The notes under the pieces were generated by a model. It ran no database searches and had not been told where the DNA came from. It saw only the letters and a list, made by a program, of their open reading frames with translations. Made by a program: the position numbers and the translations under genes. From Bugula neritina (Eukaryota; Animalia; Bryozoa), in the NCBI GenBank assembly GCA_964035545.1, contig OZ037770.1:15180642-15244641 (forward strand): a stretch of DNA of 64,000 nt, read 5' to 3'. Below, piece after piece: positions 1 through 64,000 of the stretch; positions within the stretch are counted from its first letter, which is position 1; each line of letters starts with the position of its first letter.

Positions 1-286
1 TCACTGTCAGGAAACTGTCAATTACTTTGTGTCACTGGCAGGTACCTGTCAACATTTTTCAGCTGGTTGCAGCTGGTTGAAGTGTTGTCTGCTTACAAAC
101 ACTATATAACATCCTTTGTAACTACTAGTATATGTTTTAAAAATATATAAGATATTTATGGTACAGTAGAATGAAAGATGCTTGGCTCACTCTTAACATA
201 GCATCTCAACAAGATCTACAAATGTGACATAATGCGCCAATAGGTTTATCATGTATGTTGTAAGATGATCATAATTTAATTTTTAG

Positions 287-3200
287 TTTTAAGGCTGAAG
301 TCACAGGGACCCGCTGACCAAATCCTTCAGAGCGATGAAGACAGGTTTAACACTCCATGGCCTAAGATAAAAGGACTACTTCAACTTCACTCTGACAATC
401 ACCAAGGTAACTGCTGGTATATTACCTATTAGCAGTTATCTCCCTTGTCCGCAGCTACTCATCTGCAGTTTATCTTTGATTTGTTTAGCAAACATTGCAT
501 TCTTCATGACTAATGCTGCTATTGCAGGTCAATTTTTTTCTAGAATGTTCCCTCTTTTGGATGTAAGCTAATAGATGATCTGAATGTTTGTAGGGCAGTG
601 CTTTTTATTAGCCAATCATATCACGTTAGCTAGTCACTGATCTGCTGTATACTATAAATATATTTCATGCCCCCTCTTTCTTCACTCTTGTAACAATGAT
701 GTCTTACTTCACTCACTCTATTCACAATGATCTCTACTTCCACTCACGTTATTCACAATGATCTCTACGTCCACTCACTCAACTCATAATGATATCCACT
801 CACTCTATTCACAATGATATCTATAACTGCACAGTCTCAGATTGCTTCTTCCTGATTTTTTGTAGAAGCCGACACAATTTTAGCAGATTATCTCTACACC
901 AAAGTGAGAATCCTCTGTTTGATTATGACCTCACCTAGCAACCTTCAAAAGAAAGCAATACACGTTTATGAAGCGTGGGCTCACAAGTGTAATGTAGTGA
1001 TATTTGTTAGCAGTCAAGAGAACAATGCTTTTCCAGCACCAGTCATAAGTGAGTGTTAGTGAGTGAGAGAGTGAGTGAATAATAGTATAAGTGTTAGTGT
1101 GAGTGAGTTGGTGAAATAGTGAGTGAATGAGTGAGTAATAGTATAAGTGTTTGTGTGAGTGAGTTAGTGAGTGAATGAGTGAGTAATAGTATAAGTGTTA
1201 GCGTGAGTGAGTTAGTGAGTGAATGAGTGAATAATAGTATAAGTGTTAGTGTGAGTGAGTTAGTGAGTGAGTTAGTGAGTAATAGTATAAGTGTTAGTGT
1301 GAGTGAGTTAGTGAGTGAGTTAGTGAGTGAGTTAGTGAGTAATAGTATAAGTGTTAGTGTGAGTGAGTTAGTGAGTGAGTTAGTGAGTGAGTTAGTGAGT
1401 GAATGAGTGAGTAATAGTATAAGTGTTAGTGTGAGTGAGTTAGTGAGTGAGTTAGTGAGTGAGTGAGTTAGTGAGTGAGTTAGTGAGTGAGTTAGTGAGT
1501 GAGTAATAGTATAAGTGTTAGTGTGAGTGAGTTAGTGAGTGAGTTAGTGAGTGAGTTAGTGAGTGAGTTAGTGAGTGAGTTAGTGAGTGAGTTAGTGAGT
1601 GAGTTAGTGAGTGAGTTAGTGAGTGAGTTAGTGAGTGAGTTAGTGAGTTAGTGAGTGAGTGAGTTAGTTAGTTAGTGAGTGAGTTAGTGAGTGAGTGAGT
1701 CATTCAGCAGGGTCCATTTTCAAAAAGAATTTTTCAACAAATAAATAATGACTTGCTATTGTGGCAATTTTGTTTCAATTAAAAAGCTAATAGCTCATTG
1801 ATAATGTTATGCAATATTATATTTTATTGAATTTACTGAACAATACAGTAACAGCATCATATATGACAGATTTTCTTTATTGCAGAAGTAGAGACGGAAG
1901 AGGGAAGACAACACCTGACTGCTAAAACAATGCATGCCTTCAAATATGTATATGATAAATATTTTGATAAAGCTGATTGGTTTATGAAGGTGAAGGTCAT
2001 TTATCCATTTCCTGCCTCTATATATATTCTTTATCTACTATATACTCTGTACTAACACTACTATATACTCTGTACTAACACTACTATATACTCTGTACTA
2101 CCACTACTATATACTCTGTACTAACAATACTATATACTTTGTACTAACACTGCTACATACTCTATACTAACACTGCTATATACTCTGTACTAACACTACT
2201 ATATACTCTGTACTAACAATACTATATACTTTGTACTAACACTACTATATACTCTGTACTAACACTACTATATACTCTGTACTAACACTACTATATACTC
2301 TGTACTAACACTACTCTATACTCTGTACTAACACTACTCTATACTCTGTACTAACACTACTCTATAATCTGTACTAACACTACTATATACTCTGTACTAA
2401 CACTACCATATACTCTGTACTAACACTACTATATACTCTGTACTAACACTGCTCTATACTACACACCTTAGGCAGATGACGATAGTTTCGCCATTATGGA
2501 GAATCTCCGATATATTCTGAAAGACAAAAACCCGATGGACCCGGTGTATTATGGCCATCGGTTTAAGACGTTTGTTGGATCTAAAAGCTACTACAGTGGA
2601 AGTGAGGGAGTTGTCTAAGCATTTTACTAAGCTAGTGTGTATTGGGTTTACACAGATTGTTATTGGTGTACCTCTGTAATGTTTTACCTACCTTCAGGTG
2701 GAGGATATGTGCTGAGTAAAGAAGCACTCCAGAGGTTCGCGGAGAAGGGTTTCCATCAAAAGTGGGTCTGCAGGGAAGATGGGGGAGCTGAGGATGCTGA
2801 ATTTGGCAAGTGTAAGTTTCTCAGGCTATTTCCTGTGTAAGTTTCTCAGGCTATTTCCTGTGTAAGTTTATGTTTGCGTGTGTGTGTGCATACAATGTTA
2901 CACCTGTGTGTATACAATGTTACACCTGTGTGTATACAATGTTACACCTGTGTGTATACAATGTTATACCTGTGTGTATACAATGTTACACCTGTGTGTA
3001 TACAATGTTACAGGTATGCAGGAATTGGGTGTTCACACTGCTGATTCGTATGATGAAAACGGTGCCAGCAGGTTCTACGATTTCAAACCCCCCTCTCCTG
3101 AAATTCGCAAATACCGGAATAAGTATTTTAAGTATGTCTCTCGGGACATTACTCAAGTAAGTGCATGCCCCAAGACTACGCTATTGTTTACAGACATTGG

Positions 3201-5057
3201 AATGAAATGGGCCTGGAATTGTCAATGTAGTTTTAGCTCGTACGAATAGTGACAGTGTAACTTTTAAACCACGCCCACATGTCCCCATTCACTAAGAATC
3301 CACTGTGTATAGCCTATAAACAAAGTCTGAAAATGTATCACAGAAAGGAATGTCCACATAGTCTTGCCTACGTTACTTCTGGTGCTGGTAATTATAATGA
3401 TCAATCATCATTTCAAGGCTGTATCGATGTAGCTCCGGTATTGCCAATACTCAATTAGATCACAGGCGGGTGGCTCACGTCTTTATTATGTACGTCAGCA
3501 CTTGACTCTTTAGTCTTTGAGGTAAAATACAATGAGCACAGCAAATCTTAGCATTTGTACATAAAACTGACAGCGAGGATTTCTAGCTAAATAAAAAATA
3601 TAAAAGTTTTTTTAAATAGGATGCAAAAAGTGATTTTGAAAAGATACAGCTTTACAGTACAGTGTGATGTAATTCTTAGTGTTAGTAGTATGAGAATAAG
3701 AGTGAGTTTAATTATTGTAATATTTAGTAGTAGAGCTAGTACTAGTAGTGAAATGAGTATCACTACTACTACTACTACTAGCTTTGTATGACTAATTAGT
3801 TCTGAGATAAAAATTAAATAAATTTGAGGGACCAAGTTTAAGTTGTCACCACATATTCTTGTGTTTCATTTAATTATGTGAAGCTGTATGCATATTTCCA
3901 TTTGTATTAGTTGGTGTTAGTGGTCGTTATATGGGTTGTTGTAATTTACTCTTGTTGTCTTATGCTTATACCAACAATCACCACTGTTTGTACATACTCT
4001 GGCTTTTAGAGTGAGATGGAATTCACTGACATTAAAGAGTTATCATGACAACTAACTCTGTGTTTTTCTTACTCACCCACACTAACCACCATAAACAGTA
4101 GCAATGAGTAAGACTGCTGTGTCATCAGAAAAACCCAAATTTACTGGTGGTAGCTATTATTATCCACCTAGTTATAAAATGATAGATGCTTTATCCACAA
4201 GTTGAGTTACAATTGATGTGATCATTATGATAAGGATCACATGGCACTGGGACTGAAATTATTCAATCGTTTTCAAACACTTCGATGAAAAATTAAAAAT
4301 TAACAAATATTTTAGTTTGAAGTTCAAATTATCACTATCATAAAATTGAACTTAAAATTCAATCAGTAGAAATTATATATGGGTTATGATAGTCATAACT
4401 TGTTCCCCGCTTGCATCTGCAATGTAAGGGCTGACTAAGCCAATCTGCCAGGAAGTGACATAATAGGCTGAACTGGTAGCCATTCCAGTTACTTAATCCA
4501 TTTCAATGCATACAGCAGCAAAACCAAATTAACATTCTCGATTATTAAGAGTTAGTTGATGATGGTGTAATTGATAATGTGCTAGTTGATAATGTGCTAG
4601 TTAATAATGTGCTAGTTAATAATGTGCTAGTTGATAATGTGCTAGTTGATAATGTGCTAGTTGATAATGTGCTAGTTGATAATGTGCTAGTTGATAATGT
4701 GCTAGTTGATAATGTGATAGTTGATAATGTGCTAGTTGATAATGTGCTAGTTGATAATGTGATAGTTGGCAATGTAGTAGTTGAGTTTATTCTTTACTAG
4801 AGTGGTATAATTGGTAAAGTTAGTTCACTATACATATATGTTGTTAATATCATATTATGTTTGGTTTGCAGGGTGTAGAGAATGTTAGTGATTACCCAAT
4901 CATGTTTCACGGCATCACTCCACGGATAATGCGAAATCTGGCATGGTACACCTATCATATGAAGATTAACGGTCGTAGACAAAAGTTTTACCCTAAACTT
5001 CACGAATACTATACGTCACGTAACAACAGCATCCTCCATGCTATCACACATTCCTGA
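287..5057 (+). CDS. C1GALT1: Core 1 beta-1,3-galactosyltransferase (T-synthase)-like, tandem copy 1; 5' coding exon lies upstream of the window; divergent paralogue
   Basis: Phase-compatible GT-AG exons 287-406, 866-1048, 1886-1989, 2472-2601, 2698-2811, 3014-3156, 4872-5057. GT31 motifs KVRILCLIMT, WFMKADDDSF, GGYVLSKEAL, AEDAEFGKC. Exon structure matches copy 2. Confidence 0.88.
1049..1700. repeat. (GTGAGTGAGTTA)n-type satellite starting at a splice donor
   Basis: Begins at the GT of the intron after exon 866-1048; the shorter (GAGT)n counterpart is at 12800-12930. Confidence 0.9.
2035..2460. repeat. 23-bp minisatellite (CTACTATATACTCTGTACTAACA)n
   Basis: About 18 copies filling the intron up to the acceptor at 2471. 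Confidence 0.92.
2885..3013. repeat. 22-bp minisatellite (TACAATGTTACACCTGTGTGTA)n ending in the splice acceptor
   Basis: The last unit reads TACAATGTTACAG|G; counterpart at 14250-14377. Confidence 0.88.
4570..4785. repeat. 15-bp minisatellite (GATAATGTGCTAGTT)n
   Basis: About 14 copies; only 2-3 degenerate units at the equivalent position (14580-14625) of copy 2. Confidence 0.9.
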
Positions 5058-8000
5058 AATATCACCATATTACAATTTTATATAACCCTAAGTTTTCTGT
5101 TTGGTTTTGCATAGCCTGTGATTCCCAATGTTGATCTAATCTGTTGCTCACAAGACATATTCTCTCATATTCTCATTGCGATAACCAATCATAAGTTCTA
5201 TACCGCAGTTATTGCTTGTTTTGCTGTGTGTCATTTACTTATTTCTGTCAAAAATAAGCTGACTTATGTATTTTATTTACTAGTTGAATTTTGCTTATGA
5301 TTTCACTTTTATAATTTTAATTATCTTTTATAGTTTTAACTTTTATTGTTTCACTCCATTGTGGTGCAGCGTTTTGCCAAATCAAAAAATTGTCAATCAT
5401 TGCGAGTTGCAATCCTTAAATCTAATCATGTCTTATTTTATTGCATTTCTTAGTAATCAACATATCTTTTGTTAATATAATTTCATGAGAATATACCAAG
5501 ATATACATTCTTGCTTGTGATGTTGAGCAAAATATATTTAATATGTAAATATGTAGTCCTAGTTGTTTTCAAGGGTTTGTACTAATCAAGCTCTCACTTA
5601 TAATATAATATTAAGTAATAAAGAAAAAACAACTCCTCATTTTGAAAACGCCCTGTTGAATTAAACTATCTTTGCAAATGGACGGATTCAAATAAGTATA
5701 TTGTATGAAATTTTCAGAAAATATGTATTAGTGTTATATTAATTTCTATACAGGTAAATCAATAGGGATAAACTATTTCAGTTATATGCCAAATTTTGTA
5801 TAAACACCTTTACAAGTAGCGCAAGTAATCATGGTGTCTCCCTCATGCCGCTGGGTCATCTATTACAGCAGCAAAACATAGCTTGTTTTCATGTGTGTCT
5901 AAGTTCTAACACATTGCATTGCCATATAAGATAACCTAAGCAGCAGTGTACTAGTGCTGTGCTTATTAGCAATTTTATATTTAAATTAAATTATATTGCC
6001 GAATTATATAGAAGTTCAACTGTATAGTGGTGTGCAGTAAAATGAAAAAAAATAAATAGTCTATTATGTTAATTCCTATGTTTGCCTGAAAACACCATGT
6101 AGAAAGTTGTTTTCTCATACTAAGACTGTAGTTTTATATAATACTGAATGGGCCTTGGAATTTAAATTTTATTAAATAGCTATGTTTTATATTTAGTGTT
6201 ACAAATATAATATGATAGTAACTCCTATTAAAACTATGTGTAATAATAATCATACGTCAGCGCCTTACGAAATAGAAGTTGTCTTCTAAACAACGCAACT
6301 GTAAGACACTGTATACATGACAATAAATCGAAATTTTTACCAAACCACAAAAATTAATTTGCATATTTTGAAAAATAATTTTGCAAAAATTTAAAAACTT
6401 GTTATAATAATTTGTTGTTGTGACCGTGCGTTCACAATCACGGTAGTCGTTAGTGTTGGATTACAAGCAACATCCGCTACAATCACAAAGATGTAAATCT
6501 AATGACTTAATATTAAATTTAATTTTAATAATAACTATAATATTAATTGGATATTTATTAAAAATATTGTTCTATGTACACGAAACAGCGAATTTTTCTG
6601 TAATTCAGGTAAGGTACAAATTCAATTTTATGTGTAATTGTATACTTTGAGTTTGTTTTACTTTTAGTTCAACTTGAAGTTCAAGTTGAACTTGAAGTTG
6701 ATGATCATCATTATCATTATGAATATGATCATGATGATGATGATCGTTATTAATATTATCATCATGATGGTGATTTTTACTGTTGCTGTTTGTGTTACTG
6801 TTGGTGTTACACTTACTGTTACTTGTTTATGTTATCGCAATTGTTGCTGTTGCTGTTATTTGTTGCTGTTAGTGTTCGTGTTACTCACTTACAGTTACAC
6901 TTACTGTTAAACCTAAAGTTAATGATAATATTATTATAATTATTTGTAATCACGAGTACAGCGTCCACGGCTACCACATTCACTGTACCCATAGCAGTAG
7001 TACTGCTACTGAGAGTATTGGACTATTAGTATTACTATTATTAAGAGCAAGAGTAGTGCTAGTAGTCTAGTTCTTTTTTTCTTTAGTATTAGTACTAGTA
7101 TTAGTTAATGGTATTAGTATAACATTGACTATAAGCCATAAGGTATTGCTCTACAACATAGTTATAGTTTGAGTTATATTAATAGTAATACGTAGTCTTA
7201 TATACTTACTAAAGTGTAAAGGTTACACTTGCAGTAAAAAGTGATGACGTAATAGTAACTCATTAATGATACTTATCAGTTATCATCATTAAATTTAATC
7301 AGTATAGTTATAATTATGATTCAATTCACTTCCTTTAACTATAACCTTGAAATATAGACTTAGTGCAAATTAAGTTATTATAATAGTTATTCACTGTCAT
7401 AATCATAATAATGAAGATGAACTAAAAGTTTTACTTATTCTCGCAGTAGCATATTGATCACTTAGACTTGATAAATTTATAGTTCTTTATCTTAGTCATG
7501 CTCATAGCCATAGTTTTAACTTTTAGACTTAGTTTTGTTGATAATGTGAATGATGCTGATCAATAAACTAATATTATGACTGTTACTAAAAATAGTAGAA
7601 AAAGTTGATATTTTAATTTTATTATTCAGTATAGATGTAACTTTGAATATTTAGCGAGTCATCTCATTTTATTTAGCACATAGACATAAAGTTTCCAGAA
7701 ACAAGATGTGCAGAAAACTGAAACTTTGTAGTAAGATTAATGTTGGAATCATGTCAAACGTTACATGTATTCAGTTTTCCTCTGGTTTTGAGATCTAAAC
7801 TCAGCAAGTTGGCAAAAGCTGGAAAAATGCAATTTTTTTCATTCCAGCCACTTGAGACTTTCAACCAAATTTTGAGTTCAAGTGTCTGATTTTAACCGTT
7901 GAGCCGTTTAATATCAAAATGGTAAAATATGAAGTTTGTATTTTCACAACTAGGTTTTGTTTAGGCTTAAATGAAGTTTCTAGATTACAAAAACTTTTTT

Positions 8001-10144
8001 ATCGTTTAGTTGGACCAATTTCTTCACTTATTGTTAAAATTTGAAGTGCTAGTAGCTAGTGGTATGTAATTGAAGCATTAAATACTGTTTATTTAGTAGG
8101 CTTAAGGTATTTACCGGCTCCACCTTAGCCAGTCCATTATTAAGCCTACTACTGATACACACTTCAAGTGCTCTCAGGTCTTAATATATCTCCAGCATCT
8201 CGCCTTTCAGCTATAAAATTAAGTTAACTTTGAATTTCCCTCTTGATTTTTTAGACTTTTTAGTTGAGGCATAAAATGCATGCCAGGGTAGTTTTTAAAT
8301 AAATTCCTAATATAATTCTCTAGCTACTCGTTATCAGTACGTTAAATGTGGCTACCATTTAATAGTTGGTTGTTCTATATGGAAATAATGGCAAACAAGT
8401 TTTGTTCTCAAGAAAATTTCAACCCTTATTCCAGATCGAAACTTAAAAAATAAAAATAACTTGAGTTATTAATTTCTCTTCAAGTAACCGGTGGATTACC
8501 AACTGGCCAAGTTATTTACAGTAGTACTGCAGAGGTGATACAAGATTTGTAGTTACTTATTTCCCAATGAGTGTTGAAAACTACGAAGTATAAGAGTTAT
8601 GCTCTGTACCGGAGAGAGATAGGGCCTCACTTTAGAAAAATCAATGCCAGTATTTGTGTTTGTCATTGGTCTATTTGATAATATAATATACTTCAGTCTT
8701 TAGTATTTGCATTGCCAAATAAATTGTAAATAAAGTTCTGCACAGTAAATTAAAGAATGAATGCATACTAAGGTTATTGAATGACATTAAAGTCATTTTT
8801 GACATAATATATATTGTAATTTTATCAACAACTGCCAAATAAGCATTAGATTTCTATTCTTGCTGTGTAGCTTTGCAAATATATCTTGTATTGTCATTAA
8901 TTTACTTTTCAGCGTGACTAACAAGTTACTGCAGTAACTGTACATATGATATTTCATCATCTTCTACATCTCTTGCAATATACCCGACAAACTATTATTA
9001 TCACAGCTTGGCATTCGTCTCCACTTTGGTTACCATGGTTACGAACGGGAAACATTTTATTCCTCATGCTCTCAGGAATTTGTGTACTGCGCAGGCAGAA
9101 ACTACAGTTACTGGCTTTTATAGTTGATAGGTTAGAAGTCATGTGATTCAAATCACTTCAATTCATTCTCAGTGAGGCACTGCGATGATTTGGTCAGAGG
9201 AAAATTTTGTGTTGAAATTTTATTACTGATGTAATCTGGTGTTGAAACAAGTTTTTTTTTGTGTTAATAAGTTTCAGCTTTTGAATTTGAACTAATTTTC
9301 CAGCTTTGTGTTTTATAGTTGTCAGAAAACATGGTGAGTACAGCTACATTGATCATTTCCTGCTCTTCTTTGTCTACCCTTTTACCTCTCCTTGCACTCT
9401 ACTCAGCTAGCATGTTTGCTTGGCAGCTTTGCTTCACCCGTAACAACAAAATATGCTCTTGCGTTTTGGATATCCTGATTAATAATTGTTTGTAATGCAA
9501 TGGGGTTAGTTGGCTGAGCTAAGCATGTACAGAGTAGCACAGTAGTAGAGGAATGTCTGGCTATCATGACTAGACACCTCAATGTCGCAAGACGTTAGGT
9601 GACTGCATTTGATTTGCGTAGCTATGCATCCAGCTGATGCTTTCACTAATTGCTCTCTATTTGTCTCCACATGAAATATCCATGCTTTCATTTGTATATA
9701 TACAAATTATTATTCACTAAATTTTCACTTGCCAGTCTGTTTATTTAATTTTGAAAGTTTATTTCAGAGAAAAAGGCACTGACTTGTTTAAGAATATGAA
9801 AAAGTTGTATGGTTGAGCCACAACCCCTTAATTTTATCAAATTATAATTGATAAGTATATAAACTGGACAGTTAAACTCTAAATATACTTTATGGTTAAC
9901 TCAGCATATTCTATGTCAGCCTCTCTTCTGCTATGAACTTGAGTTTGGAGTTGTTTCTGTATGACTCCTTTCCTTCAGACTTCTAGCTGCCCTTGGTCAT
10001 GTCAGTCAGTGTTCTAGCTGCTCTACTTTTTTGTCAAATGGGAAATATCTAGCACCATTTTTGGACAATACCTAAAAATGTTTTTAATATTTCTTAATTT
10101 ATCTCTAAATAACTTGAAAAGCTATCCTCTTGTAGACAGGGACC

Positions 10145-13100
10145 ATGGCCCATCGCAATCAATTTTTCATCGGTGTCATCACAGGAGTGCTTGTCAGCAT
10201 GGGGATACTCGGTGTATTTCACACGAGGAACTCTCCCACAGATATTCAACCGTCATCTCAAGCAGGTAAGTTTGTGACTAGACAACATGTGTCAGGTGAC
10301 TGTCAACTGCCTTGTGTTACTAATATGAGACTGTCAACCACCTTATATCACTGACAGGTACCTGTCAACCTTTTGAGGCTGGTTACAGCTCATTGTAGGG
10401 TTTTCTGTTTCAATTTCCGTTTGGTGTAATTCTGTGAATAAAGTTTGCAGTTGAGCTGTAGCTGAGGTAATGGAGAGGTTTAAATATAGCATATAGCTAA
10501 ACATCCCTAACACTGGACCAAGCTCCATAAAACTGTTAAAGAAGTAAGCTATTGAATGAGCTAACTAGTCGTGGAAAATACTACCGTAGTTGTAGCCCCC
10601 CTGTTCTCTTGTTACAAATACCTGTGTTAGATTCGTCTTCTTATTAAATATCTAAAAAAGTATTATGGTGTTGGGTACAGCAAATGAAGTATATGAAAAT
10701 ATATAATAATATATTTAATAGTATAAATATGTTTTAAAACTATATAATATATTTATGTTAGTATAAAAGATGCAGAGCTAGTTTTGAGCATAGCATGTTA
10801 GCTTCAAGATCTACAAATATATGGTGTGATACATGTACATGATAAGATGATTCTTATTATTCTTTAGTGCTGAGGCTAGAATCAGAGGGAGCTGCCAACC
10901 CAATCCTTCCTGAACATGTTGGTACACAGAGCAGCAAAGGAAATGCTAACACTCCCTTGCCATTGATAGAAGGCCTACTCCCGGCCCACTCTGACAATCA
11001 CCAAGGTAACTGCTGTTATATTACCTATTAGCAGTTATCTCCCTTGTCCGCAGCTACTCATCTGCAGTTTATCTTTGATTTGTTTAGCAAACATTGCATT
11101 ATTCATGACTAATGCTGCTATTGCAGGTCAATTTTTTTCTAGAATATTCATTCTTATTTGAGCTGATGGATCTCAGCTCGGACATGGAGGCGTATAAGCT
11201 GAGGGGTAATGCTTGTAGCCAGTCACGTGAACTCAGCTTCTAACTAATCCACTAATACTCTAAACTACACGCTATTTCATGTCCCCTTTCGTGGAAACAG
11301 CACACGGTATATAACAGAATATATCCACTCGGTCAGTTTAGCTTTAGGCCCACTGTGATGTCATTCATGTCAAAGTTCTGGCTATGAATTTAGCCGATAA
11401 CGAGATTGCATTTTATTGGAATTATTTCCAACATGAATACCCAAAGTTTCAGGGAAAAAGTATAAAATGTTGAATAGAAGTTTGTGAAACCTCCTCACCA
11501 GCATAAATTCTCCTGATAATAGTTTCATGTTGGAGTAGTAGAAAGAATAATTCTTCCATGGCTAAAGGTTTATATGTTGCACCCACATATCTCCATATGG
11601 ATTAGTTATCACAAAGATTGTCCCTCTACAATACTAGGGTTACGTGTAGTCGAAGTGACTAACTTAACACTTCAGTTTTTCATTTTGACTGTAAGTATTT
11701 TGGTAGACTGTGTTAACTGCTTTGATTGGGCATACCATTAACCTCCTCACCAGCATAAATTCTCCTGATAATAGTTTCATGTTGGAGTAGTAGGAAGATA
11801 TAGAAAGAATAATTCTTCCATGGCTAAAGGTGTATATGTTACACCCACAAATCTCCATATGGATTAGTTATCACAAAGATTGTCCCTCTACAATACTAGG
11901 GTTACGTGTAGTCGAAGTGACTAACTTAACACTTCAGTTGTTCATTTTGACTGTAAGTATTTTGGTAGACTGTGTTAACTGCTTTGATTGGGCATACCAT
12001 TAACGCTTTTTGTATTATAGAGATATGCTTTTGTTTTTATAAAACTGTTGTTTACTATGAGTTTTAACAAACATACCTAGATACATTGCGAAACGTATGG
12101 TGTAAGAGTTTCCTGGTGAATACAGGTGGACCAATTGAACTATAAGTTTCAGTTCAGTGGGTGGACCAATCACTGGAAGCCATGTGTAACCAGGTGTTCT
12201 ATAGCCAATGACTCAAGAATCTACAATTGATTGCACTTTGCTTCTCCGTCTTATATAACTCTCCAGGTGGCATTTAGTTGGGTTACCAAATCCAACTTTT
12301 ATATTGAACTGTCTATATTTACCAGTTAGTATTAATTACCAGGACATTTGCTAGTCCTAAGTGTATTTGTTATTAAGCTATTTCTTGCTTTGTCTGGGTA
12401 AGAGATGTCAACAGTTCATCAGTTTGCTCTCATCTATGCTAAAATCTACTGAAATCACCACGGTATCCACTTCTCTACTTGCAGTGATATCCACTCACTC
12501 AACTCACAGTGATATCCACTCACTCAACTCACAATGATCTCTACTAACACTCACTCAACCCACAATGATGTCTATAACTGCACAGTCTCACAATTGCTTC
12601 TTCCTGATTATTGTAGAAGACGACACATCTTTAGCAGACTATCTCTACACCAAAGTGAGAATCCTTTGTTGGATTATGACTTCACCTAGCAATCTTCAAA
12701 AGAAGGCAATACACGTTTATGAAGCGTGGGCTCACAAGTGTAATGTAGTGATATTTGTTAGCAGTCAAGAGAACAATACCTTTCCAGCACCAGTCATAAG
12801 TGAGTGTTAGTGAGTGAGTGTTAGTGAGTGAGTGAGTGAGTGAGTGAGTGAGTGAGTGAGTGAGTGAGTGAGTGAGTGAGTGAGTGAGTGAGTGAGCGAG
12901 CGAGCGAGTGAGTGAGCGAGCGAGCGAGTGGTTTACTCATTCAGTAGAGTAGATTTTTTATGAGGATTTTTAAACAAATAAATAATGAATTGCTATTTTT
13001 GTAATATTGTAGTTATAGTATAAAAGTTTCATTTAAAATATCAGCAATTCATTTGTAATGGTAATATTTTTTTTGCAGAAGTAGAAACTGAAGAGGGAAG

Positions 13101-14863
13101 ACAACACCTGACTGCTAAAACAATGCATGCCTTCAAATATGTATATGATAAATATTTTGATAAAGCTGATTGGTTTATGAAGGTGAATGTCATTTATTCA
13201 TTTCCTGCCTCTCTAGATATTCTTTATCTACTATATACTCTGTACTAACACTACTATATTATACTCTGTACTAACACTACTATATACTCTGTACTAACAC
13301 TACTATGTACTCTGTACTAACACTACTATATACTCTGTACTAACACTACTATATACTCTGTACTAACACTACTATGTACTCTGTACTAACACTACTATAT
13401 ACTCTATACTAACACTACTATATACTCTGTACTAACACTACTTTATACTCTGTACTAACACTACTATATACTCTGTACTAACACTACTATATACTCTGTA
13501 CTAACACTACTATATACTCTGTACTAACACTACTATATACTCTGTACTAACACTACTATATACTCTGTACTAACACTACTATATACTCTGTACTAACACT
13601 ACTATATACTCTGTACTAACACTACTATATACTCTGTACTAACACTACTATATACTCTGTACTAACACTACTATATACTCTGTACTAACACTACTATATA
13701 CTCTGTACTAACACTACTATATACTCTGTACTAACACTACTCTATACTCTGTACTAACACTACTATGTACTCTGTACTAACACTACTATATACTCTGTAC
13801 TAACACTACTATATACTCTGTACTAACACTACTCTGTACTACACACCTTAGGCAGATGACGATACTTTCGCCATTATGGAGAATCTCCGATATTTTCTGG
13901 CCGACAAAAACCCGATGGACTCGGTGTATTATGGCCATCATTTTAAGACTATAGTTAGACCCCAGGGCTATTACAGTGGAGGTGAGGGAGTTGTCTAACA
14001 ATTTTACTAAGCTAGTGCAAATATATTGGGTATACAAAGGTTGGTATTGGTGTACCTCTGTAATGTTTTGCCTACCTTCAGGTGGAGGGTATGTGCTGAG
14101 TAAAGAAGCACTCCAGAGGTTCGCGGAGAAGGGTTTCCATCGCAAGTGGGTCTGCAGGGAAGATGGGGGAGCTGAGGATGCTGAATTTGGCAAGTGTAAG
14201 TTGCTCAGGCTATTTCCTGTGTAAGTTTATGTATGCGCGTGTGTGTTGTGTATACAATGTTACACCTGTGTGTATACAATGTTACACCTGTGTGTACACA
14301 ATGTTACACCTGTGTGCATACAATGTTACACCTGTGTGTACACAATGTTACACCTGTGTGTGTATACAATGTTACAGGTATGCAGAACCTGGGTGTGCAC
14401 ACTGCTGAGTCATATGATGAGAGAGGTGCTAGCAGGTTTCATTGTTTTAACCCGGGAACTCACATACACGGTGGATATCCTAAGTGGTACTTAATGTACG
14501 ACTCCCATGGAGCTAGGCATGTAAGTAGATGCCCTAAGGCTATGCAATCATCTCCAGTAATCAAGTGAATGTTAATTGTCAAGTGATAGTTGATAATCTG
14601 ATAGTTGGCAATGTAGTAGTTGAGTTTATTCTTTACTAGAGTGGTATAATTGGTAAAGCTAGTTCACTAAACGTATATGTTGTTAATATCATATTATGTA
14701 TGGTTTGCAGGGTGTAGACAAGGTTAGTGACTACCCAATCACATTTCACTACGTAAACCCTGAGGAGATGCGCAGTTTGGCATGGTACACCTATCATTTG
14801 AAGGTCTACGGTCACAGAGAAAGGTCCTATCCAAAACTCCACAGTTACTATACTAAGAAGTAG
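10145..14863 (+). CDS. C1GALT1: Core 1 beta-1,3-galactosyltransferase (T-synthase)-like, tandem copy 2, complete and canonical
   Basis: Exons 10145-10265 (type II TM anchor FFIGVITGVLVSMGILGVF), 10868-11005, 12617-12799, 13079-13182, 13852-13981, 14082-14195, 14378-14520, 14711-14863 (TAG). Motifs ILCWIMT, ADDDTF, GYYSGGGGYVLSKEAL, RFH, TFHYV. Confidence 0.92.
11488..12004. repeat. Tandem duplication of about 255 bp
   Basis: 11488-11739 is repeated at 11740-12004 with a 10-bp indel and AAC junction microhomology. Confidence 0.9.
13228..13840. repeat. 23-bp minisatellite, paralogous array in C1GALT1 copy 2
   Basis: About 26 copies of the same unit ending at the acceptor at 13851. Confidence 0.92.
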
Positions 14864-17265
14864 CCATTCTTCGAACAATGATACAAATATGAAAGCAACG
14901 ATGCATTCCTATATTACAATTTTATATAACCTAAGTTTTCTGTTTGGTTTTTCGTAGCCTGTGATTCATAATGTTAGCCTTGTTTGTTGCTCACATGACA
15001 CTGAAGTGTCTGATGTTCCCATTGCGATAACCAATCATTAGCCATATGCAGATGCTAATTTATGCAGTGTGTAGTTTACTGATTTCTATTTTAAAGTTGA
15101 TTTTTGTATTTTCTTTATTAATTGTATTTATATAATTTCACTTCATGGTGGTGCAGAGTCTTGCTAAGTCAGAAAATTTCAATCACTATGTTTTGCAATC
15201 CTTAAATCTAATCATTTCTTATTTTATTGTGTTTTTTAGTATTCATAAAGTCCCTTCGTCTGCATTATTTGTATATGAAATTTCATGATAAATTAGGTTG
15301 GGTTCGTTTTTTATTTACAGCTCAAATAAATACTTCTGAAACTCAGACATATTTAATTTGAATTGATGAACATGAACTCTTTGGAAATTGAAGACTGAAT
15401 TGGCCCTGGTAGTAGTAATCTTCTAGTTTATATCTACTTACAGGCTACATCTCATTTATGTTTATAGCATCAGCATAAATATGTATATCAGTTTAAGTCG
15501 TGTTATTACTCAAAATCTAAATAAATTATCAATTAAGTTACATTTCAGTGAGTGACATTGACACCGCCAGTCACAGGTACTGCTTCAAGGTCTTTGGTGT
15601 TCTAGAATTCAACTGAAGACTCCTGTTACAAAGTGTTGCTTGTAATAATTATCAAATCATTGTTCAGTCAGAAATTCGCTGAGCAAATCATACTAGGTGC
15701 CGATTAGTTTAATCTTTTTTCGGTGAAAGCACACATCAGTGTATAGCAATGTAACTTTTAGTTGTTGGAATATCCTCTTTTCTAGACTCTAGAGTTTTCG
15801 CTAAACCTATCGTAGCATGGACTCAGTGTGGTAGATATCCGTGAATCGCACTGCATAGAATATAGGGGAGTTTATAGCGAGCCAAGTAAAGCAGTTTACA
15901 TGTGGTTTCCGAACGCGATCCAGCTTATTTTGGTCGTTGAAATGATTGAAATAATCAACTACAAATCTACACACAAATCACACCCTCGTCAATTAACATT
16001 CTCTGGTTTTAATTATATTCATTTTTTAAAACTTAGCCGTAGTAAAATAATTTTGTGATACTTGACTGGAGAATTACTTATAAATTGAAATTACATTGTG
16101 ATTGCTTGCGGGCTTACCTACGCCTACGGCTACAGTTACACTTGCAGAGTACTGGCACAGGCTGAAGCTACAACTTGAACTTACATTTACAAAACACAAG
16201 TACAACAATCAGCAGCGCAGGTATCTGTAGTGAAGTAGTAGTACTAGTACTTGTACACCCAACACATTAACAGTCAAATGGCAAATATAAAATAAAGATC
16301 AATTTATCAAAGCGAACTCCAAATTTTGTGCATTGTGATTTAGATTTTCAAAGTCATACTCATAGACATATGTATCAGTATGGACTATGGAGACGTATTT
16401 TGATTAATTATTATTATATATTACTTATTTAAAATTATATAGTTATATTTATATTTTTACAAAACCAGTTGTGAGTGAGTTTATCATAATTAAATTTTAA
16501 TTTAATCTACTTTAACTTTTGGAAGTTTTGTTTTATATTATTAACGTTAAAAATAATTAAAGTATAATAATAAAAAGTGTTTCTAAACTGCTTTGAGTTT
16601 GAATGGTACCGAATAAAGATAAAGGCCAAATCACTTGAAGTTAAACTATAACTAAATATGTAAAGTTACAATGCTAGTATTAAATAGTAAATTTATGTTA
16701 TTACTTGTTCTAAATAATCTCGCAATTAATAATGACAACAAGAGTGATAGTTTTAATAATGCTCATATTTATAGTGATAATCATACTAACTGTGAAAGTC
16801 ATAGCTTCTAATAATTATTATAAATGCAATTATCTTACATTCATCAGAATTATAAAAAGGATGCAAATGTTTGAGTTGAATATAAATGACCACCACAGTA
16901 TTATTATTTATATGTCTATTGCCATTTAAAATGGAATTCACTACTCCGATTTAATCATTTGTTTTTAATATGTGAGTGAAATTGAGTTGATTCAACATCT
17001 ATTTCTTCATTTAGTCGATACATTGACTTGGCATTGCTAACATCTTAAGGATTTTGTCAGCTTATAATTTTATTTTCATATACGTCAGGTTGAAAAATTA
17101 AATTCATTTGAACTAAAAATTAGCCGTTGATGGCATTAGCATTTATTTTTTGTACTTTCTTACTGTTCCTTGTAGTATTGACTCATATTGTGTAACTTTC
17201 TAACCTTTATAATGGTTCTTCAGCTTTGCTCAAAAGGCGCCGGATCTAATAGATTTAGCAGAAGT

Positions 17266-20200
17266 ATGGGGGAATCCAGTCTGTTAAATGATTACCAATA
17301 TGCTTTTCCTGAGGATTTTTATGATGAAACTGGAGAAATTGATATGCAGAAGTTAATGGAACTATTAGAAGCCAACCCAGAGCTTATGGAGCAGTTTCAA
17401 GGTCATAAAACTAATCTAATATACATTTTATTTTTTTCTATCAATTATAATGTGAAAATTTAAATTGTAAACTAGAGCCACGGTGTTAATGCTATCAATT
17501 GTAGTGAAGAATAGTTGCTAACTAAACGCCTTGTAAGTATGAAACTGGTTTTTGCTTGAAGAGTATTTATTATGTAAATTTAATTTAATTTAATTTTGAT
17601 GTTCTCATCATTAGCATTTTATGTTAGAATGTAAATACCTTAAACACGCCTTGTGCTGGACTTACTTCTAGTTTATTGATTCAAAATATTTTTAAAATAG
17701 TTCCTTCTTTTTATAATTTTTTTGCATTTACATAATCAATAATTGTTTTTAGAAATTAGCAATATTCAGTTCTATAACTGGCAATATTGATTCTGTAACT
17801 GTCAACTGTCGAATATTATGTTGTGATGTAGAGATGTACGAAGATGATGATTATCTCCCAGCCGAAGACTACGCATACACAACTTTACCTACGCTGCAAG
17901 ATACCTACACTGACTGTATATTACCCAACATGAGTTCAGCTCTAGAGAGCATTGTCCCTCTGCTAGCTGCGTGTGTTCTGTGCTCAATTATTACTCGCTG
18001 CTCTACTTCTACAAGACCTCTCTCCCATATCCTCTACTCTCTATTAGGATTGCTTGTTCTCTACAGATTTTTCCAGGAAAATATACTAATATTAGGTAAA
18101 GATCTCATCAGCCCTGAATTTATTTGATATAAATTTAAATGTTTATTTTGAAACTGATACTAAGTTAACTAAATTCTCTAGCATATTGCTGTCACATGGC
18201 AGCTATTAGCTACTAGTCATGGAATAATACTCAAAATGACTCCCAGACGAGTTGCAGTCTGAGTGAGAATGAGATGCGGAAAACTACAGCCATCTCTTGT
18301 CAATGCTGACTCGCGACAACTAATTGTGTCTGTTCGTTTGCCAGTCTGGATTACATGTGGTGCGGCACTTGATGGCATTGCTACTTTTTATTTAGCTCTA
18401 AGTATAGCGCAGGGGGGGGGGGGAGGCGAGGGTAGGACTAAATTGTCTGTTTGGAAATTATTTTGTTATACACAGCAGGTATATTTGAAAGTGATTTAGC
18501 TGTGATGTGTTACTGTTTTACAGTTATATACACAACTATAGCCTGTGGCTTCATACAGTCAAAGTTCCTTAGAACAAGGTTGGCAGTTATCTCCTCCTTG
18601 TTCTCATTGGTTTATGTGATAGCCTGTGAGTTCTTGGTTTCACCAGAGCGATGGCACAATGTGAGGGGGGCGCAAATGATACTTTCTATGAAAGGTGGGT
18701 TTCTACTACTAAGTCTACTGCTACTACTGCTATTACTAGTTACTACTACTACTGCTGCTGCTACTACTACTACTTCTACTACTACTACTACTACTACTAC
18801 TATTATTACTACTAACTAATACTAAGTCTACTACTGCTACTGCTGCTACTATTACTGCTACTAACTTGGTTCTGTAATTGTTATTTTTATATTTTAGTAA
18901 TTTCTTTGAGTATTGATTTATCCAATGAGAAAGTAAAATCTACTTCCATCTTTACAACTTTGAGTTACTTTCTTCACCCCGGAAATGTGATCTTCGGTCC
19001 TTGGCTACCATATCAGTATTACATTGACAGTAAGTCCAATAGTTTACCTTTCTCAGTAATATACTATAATACTATACTGTAATACTATACCATATCAGTA
19101 TTACATTGACAGTGAGTCTAATGGTTTACCTTTCTCAGTAATATACTATAATACTACACTATAATACTATACTAGATCATAATTAATTATATACAATACT
19201 GTATTATATATTAGTATATAATATTATATTCTACAACAAAACTGTCTGATAGCTATATATTTAGTGTTAATATCTCACCAATACAGCACTGATATTTTGG
19301 TGTTGTCTTCCCATGGCAGGTATCTCTTCACATAGAAGTCTGCTAGATTGGGAGTGGATGGTTCAAATATATAAGAGTTGTCTCCTTTCTGGAGCATATC
19401 TTCTCTGGTCATCTTGTATTGCATCATACATTCTGCCTCATTTCACTCTTCAGTATGGCCTTTGGGCTGAGGGTATGTATTTAGATGTCAATTCATTGTA
19501 TTCCGTACTATTCTTATGATTGGTTGTTTATTCCTTACTATTCTTATGATTGGTTACGTGTATTCCTTACTACTCTTATTATTGGTTGTTTATTCCCGAC
19601 TACTCTTATTATTGTTAAGGATAGTTTGATGTGATAATATTTTCCTCTAGGATGAGCTGCACAAACTGGTAAATTTTGTGTTCTGTTGAATTCAATGTTA
19701 GTTTTTATACTTCAGAGTTTTGGCTTTCATATGTTCAAATGTTCAGTATTTTGCTGCGAGGGAAAGGAACTGTGATTTATTGAAGAATTATCAAAATGAT
19801 GTGGAAGGTGTTCCTCTAGCTAATGCCTTTCTTTTCATAGAATTTGCTTTTCCGATTCACTGATCTTAATGTAACAAATTAGTAAATTCATAACTTTCTA
19901 ATCAAATAAAGACATGCCCACAATACTCTTCCTAAAGTTCATCAGTGTTTTGTGTTTGGGTGATTTTACTTAATTTAGTACACACTTGATATCTTCAGTT
20001 TTTAGCTATTTTTCACAATTTAACTGCTAACTGACATGGTTTTTTGGCCAAAACTAGTAAAACACCAATAAATACACCTATATAATCAAAGTTCTTATTA
20101 ATTTTGCTTCATTTCCCATGTTTTTTCCTAATTATTCAGCTACTTTTCGAGACGGTCTGCACTCCTTATAAGCTAAATATATAAGAAAAAACATAGGAAA

Positions 20201-22493
20201 TCAAGCAAAATTAAGAAGAACTCTAATTGTTTTGGTGTATTTATTGGTGCTTTACTAGTTTTGGGCAAAAAGCCATGTTCATTACCAGCTAAATTGTGAA
20301 AAAAAATAGCTAAAAACTGAAGATGTCCAGTGTGTACTAAATTAAGTAAAATGATCCGTTTAGCGTACAGGGAAGCTCAGTCCTTCAGATTCAGTCACTA
20401 CTTTGTGTGCAGTCTTTCCGAGATGACACTTCTGCTTTCGGGAGTTGCTGTCTTTTCTGCTGGAGAGTTTACTTCTCACACTAGAGTCAGCCAGCCAATC
20501 AACATTGAGGTAACATGAACCATAGCCAATCAATATTGGGTAAATTTAGGCATTAGCCAATCATATTGAGGTATCACAAGCCTTAGCTAATCAACATTGA
20601 GATAACATGAACTATAGCCAATCAACATGATTCGCAATGTGTTGAATCGCAGCTTTTATGAGATTTTTTCATACTTCAAAAATTAATTTGAATATGTTTG
20701 ATCCACTTTTTCATTTTGAAAATCTTATTTTGATATTCTTTGTTTTGTTGAATATTGAAATTCTAATGTGTTTTCCCAGTTACCTCGCTCACTAGTAGAA
20801 GTTGTCACTAGCTGGAACCTGCCCATGCATAAATGGCTGAAGAGTTACGTATTCAAAGTCGTGAAACCCAGTCACGGAGTACTACCTGCTATATTTGCTA
20901 CTTATATGGCCAGCTCTCTTCTTCACGGACTCAACTTTCAGTTAGCTGCTGTTCTACTTTCACTTGGTGAGTGTTAGCTACAGAGTTCTTTGTCTTGAGT
21001 CAACTTAAAAGAAGCACTGACTTGTACTTAAATGGATGTTAGTGAGTTATCTTAAAGTCACTTAAACTACGTTTCAGTGCTGTGAAACAGGCTTAGTGTA
21101 ATTAGATAGAGATTTTTTCTGTATTTTGTCAGCTGTGAATTAAGATAAACTTCAGATGGCTAGAGAACTATTTCATTTATTCGGACTGTGTAAATTGTAA
21201 ACTATTAGAATTGTGTGGTTATTGGAATGGTGGTCACAAGTCTTAACTCAAGTAGCTTAGAGTTTACTCAAGTATTACTTGACTTGATAAACCCTTCGTT
21301 TGGCTATCTGCTGACAGTTATTTTTATATTCCGTTGAACTATCTCAGCCAGATTGTTCTGAGAATTGTGCTCAGATCTATAGTTTTCCATGAGTGTCATT
21401 GCGATCTGGATGAGTTGCCTCCTCTTGAGTGGAGGGTACTTTAATAGTATAGTTTGTTCACCCGGCTGTCAGTTAAAAACAAAATTGTTACAGTCTAAAA
21501 ATTTGCGCCAGCTATAAACTATACGCAGCAAAGCTTTTAGTGTGAAGTTATTTGGCCAATTTATGATAATTACTCTTAATTTTGTAGCTTGACAGCTTAT
21601 ATAAAATTAATAGCTGTCTTGCAGATTATCCATAAACTTACAGGGTTGTTAGGCTTGAGATTACGCAGCAAATAAATAAGTAACCAAAGTATGTTCTACT
21701 GGTCATTTAAATGCTGGCATCTTTTTGCACCTTCTAAATGCTTGAAAATGATCTTGTGTGCTGATAACATGCTGATAGGGGACGCAGAAAGCTCATGCGA
21801 GTTTGATCTAATTGGCTTGTTTCCGTGAGCCAGCATACTTTTTGAATTTCAATCTGCGTTTTAGTTTTTAGAGAACTGGACTTGAACAAATTTTCATATA
21901 GTTTGCATTTTCAACTTTTATAATATCTAAAGTCGATTTGCAGACCACGTAGATTTGAAAACAAATGCATGCAGGCGAGCTAGTAGCACGTAGCCAAGAT
22001 CATTAGCTAATAAATTTACGCACCCACAACCTACTCACTGTGTGCGGCAGAAAATCCTCGTGGCGTGGCTCTAGGGTAACTGAGATAGCACTACTTGACT
22101 TGAGATAACGACTAGTTACAGAATATGATGTTAAAATGACTGCAGTGTTTCTCAATCCTTTCCTTTTCAGGTTTCTACTCGTACACTGAGCACTCCCTCA
22201 GACACACACTGGCTAACACCTTCAACTTGTGTGTGGAGGCGAAGAGATGTATCGGCAACCCGTGTCCCCACAGATACGGACACTACGACAAATTCTCAGT
22301 AGTGGTGAATGTGTCCTTCACCTGTCTCGCCATGTACCACCTAGCCTACCTGGGCGTTATGTTCGACACAAGCGAGACTGAGCAGGAAAGGGGCTACTCC
22401 ATGTTCCATACTCTCAGCAAATGGCAAAACCTGGGCTATTCGAGTCACATAGTGGCTCTTTGTACATACTGTTTCTATTGGCTCATCAAATAA
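17266..22493 (+). CDS. PORCN: Protein-serine O-palmitoleoyltransferase porcupine (MBOAT family Wnt acyltransferase)
   Basis: Exons 17266-17401, 17832-18095, 18524-18694, 18898-19029, 19320-19472, 20364-20509, 20780-20966, 22171-22493. Motifs [65 protein letters not shown] (catalytic His), [10 protein letters not shown]. Confidence 0.93.
19963..20352. mobile_element. Palindromic MITE in PORCN intron
   Basis: Long imperfect inverted arms ATTTTACTTAATTTAGTACACAC.../...GTGTGTACTAAATTAAGTAAAAT. A related half copy lies at 60248-60430. Confidence 0.8.
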
Positions 22494-22934
22494 CTCTAGA
22501 TTAACGGCACTCATTGCTTGGAGTTACATCGCTATTTTTTGTAATGTAGAGGTCAATTTAAACTGTAGAGTATATTGTGAATGAGTCATAATACAATAAA
22601 ATTTAAAGTTAACGTAAAGTTAATCCTGGAAGATACTGTAAGAGTACAAGACACTGTTAGCAAAGATGTAATAAAATAATATAAATACTATTATCACTGA
22701 GCTTGAAATCGGAATAAAGGCAATTCTGGTCCTGAATCATAAATGCTGCATAAATTGGGTTTAACCTTGACATTTCAAAATTCAAATATATGTCAAGGTT
22801 ACCATTCAAGTATAAGCTAAAGTTTTGTATTCAGAGTTTGAATTCTTCATCTGTTTGAAAGTCAATGTGTGTAATGTCAGAGTCACATTGTGTGCAGGTC
22901 AAGGTCACATTGTGTGCAGGTCAAGGTCATGTTC

Positions 22935-25900
22935 TCATAGGTTCTCACTGCTGTAACCCTCATTATGGAAGTCTACTTTAGTCTCGTATCTTGGAGGCTG
23001 CATATCCTGACGGAAAATATAATAAATATTTATAATAATAGAATATAGATATAATGATATAATAAAATAGTATAAGTATATATACTAATACAATGGAATA
23101 GTATATATAAAATAGTATAATCTATACACAATAATATAATATAATAACACAATAATATAGTATAATAACACAATAATATAGTATAATAATATAAGTATAT
23201 ATACGATAGTGTAAGTATATTATGTATAATAAATAAATAATTTATTTATGTACATATACAAAATAATACAATAATAAAATTTATAGTCATAATAACATTA
23301 GAAAAAAAGTTATATCATAAAATAAATAGAGTGATTTCTCACCATGGTAGGGTATTGGCTTATAGGGTCATTTGGATCAACCACCCAACCATCGACATAG
23401 TCCACAAGACTTCTGTGCTGTACCAGAGCTGGTCCCCAGTCTATTGTTGGGTTGATGAAAACCCCCAGTTTCTAGACAATGGAGATGACACTGAAGGTTA
23501 ACGTTTAATATTATCACAATATATGTAAGTTATATAGTAATATAACAATACAAGAATCGGAGAATGTTAATTTAAGCAAACATTACAGCACAGGCTTCAA
23601 TAATGTATATAAGGACTTTAAAGTAGGTGTAAATAAGTATGTTCACTTCAATTGTTACCATCTTCAGAGCTTAGCCTTAGAGCAAATGGTAAGTAGACAC
23701 TTAAAGTATCGATGAATACAGGCTACATAGCAAAATAGGGACCAATTTGTGCACTGTTAGTTATTATTTGTCGTTTGGTGAACAGAAAACTTTCTATATA
23801 GAAACCACAGTTGATTACAGTTGAAATTTCCCGATGATTAGGACTAAGAAACTTATCAACTAATAAAAAGAGAATTAAAAACTTGATATTCGTGCTGTTT
23901 CATAGTGAGTAATAGAATAATACTTTAGTCAAGTTTCTAATAGTCTCAGTCCTACTGGTTTGGGTTTGCTCGACATCGGGCAGAAATACTAAAGCACAAC
24001 AAACCTCTGCGAAAGTTCCATTATGGTTCAGCATTATCGTGACGAAATGGTAGATGGGAGCTATGAATATGGCGACAACGACCACCAGGGTGCAGCCCCA
24101 GCCTAGAGCCTGGGCCCATGTCTGAAACTCGGTTTCGTCATCATACTTCAAGGGGGTGTATCCCAGCCAGTCAAATATCATCACAAACTAACAAGTCAAT
24201 GCAAGGAGTGGATCAAGTCATAAAAAATAAATCAAGGGGTGGAGTGTCAAAAATAACCATTATCTAGAATGAATAATAATAATAAGCAAATAGAGCATTA
24301 ACATATTCGGGTGCAATATCGAGTGCTTAAAATTTCTAATAACTCAAAAATTTAATAACAATTTTATCAAAATAAATGAGTTTAAGTAAAGTGCGCAGCT
24401 TGTAAGTTTGTTTTAACATTTTTTTTAGATTACACTTACTGTAACAGCTCTTTCTCAGACTATACTAACTCTAACAGCTGTATCTCAGACTATACTAACT
24501 GTAACAGCTGTTTATCAGACTATACTAACTGTAACAGCTGTATCTTAGACTATACTAACCGTGACAGCCAATGGAGTGAAGAAACACCAACAGATGATCC
24601 ACCAGTATTTGAAGCAGTACCAGGCGGGGAAACATGCTGTGGGAGTTATCATCACTTCGATGTCTTTAATGAATCTACACACGCCGTAAGTGTACGCTAT
24701 GGCTATACACTCTAACAGGGCGATAAGCAGTACATTCCAGCCTCCCGAGTAAGTGTCCAGCACATCTAACATGTAGCTTCCTCCCTTTGTTAATACATAG
24801 TAACTTACATGTGCGTCTAGCTCTGTATCTGTAGGTGACTTACTTGTAAGTGCAATTCACTAATCAGTGATAGGTGTTATTGTAAGTAATTACTTATTGT
24901 ATTTAGTTACTGCAAATACAAATTCAAGGATGCCTCAAGTACTGCTATACACTATGACTAAGAATGTTGCCAAATTTTGAATTTACACATAGAGTTGTCC
25001 ACTCCTGCATCTACACATACAAGTTGTTATAGAGAGTTGTCTCACCTCTGTGCACATGGTTAGCCCTAGGAAGTACATGACTACACTCATAACCAGCAAG
25101 ACTAGCCATTTCTGCCTACGATGTTGAGGGAACAAATCCATATAGGAGGTTAACAGAGTCTCCACCAGAGCAAACTGTTGATGAGAAAACAATTGCTTGC
25201 ATTATTACAACACATCGCCATTGCATCATAAAGAGTGCACAACTTTACCCAATTACTTTGAAGCAATTCTACAATAAATAATTCCTTTTCAATTGATATT
25301 GCAGCAGTAGAAGTTACCAGCACTAGCGGGCTGACAAGATGTACTGAAACTGTGTACCTGATGCAGGTAAAGGTGTACCTGATGCAGGTAAAAGTATTAA
25401 TATTATGAAGCCTTAGTACCTCAGAATCTAGCCCCAGTGTTATCAACATGAGAAAGAAGAGTATGGACCAGAGTGGAGCGGCAGGAATAGAGTCTACAGC
25501 TCGTGTGTAGACAATGAAGGCCAGTCCAGTACCTGAGTGAAACACACAACACGAGATGCTGGAAAATTCTAGTAGACATTGATAATAGAACTAGTAGAAT
25601 TACAGTAGAACTAGTAGAATTACAGTAGAACTAGTAGAATTACAGTAGAACTAGTAGAATTACAGTAAAACTAGTAGAATTACAGTAGAACTAGTAGAAT
25701 TACAGTAGAACTAGTAGAATTACAGTAGAACTAGTGGAATTACAGTAGAACTAGTAGAATTACAGTAGAACTAGTAGACAGCAGAACTAGTAGAATTACA
25801 GTAGAACTAGTAGAATTACAGTAGAACTAGTAGAATTACAGTAGAACTAGTGGAATTACTAACAAGGCATGCTTCATATGATGTAAATTGAATATATAAA

Positions 25901-28900
25901 AGTAATCAACAATATATTTTACTAGCAGACAAAGAAAGTATGAAATAAGACTCAAAGTTAAGTCAAGAATGAAGTGAGAAATAAAATCTACTAGTAGAGT
26001 CACTATAGCAGCACAATGTTAGCAAAGTTCACAATGCAGTCCAACTGAGAAATATCAAGTGAGTTAGAGAGTCACTAGTTGAGGTGTCAGTTGAGTCATC
26101 AGTTAGATAGTCATCAGTTAGAAAGTCATCAGTTAGAAAGTCATCAGTTAGAAAGTCAGCGAGGTTACCTGATGAGACGACAGATTCAACCGGCTGATTC
26201 ACTTCAGTTGCCAGAAATCCCAGGTAAGAAAAGATGACAAATCCGGCGAAGAAACTCGTCAGGCAGTTTCCAAACGACACAATCAGGGCGTCTCTGACAA
26301 CACAAAGTGAAATGTCCATCAACAGATGGTTCAAACCAGCACAGTAGAAAAACTATCAGCATATTCTTCCGAATTGTATCGATTATTTTAATAGTTACTG
26401 CCGTCAAAATAAAGCTTGGCTAAATAGTTAGCATTGAAAAATATGTATATTTCATATGTTGTCAGCAAAACTAACTTGGAATTGTTTCTTAAAAGTCAGT
26501 GTCTAGGGGTTTCAAGCTACAGTCAGTGAAGGTGTATAATCTCGACACAGCAGCTACAGATATTACAGTAAAGTTAGCATACAGTCAGGGGAGGCAACTC
26601 TAAAGTCAGCAAGCAGCTAGTTGGTAGTTACTGACTCACCTGATACAGTCATTGTGAAACTTGTTGTAACTAGACAGAGCAATCAGTCCGCCCCATGATG
26701 CCGACAGCGAGAAGAAAATCTGAACGGCAGCGTCTTTCCACACCTGAGCGTCACTGAGTCTAGAGACGTCAGCGCTCATGTAGAACTTGATGCCCTCCTG
26801 ATATCCGTCGAGGAGCAGACCTCTTATGAAGAGGACTATCAGCATAACGTATGGGAAGATGGCGGTGAAGTAGACAACCTGGAATATAGTAGTAGTATTA
26901 GTATTAGTGGTGTTAGTACTAGTAGCAGCAGTAGTAGTAGTAGTAGTACTACTACTACTACTAGTATTAGTAGTACTAGTAGTAGTAGTAGTAGTACTAG
27001 TGGTATTAGTACTAGTAGTATTAGTACTAGTACTAGTATTAGTAGCAGCAGTAGTAGTAGTAGTAGTAGTACTACTACTACTACTAGTATTAGTAGTACT
27101 AGTAGTAGTAGTAGTAGTACTAGTGGTATTAGTACTAGTACTAGTATTAGTAGTACTAGTAGAAGTAGTAGCAGTAGTACTAGTAGAAGTACTAGTATTA
27201 GTAGTACTAGTAGAAGTAGTAGCAGTAGTAGTAGTATTAGTACTAGTACTAGCAGCAGCAGCAGTAGTAGCAGCAGCAGTAGTAGTAGTACTACTACTAC
27301 TGCTACTACTACTAGTATTAGTAGTACTAGTAGTAGTAGTACTAGTAGAAGTAGTAGCAGTAGTACTAGTAGAAGTACTAGTAGTAGTAGTAATAGTAGT
27401 AGTACTAGTAGTAGTAATAGTAGTAGTACTAGTAGTAAAAGTAGTAGTAGAAGTACTAATAGTAGTACTAGTAGAAGTAGTAGTAGTAGTAGTACTAGTA
27501 GAAGTAGTAGAGTCTTACTTTGCCTGAGCTTTTGATTCCCTTAAGCAGAGCAAAGTAGACCATAGCCCAAGCAGCAAGCAAACAAAGACACAGTTCCCAT
27601 TTTAATTCTCCTAAATCATGAAGTCCAGCACTGTTAGCTCTCCCCCATACACGGTACCTGAAAACAGAGCCACTCAATTCAAACAAATGTCAGATCAGAA
27701 ATAAGGAATGGCATGAAAACTTGAGTAAACAACTTGAAAGTTTTAAATTTTGTTGAAATTTCAATGCTAAAAAAGTAAACCAGATTCTAAGCAGTGAGCA
27801 CTACAGAAACATATTATAAACCAAGAAGAAGCAACTCCAAACTAACATGAGATAATCTTCGCTAGGCACGACTTCCTTGATCTTATTGCTTTCAGCAAGA
27901 GTTGAGTCCCAAATCCCGAGTGCCTTTTCCTGGAAAGAAAAGAGTCATGGAACCAAAAGTGAAAGCTAATGGATATTTTGAGATTACCACAGAATAGTGT
28001 GCTATATGTATTATAGAAGCAGACATGGTTTACAGAGAAATGAAATACACAAGTTTAAGAATCCTCTTGATGTAAAGCTAAAAACAATCCACTGACTGTC
28101 ACATTAAAATCAACGTTAGCAGCATGTAATAGTAAGTTTGTTAATTTTAGAATAAATGCATTTTCTTTCACTTACCCCACTGACAGGGTTGACCGAGCCA
28201 TTGGCATAAACACAAACTCCGTTATCCAGGGGTTTATAGGCCCCAGTGCAGTTTGCAGCAGTGAAAGGCGTCAGAAAGGTGGAGCAATCTATAAATAGAT
28301 TATTATACTTGGTTCAGCCGTTGAGCTCTTTTTAACCTGATATCAGTTAGCTGACTCTTTTAGTATAAAATTGGTGTGAAGAAAAAAAAAGATTTAAAAG
28401 TTAAAAAGCACAAAAAATATATGGAAAGAAAGCCCTGTGAGATTCATCAACCATTTCATCTGTGAACATTCTTGGGATAGAGGTAAGACTTTTATTGTCA
28501 GTATTTACAAAGTTTGTAGTTTTTATAAGATTTATTTAACAAAGTATCATGTCTTAGTCACTGCCCAATAGATAATAGTTAAATCCGCAAGTAGTTTTAT
28601 TTGATTAGCTGAGATGCCACATTGTAAGGTTGTATCTTATAACTTTTTGGAAGAACTGACTTCAATACCATTGGCTGAGACGCAGCAACCTTGACCTATT
28701 CAGTACACAGAGGGGCATAAACTTAAAGTGGAGACAATCGCCAACACCGCACTAACTGGGAATTTTGATATACAAAGTTATACTCGCTGCCAAAATGACA
28801 CGCTGCCTCTTGAATACTTACACTCGCTGGCATATCCTGCAACGCACCGGCTCCAGGGCAAAGTTCCTTGGGTGATTTCGAAGAAGGAGGCAATTAGGTA

Positions 28901-31900
28901 GTATATTGCCCAGCCTATGATCATGTTGTAGTAAATGCTTACTAGCCCGGACACTACCACCATACCCCAACCAATACCTGCAGCAGTCACAAGAAATTAG
29001 TCTACACAAATAGTTATATATAGTATATAGATACAGGATTTGATTGACTAAAATTGTAAACTGTGCTAATTTTATGACAAATGAAATTGGAAACCCAAAC
29101 GCATATAAAACACAAATGTCTAAGGTACTAAAACTAAATAATGTCAGCAAAACAAATATGATGAGAAACACCAGAGAGTGTTGGTAGTCATCAATCAAAT
29201 TCTACAATTTATCTCACAGTCATAAATTATTTATTACTTTTCTGCCAAATATCAAAACAGTGTGAACAGTTCAAAGGTCAAAGTGATCAATTAGCTCGAA
29301 GTCAGTTTGTCAAAGCATTCACTTTAAAGAGCTCCATGATGTAACTGAACTAAATAAAAATATTCTAGCCAAGTTTTATAAAGTGTTTGCAAGAAATAGT
29401 TTTAGAAAGCATCTGTAAAAAGAGGACAATCCCAATAAGTTACAAGGAAAATATTATGGAAAACTCACCACTGAATAGTCTGCTGAACTTCCAGCAAGTG
29501 ACTGGTCCAGATGATGTGAACTGACCGAGAGACAACTCCAAGACAAAGATGGGAACTCCAACCAGAAACAACATGATGGCGTAGGGTATGAGGAAGAGAG
29601 CTAAAGTTACACAAGATTACGTAACACTAACATTCTCTCTACTAGGTAGAGTGACTGTGATGCAGGTCTCTAAATACAGCTATTTGAGAACACCATATAC
29701 ATATGCCAGCCCAGAAGCATTTTATTGTTATATTATAAAGGACAGCCGGAGTCTATTATTGATTTTAGAGAGACTGGATGAAACTTAAAGAAGGAAGCAG
29801 TTTAGTGAAAATTAGTAAAAAATACTGCAAGCTGTAACAGTTATTTGTATTAAGCGCTATTCAACATGACACTGATGTACTTTCAGATGACTTAAGTTAC
29901 TAAAAGCATAAACAATATGCTGAGCTCTCCATAGAGAATGACTGTTGGGTCAATATTTTGTTAACTTTAGCTCAATGTAGACAAAGCTGGCCTAACTTTA
30001 GAGGCAAAACTCCTCTACTAATAAAACTACTACTACTGAATTCAAACTCTCTGGCTGGGAGTTAAAAGACTAAACTCTATTTCCAATTTACATCAAAATT
30101 GCGAGCCCCTGTCTTTTTTAGCACAACAGTATCAGGAGGGGTGATGCTGTTCTACACCCTACTTGACAGGAAGATATGTAGTGGCACAGAGTCTATGCTT
30201 ACCTCCTCCATTCCTATAGCACAAATAGGGGAACCTCCATACGTTTCCCAACCCAACAGCGTATCCGAGACACGACAACAGAAACTCTAACTGCCCTCCC
30301 CAATTTCCTCTCTGTTGGTTCTCATCTCCTACGAAATTAATTTCCACATCCTCTGCACGGCGTGGAGCCTAAAAGTAAAAAGTAAATTGTCTACACTAGA
30401 TAGTAGATAGCAGGGTTGGGGTAATTGTAATTTGTAATTGTAATTGACTGTAATTAATTACATTTTTTCAAGTAATTGAATGTAATTTGTAATTGAGGCT
30501 TAAAAATGTAATTGTAATTGTAATTGTAATTAATTACATATCTAATGTAATTGATTTTTACAATTACTTTATAATTACATGTCAATTACTTCAAACTTTT
30601 AAATCTTAAAAAACTCCTTTTTCTACAATGCTTACTGTTAAATAACAAGTTCAGATAGTTAGGTCAATATAGTAGGGTCATTCCATGCCAGCTCACCGAA
30701 TTGCACGCGTCTATTTGCGTCTCAGATTTTGTTCATGTTTACACCAAACAAACCTACACATGCCTCAAGTACTCTTCTTCAGTATTTCTGACCTGACACA
30801 AATTTTTTTTGAGAACTGACTACTTTTGTAGACAAAGGTTGAGAAACATTTTGAGGAAAATTTGTGATTTCTACTTCTAGACTAATCTATAAACGTCTAT
30901 ATCGCAATCATTTTTCTAGACTGAGCCTTAAAATTTGCTGTGTGATTTGATAATACCTATCAATTTGCACTAGTAGCAACACATATTACAGAATACTTTG
31001 TGTGCATATATGCTAAGTCATTGAATATGAACAAATCTTTGTAAATTTTGAAAAATTTCAAATACTCGCCTAATCAAATTTTAAATTACTTATAAATTGG
31101 TCTAAAAGTATAAATCACAAATTTTCCTCAAAATATTTTCTAACCTTTGTTCACCAAAGTAGTAATTTCTCAAAATGTTTTTGTGTCAGGCCAGAAATAT
31201 TCACGAATGGTAATCTGAACATGTGTAGGTCCATTTAGTGTAAATATGAGCAAAATCTGAGACACAAAGACGTGGGACCCCTTGAAAGTTGGTTGATTTG
31301 GTATGGAATGACATAATAGTATCACTGTAGAAAACAAAAGAGGTTTACCACTGTCAACACTGCCTCTGGTAGTTGGACCCTAGAAGTGACTTCTATTTAT
31401 TCCTTGTGAGAACAAAAGTAATTGTAATTGTAATTAATTACATTGCCATGTAATTGTAATTGTAATTAATTACATTAATTTTTAACTGTAATTATAATTG
31501 TAATTGTAATTGACAAATCTTCATGTAATTGTAATTAATTACATTTACATGTAATTGACCCCAACCCTGGTAGATAGTAAGCATATTGGTGCGTGTGAAT
31601 GCAATCATTTATTTTCTAGGAGTGAGAGAGAGAGAGACATAGAAAAAGAGGGGAGGGGGAGGGAGAGGGAGAGAGGAGGAGATGAGAGAGAGAGAGGGGG
31701 GAATTAAGATAGAGAGGGAGAGAAAGAGAAAAACTGTTAAATAAAATTCTATATACTCTGGATAATGAGTGACCAGTTTATGTGTTTCAAAGTTGCTATT
31801 TCTGTTGTATAGAACCATTGAAGTCAGAACTACTGCAATTAAATCTGAAAGAATTTAGCTACTGATTGATGAACCAGAAACACTCTACAGATCTCTATTA

Positions 31901-33952
31901 AATGAGGTCATGGCTCCAGGATGGTGGTTTGGCTACCGTCCCAAAGGATGTATCGGTCTCCTAGCAACTGGCATGGTGCTATAGCCAGCTTTTACTACAG
32001 CTAACCTAAATTACAGTTGCTGAAACCAATTGTGCCATTACGTTCACCTTCCAGAGCTGAATGCACTTGCTATCAGTTTTCTGGATCCAAGAATTTACAT
32101 GCATATAGGAGATGCATTGCTATCTTTGCTAAGCTATATAAAGTTGCAAGCAAGTCTACTTTAAAAAACAGAGAAAGGGGGTCTATCTCTACACATTATG
32201 CCTAGCATGTATTTAGAATAATAACCTAAGAAATAAGACTACATTTCTCTAACTTCATAACAGATCATTACTATTTTAATATTTACTGACAGAAATTTGA
32301 AGATTCTGCTAAACTTTGAAAATTTGAAAGTACAGGGGAGGGAGGCTCAACAATTACATAGAATGAGTAGGGCTGGAGATGCAGCCACCCTTACCCAAAC
32401 TAAGGAAATATGAGAACTGCAGCAAATTAAACATGAATCTGTAAGGTAGAAGACTTGTCAATTGCTTGAACAAGCAATATGCAATGTACATAATATTATA
32501 ACAGATTGATTTAACCTAATTCTCTCAACACTCCTTCTAATATTTTAGAGCACCAAATGTTTTACTGGAAGACAGGCTACACACGTTCACACTCGCCAGA
32601 TGTTGTGGCAGACATGGAAGCTTGTTATTCACAACTAAGAGAAGGTGAAAGCAATCACATCAACAATCTTGCTCACAAATTAGGTCAGGTTATAAAGCTG
32701 TGTTCAAGGTATGAAATGAACATCTTTTGTTATTGACCAACCATTATTCTAGCATGAAATGCTGAATAAAATGTAAAAGAAATAGGCTTTTGTATTTTGC
32801 CCTGTAATTAGAGTAGAGCGTTCCAAGCACTCAAGAAAAGAAAAACACAGCCTTTCGGTCATTCAAATATTATAATAAAACAGGATTTAGCTGGAAGAAT
32901 AAGTTAAGTAAGACAAGTATGTGGTATGCCCAGAATTTACTCTGTTCACCAACAATCTCATACGTGAAGTTACATAACTCTTCCCTGAGTGTTTAAAGTT
33001 GGAACAGATTTTGGGTAGAGTTTATTATTTGGTAAATTACAGTATCTTATCACAGCTGGAATCTATCAAGTGAAGTTAAAAGAAACTAATAATGGTGTAC
33101 GTTTCTCATTATTTTCTTTGCCAAGCAAACATCTATGGACTCAACTCAGCAGTTCAAACACAACTTAAACTAATTTTGTCCAAAATGGTGAAAGGAATGA
33201 GGGACAAAAATGTTGACTGGGGAAAATTGAATGTGTGGATTGTTCAACGGTTATTTTTGAAAATACCTAAAATCTACCAACAGAATCTACAAGAAATTGA
33301 TGTAGAATTTCTACAGATAATCTAAATCTACAAAAGGCTTCTATGAAATCAATAGAAATTACAACCATTAGACTTGCTCATAGTCATAGTTGAATGTTGG
33401 TTTCCCACTTAGTCTTGTAGGTATGAATTTTATTGACTATTGTAAGTGATTTCAATATGTCAGATACTTTTAATTAAGTGAGAAAAGTTTTCAATTTAAT
33501 TAAATAAAAGTAAATCTAAATACTAGATGCATTGGCCTAGGGTCATGAGTTCATCAGTTGAAACACTGCATTATGATTATTCTATAGTGTGCTATTAGTA
33601 TTGGATTCACTTTTAGTACTTTGAACAAAAAAATATATAATTTATTAATTATAATATTAGATATAATATAACATTAGATATATACTATTATAACAATATT
33701 AAATAACATTAGACATATTGTACTATTAATATTGAACGTATTATAATATTATATATAATATAACATTAGATATATACTATTATAATGATATTAAATATAT
33801 TATACTGCTGGATATATTAGTATTACAACACTAGGTCTAGATATAACATTAGACATATTATAATATTATTATTAAATGTATTATAATATTAGATATAATA
33901 TAACATTAGATATATTATAAAATTAGACATACTATACCTTGTTTACTGCCAT
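22935..33952 (-). CDS. SLC6 Na+/Cl- dependent neurotransmitter/amino-acid transporter, glycine-transporter (SLC6A5/A9/A14-like) subfamily
   Basis: Minus-strand exons 33952-33938 (tentative ATG micro-exon, MAVNK), 30368-30203, 29600-29469, 28977-28822, 28288-28176, 27929-27847, 27657-27519, 26878-26640, 26293-26169, 25532-25420, 25174-25046, 24784-24560, 24187-24005, 23471-23343, 23006-22935 (TGA). Signatures [65 protein letters not shown]. Confidence 0.92.
25585..25860. repeat. 20-bp minisatellite (TAGAATTACAGTAGAACTAG)n
   Basis: About 13 copies in an SLC6 intron. Confidence 0.9.
26885..27510. repeat. Degenerate (AGT/ACT)n trinucleotide tract filling an SLC6 intron
   Basis: Spans the intron from acceptor to donor; source of the spurious poly-Val ORF. 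Confidence 0.9.
30411..31569. mobile_element. hAT-type non-autonomous DNA transposon (MITE) with subterminal (GTAATT)n arrays
   Basis: TIR CAGGGTTGGGG...CCCCAACCCTG. 8-bp TSD GTAGATAG at 30403-30410 and 31570-31577. No coding capacity. Confidence 0.85.
30675..31314. mobile_element. Fold-back MITE nested inside the hAT element
   Basis: Imperfect inverted arms of about 220 bp (GTCATTCCATGCCA / TGGTATGGAATGAC; TTTTGAGGAAAATTTGTGATTT / AAATCACAAATTTTCCTCAAAA). Confidence 0.7.
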
Positions 33953-36900
33953 GACTGAGGTATATATGTTATAGTAATACTAGCTCTACTCCTCGGACCA
34001 CACCTTCATATACGTACAGAGTGTATGTTGACTGGCAGATGAATGAATAGCCAATAGGTTTGTAAAGCCAACAAAAAGCATAGCCTGGCTTCTAAAACTT
34101 AATCTCAGCTAAGAGAGGGAGAAGCATACTGCCCGACAACCTAACAGTTATCCTGATTTCCCTGAATAGAGTGCATTCATTAGCATATTTTGCATATGAA
34201 AGGGAAATGATAAATAAACACATAAGAGGCATGTTGGTGCAGGCCTTGAAATTCATGCAAACAACAGCCAGGATGTGTTTACCTTTATAATGCCCTGCAA
34301 ACAGGAACATTTTACCCGACATTTCTACTTTCAAAGAAAACAATAATCTAAAGCTTTTCTTCCCTATTCCACTCAGACTGACTTTGATTTATTTCGGTTA
34401 TTGATATAAAAATCTTCTCAATTCTTTATAAAACTGAAATGTAATTCAAGTCTTGTTGTCAGCCTTTACTAGGCTTTACCATATTTTAAAAATCAAACTT
34501 TAAAAAATAAATTTTACGATTGAACAGAATATTTATTTAAATATAAGAACCTTTTTTGCAAATTAGCTTATTTTAGAGGGTATATAATTACTCACCTTGT
34601 GTCACCATGCTGTCATGTCACCACGCTGTCATGTATAAACCAGAATATACTCCAGCTAACAGTGCTGTCCAAGAGTTCTGGGAGATGGCAGCAACATTCT
34701 CTGCTGCCTAAACTGAAGGCTATATAAAAGAGCAGACGGTGGAGAGCTGAAAGTAATCCCACAGGTGAAGTACAAGAAGGAAACTGCCGAAAGTCAAAAC
34801 TTTATTTGGACAGAGCGAAGACTAGAATTAAACAGAAATAAAATGGCAGCTGGGAATGTATTTACATTTATATAAAATAAACAGTTTTTCCAGTTCAGCA
34901 CTTTTATCTTAGCCAAATGGAGGCAGTTAGAGATCTGGGTTTTGTGTAATGATAATGAAGCTATAATCATGGCTACTGCAGTCTATTACAAGTGCAGGGG
35001 TCAACAAAACAATAGCCAACTAACTGTATTTAGAGAATCTGCACATAACACCATAGACACAACACAACAGGTGTGGACACTACACAACAGGTATGGACAG
35101 TACACAACTAGGTGTTGACCAGCCAGTTATTGTCATAGCCTATAATTATCATTTCTTAGCCAACTGTTTTTAATTGAAGCTTATAGACTTGGCCAGTAAT
35201 CTTGGAGGATCAGCATATTTTATGGAGGTGGGGGGAAGCAGTGATGAATTCATACTAAGAAGAAACTATAGAACTTAGGCTACTCAGAATTCTTCTGTTC
35301 TCCAGCTGAAAGGTTATTAACAATATTTCTGACGGTTCCACAGAGTGAACTACACTAGAAAGCACACGTCTGTTTGAAGTCTCCACCCCTGTGGGAACCC
35401 CTCCACCCCTGTGGGAACCCCTCCACCCCTGCAAGAACTCCTCTCCCCTGCAGAATATAGACTAAAGGGTATAAACATATGAACTACAGAGTATAAACAT
35501 ATGAACTACAGAGTATAAACATATAAACTACAGAGTATAAACATATGAACTACATAATGTTATGAACACCGTAAGTAGTATCCCTAAAACCGCTAAAATG
35601 TGGACACCTTGAAATTAAATTGTGGTAATGATGATAAGTGTGCATAGCTAAGTGATAGCACCAGCTTGCGTTGTATAAACTTCAGGGTAACTATCAGCAC
35701 GGATAATCCTTTTCAATGTTACAAACAAATCAACATGAATGATTTATTCCAGAATTATAGATGATTAATTAGAGTTATGGCTCGGAGCTTTGACAGTGAA
35801 AGATTTCATGCTGTTTTTGCTGGGTATTTTGTTTCAACGCTAAACCCATGTCGTCATACAAACACTAATCCTACTTCACTGCTAGTGAAGTCAAGGATCA
35901 AACTTTACTAGTACAAACATAATAATGAATAAACTCTCTTTGAGACGAGAAACAGAACAGATTCTAAAAATATCCATTCATTACGCAGCAAAATAAATGC
36001 AAATCATTTCCTTGTAAAATTCCTGAGTGGTAGTAGCAAGTAGCTATTCCAGCTAACAGACGCAGTGCCAGAGAGTCTGCTTTGTGCCAGGGAAAGGGTT
36101 ACCCCCCCCCCCCCCCTAAGAGCTGGCAATAGTAAGTAGACTAGGGAGAGGAATGTTCAGTTGGGATCACACAAGCTCTGAATACAACCTCAATACTAGA
36201 GTATGGAACAGGTTATACAACAAAGTAGTAAATATTAATTAAAGGTTTTATTGATATTGGCTAAAAGAAAAGTATCAGGTGATTTTGCAGGCCACCTGTA
36301 ATCAATAACACAACAAATAATACCTCGACTAACTTCAAAATTCTTATAAGAAAATTGTTTTTAATGTCTATCAAATTTTCATGGTGTTGCTCCCCTATTT
36401 TCTGATAGTGACACATGTTGGAGTTGTCCACTAGTGGGACTAAGAACTAAATGGAAAACCAATGTCAAATACACATAATTGCACAGAATTTAATTAAAAA
36501 ATTAATAAAATCACAAGGTTTGTAAAACAGCAGTACAAAAATTTGTTTAAAAGGCATTTAACCAGCTAAAATATCCCAGAAATAAATAATACTGCTCAAT
36601 CAACATTGTACAAAAGAATTGAAAGGAAGTAGAACATGGCAGAGGACAGGGACACGCCTCCTAGTGGCTAGACACGCCCTCTAGAGGGACAGCCAACTGT
36701 TTACTAACAATAATCGATAGCATGGCTTACTTGCTTGCAAATGAGGACATCATTTACTAATTAAAAGAAGGAAAGCATTTCTTACTGGTTATTTAAAGTT
36801 CAACTGCAGTGATGACTCACCACACATAAAGCTAAACAATGATCATCTATTCACCGACTAGTGGCAGAAATAAATAAATTTTCCTGTAGAAAAGCTGGAC

Positions 36901-36993
36901 GTTGTCCTCCCTATTGGCGAGGAGGGAACTGGCAGCGGATGTTAGCACCTGGTCGCCGTGGCAACCACCTGAGTGAGAGAGAGTCACCGCTGC

Positions 36994-39900
36994 TCACAGA
37001 CACTCATAGTTAGAGGAGTGGTGATCATTGCCATCACTGTCCCCGGCTAGGAACTGTTCCAGGGGGTCTAGAGGGGGTTTGGAGCCACTACTGGCAGAGG
37101 TTTTGGACTTACTTTTCTTCTTTCTTTCCTTACTACCATCTGTATCCGTCTGTTTAGATTTCTTCTTCTTTTTAGGTTTAGAATTCTCTTCTCCCTCCTA
37201 AATGTGACATAAGCTAGATCACATTATAATGGAGAGGTTAGTTTCTATGAGATTTCTATCAACTTAGAAACGCATGGAGTTATCCTTCCTAACCAATAGG
37301 AAACCTGCCAGCAACATGCCAGTTATTATAATACTTGAAAGCAGGTAAAATCACAGAACTGGCCGAGAATTACTAGCAACTGATTGGCTGGAAAGTCAGC
37401 AGAAGAAACTGAGTTGCCAATTTGATTCACTAATGAAATCGTCTTCCCCTGAATATATTACAAAGCAGCCACTCAATCCACTAGTAACTCTGAGTCTAGT
37501 ATGTCACTCACGGAGACAAGAGTGAAAACAGTAACAGAGTAAAAATTGAGAAGCACATTTACTTAGCTAAAACATTAGACACCTTTCTCTCTCTACTATA
37601 TGTGCTGCACACAATTTTATATATTACTACATATATATTACAGCATATATATTACAACATATATATTACTACATATATATTACAGCATATATATTACAAC
37701 ATACGCCTATATATTACTACATATATATTACTACATATATATTACAACATATATATTACTACATATATATTACAACATACGCCTATATATTACTACATAT
37801 ATATTACTACATATATATATTACAACATATATATTACTACATATATATTACAACATACGCCTATATATTACTACTATATATTACTACATATATATTACTA
37901 CTAGTACCAACTCTTACATTTATAGTCTTCTCTTTTTTCTTCTTTTTCTTTTTCACAGCCTTGTGTTCTGACGAGCTACCGGCAGCTTGATGACTGATAG
38001 CGATGTCCGGCAGCTGAACGGGAGGCTGCTGAAATGACACATCACATTGAAAGTATTCCCTCTAAAGAGCAGACAACTACAACTACCGGCGTATAACTAA
38101 GCACTCACCGGCTCTTCCTCGCTGTCCACGCCATCACCGGACGCCAAAGCAGCCTTCGACACATCCTCATCACTGTCTGTAAGAACCACGTCCTTGCTAG
38201 AGAGCTTTGTGAAGGTGGCTTTACTTGCCGGTAGTGTGAATGTGGCTTTACTTTTCTCCTCGTCACTCGACGCGCCCTCGTCTGCTAGAATGGTGGGAGC
38301 CTCGACTTCATCTGATGACTCATCACTCTCAGGCAGCGACTGTTTTACCTCCGGCTGTTTCACTGTCACGGTTTGAGTGAACTGCTGAGTCAGCTTGCTC
38401 AGGGAGGATTCGGTGTTCGGCTCTGAGTCTGAGTCAGAGTCGGCTGCAGGTTCGTCTGCTTTACTCTCCTCGTCTGAGGTGAGCACGACGTCTGCACTGC
38501 GGAGTTTAGCTGGGGCTGGTCTAGCAGAGGCGGGGACGGTGTGGGTCTGCTCCTCATCACTGGAGTCTAAATCATCTTGAATTGAGGCTACCAGAGGATT
38601 GTCGTCTGCTTCTTCATCAGATGCTGTCGTCTGATTGGCTGACGACTGCAGACGTATAGAAAGAGATCAAAACAAAGTTGATGGAATAACTCATAATAAA
38701 ATACAGCCAGTACCTTGTATAATACATTAGAATGTAAAATACACTACGACATGATGCCACACAATATGACAACACTGTGAACAGTCACAACACTGTGAAC
38801 AGTCACATCACTGTGAACAGTCACAACACTGTGAACAGTCACAACACTGTGAACAGTCACATCACTGTGAACAGTCACATCACTGTGAATAGTCACAACA
38901 CTGTGAACAGTCACAACACTGTGAACAGTCACAACACTGTGAACAGTCACAACACTGTGAACAGTCACATCACTGTACCTGATTCTCTAGAGACCCTTTG
39001 CTCTCCGAGTTGAAGAACTCAGAAGCATCAGAAGCCTCAGGTTTAAAGTCATCAACGGACTGTGACGGTTTCGTGCCTTTGTTACCTGAAAGTAGACACA
39101 GTCTTTCACTGAACACTGAATGTGATCATAAAGCTATGACATACAACACACAAGTTCCACTCTGTTTGGATCATATTTAGTTGGGGCTCTTAAATTTTAT
39201 TGCTGCTGGGAACAGAGGCTCAACAAACAAGAACAATGATTTGACGAAAGTGAAAGTCTGCTCATGTTTGTTTGTTTGTTTTATTTTGTCGTAATTGGAG
39301 AAAAAAAATTAATTGAGAAAAAATAAACAAAATGACATCAGCTTGGGAAATAAAGGAAGATGCTTCACTCCGACAATATACTATTGCACTGAACAAAGAG
39401 CACACAACTCCATGACTAAAGAGATCTAATATTTCTCATGACCTGGTGAGTAACACACAACATTCAGTTCCGCGTCATTGCAAACCCACCGGTTGGTATT
39501 ATGAGAGCTTGTGCGGGTGGGGGTCTCAACGCCCCGTCTGAGCTAGTTGATGACACATCAGATTCCGTCTTAATGCCGGCTTTCTTCAGCTTCACAGATT
39601 CTATGATACTGCAACACGGTAAACGTTATTAGAGATTTCCAAACAAGAGAGAATTTTTAGAGAAACATTAATCTGTTTGCTGTTATTCTGTATTCTTCAT
39701 CTCATGATTCTATAGTAGCCTGGGCAGGACTTACTGTGTGAGTGTGACTTACTGTGTGAGTGTGACTTACTGTGTGGGTGTGACTTACTGTGTGGGTGTG
39801 ACTTACTGTGTGGGTGTGACTTACTGTGTGGGTGTGACTTACTGTGTGGGTGTGACTTACTGTGTGGGTGTGACTTACTGTGTGGGTGTGACTTACTGTG

Positions 39901-41940
39901 TGGGTGTGACTTACTGTGTGGGTGTGACTTACTGTGTGGGTGTGACTTACTGTGTGGGTGTGACTTACTGTGTGGGTGTGACTTACTTCTCGTAATCAGC
40001 TTCCCCGAGGATGTCTAGCTCCTGGTGGATGGTAAGAGTCTCCCTGGTGTTGGCTTCTAGTTGCTTAAGTAAAGTGTCCCTCTGTTATAATACATAAGTT
40101 ACGTTAGAAGTCAATGTACCTAGCTGGTAGACTGAGTACCACACTAAGGCTTGAATATGCATCACGTCGACTTGAGCATTGATGGCTACTAGCAGAATAA
40201 CTTTGAAACAGTTTTTTGTAATAAAAAAACTTTTGCTGTACTTCTGTTTGAAATGAGCGGCCTACACATAATTATTTATTATAAATTCTCTCATTCACAC
40301 TAGTAAGCTACTTCCGAAGGGAGAGGAAATGAAGTAAGACGGCCTTGAGCTGACCTGCAGGGCGAGGAATGGCACGTTGAAGAAGGCGTGAAGGTACTTT
40401 AGTCCGAATCCATTGAGTAGAGACATCTCAGTAAACCTGACTGGAGCAGCATTTTCTCCTCTACAGAAAGCAACAAAGAGGGTCAGCGACACACGCCCCT
40501 TATGTCATACAAGTGAACTTAGTCTAAGAAGCTATAAAACTATTGGCTAACATTTTAAAGCCTAAATTAAGCACCAATATTTTCATAGAGATTACATCAC
40601 ACTAACTGACCGGTCAAGAGAAGAAACGAAATAGCCCGGGGTGTCCACGTCTACTGTGCGGTGCAGCCCCATGTCTCTACAATTTGCTAGTATGATAACA
40701 GGAATATGGGCAGGAATTTTGGGTATTTCCTGTTCAACGTACTTCCATGTCCTGTAAAACAGAACGAAATATGCAAATAGAGAAATATTTATTGCAGCAC
40801 AAAAAAGAGTTATGTAAAATACGACATCAAAATGTATCAAAATAAGACAATAGATACAAAAGATACAATAAGGAGAATGAATGAATGACCTTCAAGTAGA
40901 CGGGTGACTACAGGAAATTGCAGCTACGGTGTTACATAACGATGACTCACCACATTTTAGTCATGTCGTACATCAGAATAACGGCGTGAGTTCCCTTGTA
41001 CACGTCTACAAATTGCGCGTCTAGTTTGGGGGAGAGATCCTCTTCCGTCCCTTCGTGCTTCATCTTTAAGCTGCCTTCAGAAGTTGGCTTACGCCGGGCT
41101 TTGTCTACGACGTCCCACACTTCGACCTTCACCACGTCATCTGTGGCCTTGTAACTCCACTGAATGTTTGCTACCTGCGCATGTATTGAGTACAGACAGT
41201 AGTTGCTACCTGCGTATGTATTGAGTATAGACAAGAGTAATGTAACGCATCACTTGTAGAGTAAGTTCTTGAGTCTTATTGAAAGTTTTCTTTTTTTAAA
41301 AAGAAATTAGAAACAGATAGTGAGAGTACTAATTTTCAAACCAATAAAACTGAGATAAAATGGCAGTTGAATGAAACTTTAAAACAGGGAAATTTGCAGC
41401 TATGCAGCCACAGATTGCAGCAAACATACACCACGATACTAATTACGATACTGTTTCAACTCCATATAATTAAGGAAATGTCTAAACATGAACCGGGAAT
41501 GTAGCCTCAGAGGCTATGAAATGTGTTCACCTGGATCTCATCGGTGGGCAAATATTCTTCTCGAAACTTCCGACCTTGAAGACGAAGAAATAAAGTGGTT
41601 TTACCAACATTCCTGTCACCTTTGATGATGACTTTCACTGAAAAGAAATGTGAAGCAAATATTTGTACAATACATAAACAGTCATACACTTTGATGAGAA
41701 TGACTTGGGACTAAAATATATTGTGATCCTATTTTTCAGTAGTAAAGTTTAGTTTGATCAAATATTTAAATGAGGTCCCACATCAATATAATAGAGACAG
41801 CACTTACTGTTGTATTGAACTCCTTTGGCATACTTTAGCTGCAGTTCAGCAGACATGGTTTGGACGCCGGTAGGAGAAGGTCCGGCATTTGGTCTTTGCT
41901 CCTCATCTTTCTTCTTTATAAGCTTCTTCAGAAAACTCAT
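36994..41940 (-). CDS. RABL6: Rab-like protein 6
   Basis: Exons 41940-41808, 41637-41531, 41174-40951, 40751-40611, 40460-40355, 40081-39987, 39608-39490, 39085-38979, 38645-38109, 38028-37918, 37197-36994. Motifs AKGVQYNMKVIIKGDRNVGKT, YKATDDVVKVEVWDVVDK, NGFGLKYLHAFFNVPFL, acidic and Lys-rich C-terminus ending LEQFL...YECL. Confidence 0.94.
37615..37900. repeat. AT-rich (ACATATATATTACT)n-like satellite in RABL6 intron
   Basis: Tandem ATATTAC units. Confidence 0.85.
38770..38977. repeat. 18-bp minisatellite (CACTGTGAACAGTCACAA)n abutting a RABL6 donor
   Basis: About 11 copies, starting at the donor at 38978. Confidence 0.9.
39728..39987. repeat. 18-bp minisatellite containing the RABL6 donor GTAAGT in every unit
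   Basis: Minus-strand unit AGTAAGTCACACCCACAC, about 14 copies. Confidence 0.93.
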
Positions 41941-43699
41941 GCTGATTTTCTCGGATTTTTCATTAGGACTGCTGAAAACATTTGACAATCAGTATTACAG
42001 GAAAAATTTTATACTCATCAATTTTTTCACCGACATAAGATGTGATTATTGCTTAGAATCAAAATTATCAGCATGGAAATCAATGATAGTGGGAGTCATT
42101 TTTAAGAAATGTAGTGTTTCTATTTTCATTAACTTTAAATTATAAAACAAGTATTAATAATTAGAGATGTATGTGAATCTAGAAAATTAAAACAGAGCCC
42201 TCAGACTGTGTGAAAATAAAAGCAAGCTTCATGTTCTTTAACTAATAAGTTAAACTTATTGACTAATATTAAATTCAGTCAGCATCTTTATTTATAATAA
42301 TTATTGTATATCACTATTCTTGATCATTGTTCTCTAAGTCTATAATTATTTTTATTCCTATGATCATCACTATGTTCTGTCAGTAATACTGAAAACTGTA
42401 GAGACTGAAATTGAATGCCTATCAGTAAAAAATAAAAAGTAAATACAATAAAAGCTATCACTTTAGCAATCACAATGTAGCTATTACTATTACTCCTACT
42501 ATTAGACTAAGACTAAGAGTAAGACAAAGTGATAGCCTACTAATATTTGAAGCACAAACACGGAGTCTAACTCTTAAATTCAGTCATAGATAGACTTACT
42601 AGGCCTACTAACTAAAACAAGAGTATCGGTATGATAAAATTTTATCATATTCCTTATCGTAGTGACTATCACTCAATCAGTGAATCGGCATCAGTGTCAT
42701 CGTGATACTCATACTGATATTTAGTATTCACTGTGATATCTCAAGAGTAAAAAGCAACTGTAAGTGAGCAACAAACAAGAGATGGCACTGAAAGAGTAAA
42801 ATAATGACAATCCTATTAATCATTTAAAAACTATAACAATTAATAAATTAAGGTATCAATCACCACTTTGATGATATTCATATCCACTTTTTTTTAATAA
42901 CAGTTATTGAATTAACATTATCTTCATTCAAGAACATCCCATTCACTGATCCGGATGTTGAACGCAGTACGCTACTGTGTTGGAGTTATCTTCTTATTAT
43001 AAAAATAAAGTAATTATCAAGCTCCCTGCTGAAGAAAACAACTAATCCGTCATATAATTGTATTTTTTCAAATAAGCAAAAAATTATTAATATTATTAAA
43101 ACGCCTAAAGTATTATTTTAGTGATATACCGTCCAGCGTAATTTATATTACATATGAATTATAAGGGAGACAACTCTGAAGTAATGAAGTTCAGCAGCTG
43201 CAGCTTTATTTAGAGATTTAACTTTTCTTTCTAAGATTACCTGCCATTGTAGTGATATTAAAATGAAATATCTTTATTTTCTCCAAATATGGCTGGTAAT
43301 GGGTGAGAAAATAATTTTATTTGTATCTGAGTTGGTTAACAGTGCGTTTTATTGAAAAAATATTTTATAATAACAAAGTGCTTTTGCTAATAGTATGATC
43401 ACACAAAAGAGCACATTGATTTTCCCAGTAAAATATTATAATATTAATATAACATGGGGGAAGATAAAATACAACATGGAAGCAACCACGTATAGTGTAA
43501 AATTTAGAATGAATTCAAGTAAATTATTTTTCAGCCTTTTTCTGCTAGTTACTGCATTGGCAAGCAGTAATCAGCAATTGAAAATAAAAATAAAAATATT
43601 TTAAACCTCTTTAAAACACTTCAAGTTTTTATAAAAACATTAGGTAATATGTTTAACAATAAGTAATATAATTAGCTCTTGGGTTAATGATTCTGGCTC

Positions 43700-46600
43700 T
43701 CAGTTACTACCACTAACACCTGAGGTACTACTACTAACACCTGAGGTACTACCACTAACACCTAGGGTACTACCACTACCACCTGAGGTACTACCACTAG
43801 CACCTGAGGTACTACCACTAGCACCTGAGGTACTCCCACTAGCACCTGAGGTAGCTCTGGCAGCATTTGACTCAGTAGTGCTGACTTTGTACAGATACAA
43901 CATCTTCATTTCAGTGAGGATATTGTTGATGCTGGGTGAACTGAATTCAGCTGCCTTGTCATCTAGGCAATAGTGTAGGCTCAGTTTTCTAACTACTTGC
44001 TGAATCTAAAAGAAGACAACTTCAAAATTGACAAAATGTAAGCCAAACGAGACAACTTTGTTAGCGAATAAAGAAGCTACATAAGTCATTGTTTTGCAGT
44101 TCTGTGATATAACATTTCTTTCAGTTACCTAAAAGTTCAAAACTTAAATAACCTTCTGAAGATGTTGCAAGCATACAATGCTTTTGGTTTGTATTTTCAC
44201 AGGCAAAACATTTACTGTCGTCAAAACAAATTTATACATTCATGTACAATTATACATTTATGGCACAGATGTTATTTTTAATTTATGCAGCTTGATATAC
44301 GTTGTCAATATTTGTTATACTGCATGTAAGGAAAAGATGCATGTGTTTGAAACTAGAAGCTAACCATTTCAAACAGATCCTCCAAGTGTGTGTTAAAAGA
44401 GTGTCTGTAAAAGGCGAGAACTAATGCCCGAATCATCCAAGCTCCGGAATTTCGGTCTTGATGCATATTTCTACCTACAGCAGTAACTAGCAACTGTAAA
44501 CTCACAAGTTGCAACTTGCAGTGACTAAAACGCAAATAGCAATTAAGTTTGGCATATAGTTGACTGTTAACTTGAGGTTAATTGCCGGTTTAATATTGAC
44601 TACTTAGATTATTTTATTTGTTGGTTGATCCAGCTTAAGTTGTACTCAGTTAGTTTCAGAGATATTATTTCAATTTTTTTGCAATGATTGCTAAGTGAAT
44701 ACGTAGTTATAGCTCTACACTTTGGAGGTTTATCTGGTACTGAGAGTTTCAGCTGGAAAGCGCTATAAGATATTATAGACTAAAGCATATTTTGTTTTTA
44801 ACAGAAGTAATTTTTCTCCTATACATACTGGGCTGTGTAGCATTCATGATGATCATGTCTTCCATTTGCAGCCGATGTGAGGCAGACAACTCCAATGGGT
44901 CGTCATCACTTGGTATGTTGACAGCAGCAGAGTTTGTAACTGGATATGAATCTCCACTGCTGGATCCCATATACATAGTATTACACACATAGTAGACAGC
45001 ATGAAAGTCAGTAGTATAATGTTTTTAAACTGAAAAGTATGTCAATTTCCAAGTTTCATTTTATTTGAAACATGCTGGGGTAAAGTCTTAATGTAAAAAT
45101 AAATATTTGAAACACTTGCTATAGTGTCACGTGTCGGAATATCAATATTTTAAATGTCAGAGTGCCACAGCGTGAAAGTGTCAAAGTGTCAAAGTGTCAA
45201 AATGTCAGAGCGCCAAAGTGTCAAAGTGTCAAACTGCCAGGGTGTCAGAATATCACAGTGTCAAAGTATCAAATTGTCACAGTCTAAAATTCTGAAAATT
45301 ATCCAAGAAACTGAATCAAAAGTTTAGCCTTTAGTATAATGAACCAGCTAACCTGCTACTACTATCAGCACTAACTCTGACATGCGCCACAAGTGCAGGT
45401 GCTTGTGCTGTGCTCTCGGGTTCTTCAGGACTAGAAGTAGACTGGACTTCCATATTCTCTGAACCTGAGGTGTTCTCCTGGTCACTGAAAACCAGATTGG
45501 ATCCACTAAAGGTGAATATTGACAAAGCACGCAGTTCTTCTTCACGAGTAGAGACAGCGGCAGAGGCAGCAGATGCAGCAGAGGCAACTTCCTGTTGATT
45601 GAGTGTAGATGAGACGGTTGGGGGATGAGGATCCACATCCATTCCTTCCCCTTCACCTGCTGTGTGCGTAAGGCTGGTAGAGGAAGATTCTATTGGCTCT
45701 CCAGAGACCTCTACAATAAGAAAAGCAAGCTCGATGTGAAAGAGTGGCTTGGTATCATGCACATGGTTTCAAAATTAGAAGTATTTTGTTACAGTATGTT
45801 TGATAGAGAAAAACTGGTATGTGATAGCAGTAAAATGTGATTACTGTACTGCAAAATTATTTTATATGAATCTCTAAATTTCTAAATTAAACAAATTTAG
45901 CTAATTTTTTTTCATTCTTCAAGCTTTTCGCCTTTCATATCTTAAGCACAATTTGAAGAGTGTAAGCTATCTTTGCTAGTCACTAACTATAATAATTAAG
46001 GTAGAGGCAGGACAAAAGAGTATAATGCAACTAACCATTGGCTAAGCACTGGACTACCACCACTTTAGGTTTCTGTGCCATAAGAGGAAATCTATTGGCT
46101 GACAGGAGTTCAGTCACATGACTAATCTCCAGCTTGTCACCTGCTGCCCCATAAATGCTGTCGCGGCAGCCTTGACTTATGATGACCAGGAAAAACATCT
46201 TGTATACGCCATGAGCTTCAATCTGCGTTTCTTCAGCAATTGCTGTTTTCATTTCCTATATAAGCAATGGATTTCTACCTTTGATAAGCTCATACATGTT
46301 AGGTTAGATGCAAAGTGCTTATATATCGTTTCAGTACAAACGCAAATCTTCTCAGTTAGATTCTTAAACAGTAAAAAAATTGCATTTTAACTTAAAACCT
46401 ATAATTATAGCCGCATGTTTTATATAGTTTTTTAAGATATTACTTTGTTTTATTCAAGAAATAGACAATTCAACTGTTTAATTTGCTACTTGACTTAACT
46501 TAAATATACTAACTTCAGCAGTATAGCTTTTGTGTTCTCCCGTGACGACAAAGTCCAGCTTACTCAACATGTCCTTGACATTACTAAAGTCAACTTCGGA

Positions 46601-49600
46601 ACCAACTCTGGTGTTGTTGGAACTGTTGGAGATGATTAGTGCCCTCCCTCTCGGTGAAGACATTGGGTATTTCTAAAGTAAACTCACGTGTTCAGCTTAC
46701 TTCAAAATACTTTTTTGTGATGATGATTTAGCAGTGAGACTCAAAGATATGTGTAATACGTCAATCATTTGAGAGTTGCATTTAAAACTTGAAATACAGA
46801 GCTTCTGGAGACTGCTACTTTTAAGACTGTCATCAGAACGCACACAGGCACATACTATATATTATATTATTGCAAAAAGTAACTGTGATTCTACAGTAAA
46901 AGTATATATACTTACTAAAACTCCAGTTAGTGGTTGTCTTCTCATGTTTACATTTACCAGGTCCATTTTCATTTCGTTCTCAAGCTCATGGCTGATGAGC
47001 CAATCAAACATGGCAGATATGGCGTTCTGCTTTCGCTGATAGTCACTGATTTTAGCTAAAAACATTAAAGATACTCACTTAACTTTGCAGCAGTAGGCTA
47101 TACTGAATAATGATGTATATTTCTACCCAATAGCATATTTTGTAACAACTTAATGTATGATGATATTGATTTGATATGATGAAGTTTCATATATTTGTTT
47201 TATTAAAAATCTTTTCTATCTAACTCCATTTTCTGAATTGAAGGAAAACACTTAGCTCTTTACTGACCAGATTCTATCTCAAATAGGGAGTTCTGAAATA
47301 TTTCTTTTTCTGCTTCGTTGAGCTCTTTGCCTGAAACAAAATTTAAGCAGTTTCTAAACTTAATGTTGTGCAACTGTCAAATATGAGTCTTTTTTAAAAA
47401 TGCCTTTATTTTTTGCTCAATCATGAAACTCTTTTAAGTACCACAATCAGCAGGAATAAAGTGTTGTTTTGATATCAAGTGTCATTTAAGTAATATATAA
47501 TCTATATAATTATGTGAAATATACGTTTTATTTGGCAAATAATAAATAATATTATTAACAAGAATAATTGCCAAAATGCCTTACATACTCAACTATTTTT
47601 TAAAATTTGTTTTATCTTTTAGTGGTACACTGACAGAGATGGTGAGAAGTGTTTACAAGAATGAATACAAGAAGTTACATATGCAGATAAAATAATTGGC
47701 AAGGGTTGATGAGGGGAACTTACAGGAGAGGATGAGGAAAACTTATAGGGGTTGAAGAGGGAAGCATACGGGGTTGGGGCAAAGGAGCTTACAGGGGTTG
47801 ATGAAGGAAACCAACAAGAATAGATATACAAGCTTGCAAGGAAGAATGAGAAAAAATAAAGGGGTGAATGAGAAAAACTTACAGGGGTAGAAGAAGAAAA
47901 TTTACAGGGGTGGATGAAGGAAAGCTTACAGGGGTGGATGAAGGAAGCTGGAATCAGATCTGGATTCATAATATTTAAACATTTCCTCTCATCAACCGCT
48001 TCATTAATCCACGTAACACCAGAACTCTCTCCAGATTCAAGCACTTCTTCAATCTCGGCTAGGAAACCACTTTTCTCTAACCTACCAGGATCTGGACAGT
48101 CTTGCAGCAAGCAATGTGGACACAAATACTCACACAAATATTGTAACGCCCGCCATGATTGGTGGAGATATCTCATTATAGTCAATATGGAGTCTATAAG
48201 AACTTCCCAAGAACTGTGTATAGTGTTAGCACACGCTGATACTTTAAGCTGCATTTCGCTTTCCTCAGTCTTGTATTGCAATAAAAACTTTGTTAGAGAA
48301 TTTTGGGCCGCTAGACCATTTGAGCATGAGCTAATATTAAACGCACGCAGCCGATGTAAGTTTAGGAGTAGGATTGACATTTGATGGTACGCGTGGTGTG
48401 GTAACTTCAAACCTTTGAAAGTGAAACTTGTGCACAAAACCAGTGTACTGCCTCTAAGAAAGGAGATGTCAATTTCATGCCTTGCGAATGATGGGATCAG
48501 ATAAAGTTTTAAACCAGTTCTGCCGTCTTTGTGCTCATATAGCAAGTTGAAATGTTGAAGCATTTTGACAGCGTGTGAAAGTGCCAACTTGGATTCTGTT
48601 CTCACCAGATATTTAAACAGATGGTCGAGCAGTAAACTGGTTCTATGAAAAAAAGTCAGCCATTGCTTAAAGTCTTTCCTTTCAACCGTTGGTTCATTAT
48701 AACTTAGATATGGCTGGAAATTGTCTTCTCTAAAACTCCATTTTTTTTCTTCATCGTGGTTAAACACTATCTCAAGTAGCTCGACAATCATGTCCATATT
48801 GTGAAACACGTAGCTAGACAACTCCTCACTGTCTTCAAACCAAAGCACATACCCAGCCATATGAGCATATCGAAGGACATTTTTTATTTTAGCTTCTGTA
48901 ATGCCATCTTTCTTAAACTTAGCGTTTAGATCTCTCAGGGACAGGTGACTCGAAGTGTCAAACCTTTCTTTTTGGAGAAATTTAATAATTTTAAACCAAT
49001 TAAATGGAATGACTGTACGGCAATCTTTTTCTTGAATTTTATGCAATAACCGAGATGCTATCTTGTCAAATGTGGTGCTGGAGTGATTTCCTACTTCAAA
49101 AATATCTGCTTCAATGAACATCGGTTGATGTCTGTTTGTGAAGGCCTTTATTTCAACGCGACTATTACCACTTTGAAAGACTTTGGACTTCCATTGGTTG
49201 CAGGCTAATAGGAGCCGCTCTCGATAAGCAGTATAATTTGGCTCGCTAAAAGCATCTTGATGCGTGATAACGAGAATAGGGGATGTGAGTTGAGGGTACA
49301 CTAAATAGAAATGAGCAAACCAATTTACGACCAACTCCTTTGCTGCTGCCAGATCTCCGGATGCTGCCGTTAGTTGCTCAAAATGTTTCAGATTTACGAC
49401 AACAACTGGGATAGAGTTGCTGCGCAGGACAAGCTGATAAGTGGTTTGGTAAGCATCATCTCCTCCAAAATCAAATATCTGTACGGGAAGGCCGTCCAGC
49501 TCAATTTCAACAGAGCTAAACACCCGAGTTGTTTCGTCAAAAGGTGCATCTTCTTCTCTGTTTGTTAAAATTCTCATTCTACTTTTCAAGGACTGAACTA

Positions 49601-50621
49601 GACTGGTTTTGCCAGCCATTTTGCGTCCTACTACAGCTATGGTACATATCATGATTAGGGCTGAAGTCTCGCCTGTCGCAGCTTGGTCTCGGAAGAACTG
49701 CCTTATCTGCCCACACCCTAGATTAGCGACCCCTTCGTACGGTGGATGCTGGAGGTTAATGCAGCCATCACAGTCCAAATCAGTCAAAGTTTTAATAGCC
49801 ATCAGCTCTGGATCTAAATGCTTCAGCTCAACATTCTTGCTTATAACTAATTTCCGTAGATTTGTGAGCTGCAAAACTACTCTTGGCAATTCTACGTGAA
49901 AGCCGTTTCGTGGAATGTAGAGGCAGGACAGAGTGTCTTTACAGGCTTTCAAACTAAAAAGGAACAAAAACATTTAAATCAAATGAACTTGAAAGCTGAT
50001 TATAATACAATCTATTTGGTAATTTTCCTTTAAAGAAATTTTGGAAATTCAAAAACTTTATCCGCATTCAAAAACTGACGCAACATCAGGAGTGACTTTA
50101 GTTATTTATCAACTACAAGAGAGAAAGTACAGCTTTTATATTTCTTACTGATTTGATAATTATTACAACCTTCCAGGTAATGCTGAAAGCTCACACTTTC
50201 CAACATGAAGTTCTACAAGAGATTTTAGTCCGTAGAATATTTCTTCCGCAAGTTGCATCAGTGGATTGTCACTCAGATACAGAATCTCCAAGCTTTCTAA
50301 TCTGCAAATACTAAAATGACGTTCTGTTTTAGGATGAGCATATAGTTTGTTTCATTACCAATATTCTGTTCACATTCACACATTGTGATAACTTTGGTGA
50401 TAAAATTTCTATATTTAATTTGCAAATGGGAATACTACAAAGTTGATTTGGAAATTGCTAAATTTTAATTCTTGTGGCACAGTGAAAAAAATAACAAATA
50501 AGAAACACTATATCTAGAAAATTATATATAGGTCTATATATAATTATACCAACACATGCACGCATATACACATGCACGCATATACACATGCACGCACATG
50601 CATGCACGCACGCATGCACAT

Positions 50622-50668
<47 letters not shown>

Positions 50669-52984
50669 CACACATGTGCTAATAAAATGAAATGCGTTCG
50701 AGTCTACTTAGTGAGTCGATGATCTAAACTAATAAAACTTAAAGTTTTGAGAGGTCTACCTGGTGCAGGTATCGTACACAGATATTATACAATATCTACA
50801 GATCTACCTGGTGGTTATCATACATGACATATATCATACAGTGTCTTCAGATCTACCTGGAGGGCAGGTGGTTCATATTGTTCTTGCTGAGAGTTAAGTT
50901 TTTCAAAGAGTGTAAACTCTGGAAGATGTCATCTGGTAGCCCTGAGGAGAAGTCATTGTGACTGGTTACCAGCTTCTCTAAAGTGCTTACAAACCCGAGG
51001 CTGTGAAACAAACAATTAATATATCTCTGCTTATATCGGTGACAAATTAACAGTGAACATACAAACAAATAAATAATGTCTTGAAAAGTATATATAAGTT
51101 TAATATATATAGATATAAGTATAGTATATATTATAAATGTGTGCACAACATGTGTTTATATATATGGTATCTATTATATAATATTTACCATATAATATAT
51201 ACTATATATGTATGATATATGTTATGTAACTGACTGTAAGCATATTAACTTACCTGGTTGGTAGTGTAGTTAATTCACATCTGCCTATGTATAGTTTCCT
51301 CAAGGAGATCATGGAGTAAAACATGTCATCTGGAAGGTTGTTGAAGAAATGGTTTCTCCGTAAATCAAGTAGCTGGAGGTTGTATAATGCACACATACTA
51401 AAACATTACACAACTGGTTATACATGTATACAACAAGAAACCTTGTCAATTTACTAAAAATCCGACTACTTTCTGTGATGACTAAAGTTGAAGCAACAAT
51501 TTTACAGAAAATCATAAATTTTTTATTGAAAATTTATTTAGCAATAGAGAAAACACAATCATAGTTAAACTATAATAAAGTTTTTAACTATACATTTGTT
51601 CCATGTAAACTTTTATTCATTAAAACAATTAGACATTTTTCTTAATCTCTTGCATAGGATGCTGTTTGTTGTAGAGAGTTTTATACTGATCAACTCTGTT
51701 TAAATTAACTGTTTTCTAAAGTATTTATAACTTTGTGTTGTCAAGCCTGAAAGCTACTTTTTTACTTTAAAAACCACAAAATCAACTTTTTTATTAGCTA
51801 GGTCAACAGTGCTAAAATAAGACAGAAAATATATAAGTCAATGACAAACATACATGTTTGTAGACTGAGAACCAAGGATAATAGTTAGATTTTGGTCTTA
51901 CAACAACGTACCCACTTGACACTTTAGTCAAGCCACAACCTTGCAGCTTCAATTCTCTCAACTCCTTCATAGACCAAAACATTTTATCAGAGAGAGCATT
52001 TTCCAGCCTGTTGTTGTCTAAATATAGACAGTTTAATTGCTCCAGCCCTGTGATACTAAGAAGATGGAAATAATATGAGTATAACGAGTGTAAGAGAATT
52101 GACACAAGATTACATTTCTTAGCTAAATCAGATTTAAGGTTGCAGAGTTTAGACTATTAGTCTTAAAACTAACTAGCCACACAGCAACTAGCTGGTCTTA
52201 CTTTTTATCTCAATTTTATTTGGTAACCTAAGTTCTGTTCTTGCTACTGACATGCAAATAATGAGTGGTAATATGTAACCCCCAACCTTTCTGGGAGTTC
52301 TCTCAGCTGACAGCTACTCAAGTTGAGATGTCTCAGTGTTTGTTGGCACGACTTGAAAACACTCGGCGAAATACCAGTCGACAAATCATTTCCTTCCAAA
52401 TCTATCTTTTCTAAATACTGCAGTTTCTGTAACCTGTAGAAAAATTGCATATATCAACATTTTTATACTCACAGTAACATTTACAGTACTGCAAGATATT
52501 TGCTGCTTCAAACTTTTAAAGATTTATATAGTCTAAACATGTAGAACTTATTCTTTGAAAACATTAGGTATTTGAATAGCAGACTATTTATATTACATAA
52601 TATAGAGATAAACAATCTTGATGTTTATTAAAATTCAAGAGAGGTTGACTGATAAAACGCAATGTTACAGCATATTATTATTATTATACAAGTTATGATA
52701 AAGGCGTTGACTGTAGACTAGCGAGCTCACCTGTTTAAAGTCAGTTTAGACAGGACAACCTTTCTAATGCACAGCTCCCTTAGATATGGTGCCAGTTTGG
52801 TGAAGTTAGGCGACTCTCCTTTGAATATCATGTGAGTTATGAATGCCTCTTCATATCCTGTCAGCTCTTCCTTTATTTCGTACTTACTCTGTAATGAGCA
52901 CTTCACCTCATAGTTGAATAGAGCTGTGGTTGGTAGAGCTTGTTTAGTGTGTCTGTACCAGATGTTGTATTCTCTTACAGACAT
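43700..52984 (-). CDS. MFHAS1/MASL1-like ROCO protein (LRR-ROC-COR) fused to a C-terminal catalytically degenerate caspase domain (paralogue B), about 1494 aa
   Basis: 15 phase-compatible exons: 52984-52731; LRR exons 52433-52287, 52055-51912, 51397-51254, 51000-50857, 50310-50170; 49953-47930 (last LRRs, ROC: GRKMAGKTS, DFGG, THQD; COR: GYVLWFEDSEELSSYVFHN, CPHC); linker 47330-47268, 47055-46916; caspase large subunit 46672-46514, 46255-46036; inter-subunit linker 45710-45353; small subunit 44959-44829, 44474-44365, 44005-43700 (TGA). Summed CDS 4485 nt. Confidence 0.85.
43705..43852 (-). repeat. Coding 21-bp repeat giving a (STSGASG)n C-terminal tail on paralogue B
   Basis: About 7 copies of ACCACTAGCACCTGAGGTACT, in frame in the last exon. 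Confidence 0.85.
50552..50675. repeat. (GCAC)n microsatellite
   Basis: Intronic simple repeat. Confidence 0.9.
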
Positions 52985-54141
52985 GGCTAGCTCAGGTAAA
53001 ATCTTTAGGTGTTTAATCCATTCTCACCTTTGAAATACAATGCATTATTACTTCTTCATATTCCAAGATGCCACAAAGTAGAATAAAGTTATTATAATAT
53101 AATGGAAGACAAACATCTAAGAGTATAAAACATTATAATTTTGCATTTGATATTGCAAATTGTAATTAGTATACTATTGCATTTTGATCATTTGTAATTA
53201 CATAATATGCACAAAAAGACTTGGCAAGTAAAAGTTTTTTAAAAGGTTTAGTCCAGTTATGATAAAAGTATGCAATCAATCAGTAAGTATAACAGCTTGT
53301 AGCTAGCCTTCTTAAAGATGCTGTCATATAAACTACCGAAAAGTATCAAAATGAACTCACTTGCTTACAGGAGTCATTATTGACATCTGTTAGCAGGTTA
53401 CCTGCCAACAGATGTCAATATCAGTCACTATTTTGAATAGTACACATAAGTAGCATGCTACTAATTGAATCCCTCCAAAAAATTTGAATATAACAATGCA
53501 ACTTGAAGCTAAACAATCATTCATAACCAAGTAGACTATATGATTGGCTAAAAAATTGTTGAGACCAGAATAGCTTTTGATAGCAGCAAAAGCTCTCAGT
53601 TTGTTTGCTGAGCTAGCTAAGTATTGTTTAGTAAAATACTCTTTTGTCTTTTGTAAAACACAAACAACATGGCCGTAGATCACTAAACAGCAGTTTTTGT
53701 AGCAATTGCTAGTAGCATGAACAGCTGTTCGTTTGTGTATGAGAGAAAGCAATCACTGCTAAATTTTAACTTACAGAAAATTTGAATCTGTTCACCTGAG
53801 AACAGATCATAAGGATTTCTCAACTTTTTCAATAAAACACAAATATATTTCTTCATAACAGTGGTAGCACATGAGCAAATTTTTTTAAAAGTACAATTAA
53901 GTATACAAAGTGTAAATATTGCAAAATATATGAATTGTAAATCAAAGTATAAAATACAATTTACAACAGCCGTTAAGAATTTGTTTACTAAAATTTGCCT
54001 GGAATACACTTTTTTTCAAGAAATTGAAATGCAAGTAAATATTGTGTTTTAAAGTGTTAAAAACTTGATCACCCCTGCTGTAGTCATGTGATCATTTAGT
54101 TTTGAGCATTTGAAGATTAAGGAATACTAGAAGGCTATTTT

Positions 54142-57100
54142 CTAAAGGACTGCTTCTTCTGGGACCAGGAAGACCTTTCTCATATGAGTCAGACGACATC
54201 TGATCTCAGGTATCTGGCCGTAACCTCCTTCGACCTTTTTCTTTTCATAATTGTAGTTTGCACTGTACCTTGCAACCACCTGCTGAATCTACAAACATTA
54301 GGAGTATGAAAAGTACTGGAGAGCACATTGAAGGTTGCTATTAGTATAATGAATGGCACTAGCAGGTTGTTATTAGTATATTGAATGACACTAGCAGGTT
54401 GTTATTAGTATAATGAATGGCACTAGCAGGTTGTTATTAGTATGATGAATGACACTAGTAGGTTGTTATTAGTATGATGAATGGCACTAGCAGGTTGTTA
54501 TTAGTATGATGAATGGCACTAGCAGGTTGTTATTAGTATGATGAATGACACTAGCAGGTTGTTATTAGTATGATGAATGGCACTAGCAGGTTGTTATTAA
54601 TAATATGATGAATGGCACTAGCAGGTTGTTATTAGTATGATGAATGACACTAGCAGGTTTTTATTAGTATGATGAATGGCACTAGCAGGTTGTTATTAGT
54701 ATGATGAATGGCACTAGCAGGTTGTTATTATTATGATGAATGGCACTAGCAGGTTGTTATTAGTATGATGAATAACACTAGCAGGTTGTAAGCCTAGGGC
54801 CACACTGTGCGTATTTTCGCATGCGAAAATTAAAATCACGAGTAGCAAAGGTGTCCACTGTAGCGTCAGTGATGCGTGATAAATAAAGCTTTCATTTTTA
54901 AATCGCACTCGCTTTCAATAAAACGCAATTTACTGGAATATAGCACTAAATAAAGAAATTGGGCTCGCTGAATAGCTACCAGCCAATTAGGTGACTACGA
55001 CAGAGACGATTCGCACTTGCGTTGAAAATGCAGAGCGACAAGTGCGAAGGTTTTCTCAACGCGCACAGTGGACACCTTTGCTACTTGTGATTTCAATTTT
55101 CGCATGCGAAAATACGCACAGTGTGGCCCTAGGCTTAGTATGATGAATGGTAGTCAGCAATGAGCAATGCAGATGCTTTTACTGTGTTAGCTGTCAGCCA
55201 TAAGACAGAATAGGGGAAGATCAGCTTTAAAATTGAGCCAAAACATAAACAGCAGCCATAACAGTCATATTTTTTGCACGATAATTGTAGGCCTATCACT
55301 ATATTATCTGTATATGCAGCTTAACATGAAAACATAACTCCAACAGCATGGCCTATATATTTTTGCTATGTTTTAGTTACTGCCCAGATAGAAATAATCT
55401 AGCAAGCAATAATGTTACTGTCACAAATTCTGAGTGTACATATACCTATGAATAGACTTACGGGGTTTTTCCTAATGATTATACACGAATGTTCATAAAT
55501 ATTCTAGACTGATCAAAGAAATGGGTCATTGTTCATTGTTACTGTTTTGGTTAGTCATGTTAACTACTGCCCAGCAATGTAAACAAGGTATTGCGCAATA
55601 ATTGCGAAATAACCATGGAAATTCCAATGTTTTGTTTTGTTTTGATTCTCTATAAATAGTATTGGCATGTGGGGAATGTTTCCTACTAGAATCTTCTATA
55701 CTGGAATGCTTGAGAATGTTCTAGAGTTTTTTGTTTACTATAAATACTGAGGCAGTTGTGTTTACGAATCAGTTCATTCTTGGAGTTCATTTTTATTAAT
55801 TCATCTGTGCATATCTTACTAAAGGAATAAAGTCTACTTATATCCACAACTCTATTTACTCACAACTGGATTAGCAAGCTGTATGCTACTTGTCTCTACA
55901 CTTCTGACTACCAGACTTTTCGAACTCGTCACACTGCTACCAACAGTTTTGTGACAATTGGGGGCTGCTCCGGGAAGTCTCAGTCGCACACAGGGAAGTT
56001 ATTAGTTACAACGTGAGTATACACAGGATTAATTAACAGTTGTTGAGACATTATGGCGTTGTTGGAAAGAGTGACACAGATGGGTAAAGATCTTGGACTG
56101 GTGGATGACAAGCTCATAGCTTTTGTTGAAAAGAACCTACCCATTTTTGCTGCACAAGAAGAAAAAGAAAAGGACCGAGAGGAAAAAGAAAAGGACCGAG
56201 AGGAGCGGAGATTAGAGCGTGAGGCGGAAAGGATCAGGCAAGAAAATGAGAAAGCCTTAATGGAGATGAAGATAAAAGCTGACCAGGAGGCAGAAGAGAG
56301 AAGACAACGGCATGAATTAAATATGGAAAAGCTGAAAGCTGACACAAGTTTGGAGCACTCAAGACATGAGAGCACCAGGTTAGAAATAGCTAACAAACCA
56401 AAACCAAAAATACCATTCTTTGATGAGAAGGTGGATGAAATGGATAGCTATTTAGAGCGGTTTGAGTGGGTTGCCGAAGGATGTAACTGGGACAAGGGAG
56501 ATTGGCCCTACCATCTCAGTCAGTACCTAAGGGGTACGGCAACAGAAGCTTACATCCGGTTGTCACCTACCGATCGTAGAGATTATAAAAAAGTCAAAGA
56601 AGCCTTGTTGGAGCGCTTTAACTTGACTCAAGAGGGCTACAGAAAAAAGCTCAGAGAGGCAGAAGCTTACGAGGATGAAACTCCTGCCCAACTATTCACT
56701 AGGATAGAAAGTTATGTGCACAAGTGGGTGGAGCTTTCAGGGGGCATGGACATAGCCAAACTAGTGGCGACTGAACAATTTATATCATCATGCCCAGACG
56801 ACCTAGCTGTGCATTTAAAGCAAAGTTCCTACAACAGCAGTGAGGATATGTGTGATGCAGCGTCGCTGTTCTTGCACGCTCGTGGAAGGAAACTAGCAAA
56901 GACAAAGAAAACTAATACAAAAAGGATGGAAAACACACCTGCCGGTAGCATGAATGCTGAACAAGGAAGTAAAAGCGATGGGGCATGCTTCATCTGCAAA
57001 GATAAGTCACACATTGCTCGTAACTGCCCACGGCGAGGGAAGAAGTACTGTTCACATTGCAAGATGAACAACCACAATACGTCAGACTGCAGAAAGTATG

Positions 57101-60100
57101 GTGGGAGGTCAGTGCATGCTGCTGCTGCAATAGGGACTACTCAGAATAAGACTGTGGTCATAGATCCAGGAATCTCATCTAAAGTGGAAGAACCTACAGA
57201 AATCATAGTTAATGGTAAAAAGTTTGTCAACGCTGCTGTCTGCAAGAATGGACCTAAATTCAAAGATGGGGGCACAGCGATATTTGATGCGGAAGTTAAT
57301 GGCCAACGAGCTACTGTAATGCGCGACACCGGCTGTGGTTGCATTGTAGTCAATGCAAAGTATGTGCAACCTCAACACTTGACTGGAGAATCAGTTTATC
57401 TGAATATGGCTGATGCAAGTGTTAGGGAGGCTCAGTGGGCACTTATCTCAGTGCGCTCACCATTTTACAATGGTGTCGTCAAAGCTGCAGTAATGGACAA
57501 GACGATTTGTGACCTGCTTATTGGGAATGTGGACGGAGCAAGATCAGCTGACCAGCCGCTAGAAAACTGGAAGGACTGCGCCGTAACCACAAGAGCTCAA
57601 GCTGTCAAGGAGAAGTCAGGAGACAAACCACTAATGATTGATTCAAATGCTAACCCATTAAGTATAGGGAAAGATGAGATAGCCAGACTGCAGAGGGATG
57701 ACCCCACATTGGAGCGTTTCTTCGATGCAAAAGAAGTGAAGGAGAAAAAGGGATGCACCACTAGGTTTGTGGTGAGGAATAAGATTCTGTACCGTGAGTA
57801 CACCGACTCCGAGTCTGCCAGTGTAAAACCCGTTAAACAACTCATGGTACCCAGTTCACTGAGGAAGGAAGTTCTACAGAAAGCTCATGACTGCACAATG
57901 AGCGGACACCTAGGAGTAAAGAAAACCACTGATAGAGTGCTTTCCAACTTCTTTTGGCCAGGACTAAACGGAGATGTCGTACGTTTCTGTCAGTCATGTG
58001 ACATTTGCCAGAAGACGGTGAAAAAAGGCTCAATCATGAAAGTTCCAGTACAGGAAACTCCACTAATTGACACCCCATTCAAGAGATGTGCAATAGACCT
58101 AGTCGGACCAATTAACCCTCCAAGTGAGAAAGGACACCGCTACATCCTAACTTTAGTTGACTATGCTACAAGATACCCTGAAGCTACACCATTGAAGAAC
58201 ATTGACTCAGCTACTGTAGCTGAAGCGCTGCTTGACATATACAGTCGTGTTGGGATACCAGAGGAGGTGATAAGCGACCAAGGAACTCAATTCATCTCGG
58301 ACTACATGAAAGAGTTTACCAGATTACTTGACATGCGACAACTTCCTACTTCACCATACCATGCAATGGCCAATGGACTTGTGGAAAAGTTCAACGGAAC
58401 CCTCAAGAGTATGTTAAAAAAGTTGTGTGCTAAAGAGCCAAGACAGTGGCATCGATTCATCAATGCGGCTCTATTTGCATATAGAGAAGTCCCACAGGAA
58501 TCAACAGGCTTCGCCCCATTCGAGTTACTCTATGGAAGAACTGTACGTGGACCAATGTACATCCTGCGACAACTTTGGACAAAGGAAGACACTGCCGATG
58601 AAGTCAAGACCTGCTATCAACATGTTTTTGAATTGAGAGAGCGTTTAGATGACATGATGGAAATGGCACTAGCTTCGCTAAAAGACAGTCAAAAAAGATA
58701 CAAACACTATTTTGACAAGAAAGCTAAGCAGAGAGACTTCAAACCTGGTGACAAAGTGCTCATTCTTCTACCTACGGATGGAAATAAATTGCTGATGCAT
58801 TGGCAAGGACCATTCAATATTGAGGAGAAAGTCAGACTGAATGACTACATTATCAACATTAGAGGCAAGAGGAGAACATACCATGCCAACATGCTGAAGA
58901 AATACTTTGAACGGGAGACGCCTACCGACTCTATGACTGCTGGAGCTGTGAGGACTCTAGATGCTGCTGGTGCTGGAATTATTGATCACGATAAGGAAAG
59001 AGAAGAAAGCCAAGATGATTTGTTGGACCTGTACAGTAAGAAACAGCAGAATGATGAGATGGGCTATGTATTTACAGAACTTCAGAATCAAGGTGGAGTC
59101 AATCAAAGGAAAGGACAATGTTGGAGCCGATTATCTAAGCCGAATTGACTCAGAATTTTAAGTAGTTAGGAGAAATGATCAAGATAATTTCTCTTAGAAT
59201 GGGGGGTTGTCACAAATTCTGAGTGTACATATACCTATGAATAGACTTACGGGGTTTTTCCTAATGATTATACACGAATGTTCATAAATATTCTAGACTG
59301 ATCAAAGAAATGGGTCATTGTTCATTGTTACTGTTTTGGTTAGTCATGTTAACTACTGCCCAGCAATGTAAACAAGGTATTGCGCAATAATTGCGAAATA
59401 ACCATGGAAATTCCAATGTTTTGTTTTGTTTTGATTCTCTATAAATAGTATTGGCATGTGGGGAATGTTTCCTACTAGAATCTTCTATACTGGAATGCTT
59501 GAGAATGTTCTAGAGTTTTTTGTTTACTATAAATACTGAGGCAGTTGTGTTTACGAATCAGTTCATTCTTGGAGTTCATTTTTATTAATTCATCTGTGCA
59601 TATCTTACTAAAGGAATAAAGTCTACTTATATCCACAACTCTATTTACTCACAACTGGATTAGCAAGCTGTATGCTACTTGTCTCTACACTTCTGACTAC
59701 CAGACTTTTCGAACTCGTCACACTGCTACCAACAGTTTTGTGACAGTTACTGAAAATAATAAAAATGATTTTTCAAATAAAGATTTTAATTGTTCAACTG
59801 TTAGAAAAAGAATAAAATCTAGCAAGATATTAAAATAACAAAAAGTTTCAGTTTAAAAATACTTTATTTTTAAACTGAATTTTAGTGAAAATAGACACAT
59901 AGTTTGTTACCATTTTGAAAAGGGTGTGAAGATCAAGTTGATGAGCGTATTGGTAGAAGGCGACCACAGAGGCTCGTATTAACCAGGACCCAACTTTCTT
60001 GTCCCTGAAGGCTACATATCCTGATAGAAATAGGCTATAATTGTTAGTGTTTCAACATTTACTAGAATAAAACTAAAACTAAAAATACATGATACTAGTA

Positions 60101-63100
60101 ACTATTTGAGTAATACTGAATCGGTGTGATTACCACAATTAGTTCTAGCTTGTCGTCTGCTATAACTTAGCAATTGAAAAAAAATAAATGTTTTAAACTA
60201 ACTATTTTTTGATGGTCAAGTTCAAGTGCCATTCTACGCATGCAGTCATTTTACCTAATTTAGTACACATTGGAAATCTCTAGTTTTTAGCTATTTCTTA
60301 CAATTTAGCTGCTAATAAACATGGGTTTTTGCTCAAAACTAGTAAAATGTCAATAAATACACCTAAATAATTTGGTTCGTTTTAATCTTGCTTGATTTCT
60401 CATGTTTTTCCTAATTATTCAGCTACTTTTAATTGCGGACACAATCAAATAGCTGCCTCAAAGTCAGCAGTAGTTTACCTGGCTGACTCGCCTTAATCAT
60501 CAACAAGTCGTCTCCTGCAAGAACTTCATTCTGGTTTGACTTGACAGGTTCAGTGTTGGAGGCCCCAGAGCTTCTAGGAAGAAAGAGAGTGACTTAAGTT
60601 ACCATAGATATAAGGTACAGCTTTATATGTCTAAGTGACTATATTATTTAGTTTAATCAAGTGTTGGCATAAGTAATTTTGACTATAGCATCGTAAAAAC
60701 TACTACCACTCGTGAGTTATACTATACAGTGTATGCTGAAAGTGAATTACACATAAATATGCTAATAAATTTGTTATAGTAGAGTATGTACAGCATGTTT
60801 GACTCATTATCCCAGGTATTCATGGTGTCGCTGAAAGAGATCCACTGCTCTTCTGAAAAGCTTGGGTCCTCATCTACGCTCCCCTCACTACTCTCTTCAA
60901 ACTCATCATGGTCATCAGGCAAATCGACTAGACTGTCCTTGTTAACTAGAATGTTATTTTGAGCATTAAAAAATAATAAACAGCTGGAACAAAACTACAA
61001 TAAAACAAAGCTTAAAGGATTGCTCTATCTTGTCTAATAAATGGCCATTTAGGTAAAACACACATAATATTGTGTTTTTCTAAGCATGCATTGACAAAAA
61101 GCATTTGACCAAAGGTAGAAAAAGTTAGTTGAAGTTGAGGGTGTAGATTGGTAACAGCCAAAACGCCGATTTTGAAATGAGCTGGGAACTGTGACGTAAC
61201 AGCGCCAGCATTCCTGCTGGTCACGTGACTATACAAATGAATAACTATAGAAATATGACTGTGAGATGTAATCTTTTAGCTTGCAATTTGTATATTTATA
61301 GAAGTGCAAATGTGAATTATCTCAATCTATAGTTTTTTGACATTTTAAATAACATGTATGTGAAAACATTAGGCTATATTTTGCTTGTAAACATTAGAAA
61401 AAAGCCTTGCAAAAACATGCATTCTTTAGGATGAATGCCTGCGATCGATCTAAACTAAGTCAGATCGTGCAATATTACGGGCACACCAAAGCTGACCTAT
61501 ATAGCGCACTGTAACTGCTTGAGCGTAATTGGTTGATGTTGTGCCCAGCAACCTTGAATACTAGCGTTATAGTTAGCACGTGCAGCATAGTTACTGGCGT
61601 TCACACGTCACGTATTAGGCTATTCTTTTTCATGGCTGAAAATTTTACCTCCCTCAAAATTGGAATTTTGAAAAGCTGTTTTCTAGGCACATATCCCTTT
61701 GCAAAGCCACAATTGTTTGCATACACATTAGATTATAGTTCATAATTATAATGTGATTGTAATAAACTAAGATAGAGCAATCCTTTAAGGGGGCAATGCA
61801 AATGTAACAGATTGCAGCAATACATATAATCTGTTTGTGGCAAATTGAGTTAAATATGAAGCACAACCTGTATGTATGTTAAAGCATGTCTCACCAAACA
61901 TGTTGCGGTTGTGCTTTTCAATAAATAAATGCAAAACTAAACTCTGTGTAAAGATTTACAATCACCCTAAGAATAAATAAAATATACCTCCAGAGCAACT
62001 TTGTATGATCACAACTTTGGGTTTTCCTGTCATGGCAGGAAAATTCTTCGGGGAGATCAAACTCAACAGATCATCCATGGAAACCTCGTCATCTGGTCCA
62101 CCACATCCGCCAATCTTATCTTTCCTTCCATGACTCATTAAGACCAGAAAGAACATTTTGTATGACTCATGCTCCTGGAGGCGACTCTCTTGAATGATTG
62201 CTTCTTTCATCTCCTGTAAAGATTTAAGTAAGTAGTGTTGGAAACTCAAGCTCATGCACTATATTGGTTTATAAAAACAATGGTCTCAGTCTCAACCTAA
62301 AATAGCATTATACCGTAAAATACAAAATTTTTCACTTTTTTTAGTGTTGAAGGTTTTTAGTGTTTGTGAGTGCAATTACTTTAAGAATACTAAAATAGTA
62401 TTATTGATGATCGTTCTTTCTAATTATCTACCAGACAATTGTTAAAGATCGCAGCAGCTTGTCAACAATGAAATATGCTTTAACCACAAAGAGCATGTGT
62501 GTCATTGATTATATAAATTCCTTACTTATATAGTAATACGTAAAATGATGGTTATATAATAGTTTTGCTAAACAGAAGTGGTGTGGTGGTTCGTGGAACT
62601 ACCAGCAGCACAACATGTAGGGTCGCGTAATTGACCCGGAACAATGGATAGCCAATTAGCGTATTCGATAGTTAGCAGCAATTATAGTTTCCTGCTGCTA
62701 AGTCAGTCGAAGCTAGAGTGTCAAATAGATTAGATGTGTAAATTGTCTGAATATATTGTATCGTTTTTATAATGTATAATTGTGTGTAAAATATACTCGT
62801 TCACTCGACTTATCCTGGTGCAGTTCTATAGCGAATAAGTAGACTCTCTGGATAGCATATCAACCCTAAATCTGGAAAACATAACAGTACTACATAAACA
62901 ACCTTGTGCTCACCTCAGCAGTGTAGTCTTTGTGTTCTCCTGTGACGACAAAGTCCAGCTTACTCAGCATGTTCTTGACATTCTGAAAGTCAACTTCAGA
63001 ACCAACTCTGGTGTTGCTGGAACTATTAGAGATGATTAGTGCCCTCCCTCTGGGTGAAGACATGGGGTAAACTTGAGGCATCTGCAATTTTAGAAAAAGT

Positions 63101-64000
63101 CAAATATTAGTCCTAAAGTCTTTCTCAAGTAGTTCAATTACACAAATTACCTACAACATATGACTTAGATTTACCATTCTAGCATCTACTTCTAAATCAT
63201 CTTCATCTAGTTTTCTCTTTCTTTTCCTAGAATAAAAATCTTTTGGTTCCATGATGATTTCAGCCGTGTTCTCATTCTCAGCCAGCCATCCTGCAATCTT
63301 TTTGATAGCTGTGCCTCGGGCAGTGTACTCGTTAGCTTCATCTACAATTCATAATCGCGATTCAGAAAAGATTTTCTAGCTGCATTTTATATTTTATAGC
63401 TGAAGTATTTGGAATTTAGTGGATTAATACAATTTAACTAGTACTACTACTACTGCTTAAATGTCCATCTTGTATGTCATATCATTACAATAAGAAACTT
63501 TGATATTGAAGAGGTATTAAAATTTGAAAGATATTATATGCATGAGTTGTTCAGCCAGAAACTCACATTTCTCCAGAAACTGGTACAGCTTTTCTTGATC
63601 TTCAAAGCTCAGATCTTGGCCTGAACATAAAGTTATGTATTTGTTATGCTAATGTTTTAATGACATGCCATTTATATATGCTGTTTTGTCATAATAATAG
63701 TATCTAGATGCTAATTCTGCTATACCCAATATAAATTCAAACAGTCTATGACAGGAATTTGATAAAAATACTAACACAATTTTCTATGCAGCTGTAAAGC
63801 TGCTGTTGTTGCACCAATCATGCATTGATTTCAATTCTAGAAAGTTGCACAGCTTCAATGCAAGGAAAACGAATGACAAGGTCTTCTCACGTAGAGAAAA
63901 TCATGACTCATCAAACAGGTCATCAGTAATATTGGTGCAACAAAGTTTAAAAAAGTTCCAAATTTTATGGCAATACTCACAAGGCCACACCAGGACACTC
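54142..64000 (-). CDS. 3' part of a second ROCO-caspase fusion gene (paralogue A) with intact caspase catalytic residues; 5' part lies beyond the window
   Basis: Exons (64000)-63981 (SVLVWP, homologous to the COR end ASFIHP of paralogue B), 63620-63567, 63341-63175, 63081-62914 (PRGRALIISN...RVGSEVD), 62213-61988 (LMSHG...KPKVVIIQSCSG), 60945 to about 60800 (donor uncertain), 60573-60479 (DLLMIKASQPG), 60020-59911 (GYVAFR...GSWLI), 54288-54142 (QIPEIRCRLT...TAG). Intron positions and phases match paralogue B. Confidence 0.85.
54341..54788. repeat. About 32-bp minisatellite (CTAGCAGGTTGTTATTAGTATGATGAATGGCA)n
   Basis: About 14 tandem copies in the last intron of paralogue A. Confidence 0.9.
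54789..55137. mobile_element. MITE with about 75-bp TIRs inserted into a minisatellite
   Basis: TAAGCCTAGGGCCACACTGTGCGTATTTTCGCATGCGAAAATT.../...AATTTTCGCATGCGAAAATACGCACAGTGTGGCCCTAGGCTTA. TA (or TAA/TTA) flanks. The minisatellite resumes after it. Confidence 0.85.
55419..55956 (+). repeat. 5' LTR
   Basis: Direct repeat of 59208-59745; TG...CA ends; TATAAA near 55739 and AATAAA near 55826. Confidence 0.95.
56053..59148 (+). CDS. Gag-protease-integrase polyprotein of the Gmr1-type retrotransposon (no RT domain)
   Basis: 1031-aa ORF: SCAN-like Gag region, two CCHC knuckles (CFICKDKSHIARNC, CSHCKMNNHNTSDC), aspartic protease RDTGC, integrase HHCC (HDCTMSGHLG...CQSCDIC), DDE (IDLVG, SDQGTQF, NGLVEKFN) and GPF motif. 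No YxDD motif. Confidence 0.93.
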   Translation: MALLERVTQMGKDLGLVDDKLIAFVEKNLPIFAAQEEKEKDREEKEKDREERRLEREAERIRQENEKALMEMKIKADQEAEERRQRHELNMEKLKADTSLEHSRHESTRLEIANKPKPKIPFFDEKVDEMDSYLERFEWVAEGCNWDKGDWPYHLSQYLRGTATEAYIRLSPTDRRDYKKVKEALLERFNLTQEGYRKKLREAEAYEDETPAQLFTRIESYVHKWVELSGGMDIAKLVATEQFISSCPDDLAVHLKQSSYNSSEDMCDAASLFLHARGRKLAKTKKTNTKRMENTPAGSMNAEQGSKSDGACFICKDKSHIARNCPRRGKKYCSHCKMNNHNTSDCRKYGGRSVHAAAAIGTTQNKTVVIDPGISSKVEEPTEIIVNGKKFVNAAVCKNGPKFKDGGTAIFDAEVNGQRATVMRDTGCGCIVVNAKYVQPQHLTGESVYLNMADASVREAQWALISVRSPFYNGVVKAAVMDKTICDLLIGNVDGARSADQPLENWKDCAVTTRAQAVKEKSGDKPLMIDSNANPLSIGKDEIARLQRDDPTLERFFDAKEVKEKKGCTTRFVVRNKILYREYTDSESASVKPVKQLMVPSSLRKEVLQKAHDCTMSGHLGVKKTTDRVLSNFFWPGLNGDVVRFCQSCDICQKTVKKGSIMKVPVQETPLIDTPFKRCAIDLVGPINPPSEKGHRYILTLVDYATRYPEATPLKNIDSATVAEALLDIYSRVGIPEEVISDQGTQFISDYMKEFTRLLDMRQLPTSPYHAMANGLVEKFNGTLKSMLKKLCAKEPRQWHRFINAALFAYREVPQESTGFAPFELLYGRTVRGPMYILRQLWTKEDTADEVKTCYQHVFELRERLDDMMEMALASLKDSQKRYKHYFDKKAKQRDFKPGDKVLILLPTDGNKLLMHWQGPFNIEEKVRLNDYIINIRGKRRTYHANMLKKYFERETPTDSMTAGAVRTLDAAGAGIIDHDKEREESQDDLLDLYSKKQQNDEMGYVFTELQNQGGVNQRKGQCWSRLSKPN
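59208..59745 (+). repeat. 3' LTR
   Basis: Direct repeat of 55419-55956; followed by TSD GTTAC. Confidence 0.95.
60248..60430. mobile_element. Truncated copy of the 19963-20352 MITE family
   Basis: Colinear similarity to 19963-20147 (TAATTTAGTACACA, TTTTTAGCTATTT, CAAAACTAGTAAAA, CAATAAATACACCTA, CCTAATTATTCAGCTACTTTT). Confidence 0.75.

What the first reader, a model, noticed from the sequence alone, without database searches (positions are those of the whole stretch)
43700..52984. ROCO GTPase (LRR-ROC-COR, MFHAS1-like) fused to a whole caspase domain
Seen: 15 phase-compatible exons splice into one ORF of about 1494 aa. It carries roughly a dozen LRRs, a ROC GTPase (GRKMAGKTS, DFGG, THQD), an MFHAS1-like COR (GYVLWFEDSEELSSYVFHN, CPHC), a short linker, and both caspase subunits (PRGRALIISN, KPKVVVVQ, DMIIMNATQP, GAWMIRAL). 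Established: ROCO proteins dimerise through ROC-COR in a nucleotide-dependent way; initiator caspases activate by induced dimerisation, normally via CARD/DED adaptors. Inference: sensor (LRR), switch (ROC-COR) and effector (caspase) are hard-wired in one chain, i.e. a single-component NLR-like death/immune receptor that uses a GTPase rather than a NACHT ATPase. I do not know of this architecture being described, but I could not search for it.
Basis: partly seen in the sequence, partly recalled or inferred. Interest (0 to 1): 0.93.

Follow-up and report, generated by a model that had tools for sequence, protein, structure and literature searches.

The report
Paired ROCO-caspases with complementary dead sites
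This moss-animal (bryozoan) gene joins a leucine-rich-repeat surface, an LRRK2-like GTPase switch and a caspase fold, but its caspase has lost its cutting residues, while the sister gene next door has the caspase residues but has lost the GTPase ones, so the two look like halves of one two-protein cell-death or immune receptor.

Summary
The 15-exon model is real: 1494 aa, all introns GT-AG. It encodes LRR-ROC-COR-caspase in a Bugula neritina-type genome. A second Bugula lineage has the same changes, under purifying selection (dN/dS 0.19), so this is a maintained pseudo-caspase. Its ROC motifs are intact.

The same-strand neighbour ending 1.16 kb upstream (gene A) is its sister paralogue (97/92) and its mirror image: intact caspase dyad, dead P-loop, G3 and G4. 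An outgroup gene keeps both sets of motifs. One caspase exon is about 90% identical between the two genes, against 51-61% for the others compared.

Best reading (0.55): a two-chain receptor in which this protein supplies the GTP switch and a cFLIP-like partner domain, and A supplies the protease. No RNA or biochemical support was available.

The architecture is not new: it is listed for bacteria, and amphioxus has LRR-caspases. This scan found the bryozoan family before on other DNA (at least 100 ROC-COR exons here). I found no account of the reciprocal pair.

The parts
43700..52984 (-). Gene B (the finding): 15 exons, 1494 aa, LRR-ROC-COR-pseudocaspase; single copy in the genome
   Evidence: orthologue KAF6038146.1
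52731..52984 (-). Exon 1, 84-aa N-terminal cap; no Pfam hit; nearest relative is exon 1 of gene A (36%)
50170..52433 (-). Exons 2-6 (52433-52287, 52055-51912, 51397-51254, 51000-50857, 50310-50170): symmetric phase-2 exons of 141-147 nt, about two LRRs each; conserved, dN/dS 0.09
47930..49953 (-). Exon 7: last LRRs, ROC with intact G1 GRKMAGKT (49628), switch-I Thr, G3 DFGG (49472), G4 THQD (49265), and COR with CxxC
   Evidence: dN/dS ROC 0.08, rest 0.14
46916..47330 (-). Exons 8-9 (47330-47268, 47055-46916): last COR helix and linker, about 67 aa; no CARD or death-fold hit
46514..46672 (-). Exon 10: start of the caspase large subunit, Arg179-equivalent kept; about 90% DNA-identical to the same exon of gene A, bounded by the exon edges
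46036..46255 (-). Exon 11: dead catalytic dyad. His site is Gln (codon 46174-46172, SQG); Cys site is Leu (codon 46045-46043, QCLAN)
   Evidence: sequence; same in the second lineage
44829..45710 (-). Exons 12-13 (45710-45353, 44959-44829): about 145-aa Ser/Glu-rich inter-subunit linker, then start of the small subunit
44365..44474 (-). Exon 14: small subunit; substrate loop reads RNMHQD, with Gln at the Arg341-equivalent (codon 44460-44458)
   Evidence: sequence; compared with AFRD in gene A and ATRS / SARH in Watersipora
43700..44005 (-). Exon 15: last helix, dimer-interface strand PSINNILT, and a Ser/Gly repeat tail; absent from the public model KAF6038146.1 but conserved in DNA of the second lineage
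54142..64000 (-). 3' part of gene A (KAF6038145.1 / P0173), the sister LRR-ROC-COR-caspase; runs out of the window to about G000:C6:15249140. Exons here: end of ROC-COR exon to 63981, 63620-63567, 63341-63175, 63081-62914, 62213-61988, two linker exons near 60940-60480, 60020-59911, 54288-54142
61988..62213 (-). Gene A catalytic exon: intact SHG (His 62132-62130) and QSCSG (Cys 61997-61995)
52985..54141 (.). 1157-bp spacer between the stop of A and the ATG of B; the A-then-B order also holds in two other assemblies

Best explanation
Gene B is one half of a two-gene receptor that arose by tandem duplication of an LRR-ROC-COR-caspase, after which each copy lost the opposite catalytic site. SHOWN: B has intact GTPase motifs and a dead caspase; neighbour A has an intact caspase and dead GTPase motifs; they are sisters, adjacent, single-copy and under purifying selection. 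INFERRED: A and B form a heterodimer through COR and through the caspase interface. The nucleotide state of B's ROC, set by whatever the LRRs bind, is the only working switch and decides whether A's caspase gets a productive partner. B's pseudo-caspase acts as cFLIP-L does on caspase-8: it completes and tunes one active site. I favour the heterodimer being the active protease over B being a brake that lets go on GTP binding, at about 60:40, because A has Arg at two interface-strand positions where relatives have small residues, which should disfavour an A:A dimer. The output is probably limited proteolysis in cell death or immune signalling; ligand and substrate are not identified.
For: Dead dyad in B in two lineages. 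B pseudo-caspase core without exon 10: dN/dS 0.19, P 7e-05; ROC 0.08; LRR 0.09. A's ROC reads GFENLERM at G1, NI-S at G3 and TNKG at G4; in this genome the G-K-T positions read E-R-I; A's ROC-COR still folds as a Roco. A's caspase core dN/dS 0.10. A+B clade 97/92, with outgroup P0003 at 100/99 under a mixture model; the outgroup gene has GKS, DFGG, THKD, SHG and NACSG. Orthologues of both A (P0057, also degenerate) and B (P0002) occur in one further sample as a much more distant sequence type. Exon 10 is shared only by A and B. Precedent: CFLAR lies beside CASP8 and forms an active heterodimer with it (PMC7586951; PMC11121540).
Against: It is one pair, and no interaction, co-expression or activity was measured. 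Dead copies occur elsewhere in the family: P0064 and P0055 have degenerate P-loops, and earlier scan notes report two other Cys-less copies (not checked), so a reciprocal pattern could arise by chance. The distant B orthologue P0002 keeps G1 and G4 but has lost the G3 Asp and the switch-I Thr, so B's switch may not be needed everywhere; its caspase exons are not on the contig. The exon kept alike in A and B is not the main caspase dimer interface (my knowledge of caspase structure). The interface-strand argument rests on alignment to caspase-3 from memory.
Confidence: 0.55

Rival explanations
1. B is a general brake or decoy: a conserved dominant-negative that traps active ROCO-caspases of the wider family, or is bait for pathogen caspase inhibitors, with no special tie to A.
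For: Conserved, single-copy and catalytically dead among at least 81 intact caspase Cys motifs. C. elegans CSP-2 and CSP-3 are inhibitors of this kind (own knowledge).
Against: Does not explain why the sister next door lost exactly the other site, nor the exon shared only with A. B's COR is only about 35% identical to the other paralogues.
Confidence: 0.18
2. A and B work independently. B became a non-proteolytic ROCO scaffold like MFHAS1, and A a GTP-independent protease. Adjacency is only a trace of the duplication, and the exon-10 likeness is neutral gene conversion.
For: Independent losses of either site occur in the family. Gene conversion between neighbours needs no selection.
Against: B's caspase fold is still under purifying selection and A's dead ROC-COR still folds, which suggests that both serve as binding surfaces. 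Both copies persist in a distant sequence type.
Confidence: 0.18
3. One reading: B alone is sensor, switch and active caspase, perhaps using the Cys one residue before the canonical site (QC in QCLAN) as nucleophile.
For: A Cys is present in QCLAN in both lineages; the Arg179- and Gln283-equivalents are kept.
Against: His→Gln, canonical Cys→Leu and Arg341→Gln all occur together; the alignment to caspase-2 has no gap there.
Confidence: 0.04
4. The caspase exons are not spliced to ROC-COR; transcripts stop at 47619.
For: No RNA run was available. The exon 7 frame runs on to a stop at 47619.
Against: The run-on is a low-complexity intron repeat. The donor at 47930 is conserved, 21 of 29 fetched paralogue loci have a caspase exon within 1.5 kb, and NCBI models from two genera join the domains.
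Confidence: 0.03
5. B is a decaying pseudogene.
For: Catalytic residues are lost.
Against: Open frame and intact splice sites in 15 exons; dN/dS of 0.09 to 0.38 in every region at dS 0.13 to 0.31.
Confidence: 0.02

Closest known systems
Bacterial LRR-AP-GTPase(ROC)-COR-effector conflict proteins (PMC8195603)
   Same: Same domain order; caspase is one of at least 24 listed C-terminal effectors.
   Different: Bacterial and single-chain. No reciprocal dead/live pair is described for them in the passages read, although the same paper describes an active/inactive two-gene STAND system (nSTAND2).
cFLIP-L / caspase-8 (CFLAR beside CASP8)
   Same: Adjacent paralogue whose His and Cys are both replaced; forms a heterodimer that can activate the live caspase.
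   Different: cFLIP uses DEDs and an adaptor platform. Here the prodomain is LRR-ROC-COR and the live partner has itself lost a catalytic domain. The replacements differ (Gln/Leu against Arg/Tyr).
MFHAS1 / LRRK / C. tepidum Roco (ROCO family)
   Same: LRR-ROC-COR fold and motifs; NCBI names Watersipora relatives 'MFHAS1 homolog'.
   Different: No kinase; a C-terminal caspase fold instead; about 15% identity to solved ROCO structures; heterodimer with a pseudo-GTPase proposed here.
Bryozoan LRR-ROC-COR-caspase family (e.g. XP_067947674.1, XP_067948342.1)
   Same: Same architecture and homologous caspase exons; at least 100 ROC-COR exons in this genome.
   Different: Most members checked have both sets of motifs and many sit in recent clusters. 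B and A form a separate, older, single-copy clade with conserved LRRs.
Amphioxus LRRs-caspase (PMC2575513)
   Same: LRRs and a caspase in one chain, proposed as a direct link from recognition to apoptosis.
   Different: All have QACXG; the paper mentions no ROC-COR.
Paired NLRs (plant sensor/helper pairs; NAIP-NLRC4) (own knowledge)
   Same: Linked genes that split the work of one receptor.
   Different: STAND ATPases, not ROCO GTPases; plant pairs are usually head-to-head, whereas this pair is head-to-tail, and here both LRR arrays are kept.

Membership tests
ROCO | ROC GTPase domain directly followed by COR | tested here: met
   Pfam Roc, COR-A, COR-B in order, below gathering cut-offs; Foldseek top hits LRRK1, CtRoco, LRRK2 at E 1e-20 or better
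ROCO | G1, G2, G3, G4 nucleotide motifs | tested here: met
   Gene B: GRKMAGKT, ETT, DFGG, THQD. Gene A does not meet this.
ROCO | GTP binding and hydrolysis, nucleotide-dependent dimer cycle | not testable with these tools
   needs biochemistry
Caspase (C14A), active | Caspase fold with large and small subunits | tested here: met
   PF00656 on exons 10 and 11 and 1.7e-21 on P0152; caspase-2 and caspase-9 are the best PDB hits
Caspase (C14A), active | Catalytic His (SHG) and Cys (QACxG) | tested here: not met
   SQG and QCLAN
Caspase (C14A), active | S1 pocket Arg179, Gln283, Arg341 | tested here: not met
   Arg179 and Gln283 kept; Arg341-equivalent is Gln
Pseudo-caspase (cFLIP-like in function) | Caspase fold kept under selection without the dyad | tested here: met
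   dN/dS 0.19, P 7e-05
Pseudo-caspase (cFLIP-like in function) | Heterodimer with, and regulation of, an active caspase | not testable with these tools
   only single chains can be folded here; needs experiment
cFLIP orthologue | Tandem N-terminal DEDs | tested here: not met
   no DED or CARD hit in any exon or in P0152
NLR | NACHT or NB-ARC STAND ATPase | tested here: not met
   the NTPase is a Ras-like ROC
Diversifying immune receptor | Fast-evolving LRRs or copy-number expansion | tested here: not met
   B's LRR exons have dN/dS 0.09; single copy

The most novel reading that the evidence does not exclude
An obligate heterodimeric 'split' ROCO-caspase receptor, cross-complemented in both enzyme domains: a GTPase-live, protease-dead chain controls a GTPase-dead, protease-live chain in trans, and one caspase exon is kept alike in both by continuing gene conversion. 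It would be a natural pseudo-ROC, an independently evolved cFLIP analogue, and a system in which the ROCO nucleotide cycle has a direct protease read-out.
Probability: 0.4. Interest if true: 0.86.

Novelty: new variant of a known kind. Interest (0 to 1): 0.72.

Why it matters
How the ROC-COR nucleotide cycle and dimer state control an attached enzyme is still debated for LRRK2 and its bacterial models (PMC5714945, PMC6337361). A natural pair in which only one chain has GTPase motifs and only the other has protease motifs separates switch from output. Caspase activity would report directly on whether ROC acts in trans, and on whether the dimer or the monomer is the 'on' state. It also suggests that a large, uncharacterised animal family of one-chain death or immune receptors has evolved its own cFLIP-like and paired-receptor regulation.

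Tried and rejected
CARD in the linker (exons 8-9): it resembled the start of the caspase-9 CARD by eye, but Pfam and the Atlas gave no hit and its first part is the family's last COR helix; rejected.

RNA support: one run holds the stretch and it shows uniform intron depth, heterozygous bubbles and no joints, so it is DNA.

Paralogue motifs therefore come from 1.5-kb flanks and from pattern or protein searches of the genome. The pattern searches print the letters they match; one search is the only direct view of gene A's P-loop in this genome. A longer P-loop pattern found nothing.

Searches for the caspase exons of the distant B orthologue found none. A length-restricted homologue search with gene A returned nothing. 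The locus of P0064 (dead P-loop, Watersipora) shows no called neighbour within 10 kb.

Two lines were misframed (gene A core; B 'rest ROC+COR') and are replaced. One search crashed and one search did not finish.

The annelid mention reported in earlier scan notes could not be found.
Full report
OBSERVATION. The region 52984-43700 on the minus strand holds 15 exons with GT-AG introns of 212-599 nt. Phases match at every junction, and the total is 4485 nt, or 1494 codons plus a stop. Exons 2-6 are symmetric phase-2 LRR exons. Exon 7 (2024 nt) carries the last LRRs, ROC and COR. Exons 10, 11, 13, 14 and 15 carry the caspase fold, split by a linker of about 145 aa. The exon 7 model (pLDDT 88.8, pTM 0.89) matches LRRK1, C. 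tepidum Roco and LRRK2. Where a full-length chain was needed I used public records by their ids (P0152, P0173).

ORIGIN. The exon 7 cluster contains KAF6038146.1 of Bugula neritina (1348 aa, 93% identical), and relatives are Watersipora subatra RefSeq proteins. The genome is 216 Mb. It is therefore most likely B. neritina or a cryptic sister lineage; synonymous divergence from GCA_010799875.2 is 0.13-0.31. No RNA run holds the stretch; run X1 behaves as diploid DNA. Splicing is inferred, not observed.

THE FAMILY. Three searches of the genome list at least 100 distinct ROC-COR exons (my count of unique places, a lower bound). Of 29 paralogue loci fetched, 21 have the first caspase exon within 1.5 kb. 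Eighty-one sites encode KPKxxxx[Q/E]xC, against none for the reversed control; these include caspases that are not fused to ROC-COR. Watersipora models show the whole architecture with intact dyads. Earlier notes of this scan reported the family on many other windows. The architecture is listed for bacteria (PMC8195603), and LRRs-caspase for amphioxus (PMC2575513). No paper on the bryozoan family turned up in the library searched.

In gap-free alignment to the family and to caspase-2, the His motif reads SQG and the Cys motif QCLAN. The substrate loop reads RNMHQD where relatives have Arg. The Arg179- and Gln283-equivalents remain. The second lineage has the same residues. The pseudo-caspase core, leaving out exon 10, has 12 non-synonymous and 15 synonymous differences: dN/dS 0.19, P 7e-05 against neutrality. 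ROC has 0.08 and the LRR exons 0.09. The gene is single-copy. It is a maintained pseudo-caspase with a conserved, non-diversifying LRR array and intact GTPase motifs.

A second gene on the same strand ends at 54142, 1157 bp before this gene's ATG. It is KAF6038145.1, an LRR-ROC-COR-caspase, and the order is the same in two other assemblies, which both belong to the second lineage. Its caspase has SHG, QSCSG and AFRD and dN/dS 0.10. Its ROC has lost the motifs: GFENLERM at the P-loop, no switch-I Thr, NI-S at G3, TNKG at G4. In this genome the G-K-T positions read E-R-I at the expected place. The domain still folds as a Roco (pLDDT 85.4).

In a ROC-COR tree under LG+C20, A and B are sisters (97/92), each with an orthologue from a more distant sequence type in JGI sample 3300003318, and the next branch is P0003 (100/99). 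Both are long branches, so attraction is possible, but exon 1 and exon 11 of B also find A as nearest relative. The P0003-type gene has GKS, DFGG and THKD and a caspase with SHG and NACSG, so the ancestor most likely had both activities. The distant A orthologue P0057 is also degenerate. The distant B orthologue P0002 keeps G1 and G4 but has lost the G3 Asp and the switch-I Thr, which is a real weakness for the claim that B is always the switch.

EXON 10. This exon is 88-95% identical in DNA between A and B, while the six other exon pairs compared are 51-61% identical and the ROC-COR exons 24% at protein level. The likeness stops at the exon edges, and no other locus shares it. Among the four copies from two lineages, one site separates A from B, one separates the lineages, and the rest are mostly singletons. 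The outgroup is about 54% identical in protein to both. This fits gene conversion confined to the exon, last acting near the split of the lineages. Whether selection maintains it is not shown.

MECHANISM. Established knowledge: ROCO proteins dimerise through COR, and the C. tepidum protein is dimeric with GDP or no nucleotide and monomeric with GTP (PMC5714945). [quoted passage not shown] Inference: A and B heterodimerise, B's ROC is the switch, and B's pseudo-caspase completes one active site on A. A's interface strand reads PEIRCRLT, where Watersipora members read PTSxCTFT or similar and B reads PSINNILT. By alignment to caspase-3 from my own knowledge, the two Arg lie near the two-fold axis and should disfavour A:A, which tilts me towards the heterodimer being the active form. 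The opposite polarity, in which B holds A inactive until GTP binding frees it, is nearly as consistent. I put the pair model at 0.55, a general decoy at 0.18 and independent functions at 0.18.

VERDICT. The architecture is a known kind, present in bacteria and widespread though undescribed in bryozoans. What is distinctive at this locus is the reciprocal pseudo-enzyme pair, for which I found no description in papers or in earlier scan notes. It rests on sequence evidence from one locus. Novelty: new variant of a known kind. Interest 0.72.

Noticed in passing
window 55419-59507: LTR retroelement with two identical 300-nt LTRs and a 1033-aa plus-strand frame (56047-59145; SCAN, integrase zinc finger, rve core) in the last intron of gene A. 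It is absent from the other lineage, so the insertion is very recent. No reverse transcriptase hit in that frame.
   Followed up: partly
G000 clusters on C1, C4, C5, C6: About 35 of 81 intact caspase Cys motifs read E-[VTA]-C instead of Q-A-C, i.e. Glu at the Gln283 position of the Asp-binding pocket; possibly a changed P1 specificity.
   Followed up: no
P0064 (XP_067948342.1), P0055: Other family members with degenerate P-loops outside the A clade; P0064 keeps an intact caspase dyad. Pseudo-ROC domains seem to have arisen more than once.
   Followed up: partly
L062:5935-8331: The outgroup gene has NACSG, with Asn at the Gln283 position; this low-coverage contig also has a break in its ROC-COR exon that other members of the cluster lack.
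   Followed up: no
window 54238-54883 and 54789-55137: 32-bp minisatellite next to gene A's last exon, and a 349-bp element with 73-nt inverted ends (MITE-like).
   Followed up: no
window 53378-53420: 43-nt near-perfect palindrome in the spacer between genes A and B.
   Followed up: no
L031:12483-12999: In the other lineage the donor region of exon 5 is repeated about ten times at 46-bp spacing; the window has only about three such copies near 50757-50864.
   Followed up: no
window 43700-43860: The C-terminal tail of gene B is a 21-nt tandem repeat encoding GASGSTS-like units.
   Followed up: no
JGI sample 3300003318 (L032, L060, L063): The sample holds both a near-identical B. neritina gene A and far-diverged A and B orthologues (38-44%), so it probably contains a second bryozoan species.
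   Followed up: partly
window 26639-27540: Long Thr/Ser-rich open frames from low-complexity repeat; no Pfam hit for the plus-strand frame tested.
   Followed up: no

What the first reader, a model, noticed from the sequence alone, without database searches (positions are those of the whole stretch)
43700..64000. Tandem active/inactive ROCO-caspase pair (caspase-8/cFLIP-like or paired-receptor logic)
Seen: two same-strand paralogues about 1.2 kb apart (stop 54142, next ATG 52984) with matching intron positions and phases. Paralogue A keeps the catalytic His (LMSHG), Cys (IIQSCSG), large-subunit Arg (RVG), and small-subunit Arg and Ser (GYVAFR...GSW), so a full Asp-specific S1 pocket. Paralogue B has SQG (His>Gln), QCLAN (Leu at the nucleophile position), SRNMHQ (Arg lost) and GAW, yet its frame is open. 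Established: pseudo-caspases such as cFLIP heterodimerise with and tune their active paralogue. Inference: B is a retained regulator, decoy or co-sensor of A through ROC-COR heterodimers, which would be a new two-gene system. Caveat: the LRR-ROC of A is outside the window and is inferred from the homologous COR-end and linker exons.
Basis: partly seen in the sequence, partly recalled or inferred. Interest (0 to 1): 0.92.

Follow-up and report, generated by a model that had tools for sequence, protein, structure and literature searches.

The report
Paired Roco-caspases with complementary dead domains
Two neighbouring moss-animal (bryozoan) genes each join a leucine-rich-repeat region, an LRRK2-like GTPase switch and a caspase in one protein, but one has lost the motifs of the switch and the other those of the cutting site, so they may work only as a pair.

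Summary
A (1343 aa, start outside the window) and B (1491 aa) are tandem 15-exon LRR-ROC-COR-caspase genes with all 14 intron phases matching. The genome is close to Bugula neritina, where both genes are also adjacent. B lacks the catalytic His, Cys, Arg341 and Ser347. It is nonetheless spliced in four RNA-type runs, and its caspase is under purifying selection (dN/dS 0.24). New: A, the intact caspase, has a degenerate ROC (G1-G4 lost; dN/dS 0.58), while B's ROC is intact (0.11). A and B are sister clades. A more distant bryozoan sample holds orthologues of both, and the closest outgroup gene keeps both motif sets, so each copy lost a different activity. One caspase exon is homogenised between A and B. 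Best reading: a heteromer in which B is the switch and A the protease (about 45%); no interaction or activity was tested. Caveats: the distant B orthologue has lost G2/G3, and dead copies occur elsewhere in this family of over 85 genes. The scan had already noted the fusion and other pseudo-caspase copies in this genome. I found no paper on the family.

The parts
63981..64000 (-). Gene A: 3' end of the large ROC-COR exon. The exon continues to window-equivalent 65929; six more exons (N-terminal cap plus LRRs) reach the ATG at window-equivalent 68507 (L023 6149). ROC is degenerate: G1 GLENSERI, G2 Thr lost, G3 NI-S, G4 TNKG
   Evidence: model keeps the Roc-COR fold
63175..63620 (-). Gene A exons 8-9 (63620-63567, 63341-63175): helical linker between COR and caspase
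62914..63081 (-). Gene A exon 10: start of the caspase large subunit with Arg179; homogenised with B exon 10
61988..62213 (-). Gene A exon 11: catalytic His (LMSHG) and Cys (IIQSCSG)
   Evidence: Pfam Peptidase_C14 E 1e-11
59911..60945 (-). Gene A exons 12-14 (60945-about 60804, donor uncertain; 60573-60479; 60020-59911): acidic intersubunit linker and small subunit with Arg341 and Ser347
55419..59745 (+). LTR retroelement in A's last intron: identical 538-bp LTRs, 1031-aa gag-protease-integrase ORF (56053-59148), no RT domain found; absent from the B. neritina reference contig
54142..54288 (-). Gene A last exon and stop
   Evidence: 100% aa identity to the B. neritina orthologue
50170..52984 (-). 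Gene B exons 1-6: N-terminal cap and LRR exons (52984-52731, 52433-52287, 52055-51912, 51397-51254, 51000-50857, 50301-50170)
   Evidence: dN/dS 0.09
47930..49953 (-). Gene B exon 7: last LRRs, intact ROC (G1 GRKMAGKTS, G2 ETT, G3 DFGG, G4 THQD) and COR
   Evidence: covered by RNA contigs
46514..47330 (-). Gene B exons 8-10: linker and start of the large subunit (Arg179 kept)
46036..46255 (-). Gene B exon 11: pseudo-catalytic exon, SQG (His>Gln) and QCLAN (Cys285>Leu)
   Evidence: dN/dS 0.22
43700..45710 (-). Gene B exons 12-15 (45710-45353, 44959-44829, 44474-44365, 44005-43700): long Ser/Ala linker, small subunit without Arg341/Ser347, Ser-Gly repeat tail, stop
   Evidence: splice joints seen in RNA contigs

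Best explanation
A and B arose by tandem duplication of one bifunctional LRR-ROC-COR-caspase and then lost opposite activities. They most likely work as one heteromeric receptor-protease. B supplies the guanine-nucleotide switch and a folded but inactive caspase partner; A supplies the only Asp-specific active site. B's nucleotide state would set whether COR-mediated A:B dimers form. That would bring the two caspase domains together and turn A on with a single active site, as cFLIP-L does for caspase-8. Shown here: gene structures, reciprocal motif loss, sister relationship with a doubly intact outgroup, selection on both, splicing of B, and a spliced A junction in the same run. Established knowledge: Roco proteins dimerise through COR under nucleotide control; initiator caspases are activated by dimerisation. 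Inferred: loss of each activity from loss of its motifs, physical A:B contact, activation rather than inhibition, and an immune or cell-death output.
For: Reciprocal motifs: among 58 aligned family rows, G2 Thr is kept in 54, G3 Asp in 52 and G4 Asp in 55; A lacks all three plus G1 GK[ST]. The tree puts (A+P0057) and (B+P0002) as sisters (95/93), with P0003 next (98/97). A contig of the P0003 cluster carries an intact ROC and SHG, FNACSG and SYRN. ROC dN/dS is 0.58 in A against 0.11 in B (Fisher p 0.001); caspase core 0.11 in A and 0.24 in B, both well below 1. The pair is adjacent in two other assemblies. Each is single-copy while relatives expand in clusters. Eight B splice joints appear in RNA contigs, and a spliced A junction appears in run X6. 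Both models fold as Roc-COR plus caspase. COR dimerisation: PMC6337361.
Against: No interaction, co-localisation or activity was tested, and no multimer prediction was available. The distant B orthologue P0002 keeps G1 and G4 but has lost the G2 stretch and the G3 Asp, so B's switch may not be canonical everywhere; its caspase exons were not recovered. Linkage in that species is unknown (separate short contigs). A Watersipora gene with a dead ROC and intact caspase has no called neighbour within 10 kb. The A and B ROC-COR exons are only about 25% identical. The genes lie head-to-tail, unlike most plant NLR pairs. The caspase dN/dS difference between A and B is not significant (p 0.08-0.19).
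Confidence: 0.45

Rival explanations
1. B is a brake. A, having no switch, would dimerise and fire on its own. B sequesters it in an inactive heterodimer until a signal or GTP loading releases it (guard or short-cFLIP logic).
For: Same data as the best model. In the model proposed in PMC6337361, Roco proteins cycle between monomer and dimer with nucleotide state, which could release A rather than activate it.
Against: B keeps Arg179 and a large-subunit exon nearly identical to A's, which suits a cooperating partner. Nothing here separates activation from inhibition.
Confidence: 0.2
2. A and B do not depend on each other. A is a shared executor for other family members, for example the reported pseudo-caspase cluster on C6, or a constitutive protease. 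B is a non-catalytic GTPase scaffold. Adjacency only reflects their origin by tandem duplication.
For: The family has over 85 members. Dead ROCs occur elsewhere (P0055, P0060, P0064). The 23 ROCO loci at C6 3.58-6.26 Mb give no in-register Cys motif match, in line with earlier scan notes of Cys>Ser copies.
Against: The two losses fall on the two sister branches of one duplication whose outgroup is doubly intact, and both copies are kept in a species about 38% identical in ROC-COR.
Confidence: 0.2
3. Neutral partition: complementary degeneration in a pre-existing homodimer locked both copies in. The A:B pair does just what the single ancestor did, with no new regulation.
For: Heteromers of paralogues are a common by-product of duplicating homomers (abstracts of PMC6711710 and PMC11066126). 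LRRs of both genes are conserved rather than diversifying (dN/dS 0.09-0.13).
Against: It is not exclusive of the best model: it explains the origin, not the mechanism. B's long linker and A's remodelled ROC suggest further change.
Confidence: 0.1
4. The 'dead' sites are alive in another way: B cuts through Cys284, or A's ROC binds another nucleotide.
For: B's Cys284 is kept in both sibling lineages; the distant A orthologue keeps the G1 Lys.
Against: B also lacks the His, Arg341 and Ser347, and the intron position fixes the register. A in Bugula lacks G1, G2, G3 and G4, and its ROC is not distinguishable from neutral evolution (p 0.19).
Confidence: 0.05

Closest known systems
Roco proteins (MFHAS1/MASL1, LRRK1/2, Chlorobium tepidum Roco)
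   Same: LRR-ROC-COR order; best structural matches are LRRK1, LRRK2 and CtRoco; NCBI names Watersipora relatives 'MFHAS1 homolog'.
   Different: A caspase takes the place of the kinase; A's ROC has lost G1-G4; the review searched has no mention of caspase.
Runella Roc-COR-CHAT protease that activates bacterial gasdermin (10.1101/2021.06.07.447441)
   Same: A Roc-COR unit fused to a caspase-clan protease with a cell-death output.
   Different: Bacterial CHAT protease, one gene beside its substrate; no dead paralogue described; common origin not tested.
Caspase-8 / cFLIP (own knowledge)
   Same: Linked paralogues, one caspase intact and one lacking the catalytic dyad yet conserved.
   Different: No DED prodomains; assembly would be through ROC-COR; here the active partner has lost a second activity that the dead partner keeps.
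Plant paired NLRs, e.g. CHS3-CSA1 (PMC11298796)
   Same: Adjacent LRR-NTPase-effector genes of which one supplies the catalytic effector; they act as hetero-oligomers.
   Different: ROC-COR GTPase, not NB-ARC; head-to-tail; in CHS3-CSA1 both P-loops are required, whereas here the executor's P-loop is gone; LRRs here are not diversifying.
HER2/HER3 and GABA-B1/B2 receptors (own knowledge)
   Same: Reciprocal division of input and output between two paralogues of one heterodimer; this is what the pair would work like.
   Different: Unrelated membrane receptors; analogy only, and the heterodimer is unproven here.

Membership tests
Roco proteins | ROC followed directly by COR | tested here: met
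   Pfam Roc E 2e-5 and COR-A E 5e-7 in B, both just under cut-off; both models match LRRK1/2 and CtRoco at E 1e-15 to 1e-22
Roco proteins | G1-G4 GTP-binding motifs, gene B | tested here: met
   GRKMAGKTS, ETT, DFGG, THQD
Roco proteins | G1-G4 GTP-binding motifs, gene A | tested here: not met
   GLENSERI in the window copy (GFENLERM in the B. neritina orthologue), no G2 Thr, NI-S, TNKG: a pseudo-GTPase Roco
Roco proteins | GTP binding, hydrolysis and COR dimerisation | not testable with these tools
   needs biochemistry
Caspases (C14A) | Caspase fold with large and small subunit | tested here: met
   PF00656 above cut-off in exon 11 of both genes; fold matches; B's small subunit was modelled from a truncated public protein at low confidence
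Caspases (C14A) | His-Cys dyad and Arg179/Gln283/Arg341/Ser347 pocket, gene A | tested here: met
   alignment to caspase-3
Caspases (C14A) | His-Cys dyad and Asp pocket, gene B | tested here: not met
   His>Gln, Cys>Leu, Arg341>Gln, Ser347>Ala; Arg179 and Gln283 kept
cFLIP / caspase-8 subfamily | Tandem DED prodomain | tested here: not met
   the N-terminus is LRR-ROC-COR; no DED among Pfam hits for either orthologue
cFLIP-like regulators (functional class) | Heterodimer with the active paralogue that changes its activity | not testable with these tools
   no multimer prediction or assay available
Paired NLR receptors | STAND (NB-ARC/NACHT) ATPase domain | tested here: not met
   the NTPase is ROC-COR
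Paired NLR receptors | Conserved genetic linkage of the two genes | tested here: inconclusive
   adjacent in three Bugula assemblies (window); distant orthologues are on separate short contigs
Pseudogene | Broken frame, no expression, neutral evolution (gene B) | tested here: not met
   open frame, spliced RNA contigs, dN/dS 0.15 overall

The most novel reading that the evidence does not exclude
A and B form an obligate two-gene intracellular receptor of a kind not described in animals: the Roco GTPase switch of one chain controls, in trans, the caspase of the other, within a bryozoan family of about a hundred single-chain LRR-Roco-caspase receptors. It would be a natural split experiment showing how a Roc-COR unit drives its effector domain across a dimer.
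Probability: 0.4. Interest if true: 0.9.

Novelty: new variant of a known kind. Interest (0 to 1): 0.72.

Why it matters
How the Roc-COR unit controls its effector, in cis or across the dimer, is still debated for LRRK2 and its relatives (PMC6337361). A natural pair in which switch and effector sit on different chains, with a simple protease read-out and a doubly intact outgroup protein as control, makes that question directly testable. It would also give bryozoans, whose immunity is little studied, a candidate inflammasome-like system not built on NLRs, and a clean case of complementary loss of two catalytic activities after duplication.

Tried and rejected
Rejected: B as a pseudogene (open frame, spliced, purifying selection). 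Rejected: A as a caspase-only gene (ROC-COR found upstream). Rejected: a one-residue deletion moving B's catalytic Cys (intron position fixes the register). Rejected: an assembly artefact (the pair is seen in two other assemblies). Rejected: a recent duplicate (about 25% identity in ROC-COR; orthologues of both in a distant species). Led nowhere: homologue search with A residues 330-1341 (blank because of length limits); two metagenome scans and one protein search for the distant orthologues' caspase exons; five paper searches for the family or the pair; the ESM Atlas gave only MFHAS1-like clusters under 0.9. The family survey rests on 50 short loci fetched earlier, public proteins, and two motif-count pattern searches, which print about 30 matched letters per site. 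The A exon 1 row is a misalignment (that exon is outside L061) and was dropped. dN/dS values are simple pairwise Nei-Gojobori counts.
Full report
Setting. The window is G000:C6:15180642-15244641 of a 216-Mb animal genome. The two genes match Bugula neritina KAF6038145.1 (EB796_003546, P0164, 91% identical to A) and KAF6038146.1 (EB796_003547, P0152, 92% identical to B). Those two lie in the same order about 1.3 kb apart on contig VXIV02000463.1. A JGI contig also runs from A into B's first exons. The window therefore comes from B. neritina in the broad sense or a close sibling lineage (inference).

Observation check. I built both gene models from the sequence. B has 15 exons from ATG 52984 to stop 43702-43700 and gives 1491 aa without a stop. 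A has 15 exons and gives 1343 aa. Its last eight lie in the window (63620 to 54142); its first seven lie beyond it, up to window-equivalent 68507. All introns are GT-AG and the 14 phases are the same in both genes (2,2,2,2,2,2,1,1,0,0,1,2,1,0). Two of A's donors (exons 9 and 12) may be a few codons off, as the public orthologue differs there. A has Arg179, His237, Gln283, Cys285, Arg341 and Ser347 in register with caspase-3. B has Gln for His, Leu for Cys, Gln for Arg341 and Ala for Ser347, and keeps Arg179 and Gln283. The phase-1 intron lies the same number of codons after Gln283 in A and B, so B's Cys is at 284 and is not a shifted nucleophile. The spliced models were joined only inside local scripts. 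Searches used single exons by reference or public proteins by id; the joined model was not sent to any search tool.

A's ROC has lost the GTP-binding motifs: G1 reads GLENSERI, the G2 Thr is gone, G3 DFGG has become NI-S with a one-residue deletion, and G4 reads TNKG. B's ROC has GRKMAGKTS, ETT, DFGG and THQD. Among 58 aligned family rows, G2 Thr is present in 54, G3 Asp in 52 and G4 Asp in 55. Predicted models of the two B. neritina orthologues (mean pLDDT 78 and 79) both match LRRK1, LRRK2 and C. tepidum Roco, and caspases. So the dead domains appear still to fold. B's small subunit was modelled from a public protein that lacks the last exon and is of low confidence. The pattern is reciprocal: A has a dead switch and a live protease, B a live switch and a dead protease, judged from motifs alone.

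Selection. Against the B. neritina contig (dS about 0.15-0.28), B's caspase core has dN/dS 0.24 (p 5e-6 against neutrality), its pseudo-catalytic exon 0.22 and its ROC 0.11. A's caspase core has 0.11, its COR 0.38 and its ROC 0.58, which is not distinguishable from 1. The ROC contrast between A and B is significant (p 0.001); the caspase contrast is not (p 0.08-0.19). The LRRs of both genes are conserved (0.13 and 0.09), unlike receptors in an arms race.

Expression. Contigs of four runs from two studies, guessed by the tool to be RNA and about 92% like the window, cover B's exons 7-15 and leave the introns empty. They show the eight predicted joints, seven with CT..AC ends in at least one run and one (exon 8/9) slightly blurred by substitutions. 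A loose end in run X6 at 46669 reads, reverse-complemented, as LDEDDSLPQV, which is the spliced exon 9/10 junction of the A orthologue (my reading). Both genes are thus transcribed in one sample. Cell-level co-expression is unknown, and the runs are from the sibling lineage.

History. A search of protein representatives gave orthologues in JGI sample 3300003318: P0057 (38% to A) and P0002 (36-40% to B), on separate short contigs. Trees of the ROC-COR exon join A with P0057 and B with P0002, make these two clades sisters (95/93), and place P0003 from ENA assemblies next (98/97). The A branch is long, so the topology deserves a test with more taxa. An 11.6-kb contig of the P0003 cluster has an intact ROC and caspase exons with RPGS, SHG, FNACSG and SYRN (that contig's COR is split into two called ORFs, while others of the cluster are whole). 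So the ancestor most likely had both activities. P0057 keeps the G1 Lys but lacks the Ser/Thr, G2, G3 and G4, and shares A's G3 deletion, so A's loss is old. P0002 keeps G1 and G4 but lacks the G2 stretch and the G3 Asp. This weakens strict complementarity in that species, and its caspase exons were not found.

Concerted exon. Exon 10 (start of the large subunit with Arg179) differs between A and B at only 16 of 156 bases in the window and 8 of 156 in B. neritina. Orthologues differ at 10-14, while exon 11 differs at 98 of 219 and the flanking introns do not align. Third-position differences are 9/52 against 47/73 (p 2e-7). Repeated gene conversion limited to this exon is the simplest reading. 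Whether selection keeps this surface alike is unknown.

Family context. The genome holds at least 86 further ROC-COR exons of this type, many with caspase exons just downstream, mostly in clusters. A's best paralogue is B (172 bits against 135). All 19 paralogue ROC exons I could read have an intact P-loop; they were chosen by likeness to B, so the sample is biased. A pattern for Cys in the canonical register has 101 matches, including A and not B. The 23 loci at C6 3.58-6.26 Mb match neither this pattern nor the shorter one without Cys. Watersipora subatra has many intact LRR-ROC-COR-caspases and at least one with a dead ROC and intact caspase, P0064, with no called neighbour within 10 kb. 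Single dead domains are therefore not rare in the family. What is special here is the complementary loss on two single-copy sister genes.

Mechanism. Roco proteins dimerise mainly through COR and are proposed to cycle between monomer and dimer with nucleotide state (PMC6337361). Initiator caspases are switched on by dimerisation, and cFLIP-L can activate caspase-8 in a heterodimer (own knowledge). In the doubly intact ancestor, a signal at the LRRs would change the nucleotide state, alter dimerisation and fire the caspase. In the pair, A cannot read nucleotide and B cannot cut, so the simplest way both stay under selection is an A:B heteromer with B as switch and allosteric partner and A as protease (45%). 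Rivals: B as brake (20%), independent roles or other partners (20%), neutral partition with unchanged output (10%), and cryptic activity (5%). Ligand, substrate and biological output are unknown. Immunity or cell death is inferred from the architecture and from the bacterial Roc-COR-CHAT protease that cleaves gasdermin (10.1101/2021.06.07.447441).

Comparison and novelty. B is a Roco protein with a pseudo-caspase; A is a caspase with a pseudo-GTPase Roco unit. Neither is a cFLIP or an NLR by membership: no DED, no STAND domain. The pair would work like caspase-8/cFLIP at the protease, like paired NLRs in layout (PMC11298796), and like HER2/HER3 in its reciprocal split (own knowledge). I found no paper on animal Roco-caspases or this pair in the library searched, which lacks most subscription journals.

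Verdict. Real, conserved and expressed; richer than first described; mechanism plausible but untested. New variant of a known kind, interest 0.72.

Noticed in passing
window 55419-59745: LTR retroelement with identical 538-bp LTRs and a single 1031-aa gag-protease-integrase ORF with no reverse transcriptase domain by Pfam; a very recent insertion, antisense in A's last intron, absent from the B. neritina contig. Observed only.
   Followed up: partly
window 54238-54883 and 54789-55137: A 32-bp minisatellite and a MITE-like element with 73-bp inverted arms in the same intron of A.
   Followed up: no
window 62914-63069 and 46514-46669: One caspase exon is homogenised between A and B while its introns and the next exon are saturated; why only this exon is unexplained.
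   Followed up: partly
L023 about 6320-9500 (minus strand): A LINE-like element (endonuclease and RT frames broken by a stop) ends about 170 bp upstream of A's ATG and could affect A's promoter in this lineage.
   Followed up: no
window about 41000-41960 (minus strand) and below: Next gene downstream of B: a Rab-like GTPase (GDRNVGKTT, WDVVD), probably a RABL6 homologue by my recollection; not tested.
   Followed up: no
window 43700-43860: B ends in a Ser-Gly-Thr repeat tail (8-codon unit) that varies in length among RNA contigs.
   Followed up: no
L023-L027 (C6 15.26-15.29 Mb): Several long low-complexity repeat ORFs (mucin-like) upstream of A.
   Followed up: no
genome-wide: Intact-Cys family members vary strongly at residue 283 (Gln, Glu, His, Val, Leu), which hints at varied substrate preference across the Roco-caspase family.
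   Followed up: no
P0055, P0060, P0064: Other bryozoan Roco-type proteins with degenerate G1/G3 in separate clades: pseudo-GTPase Rocos arose more than once.
   Followed up: partly
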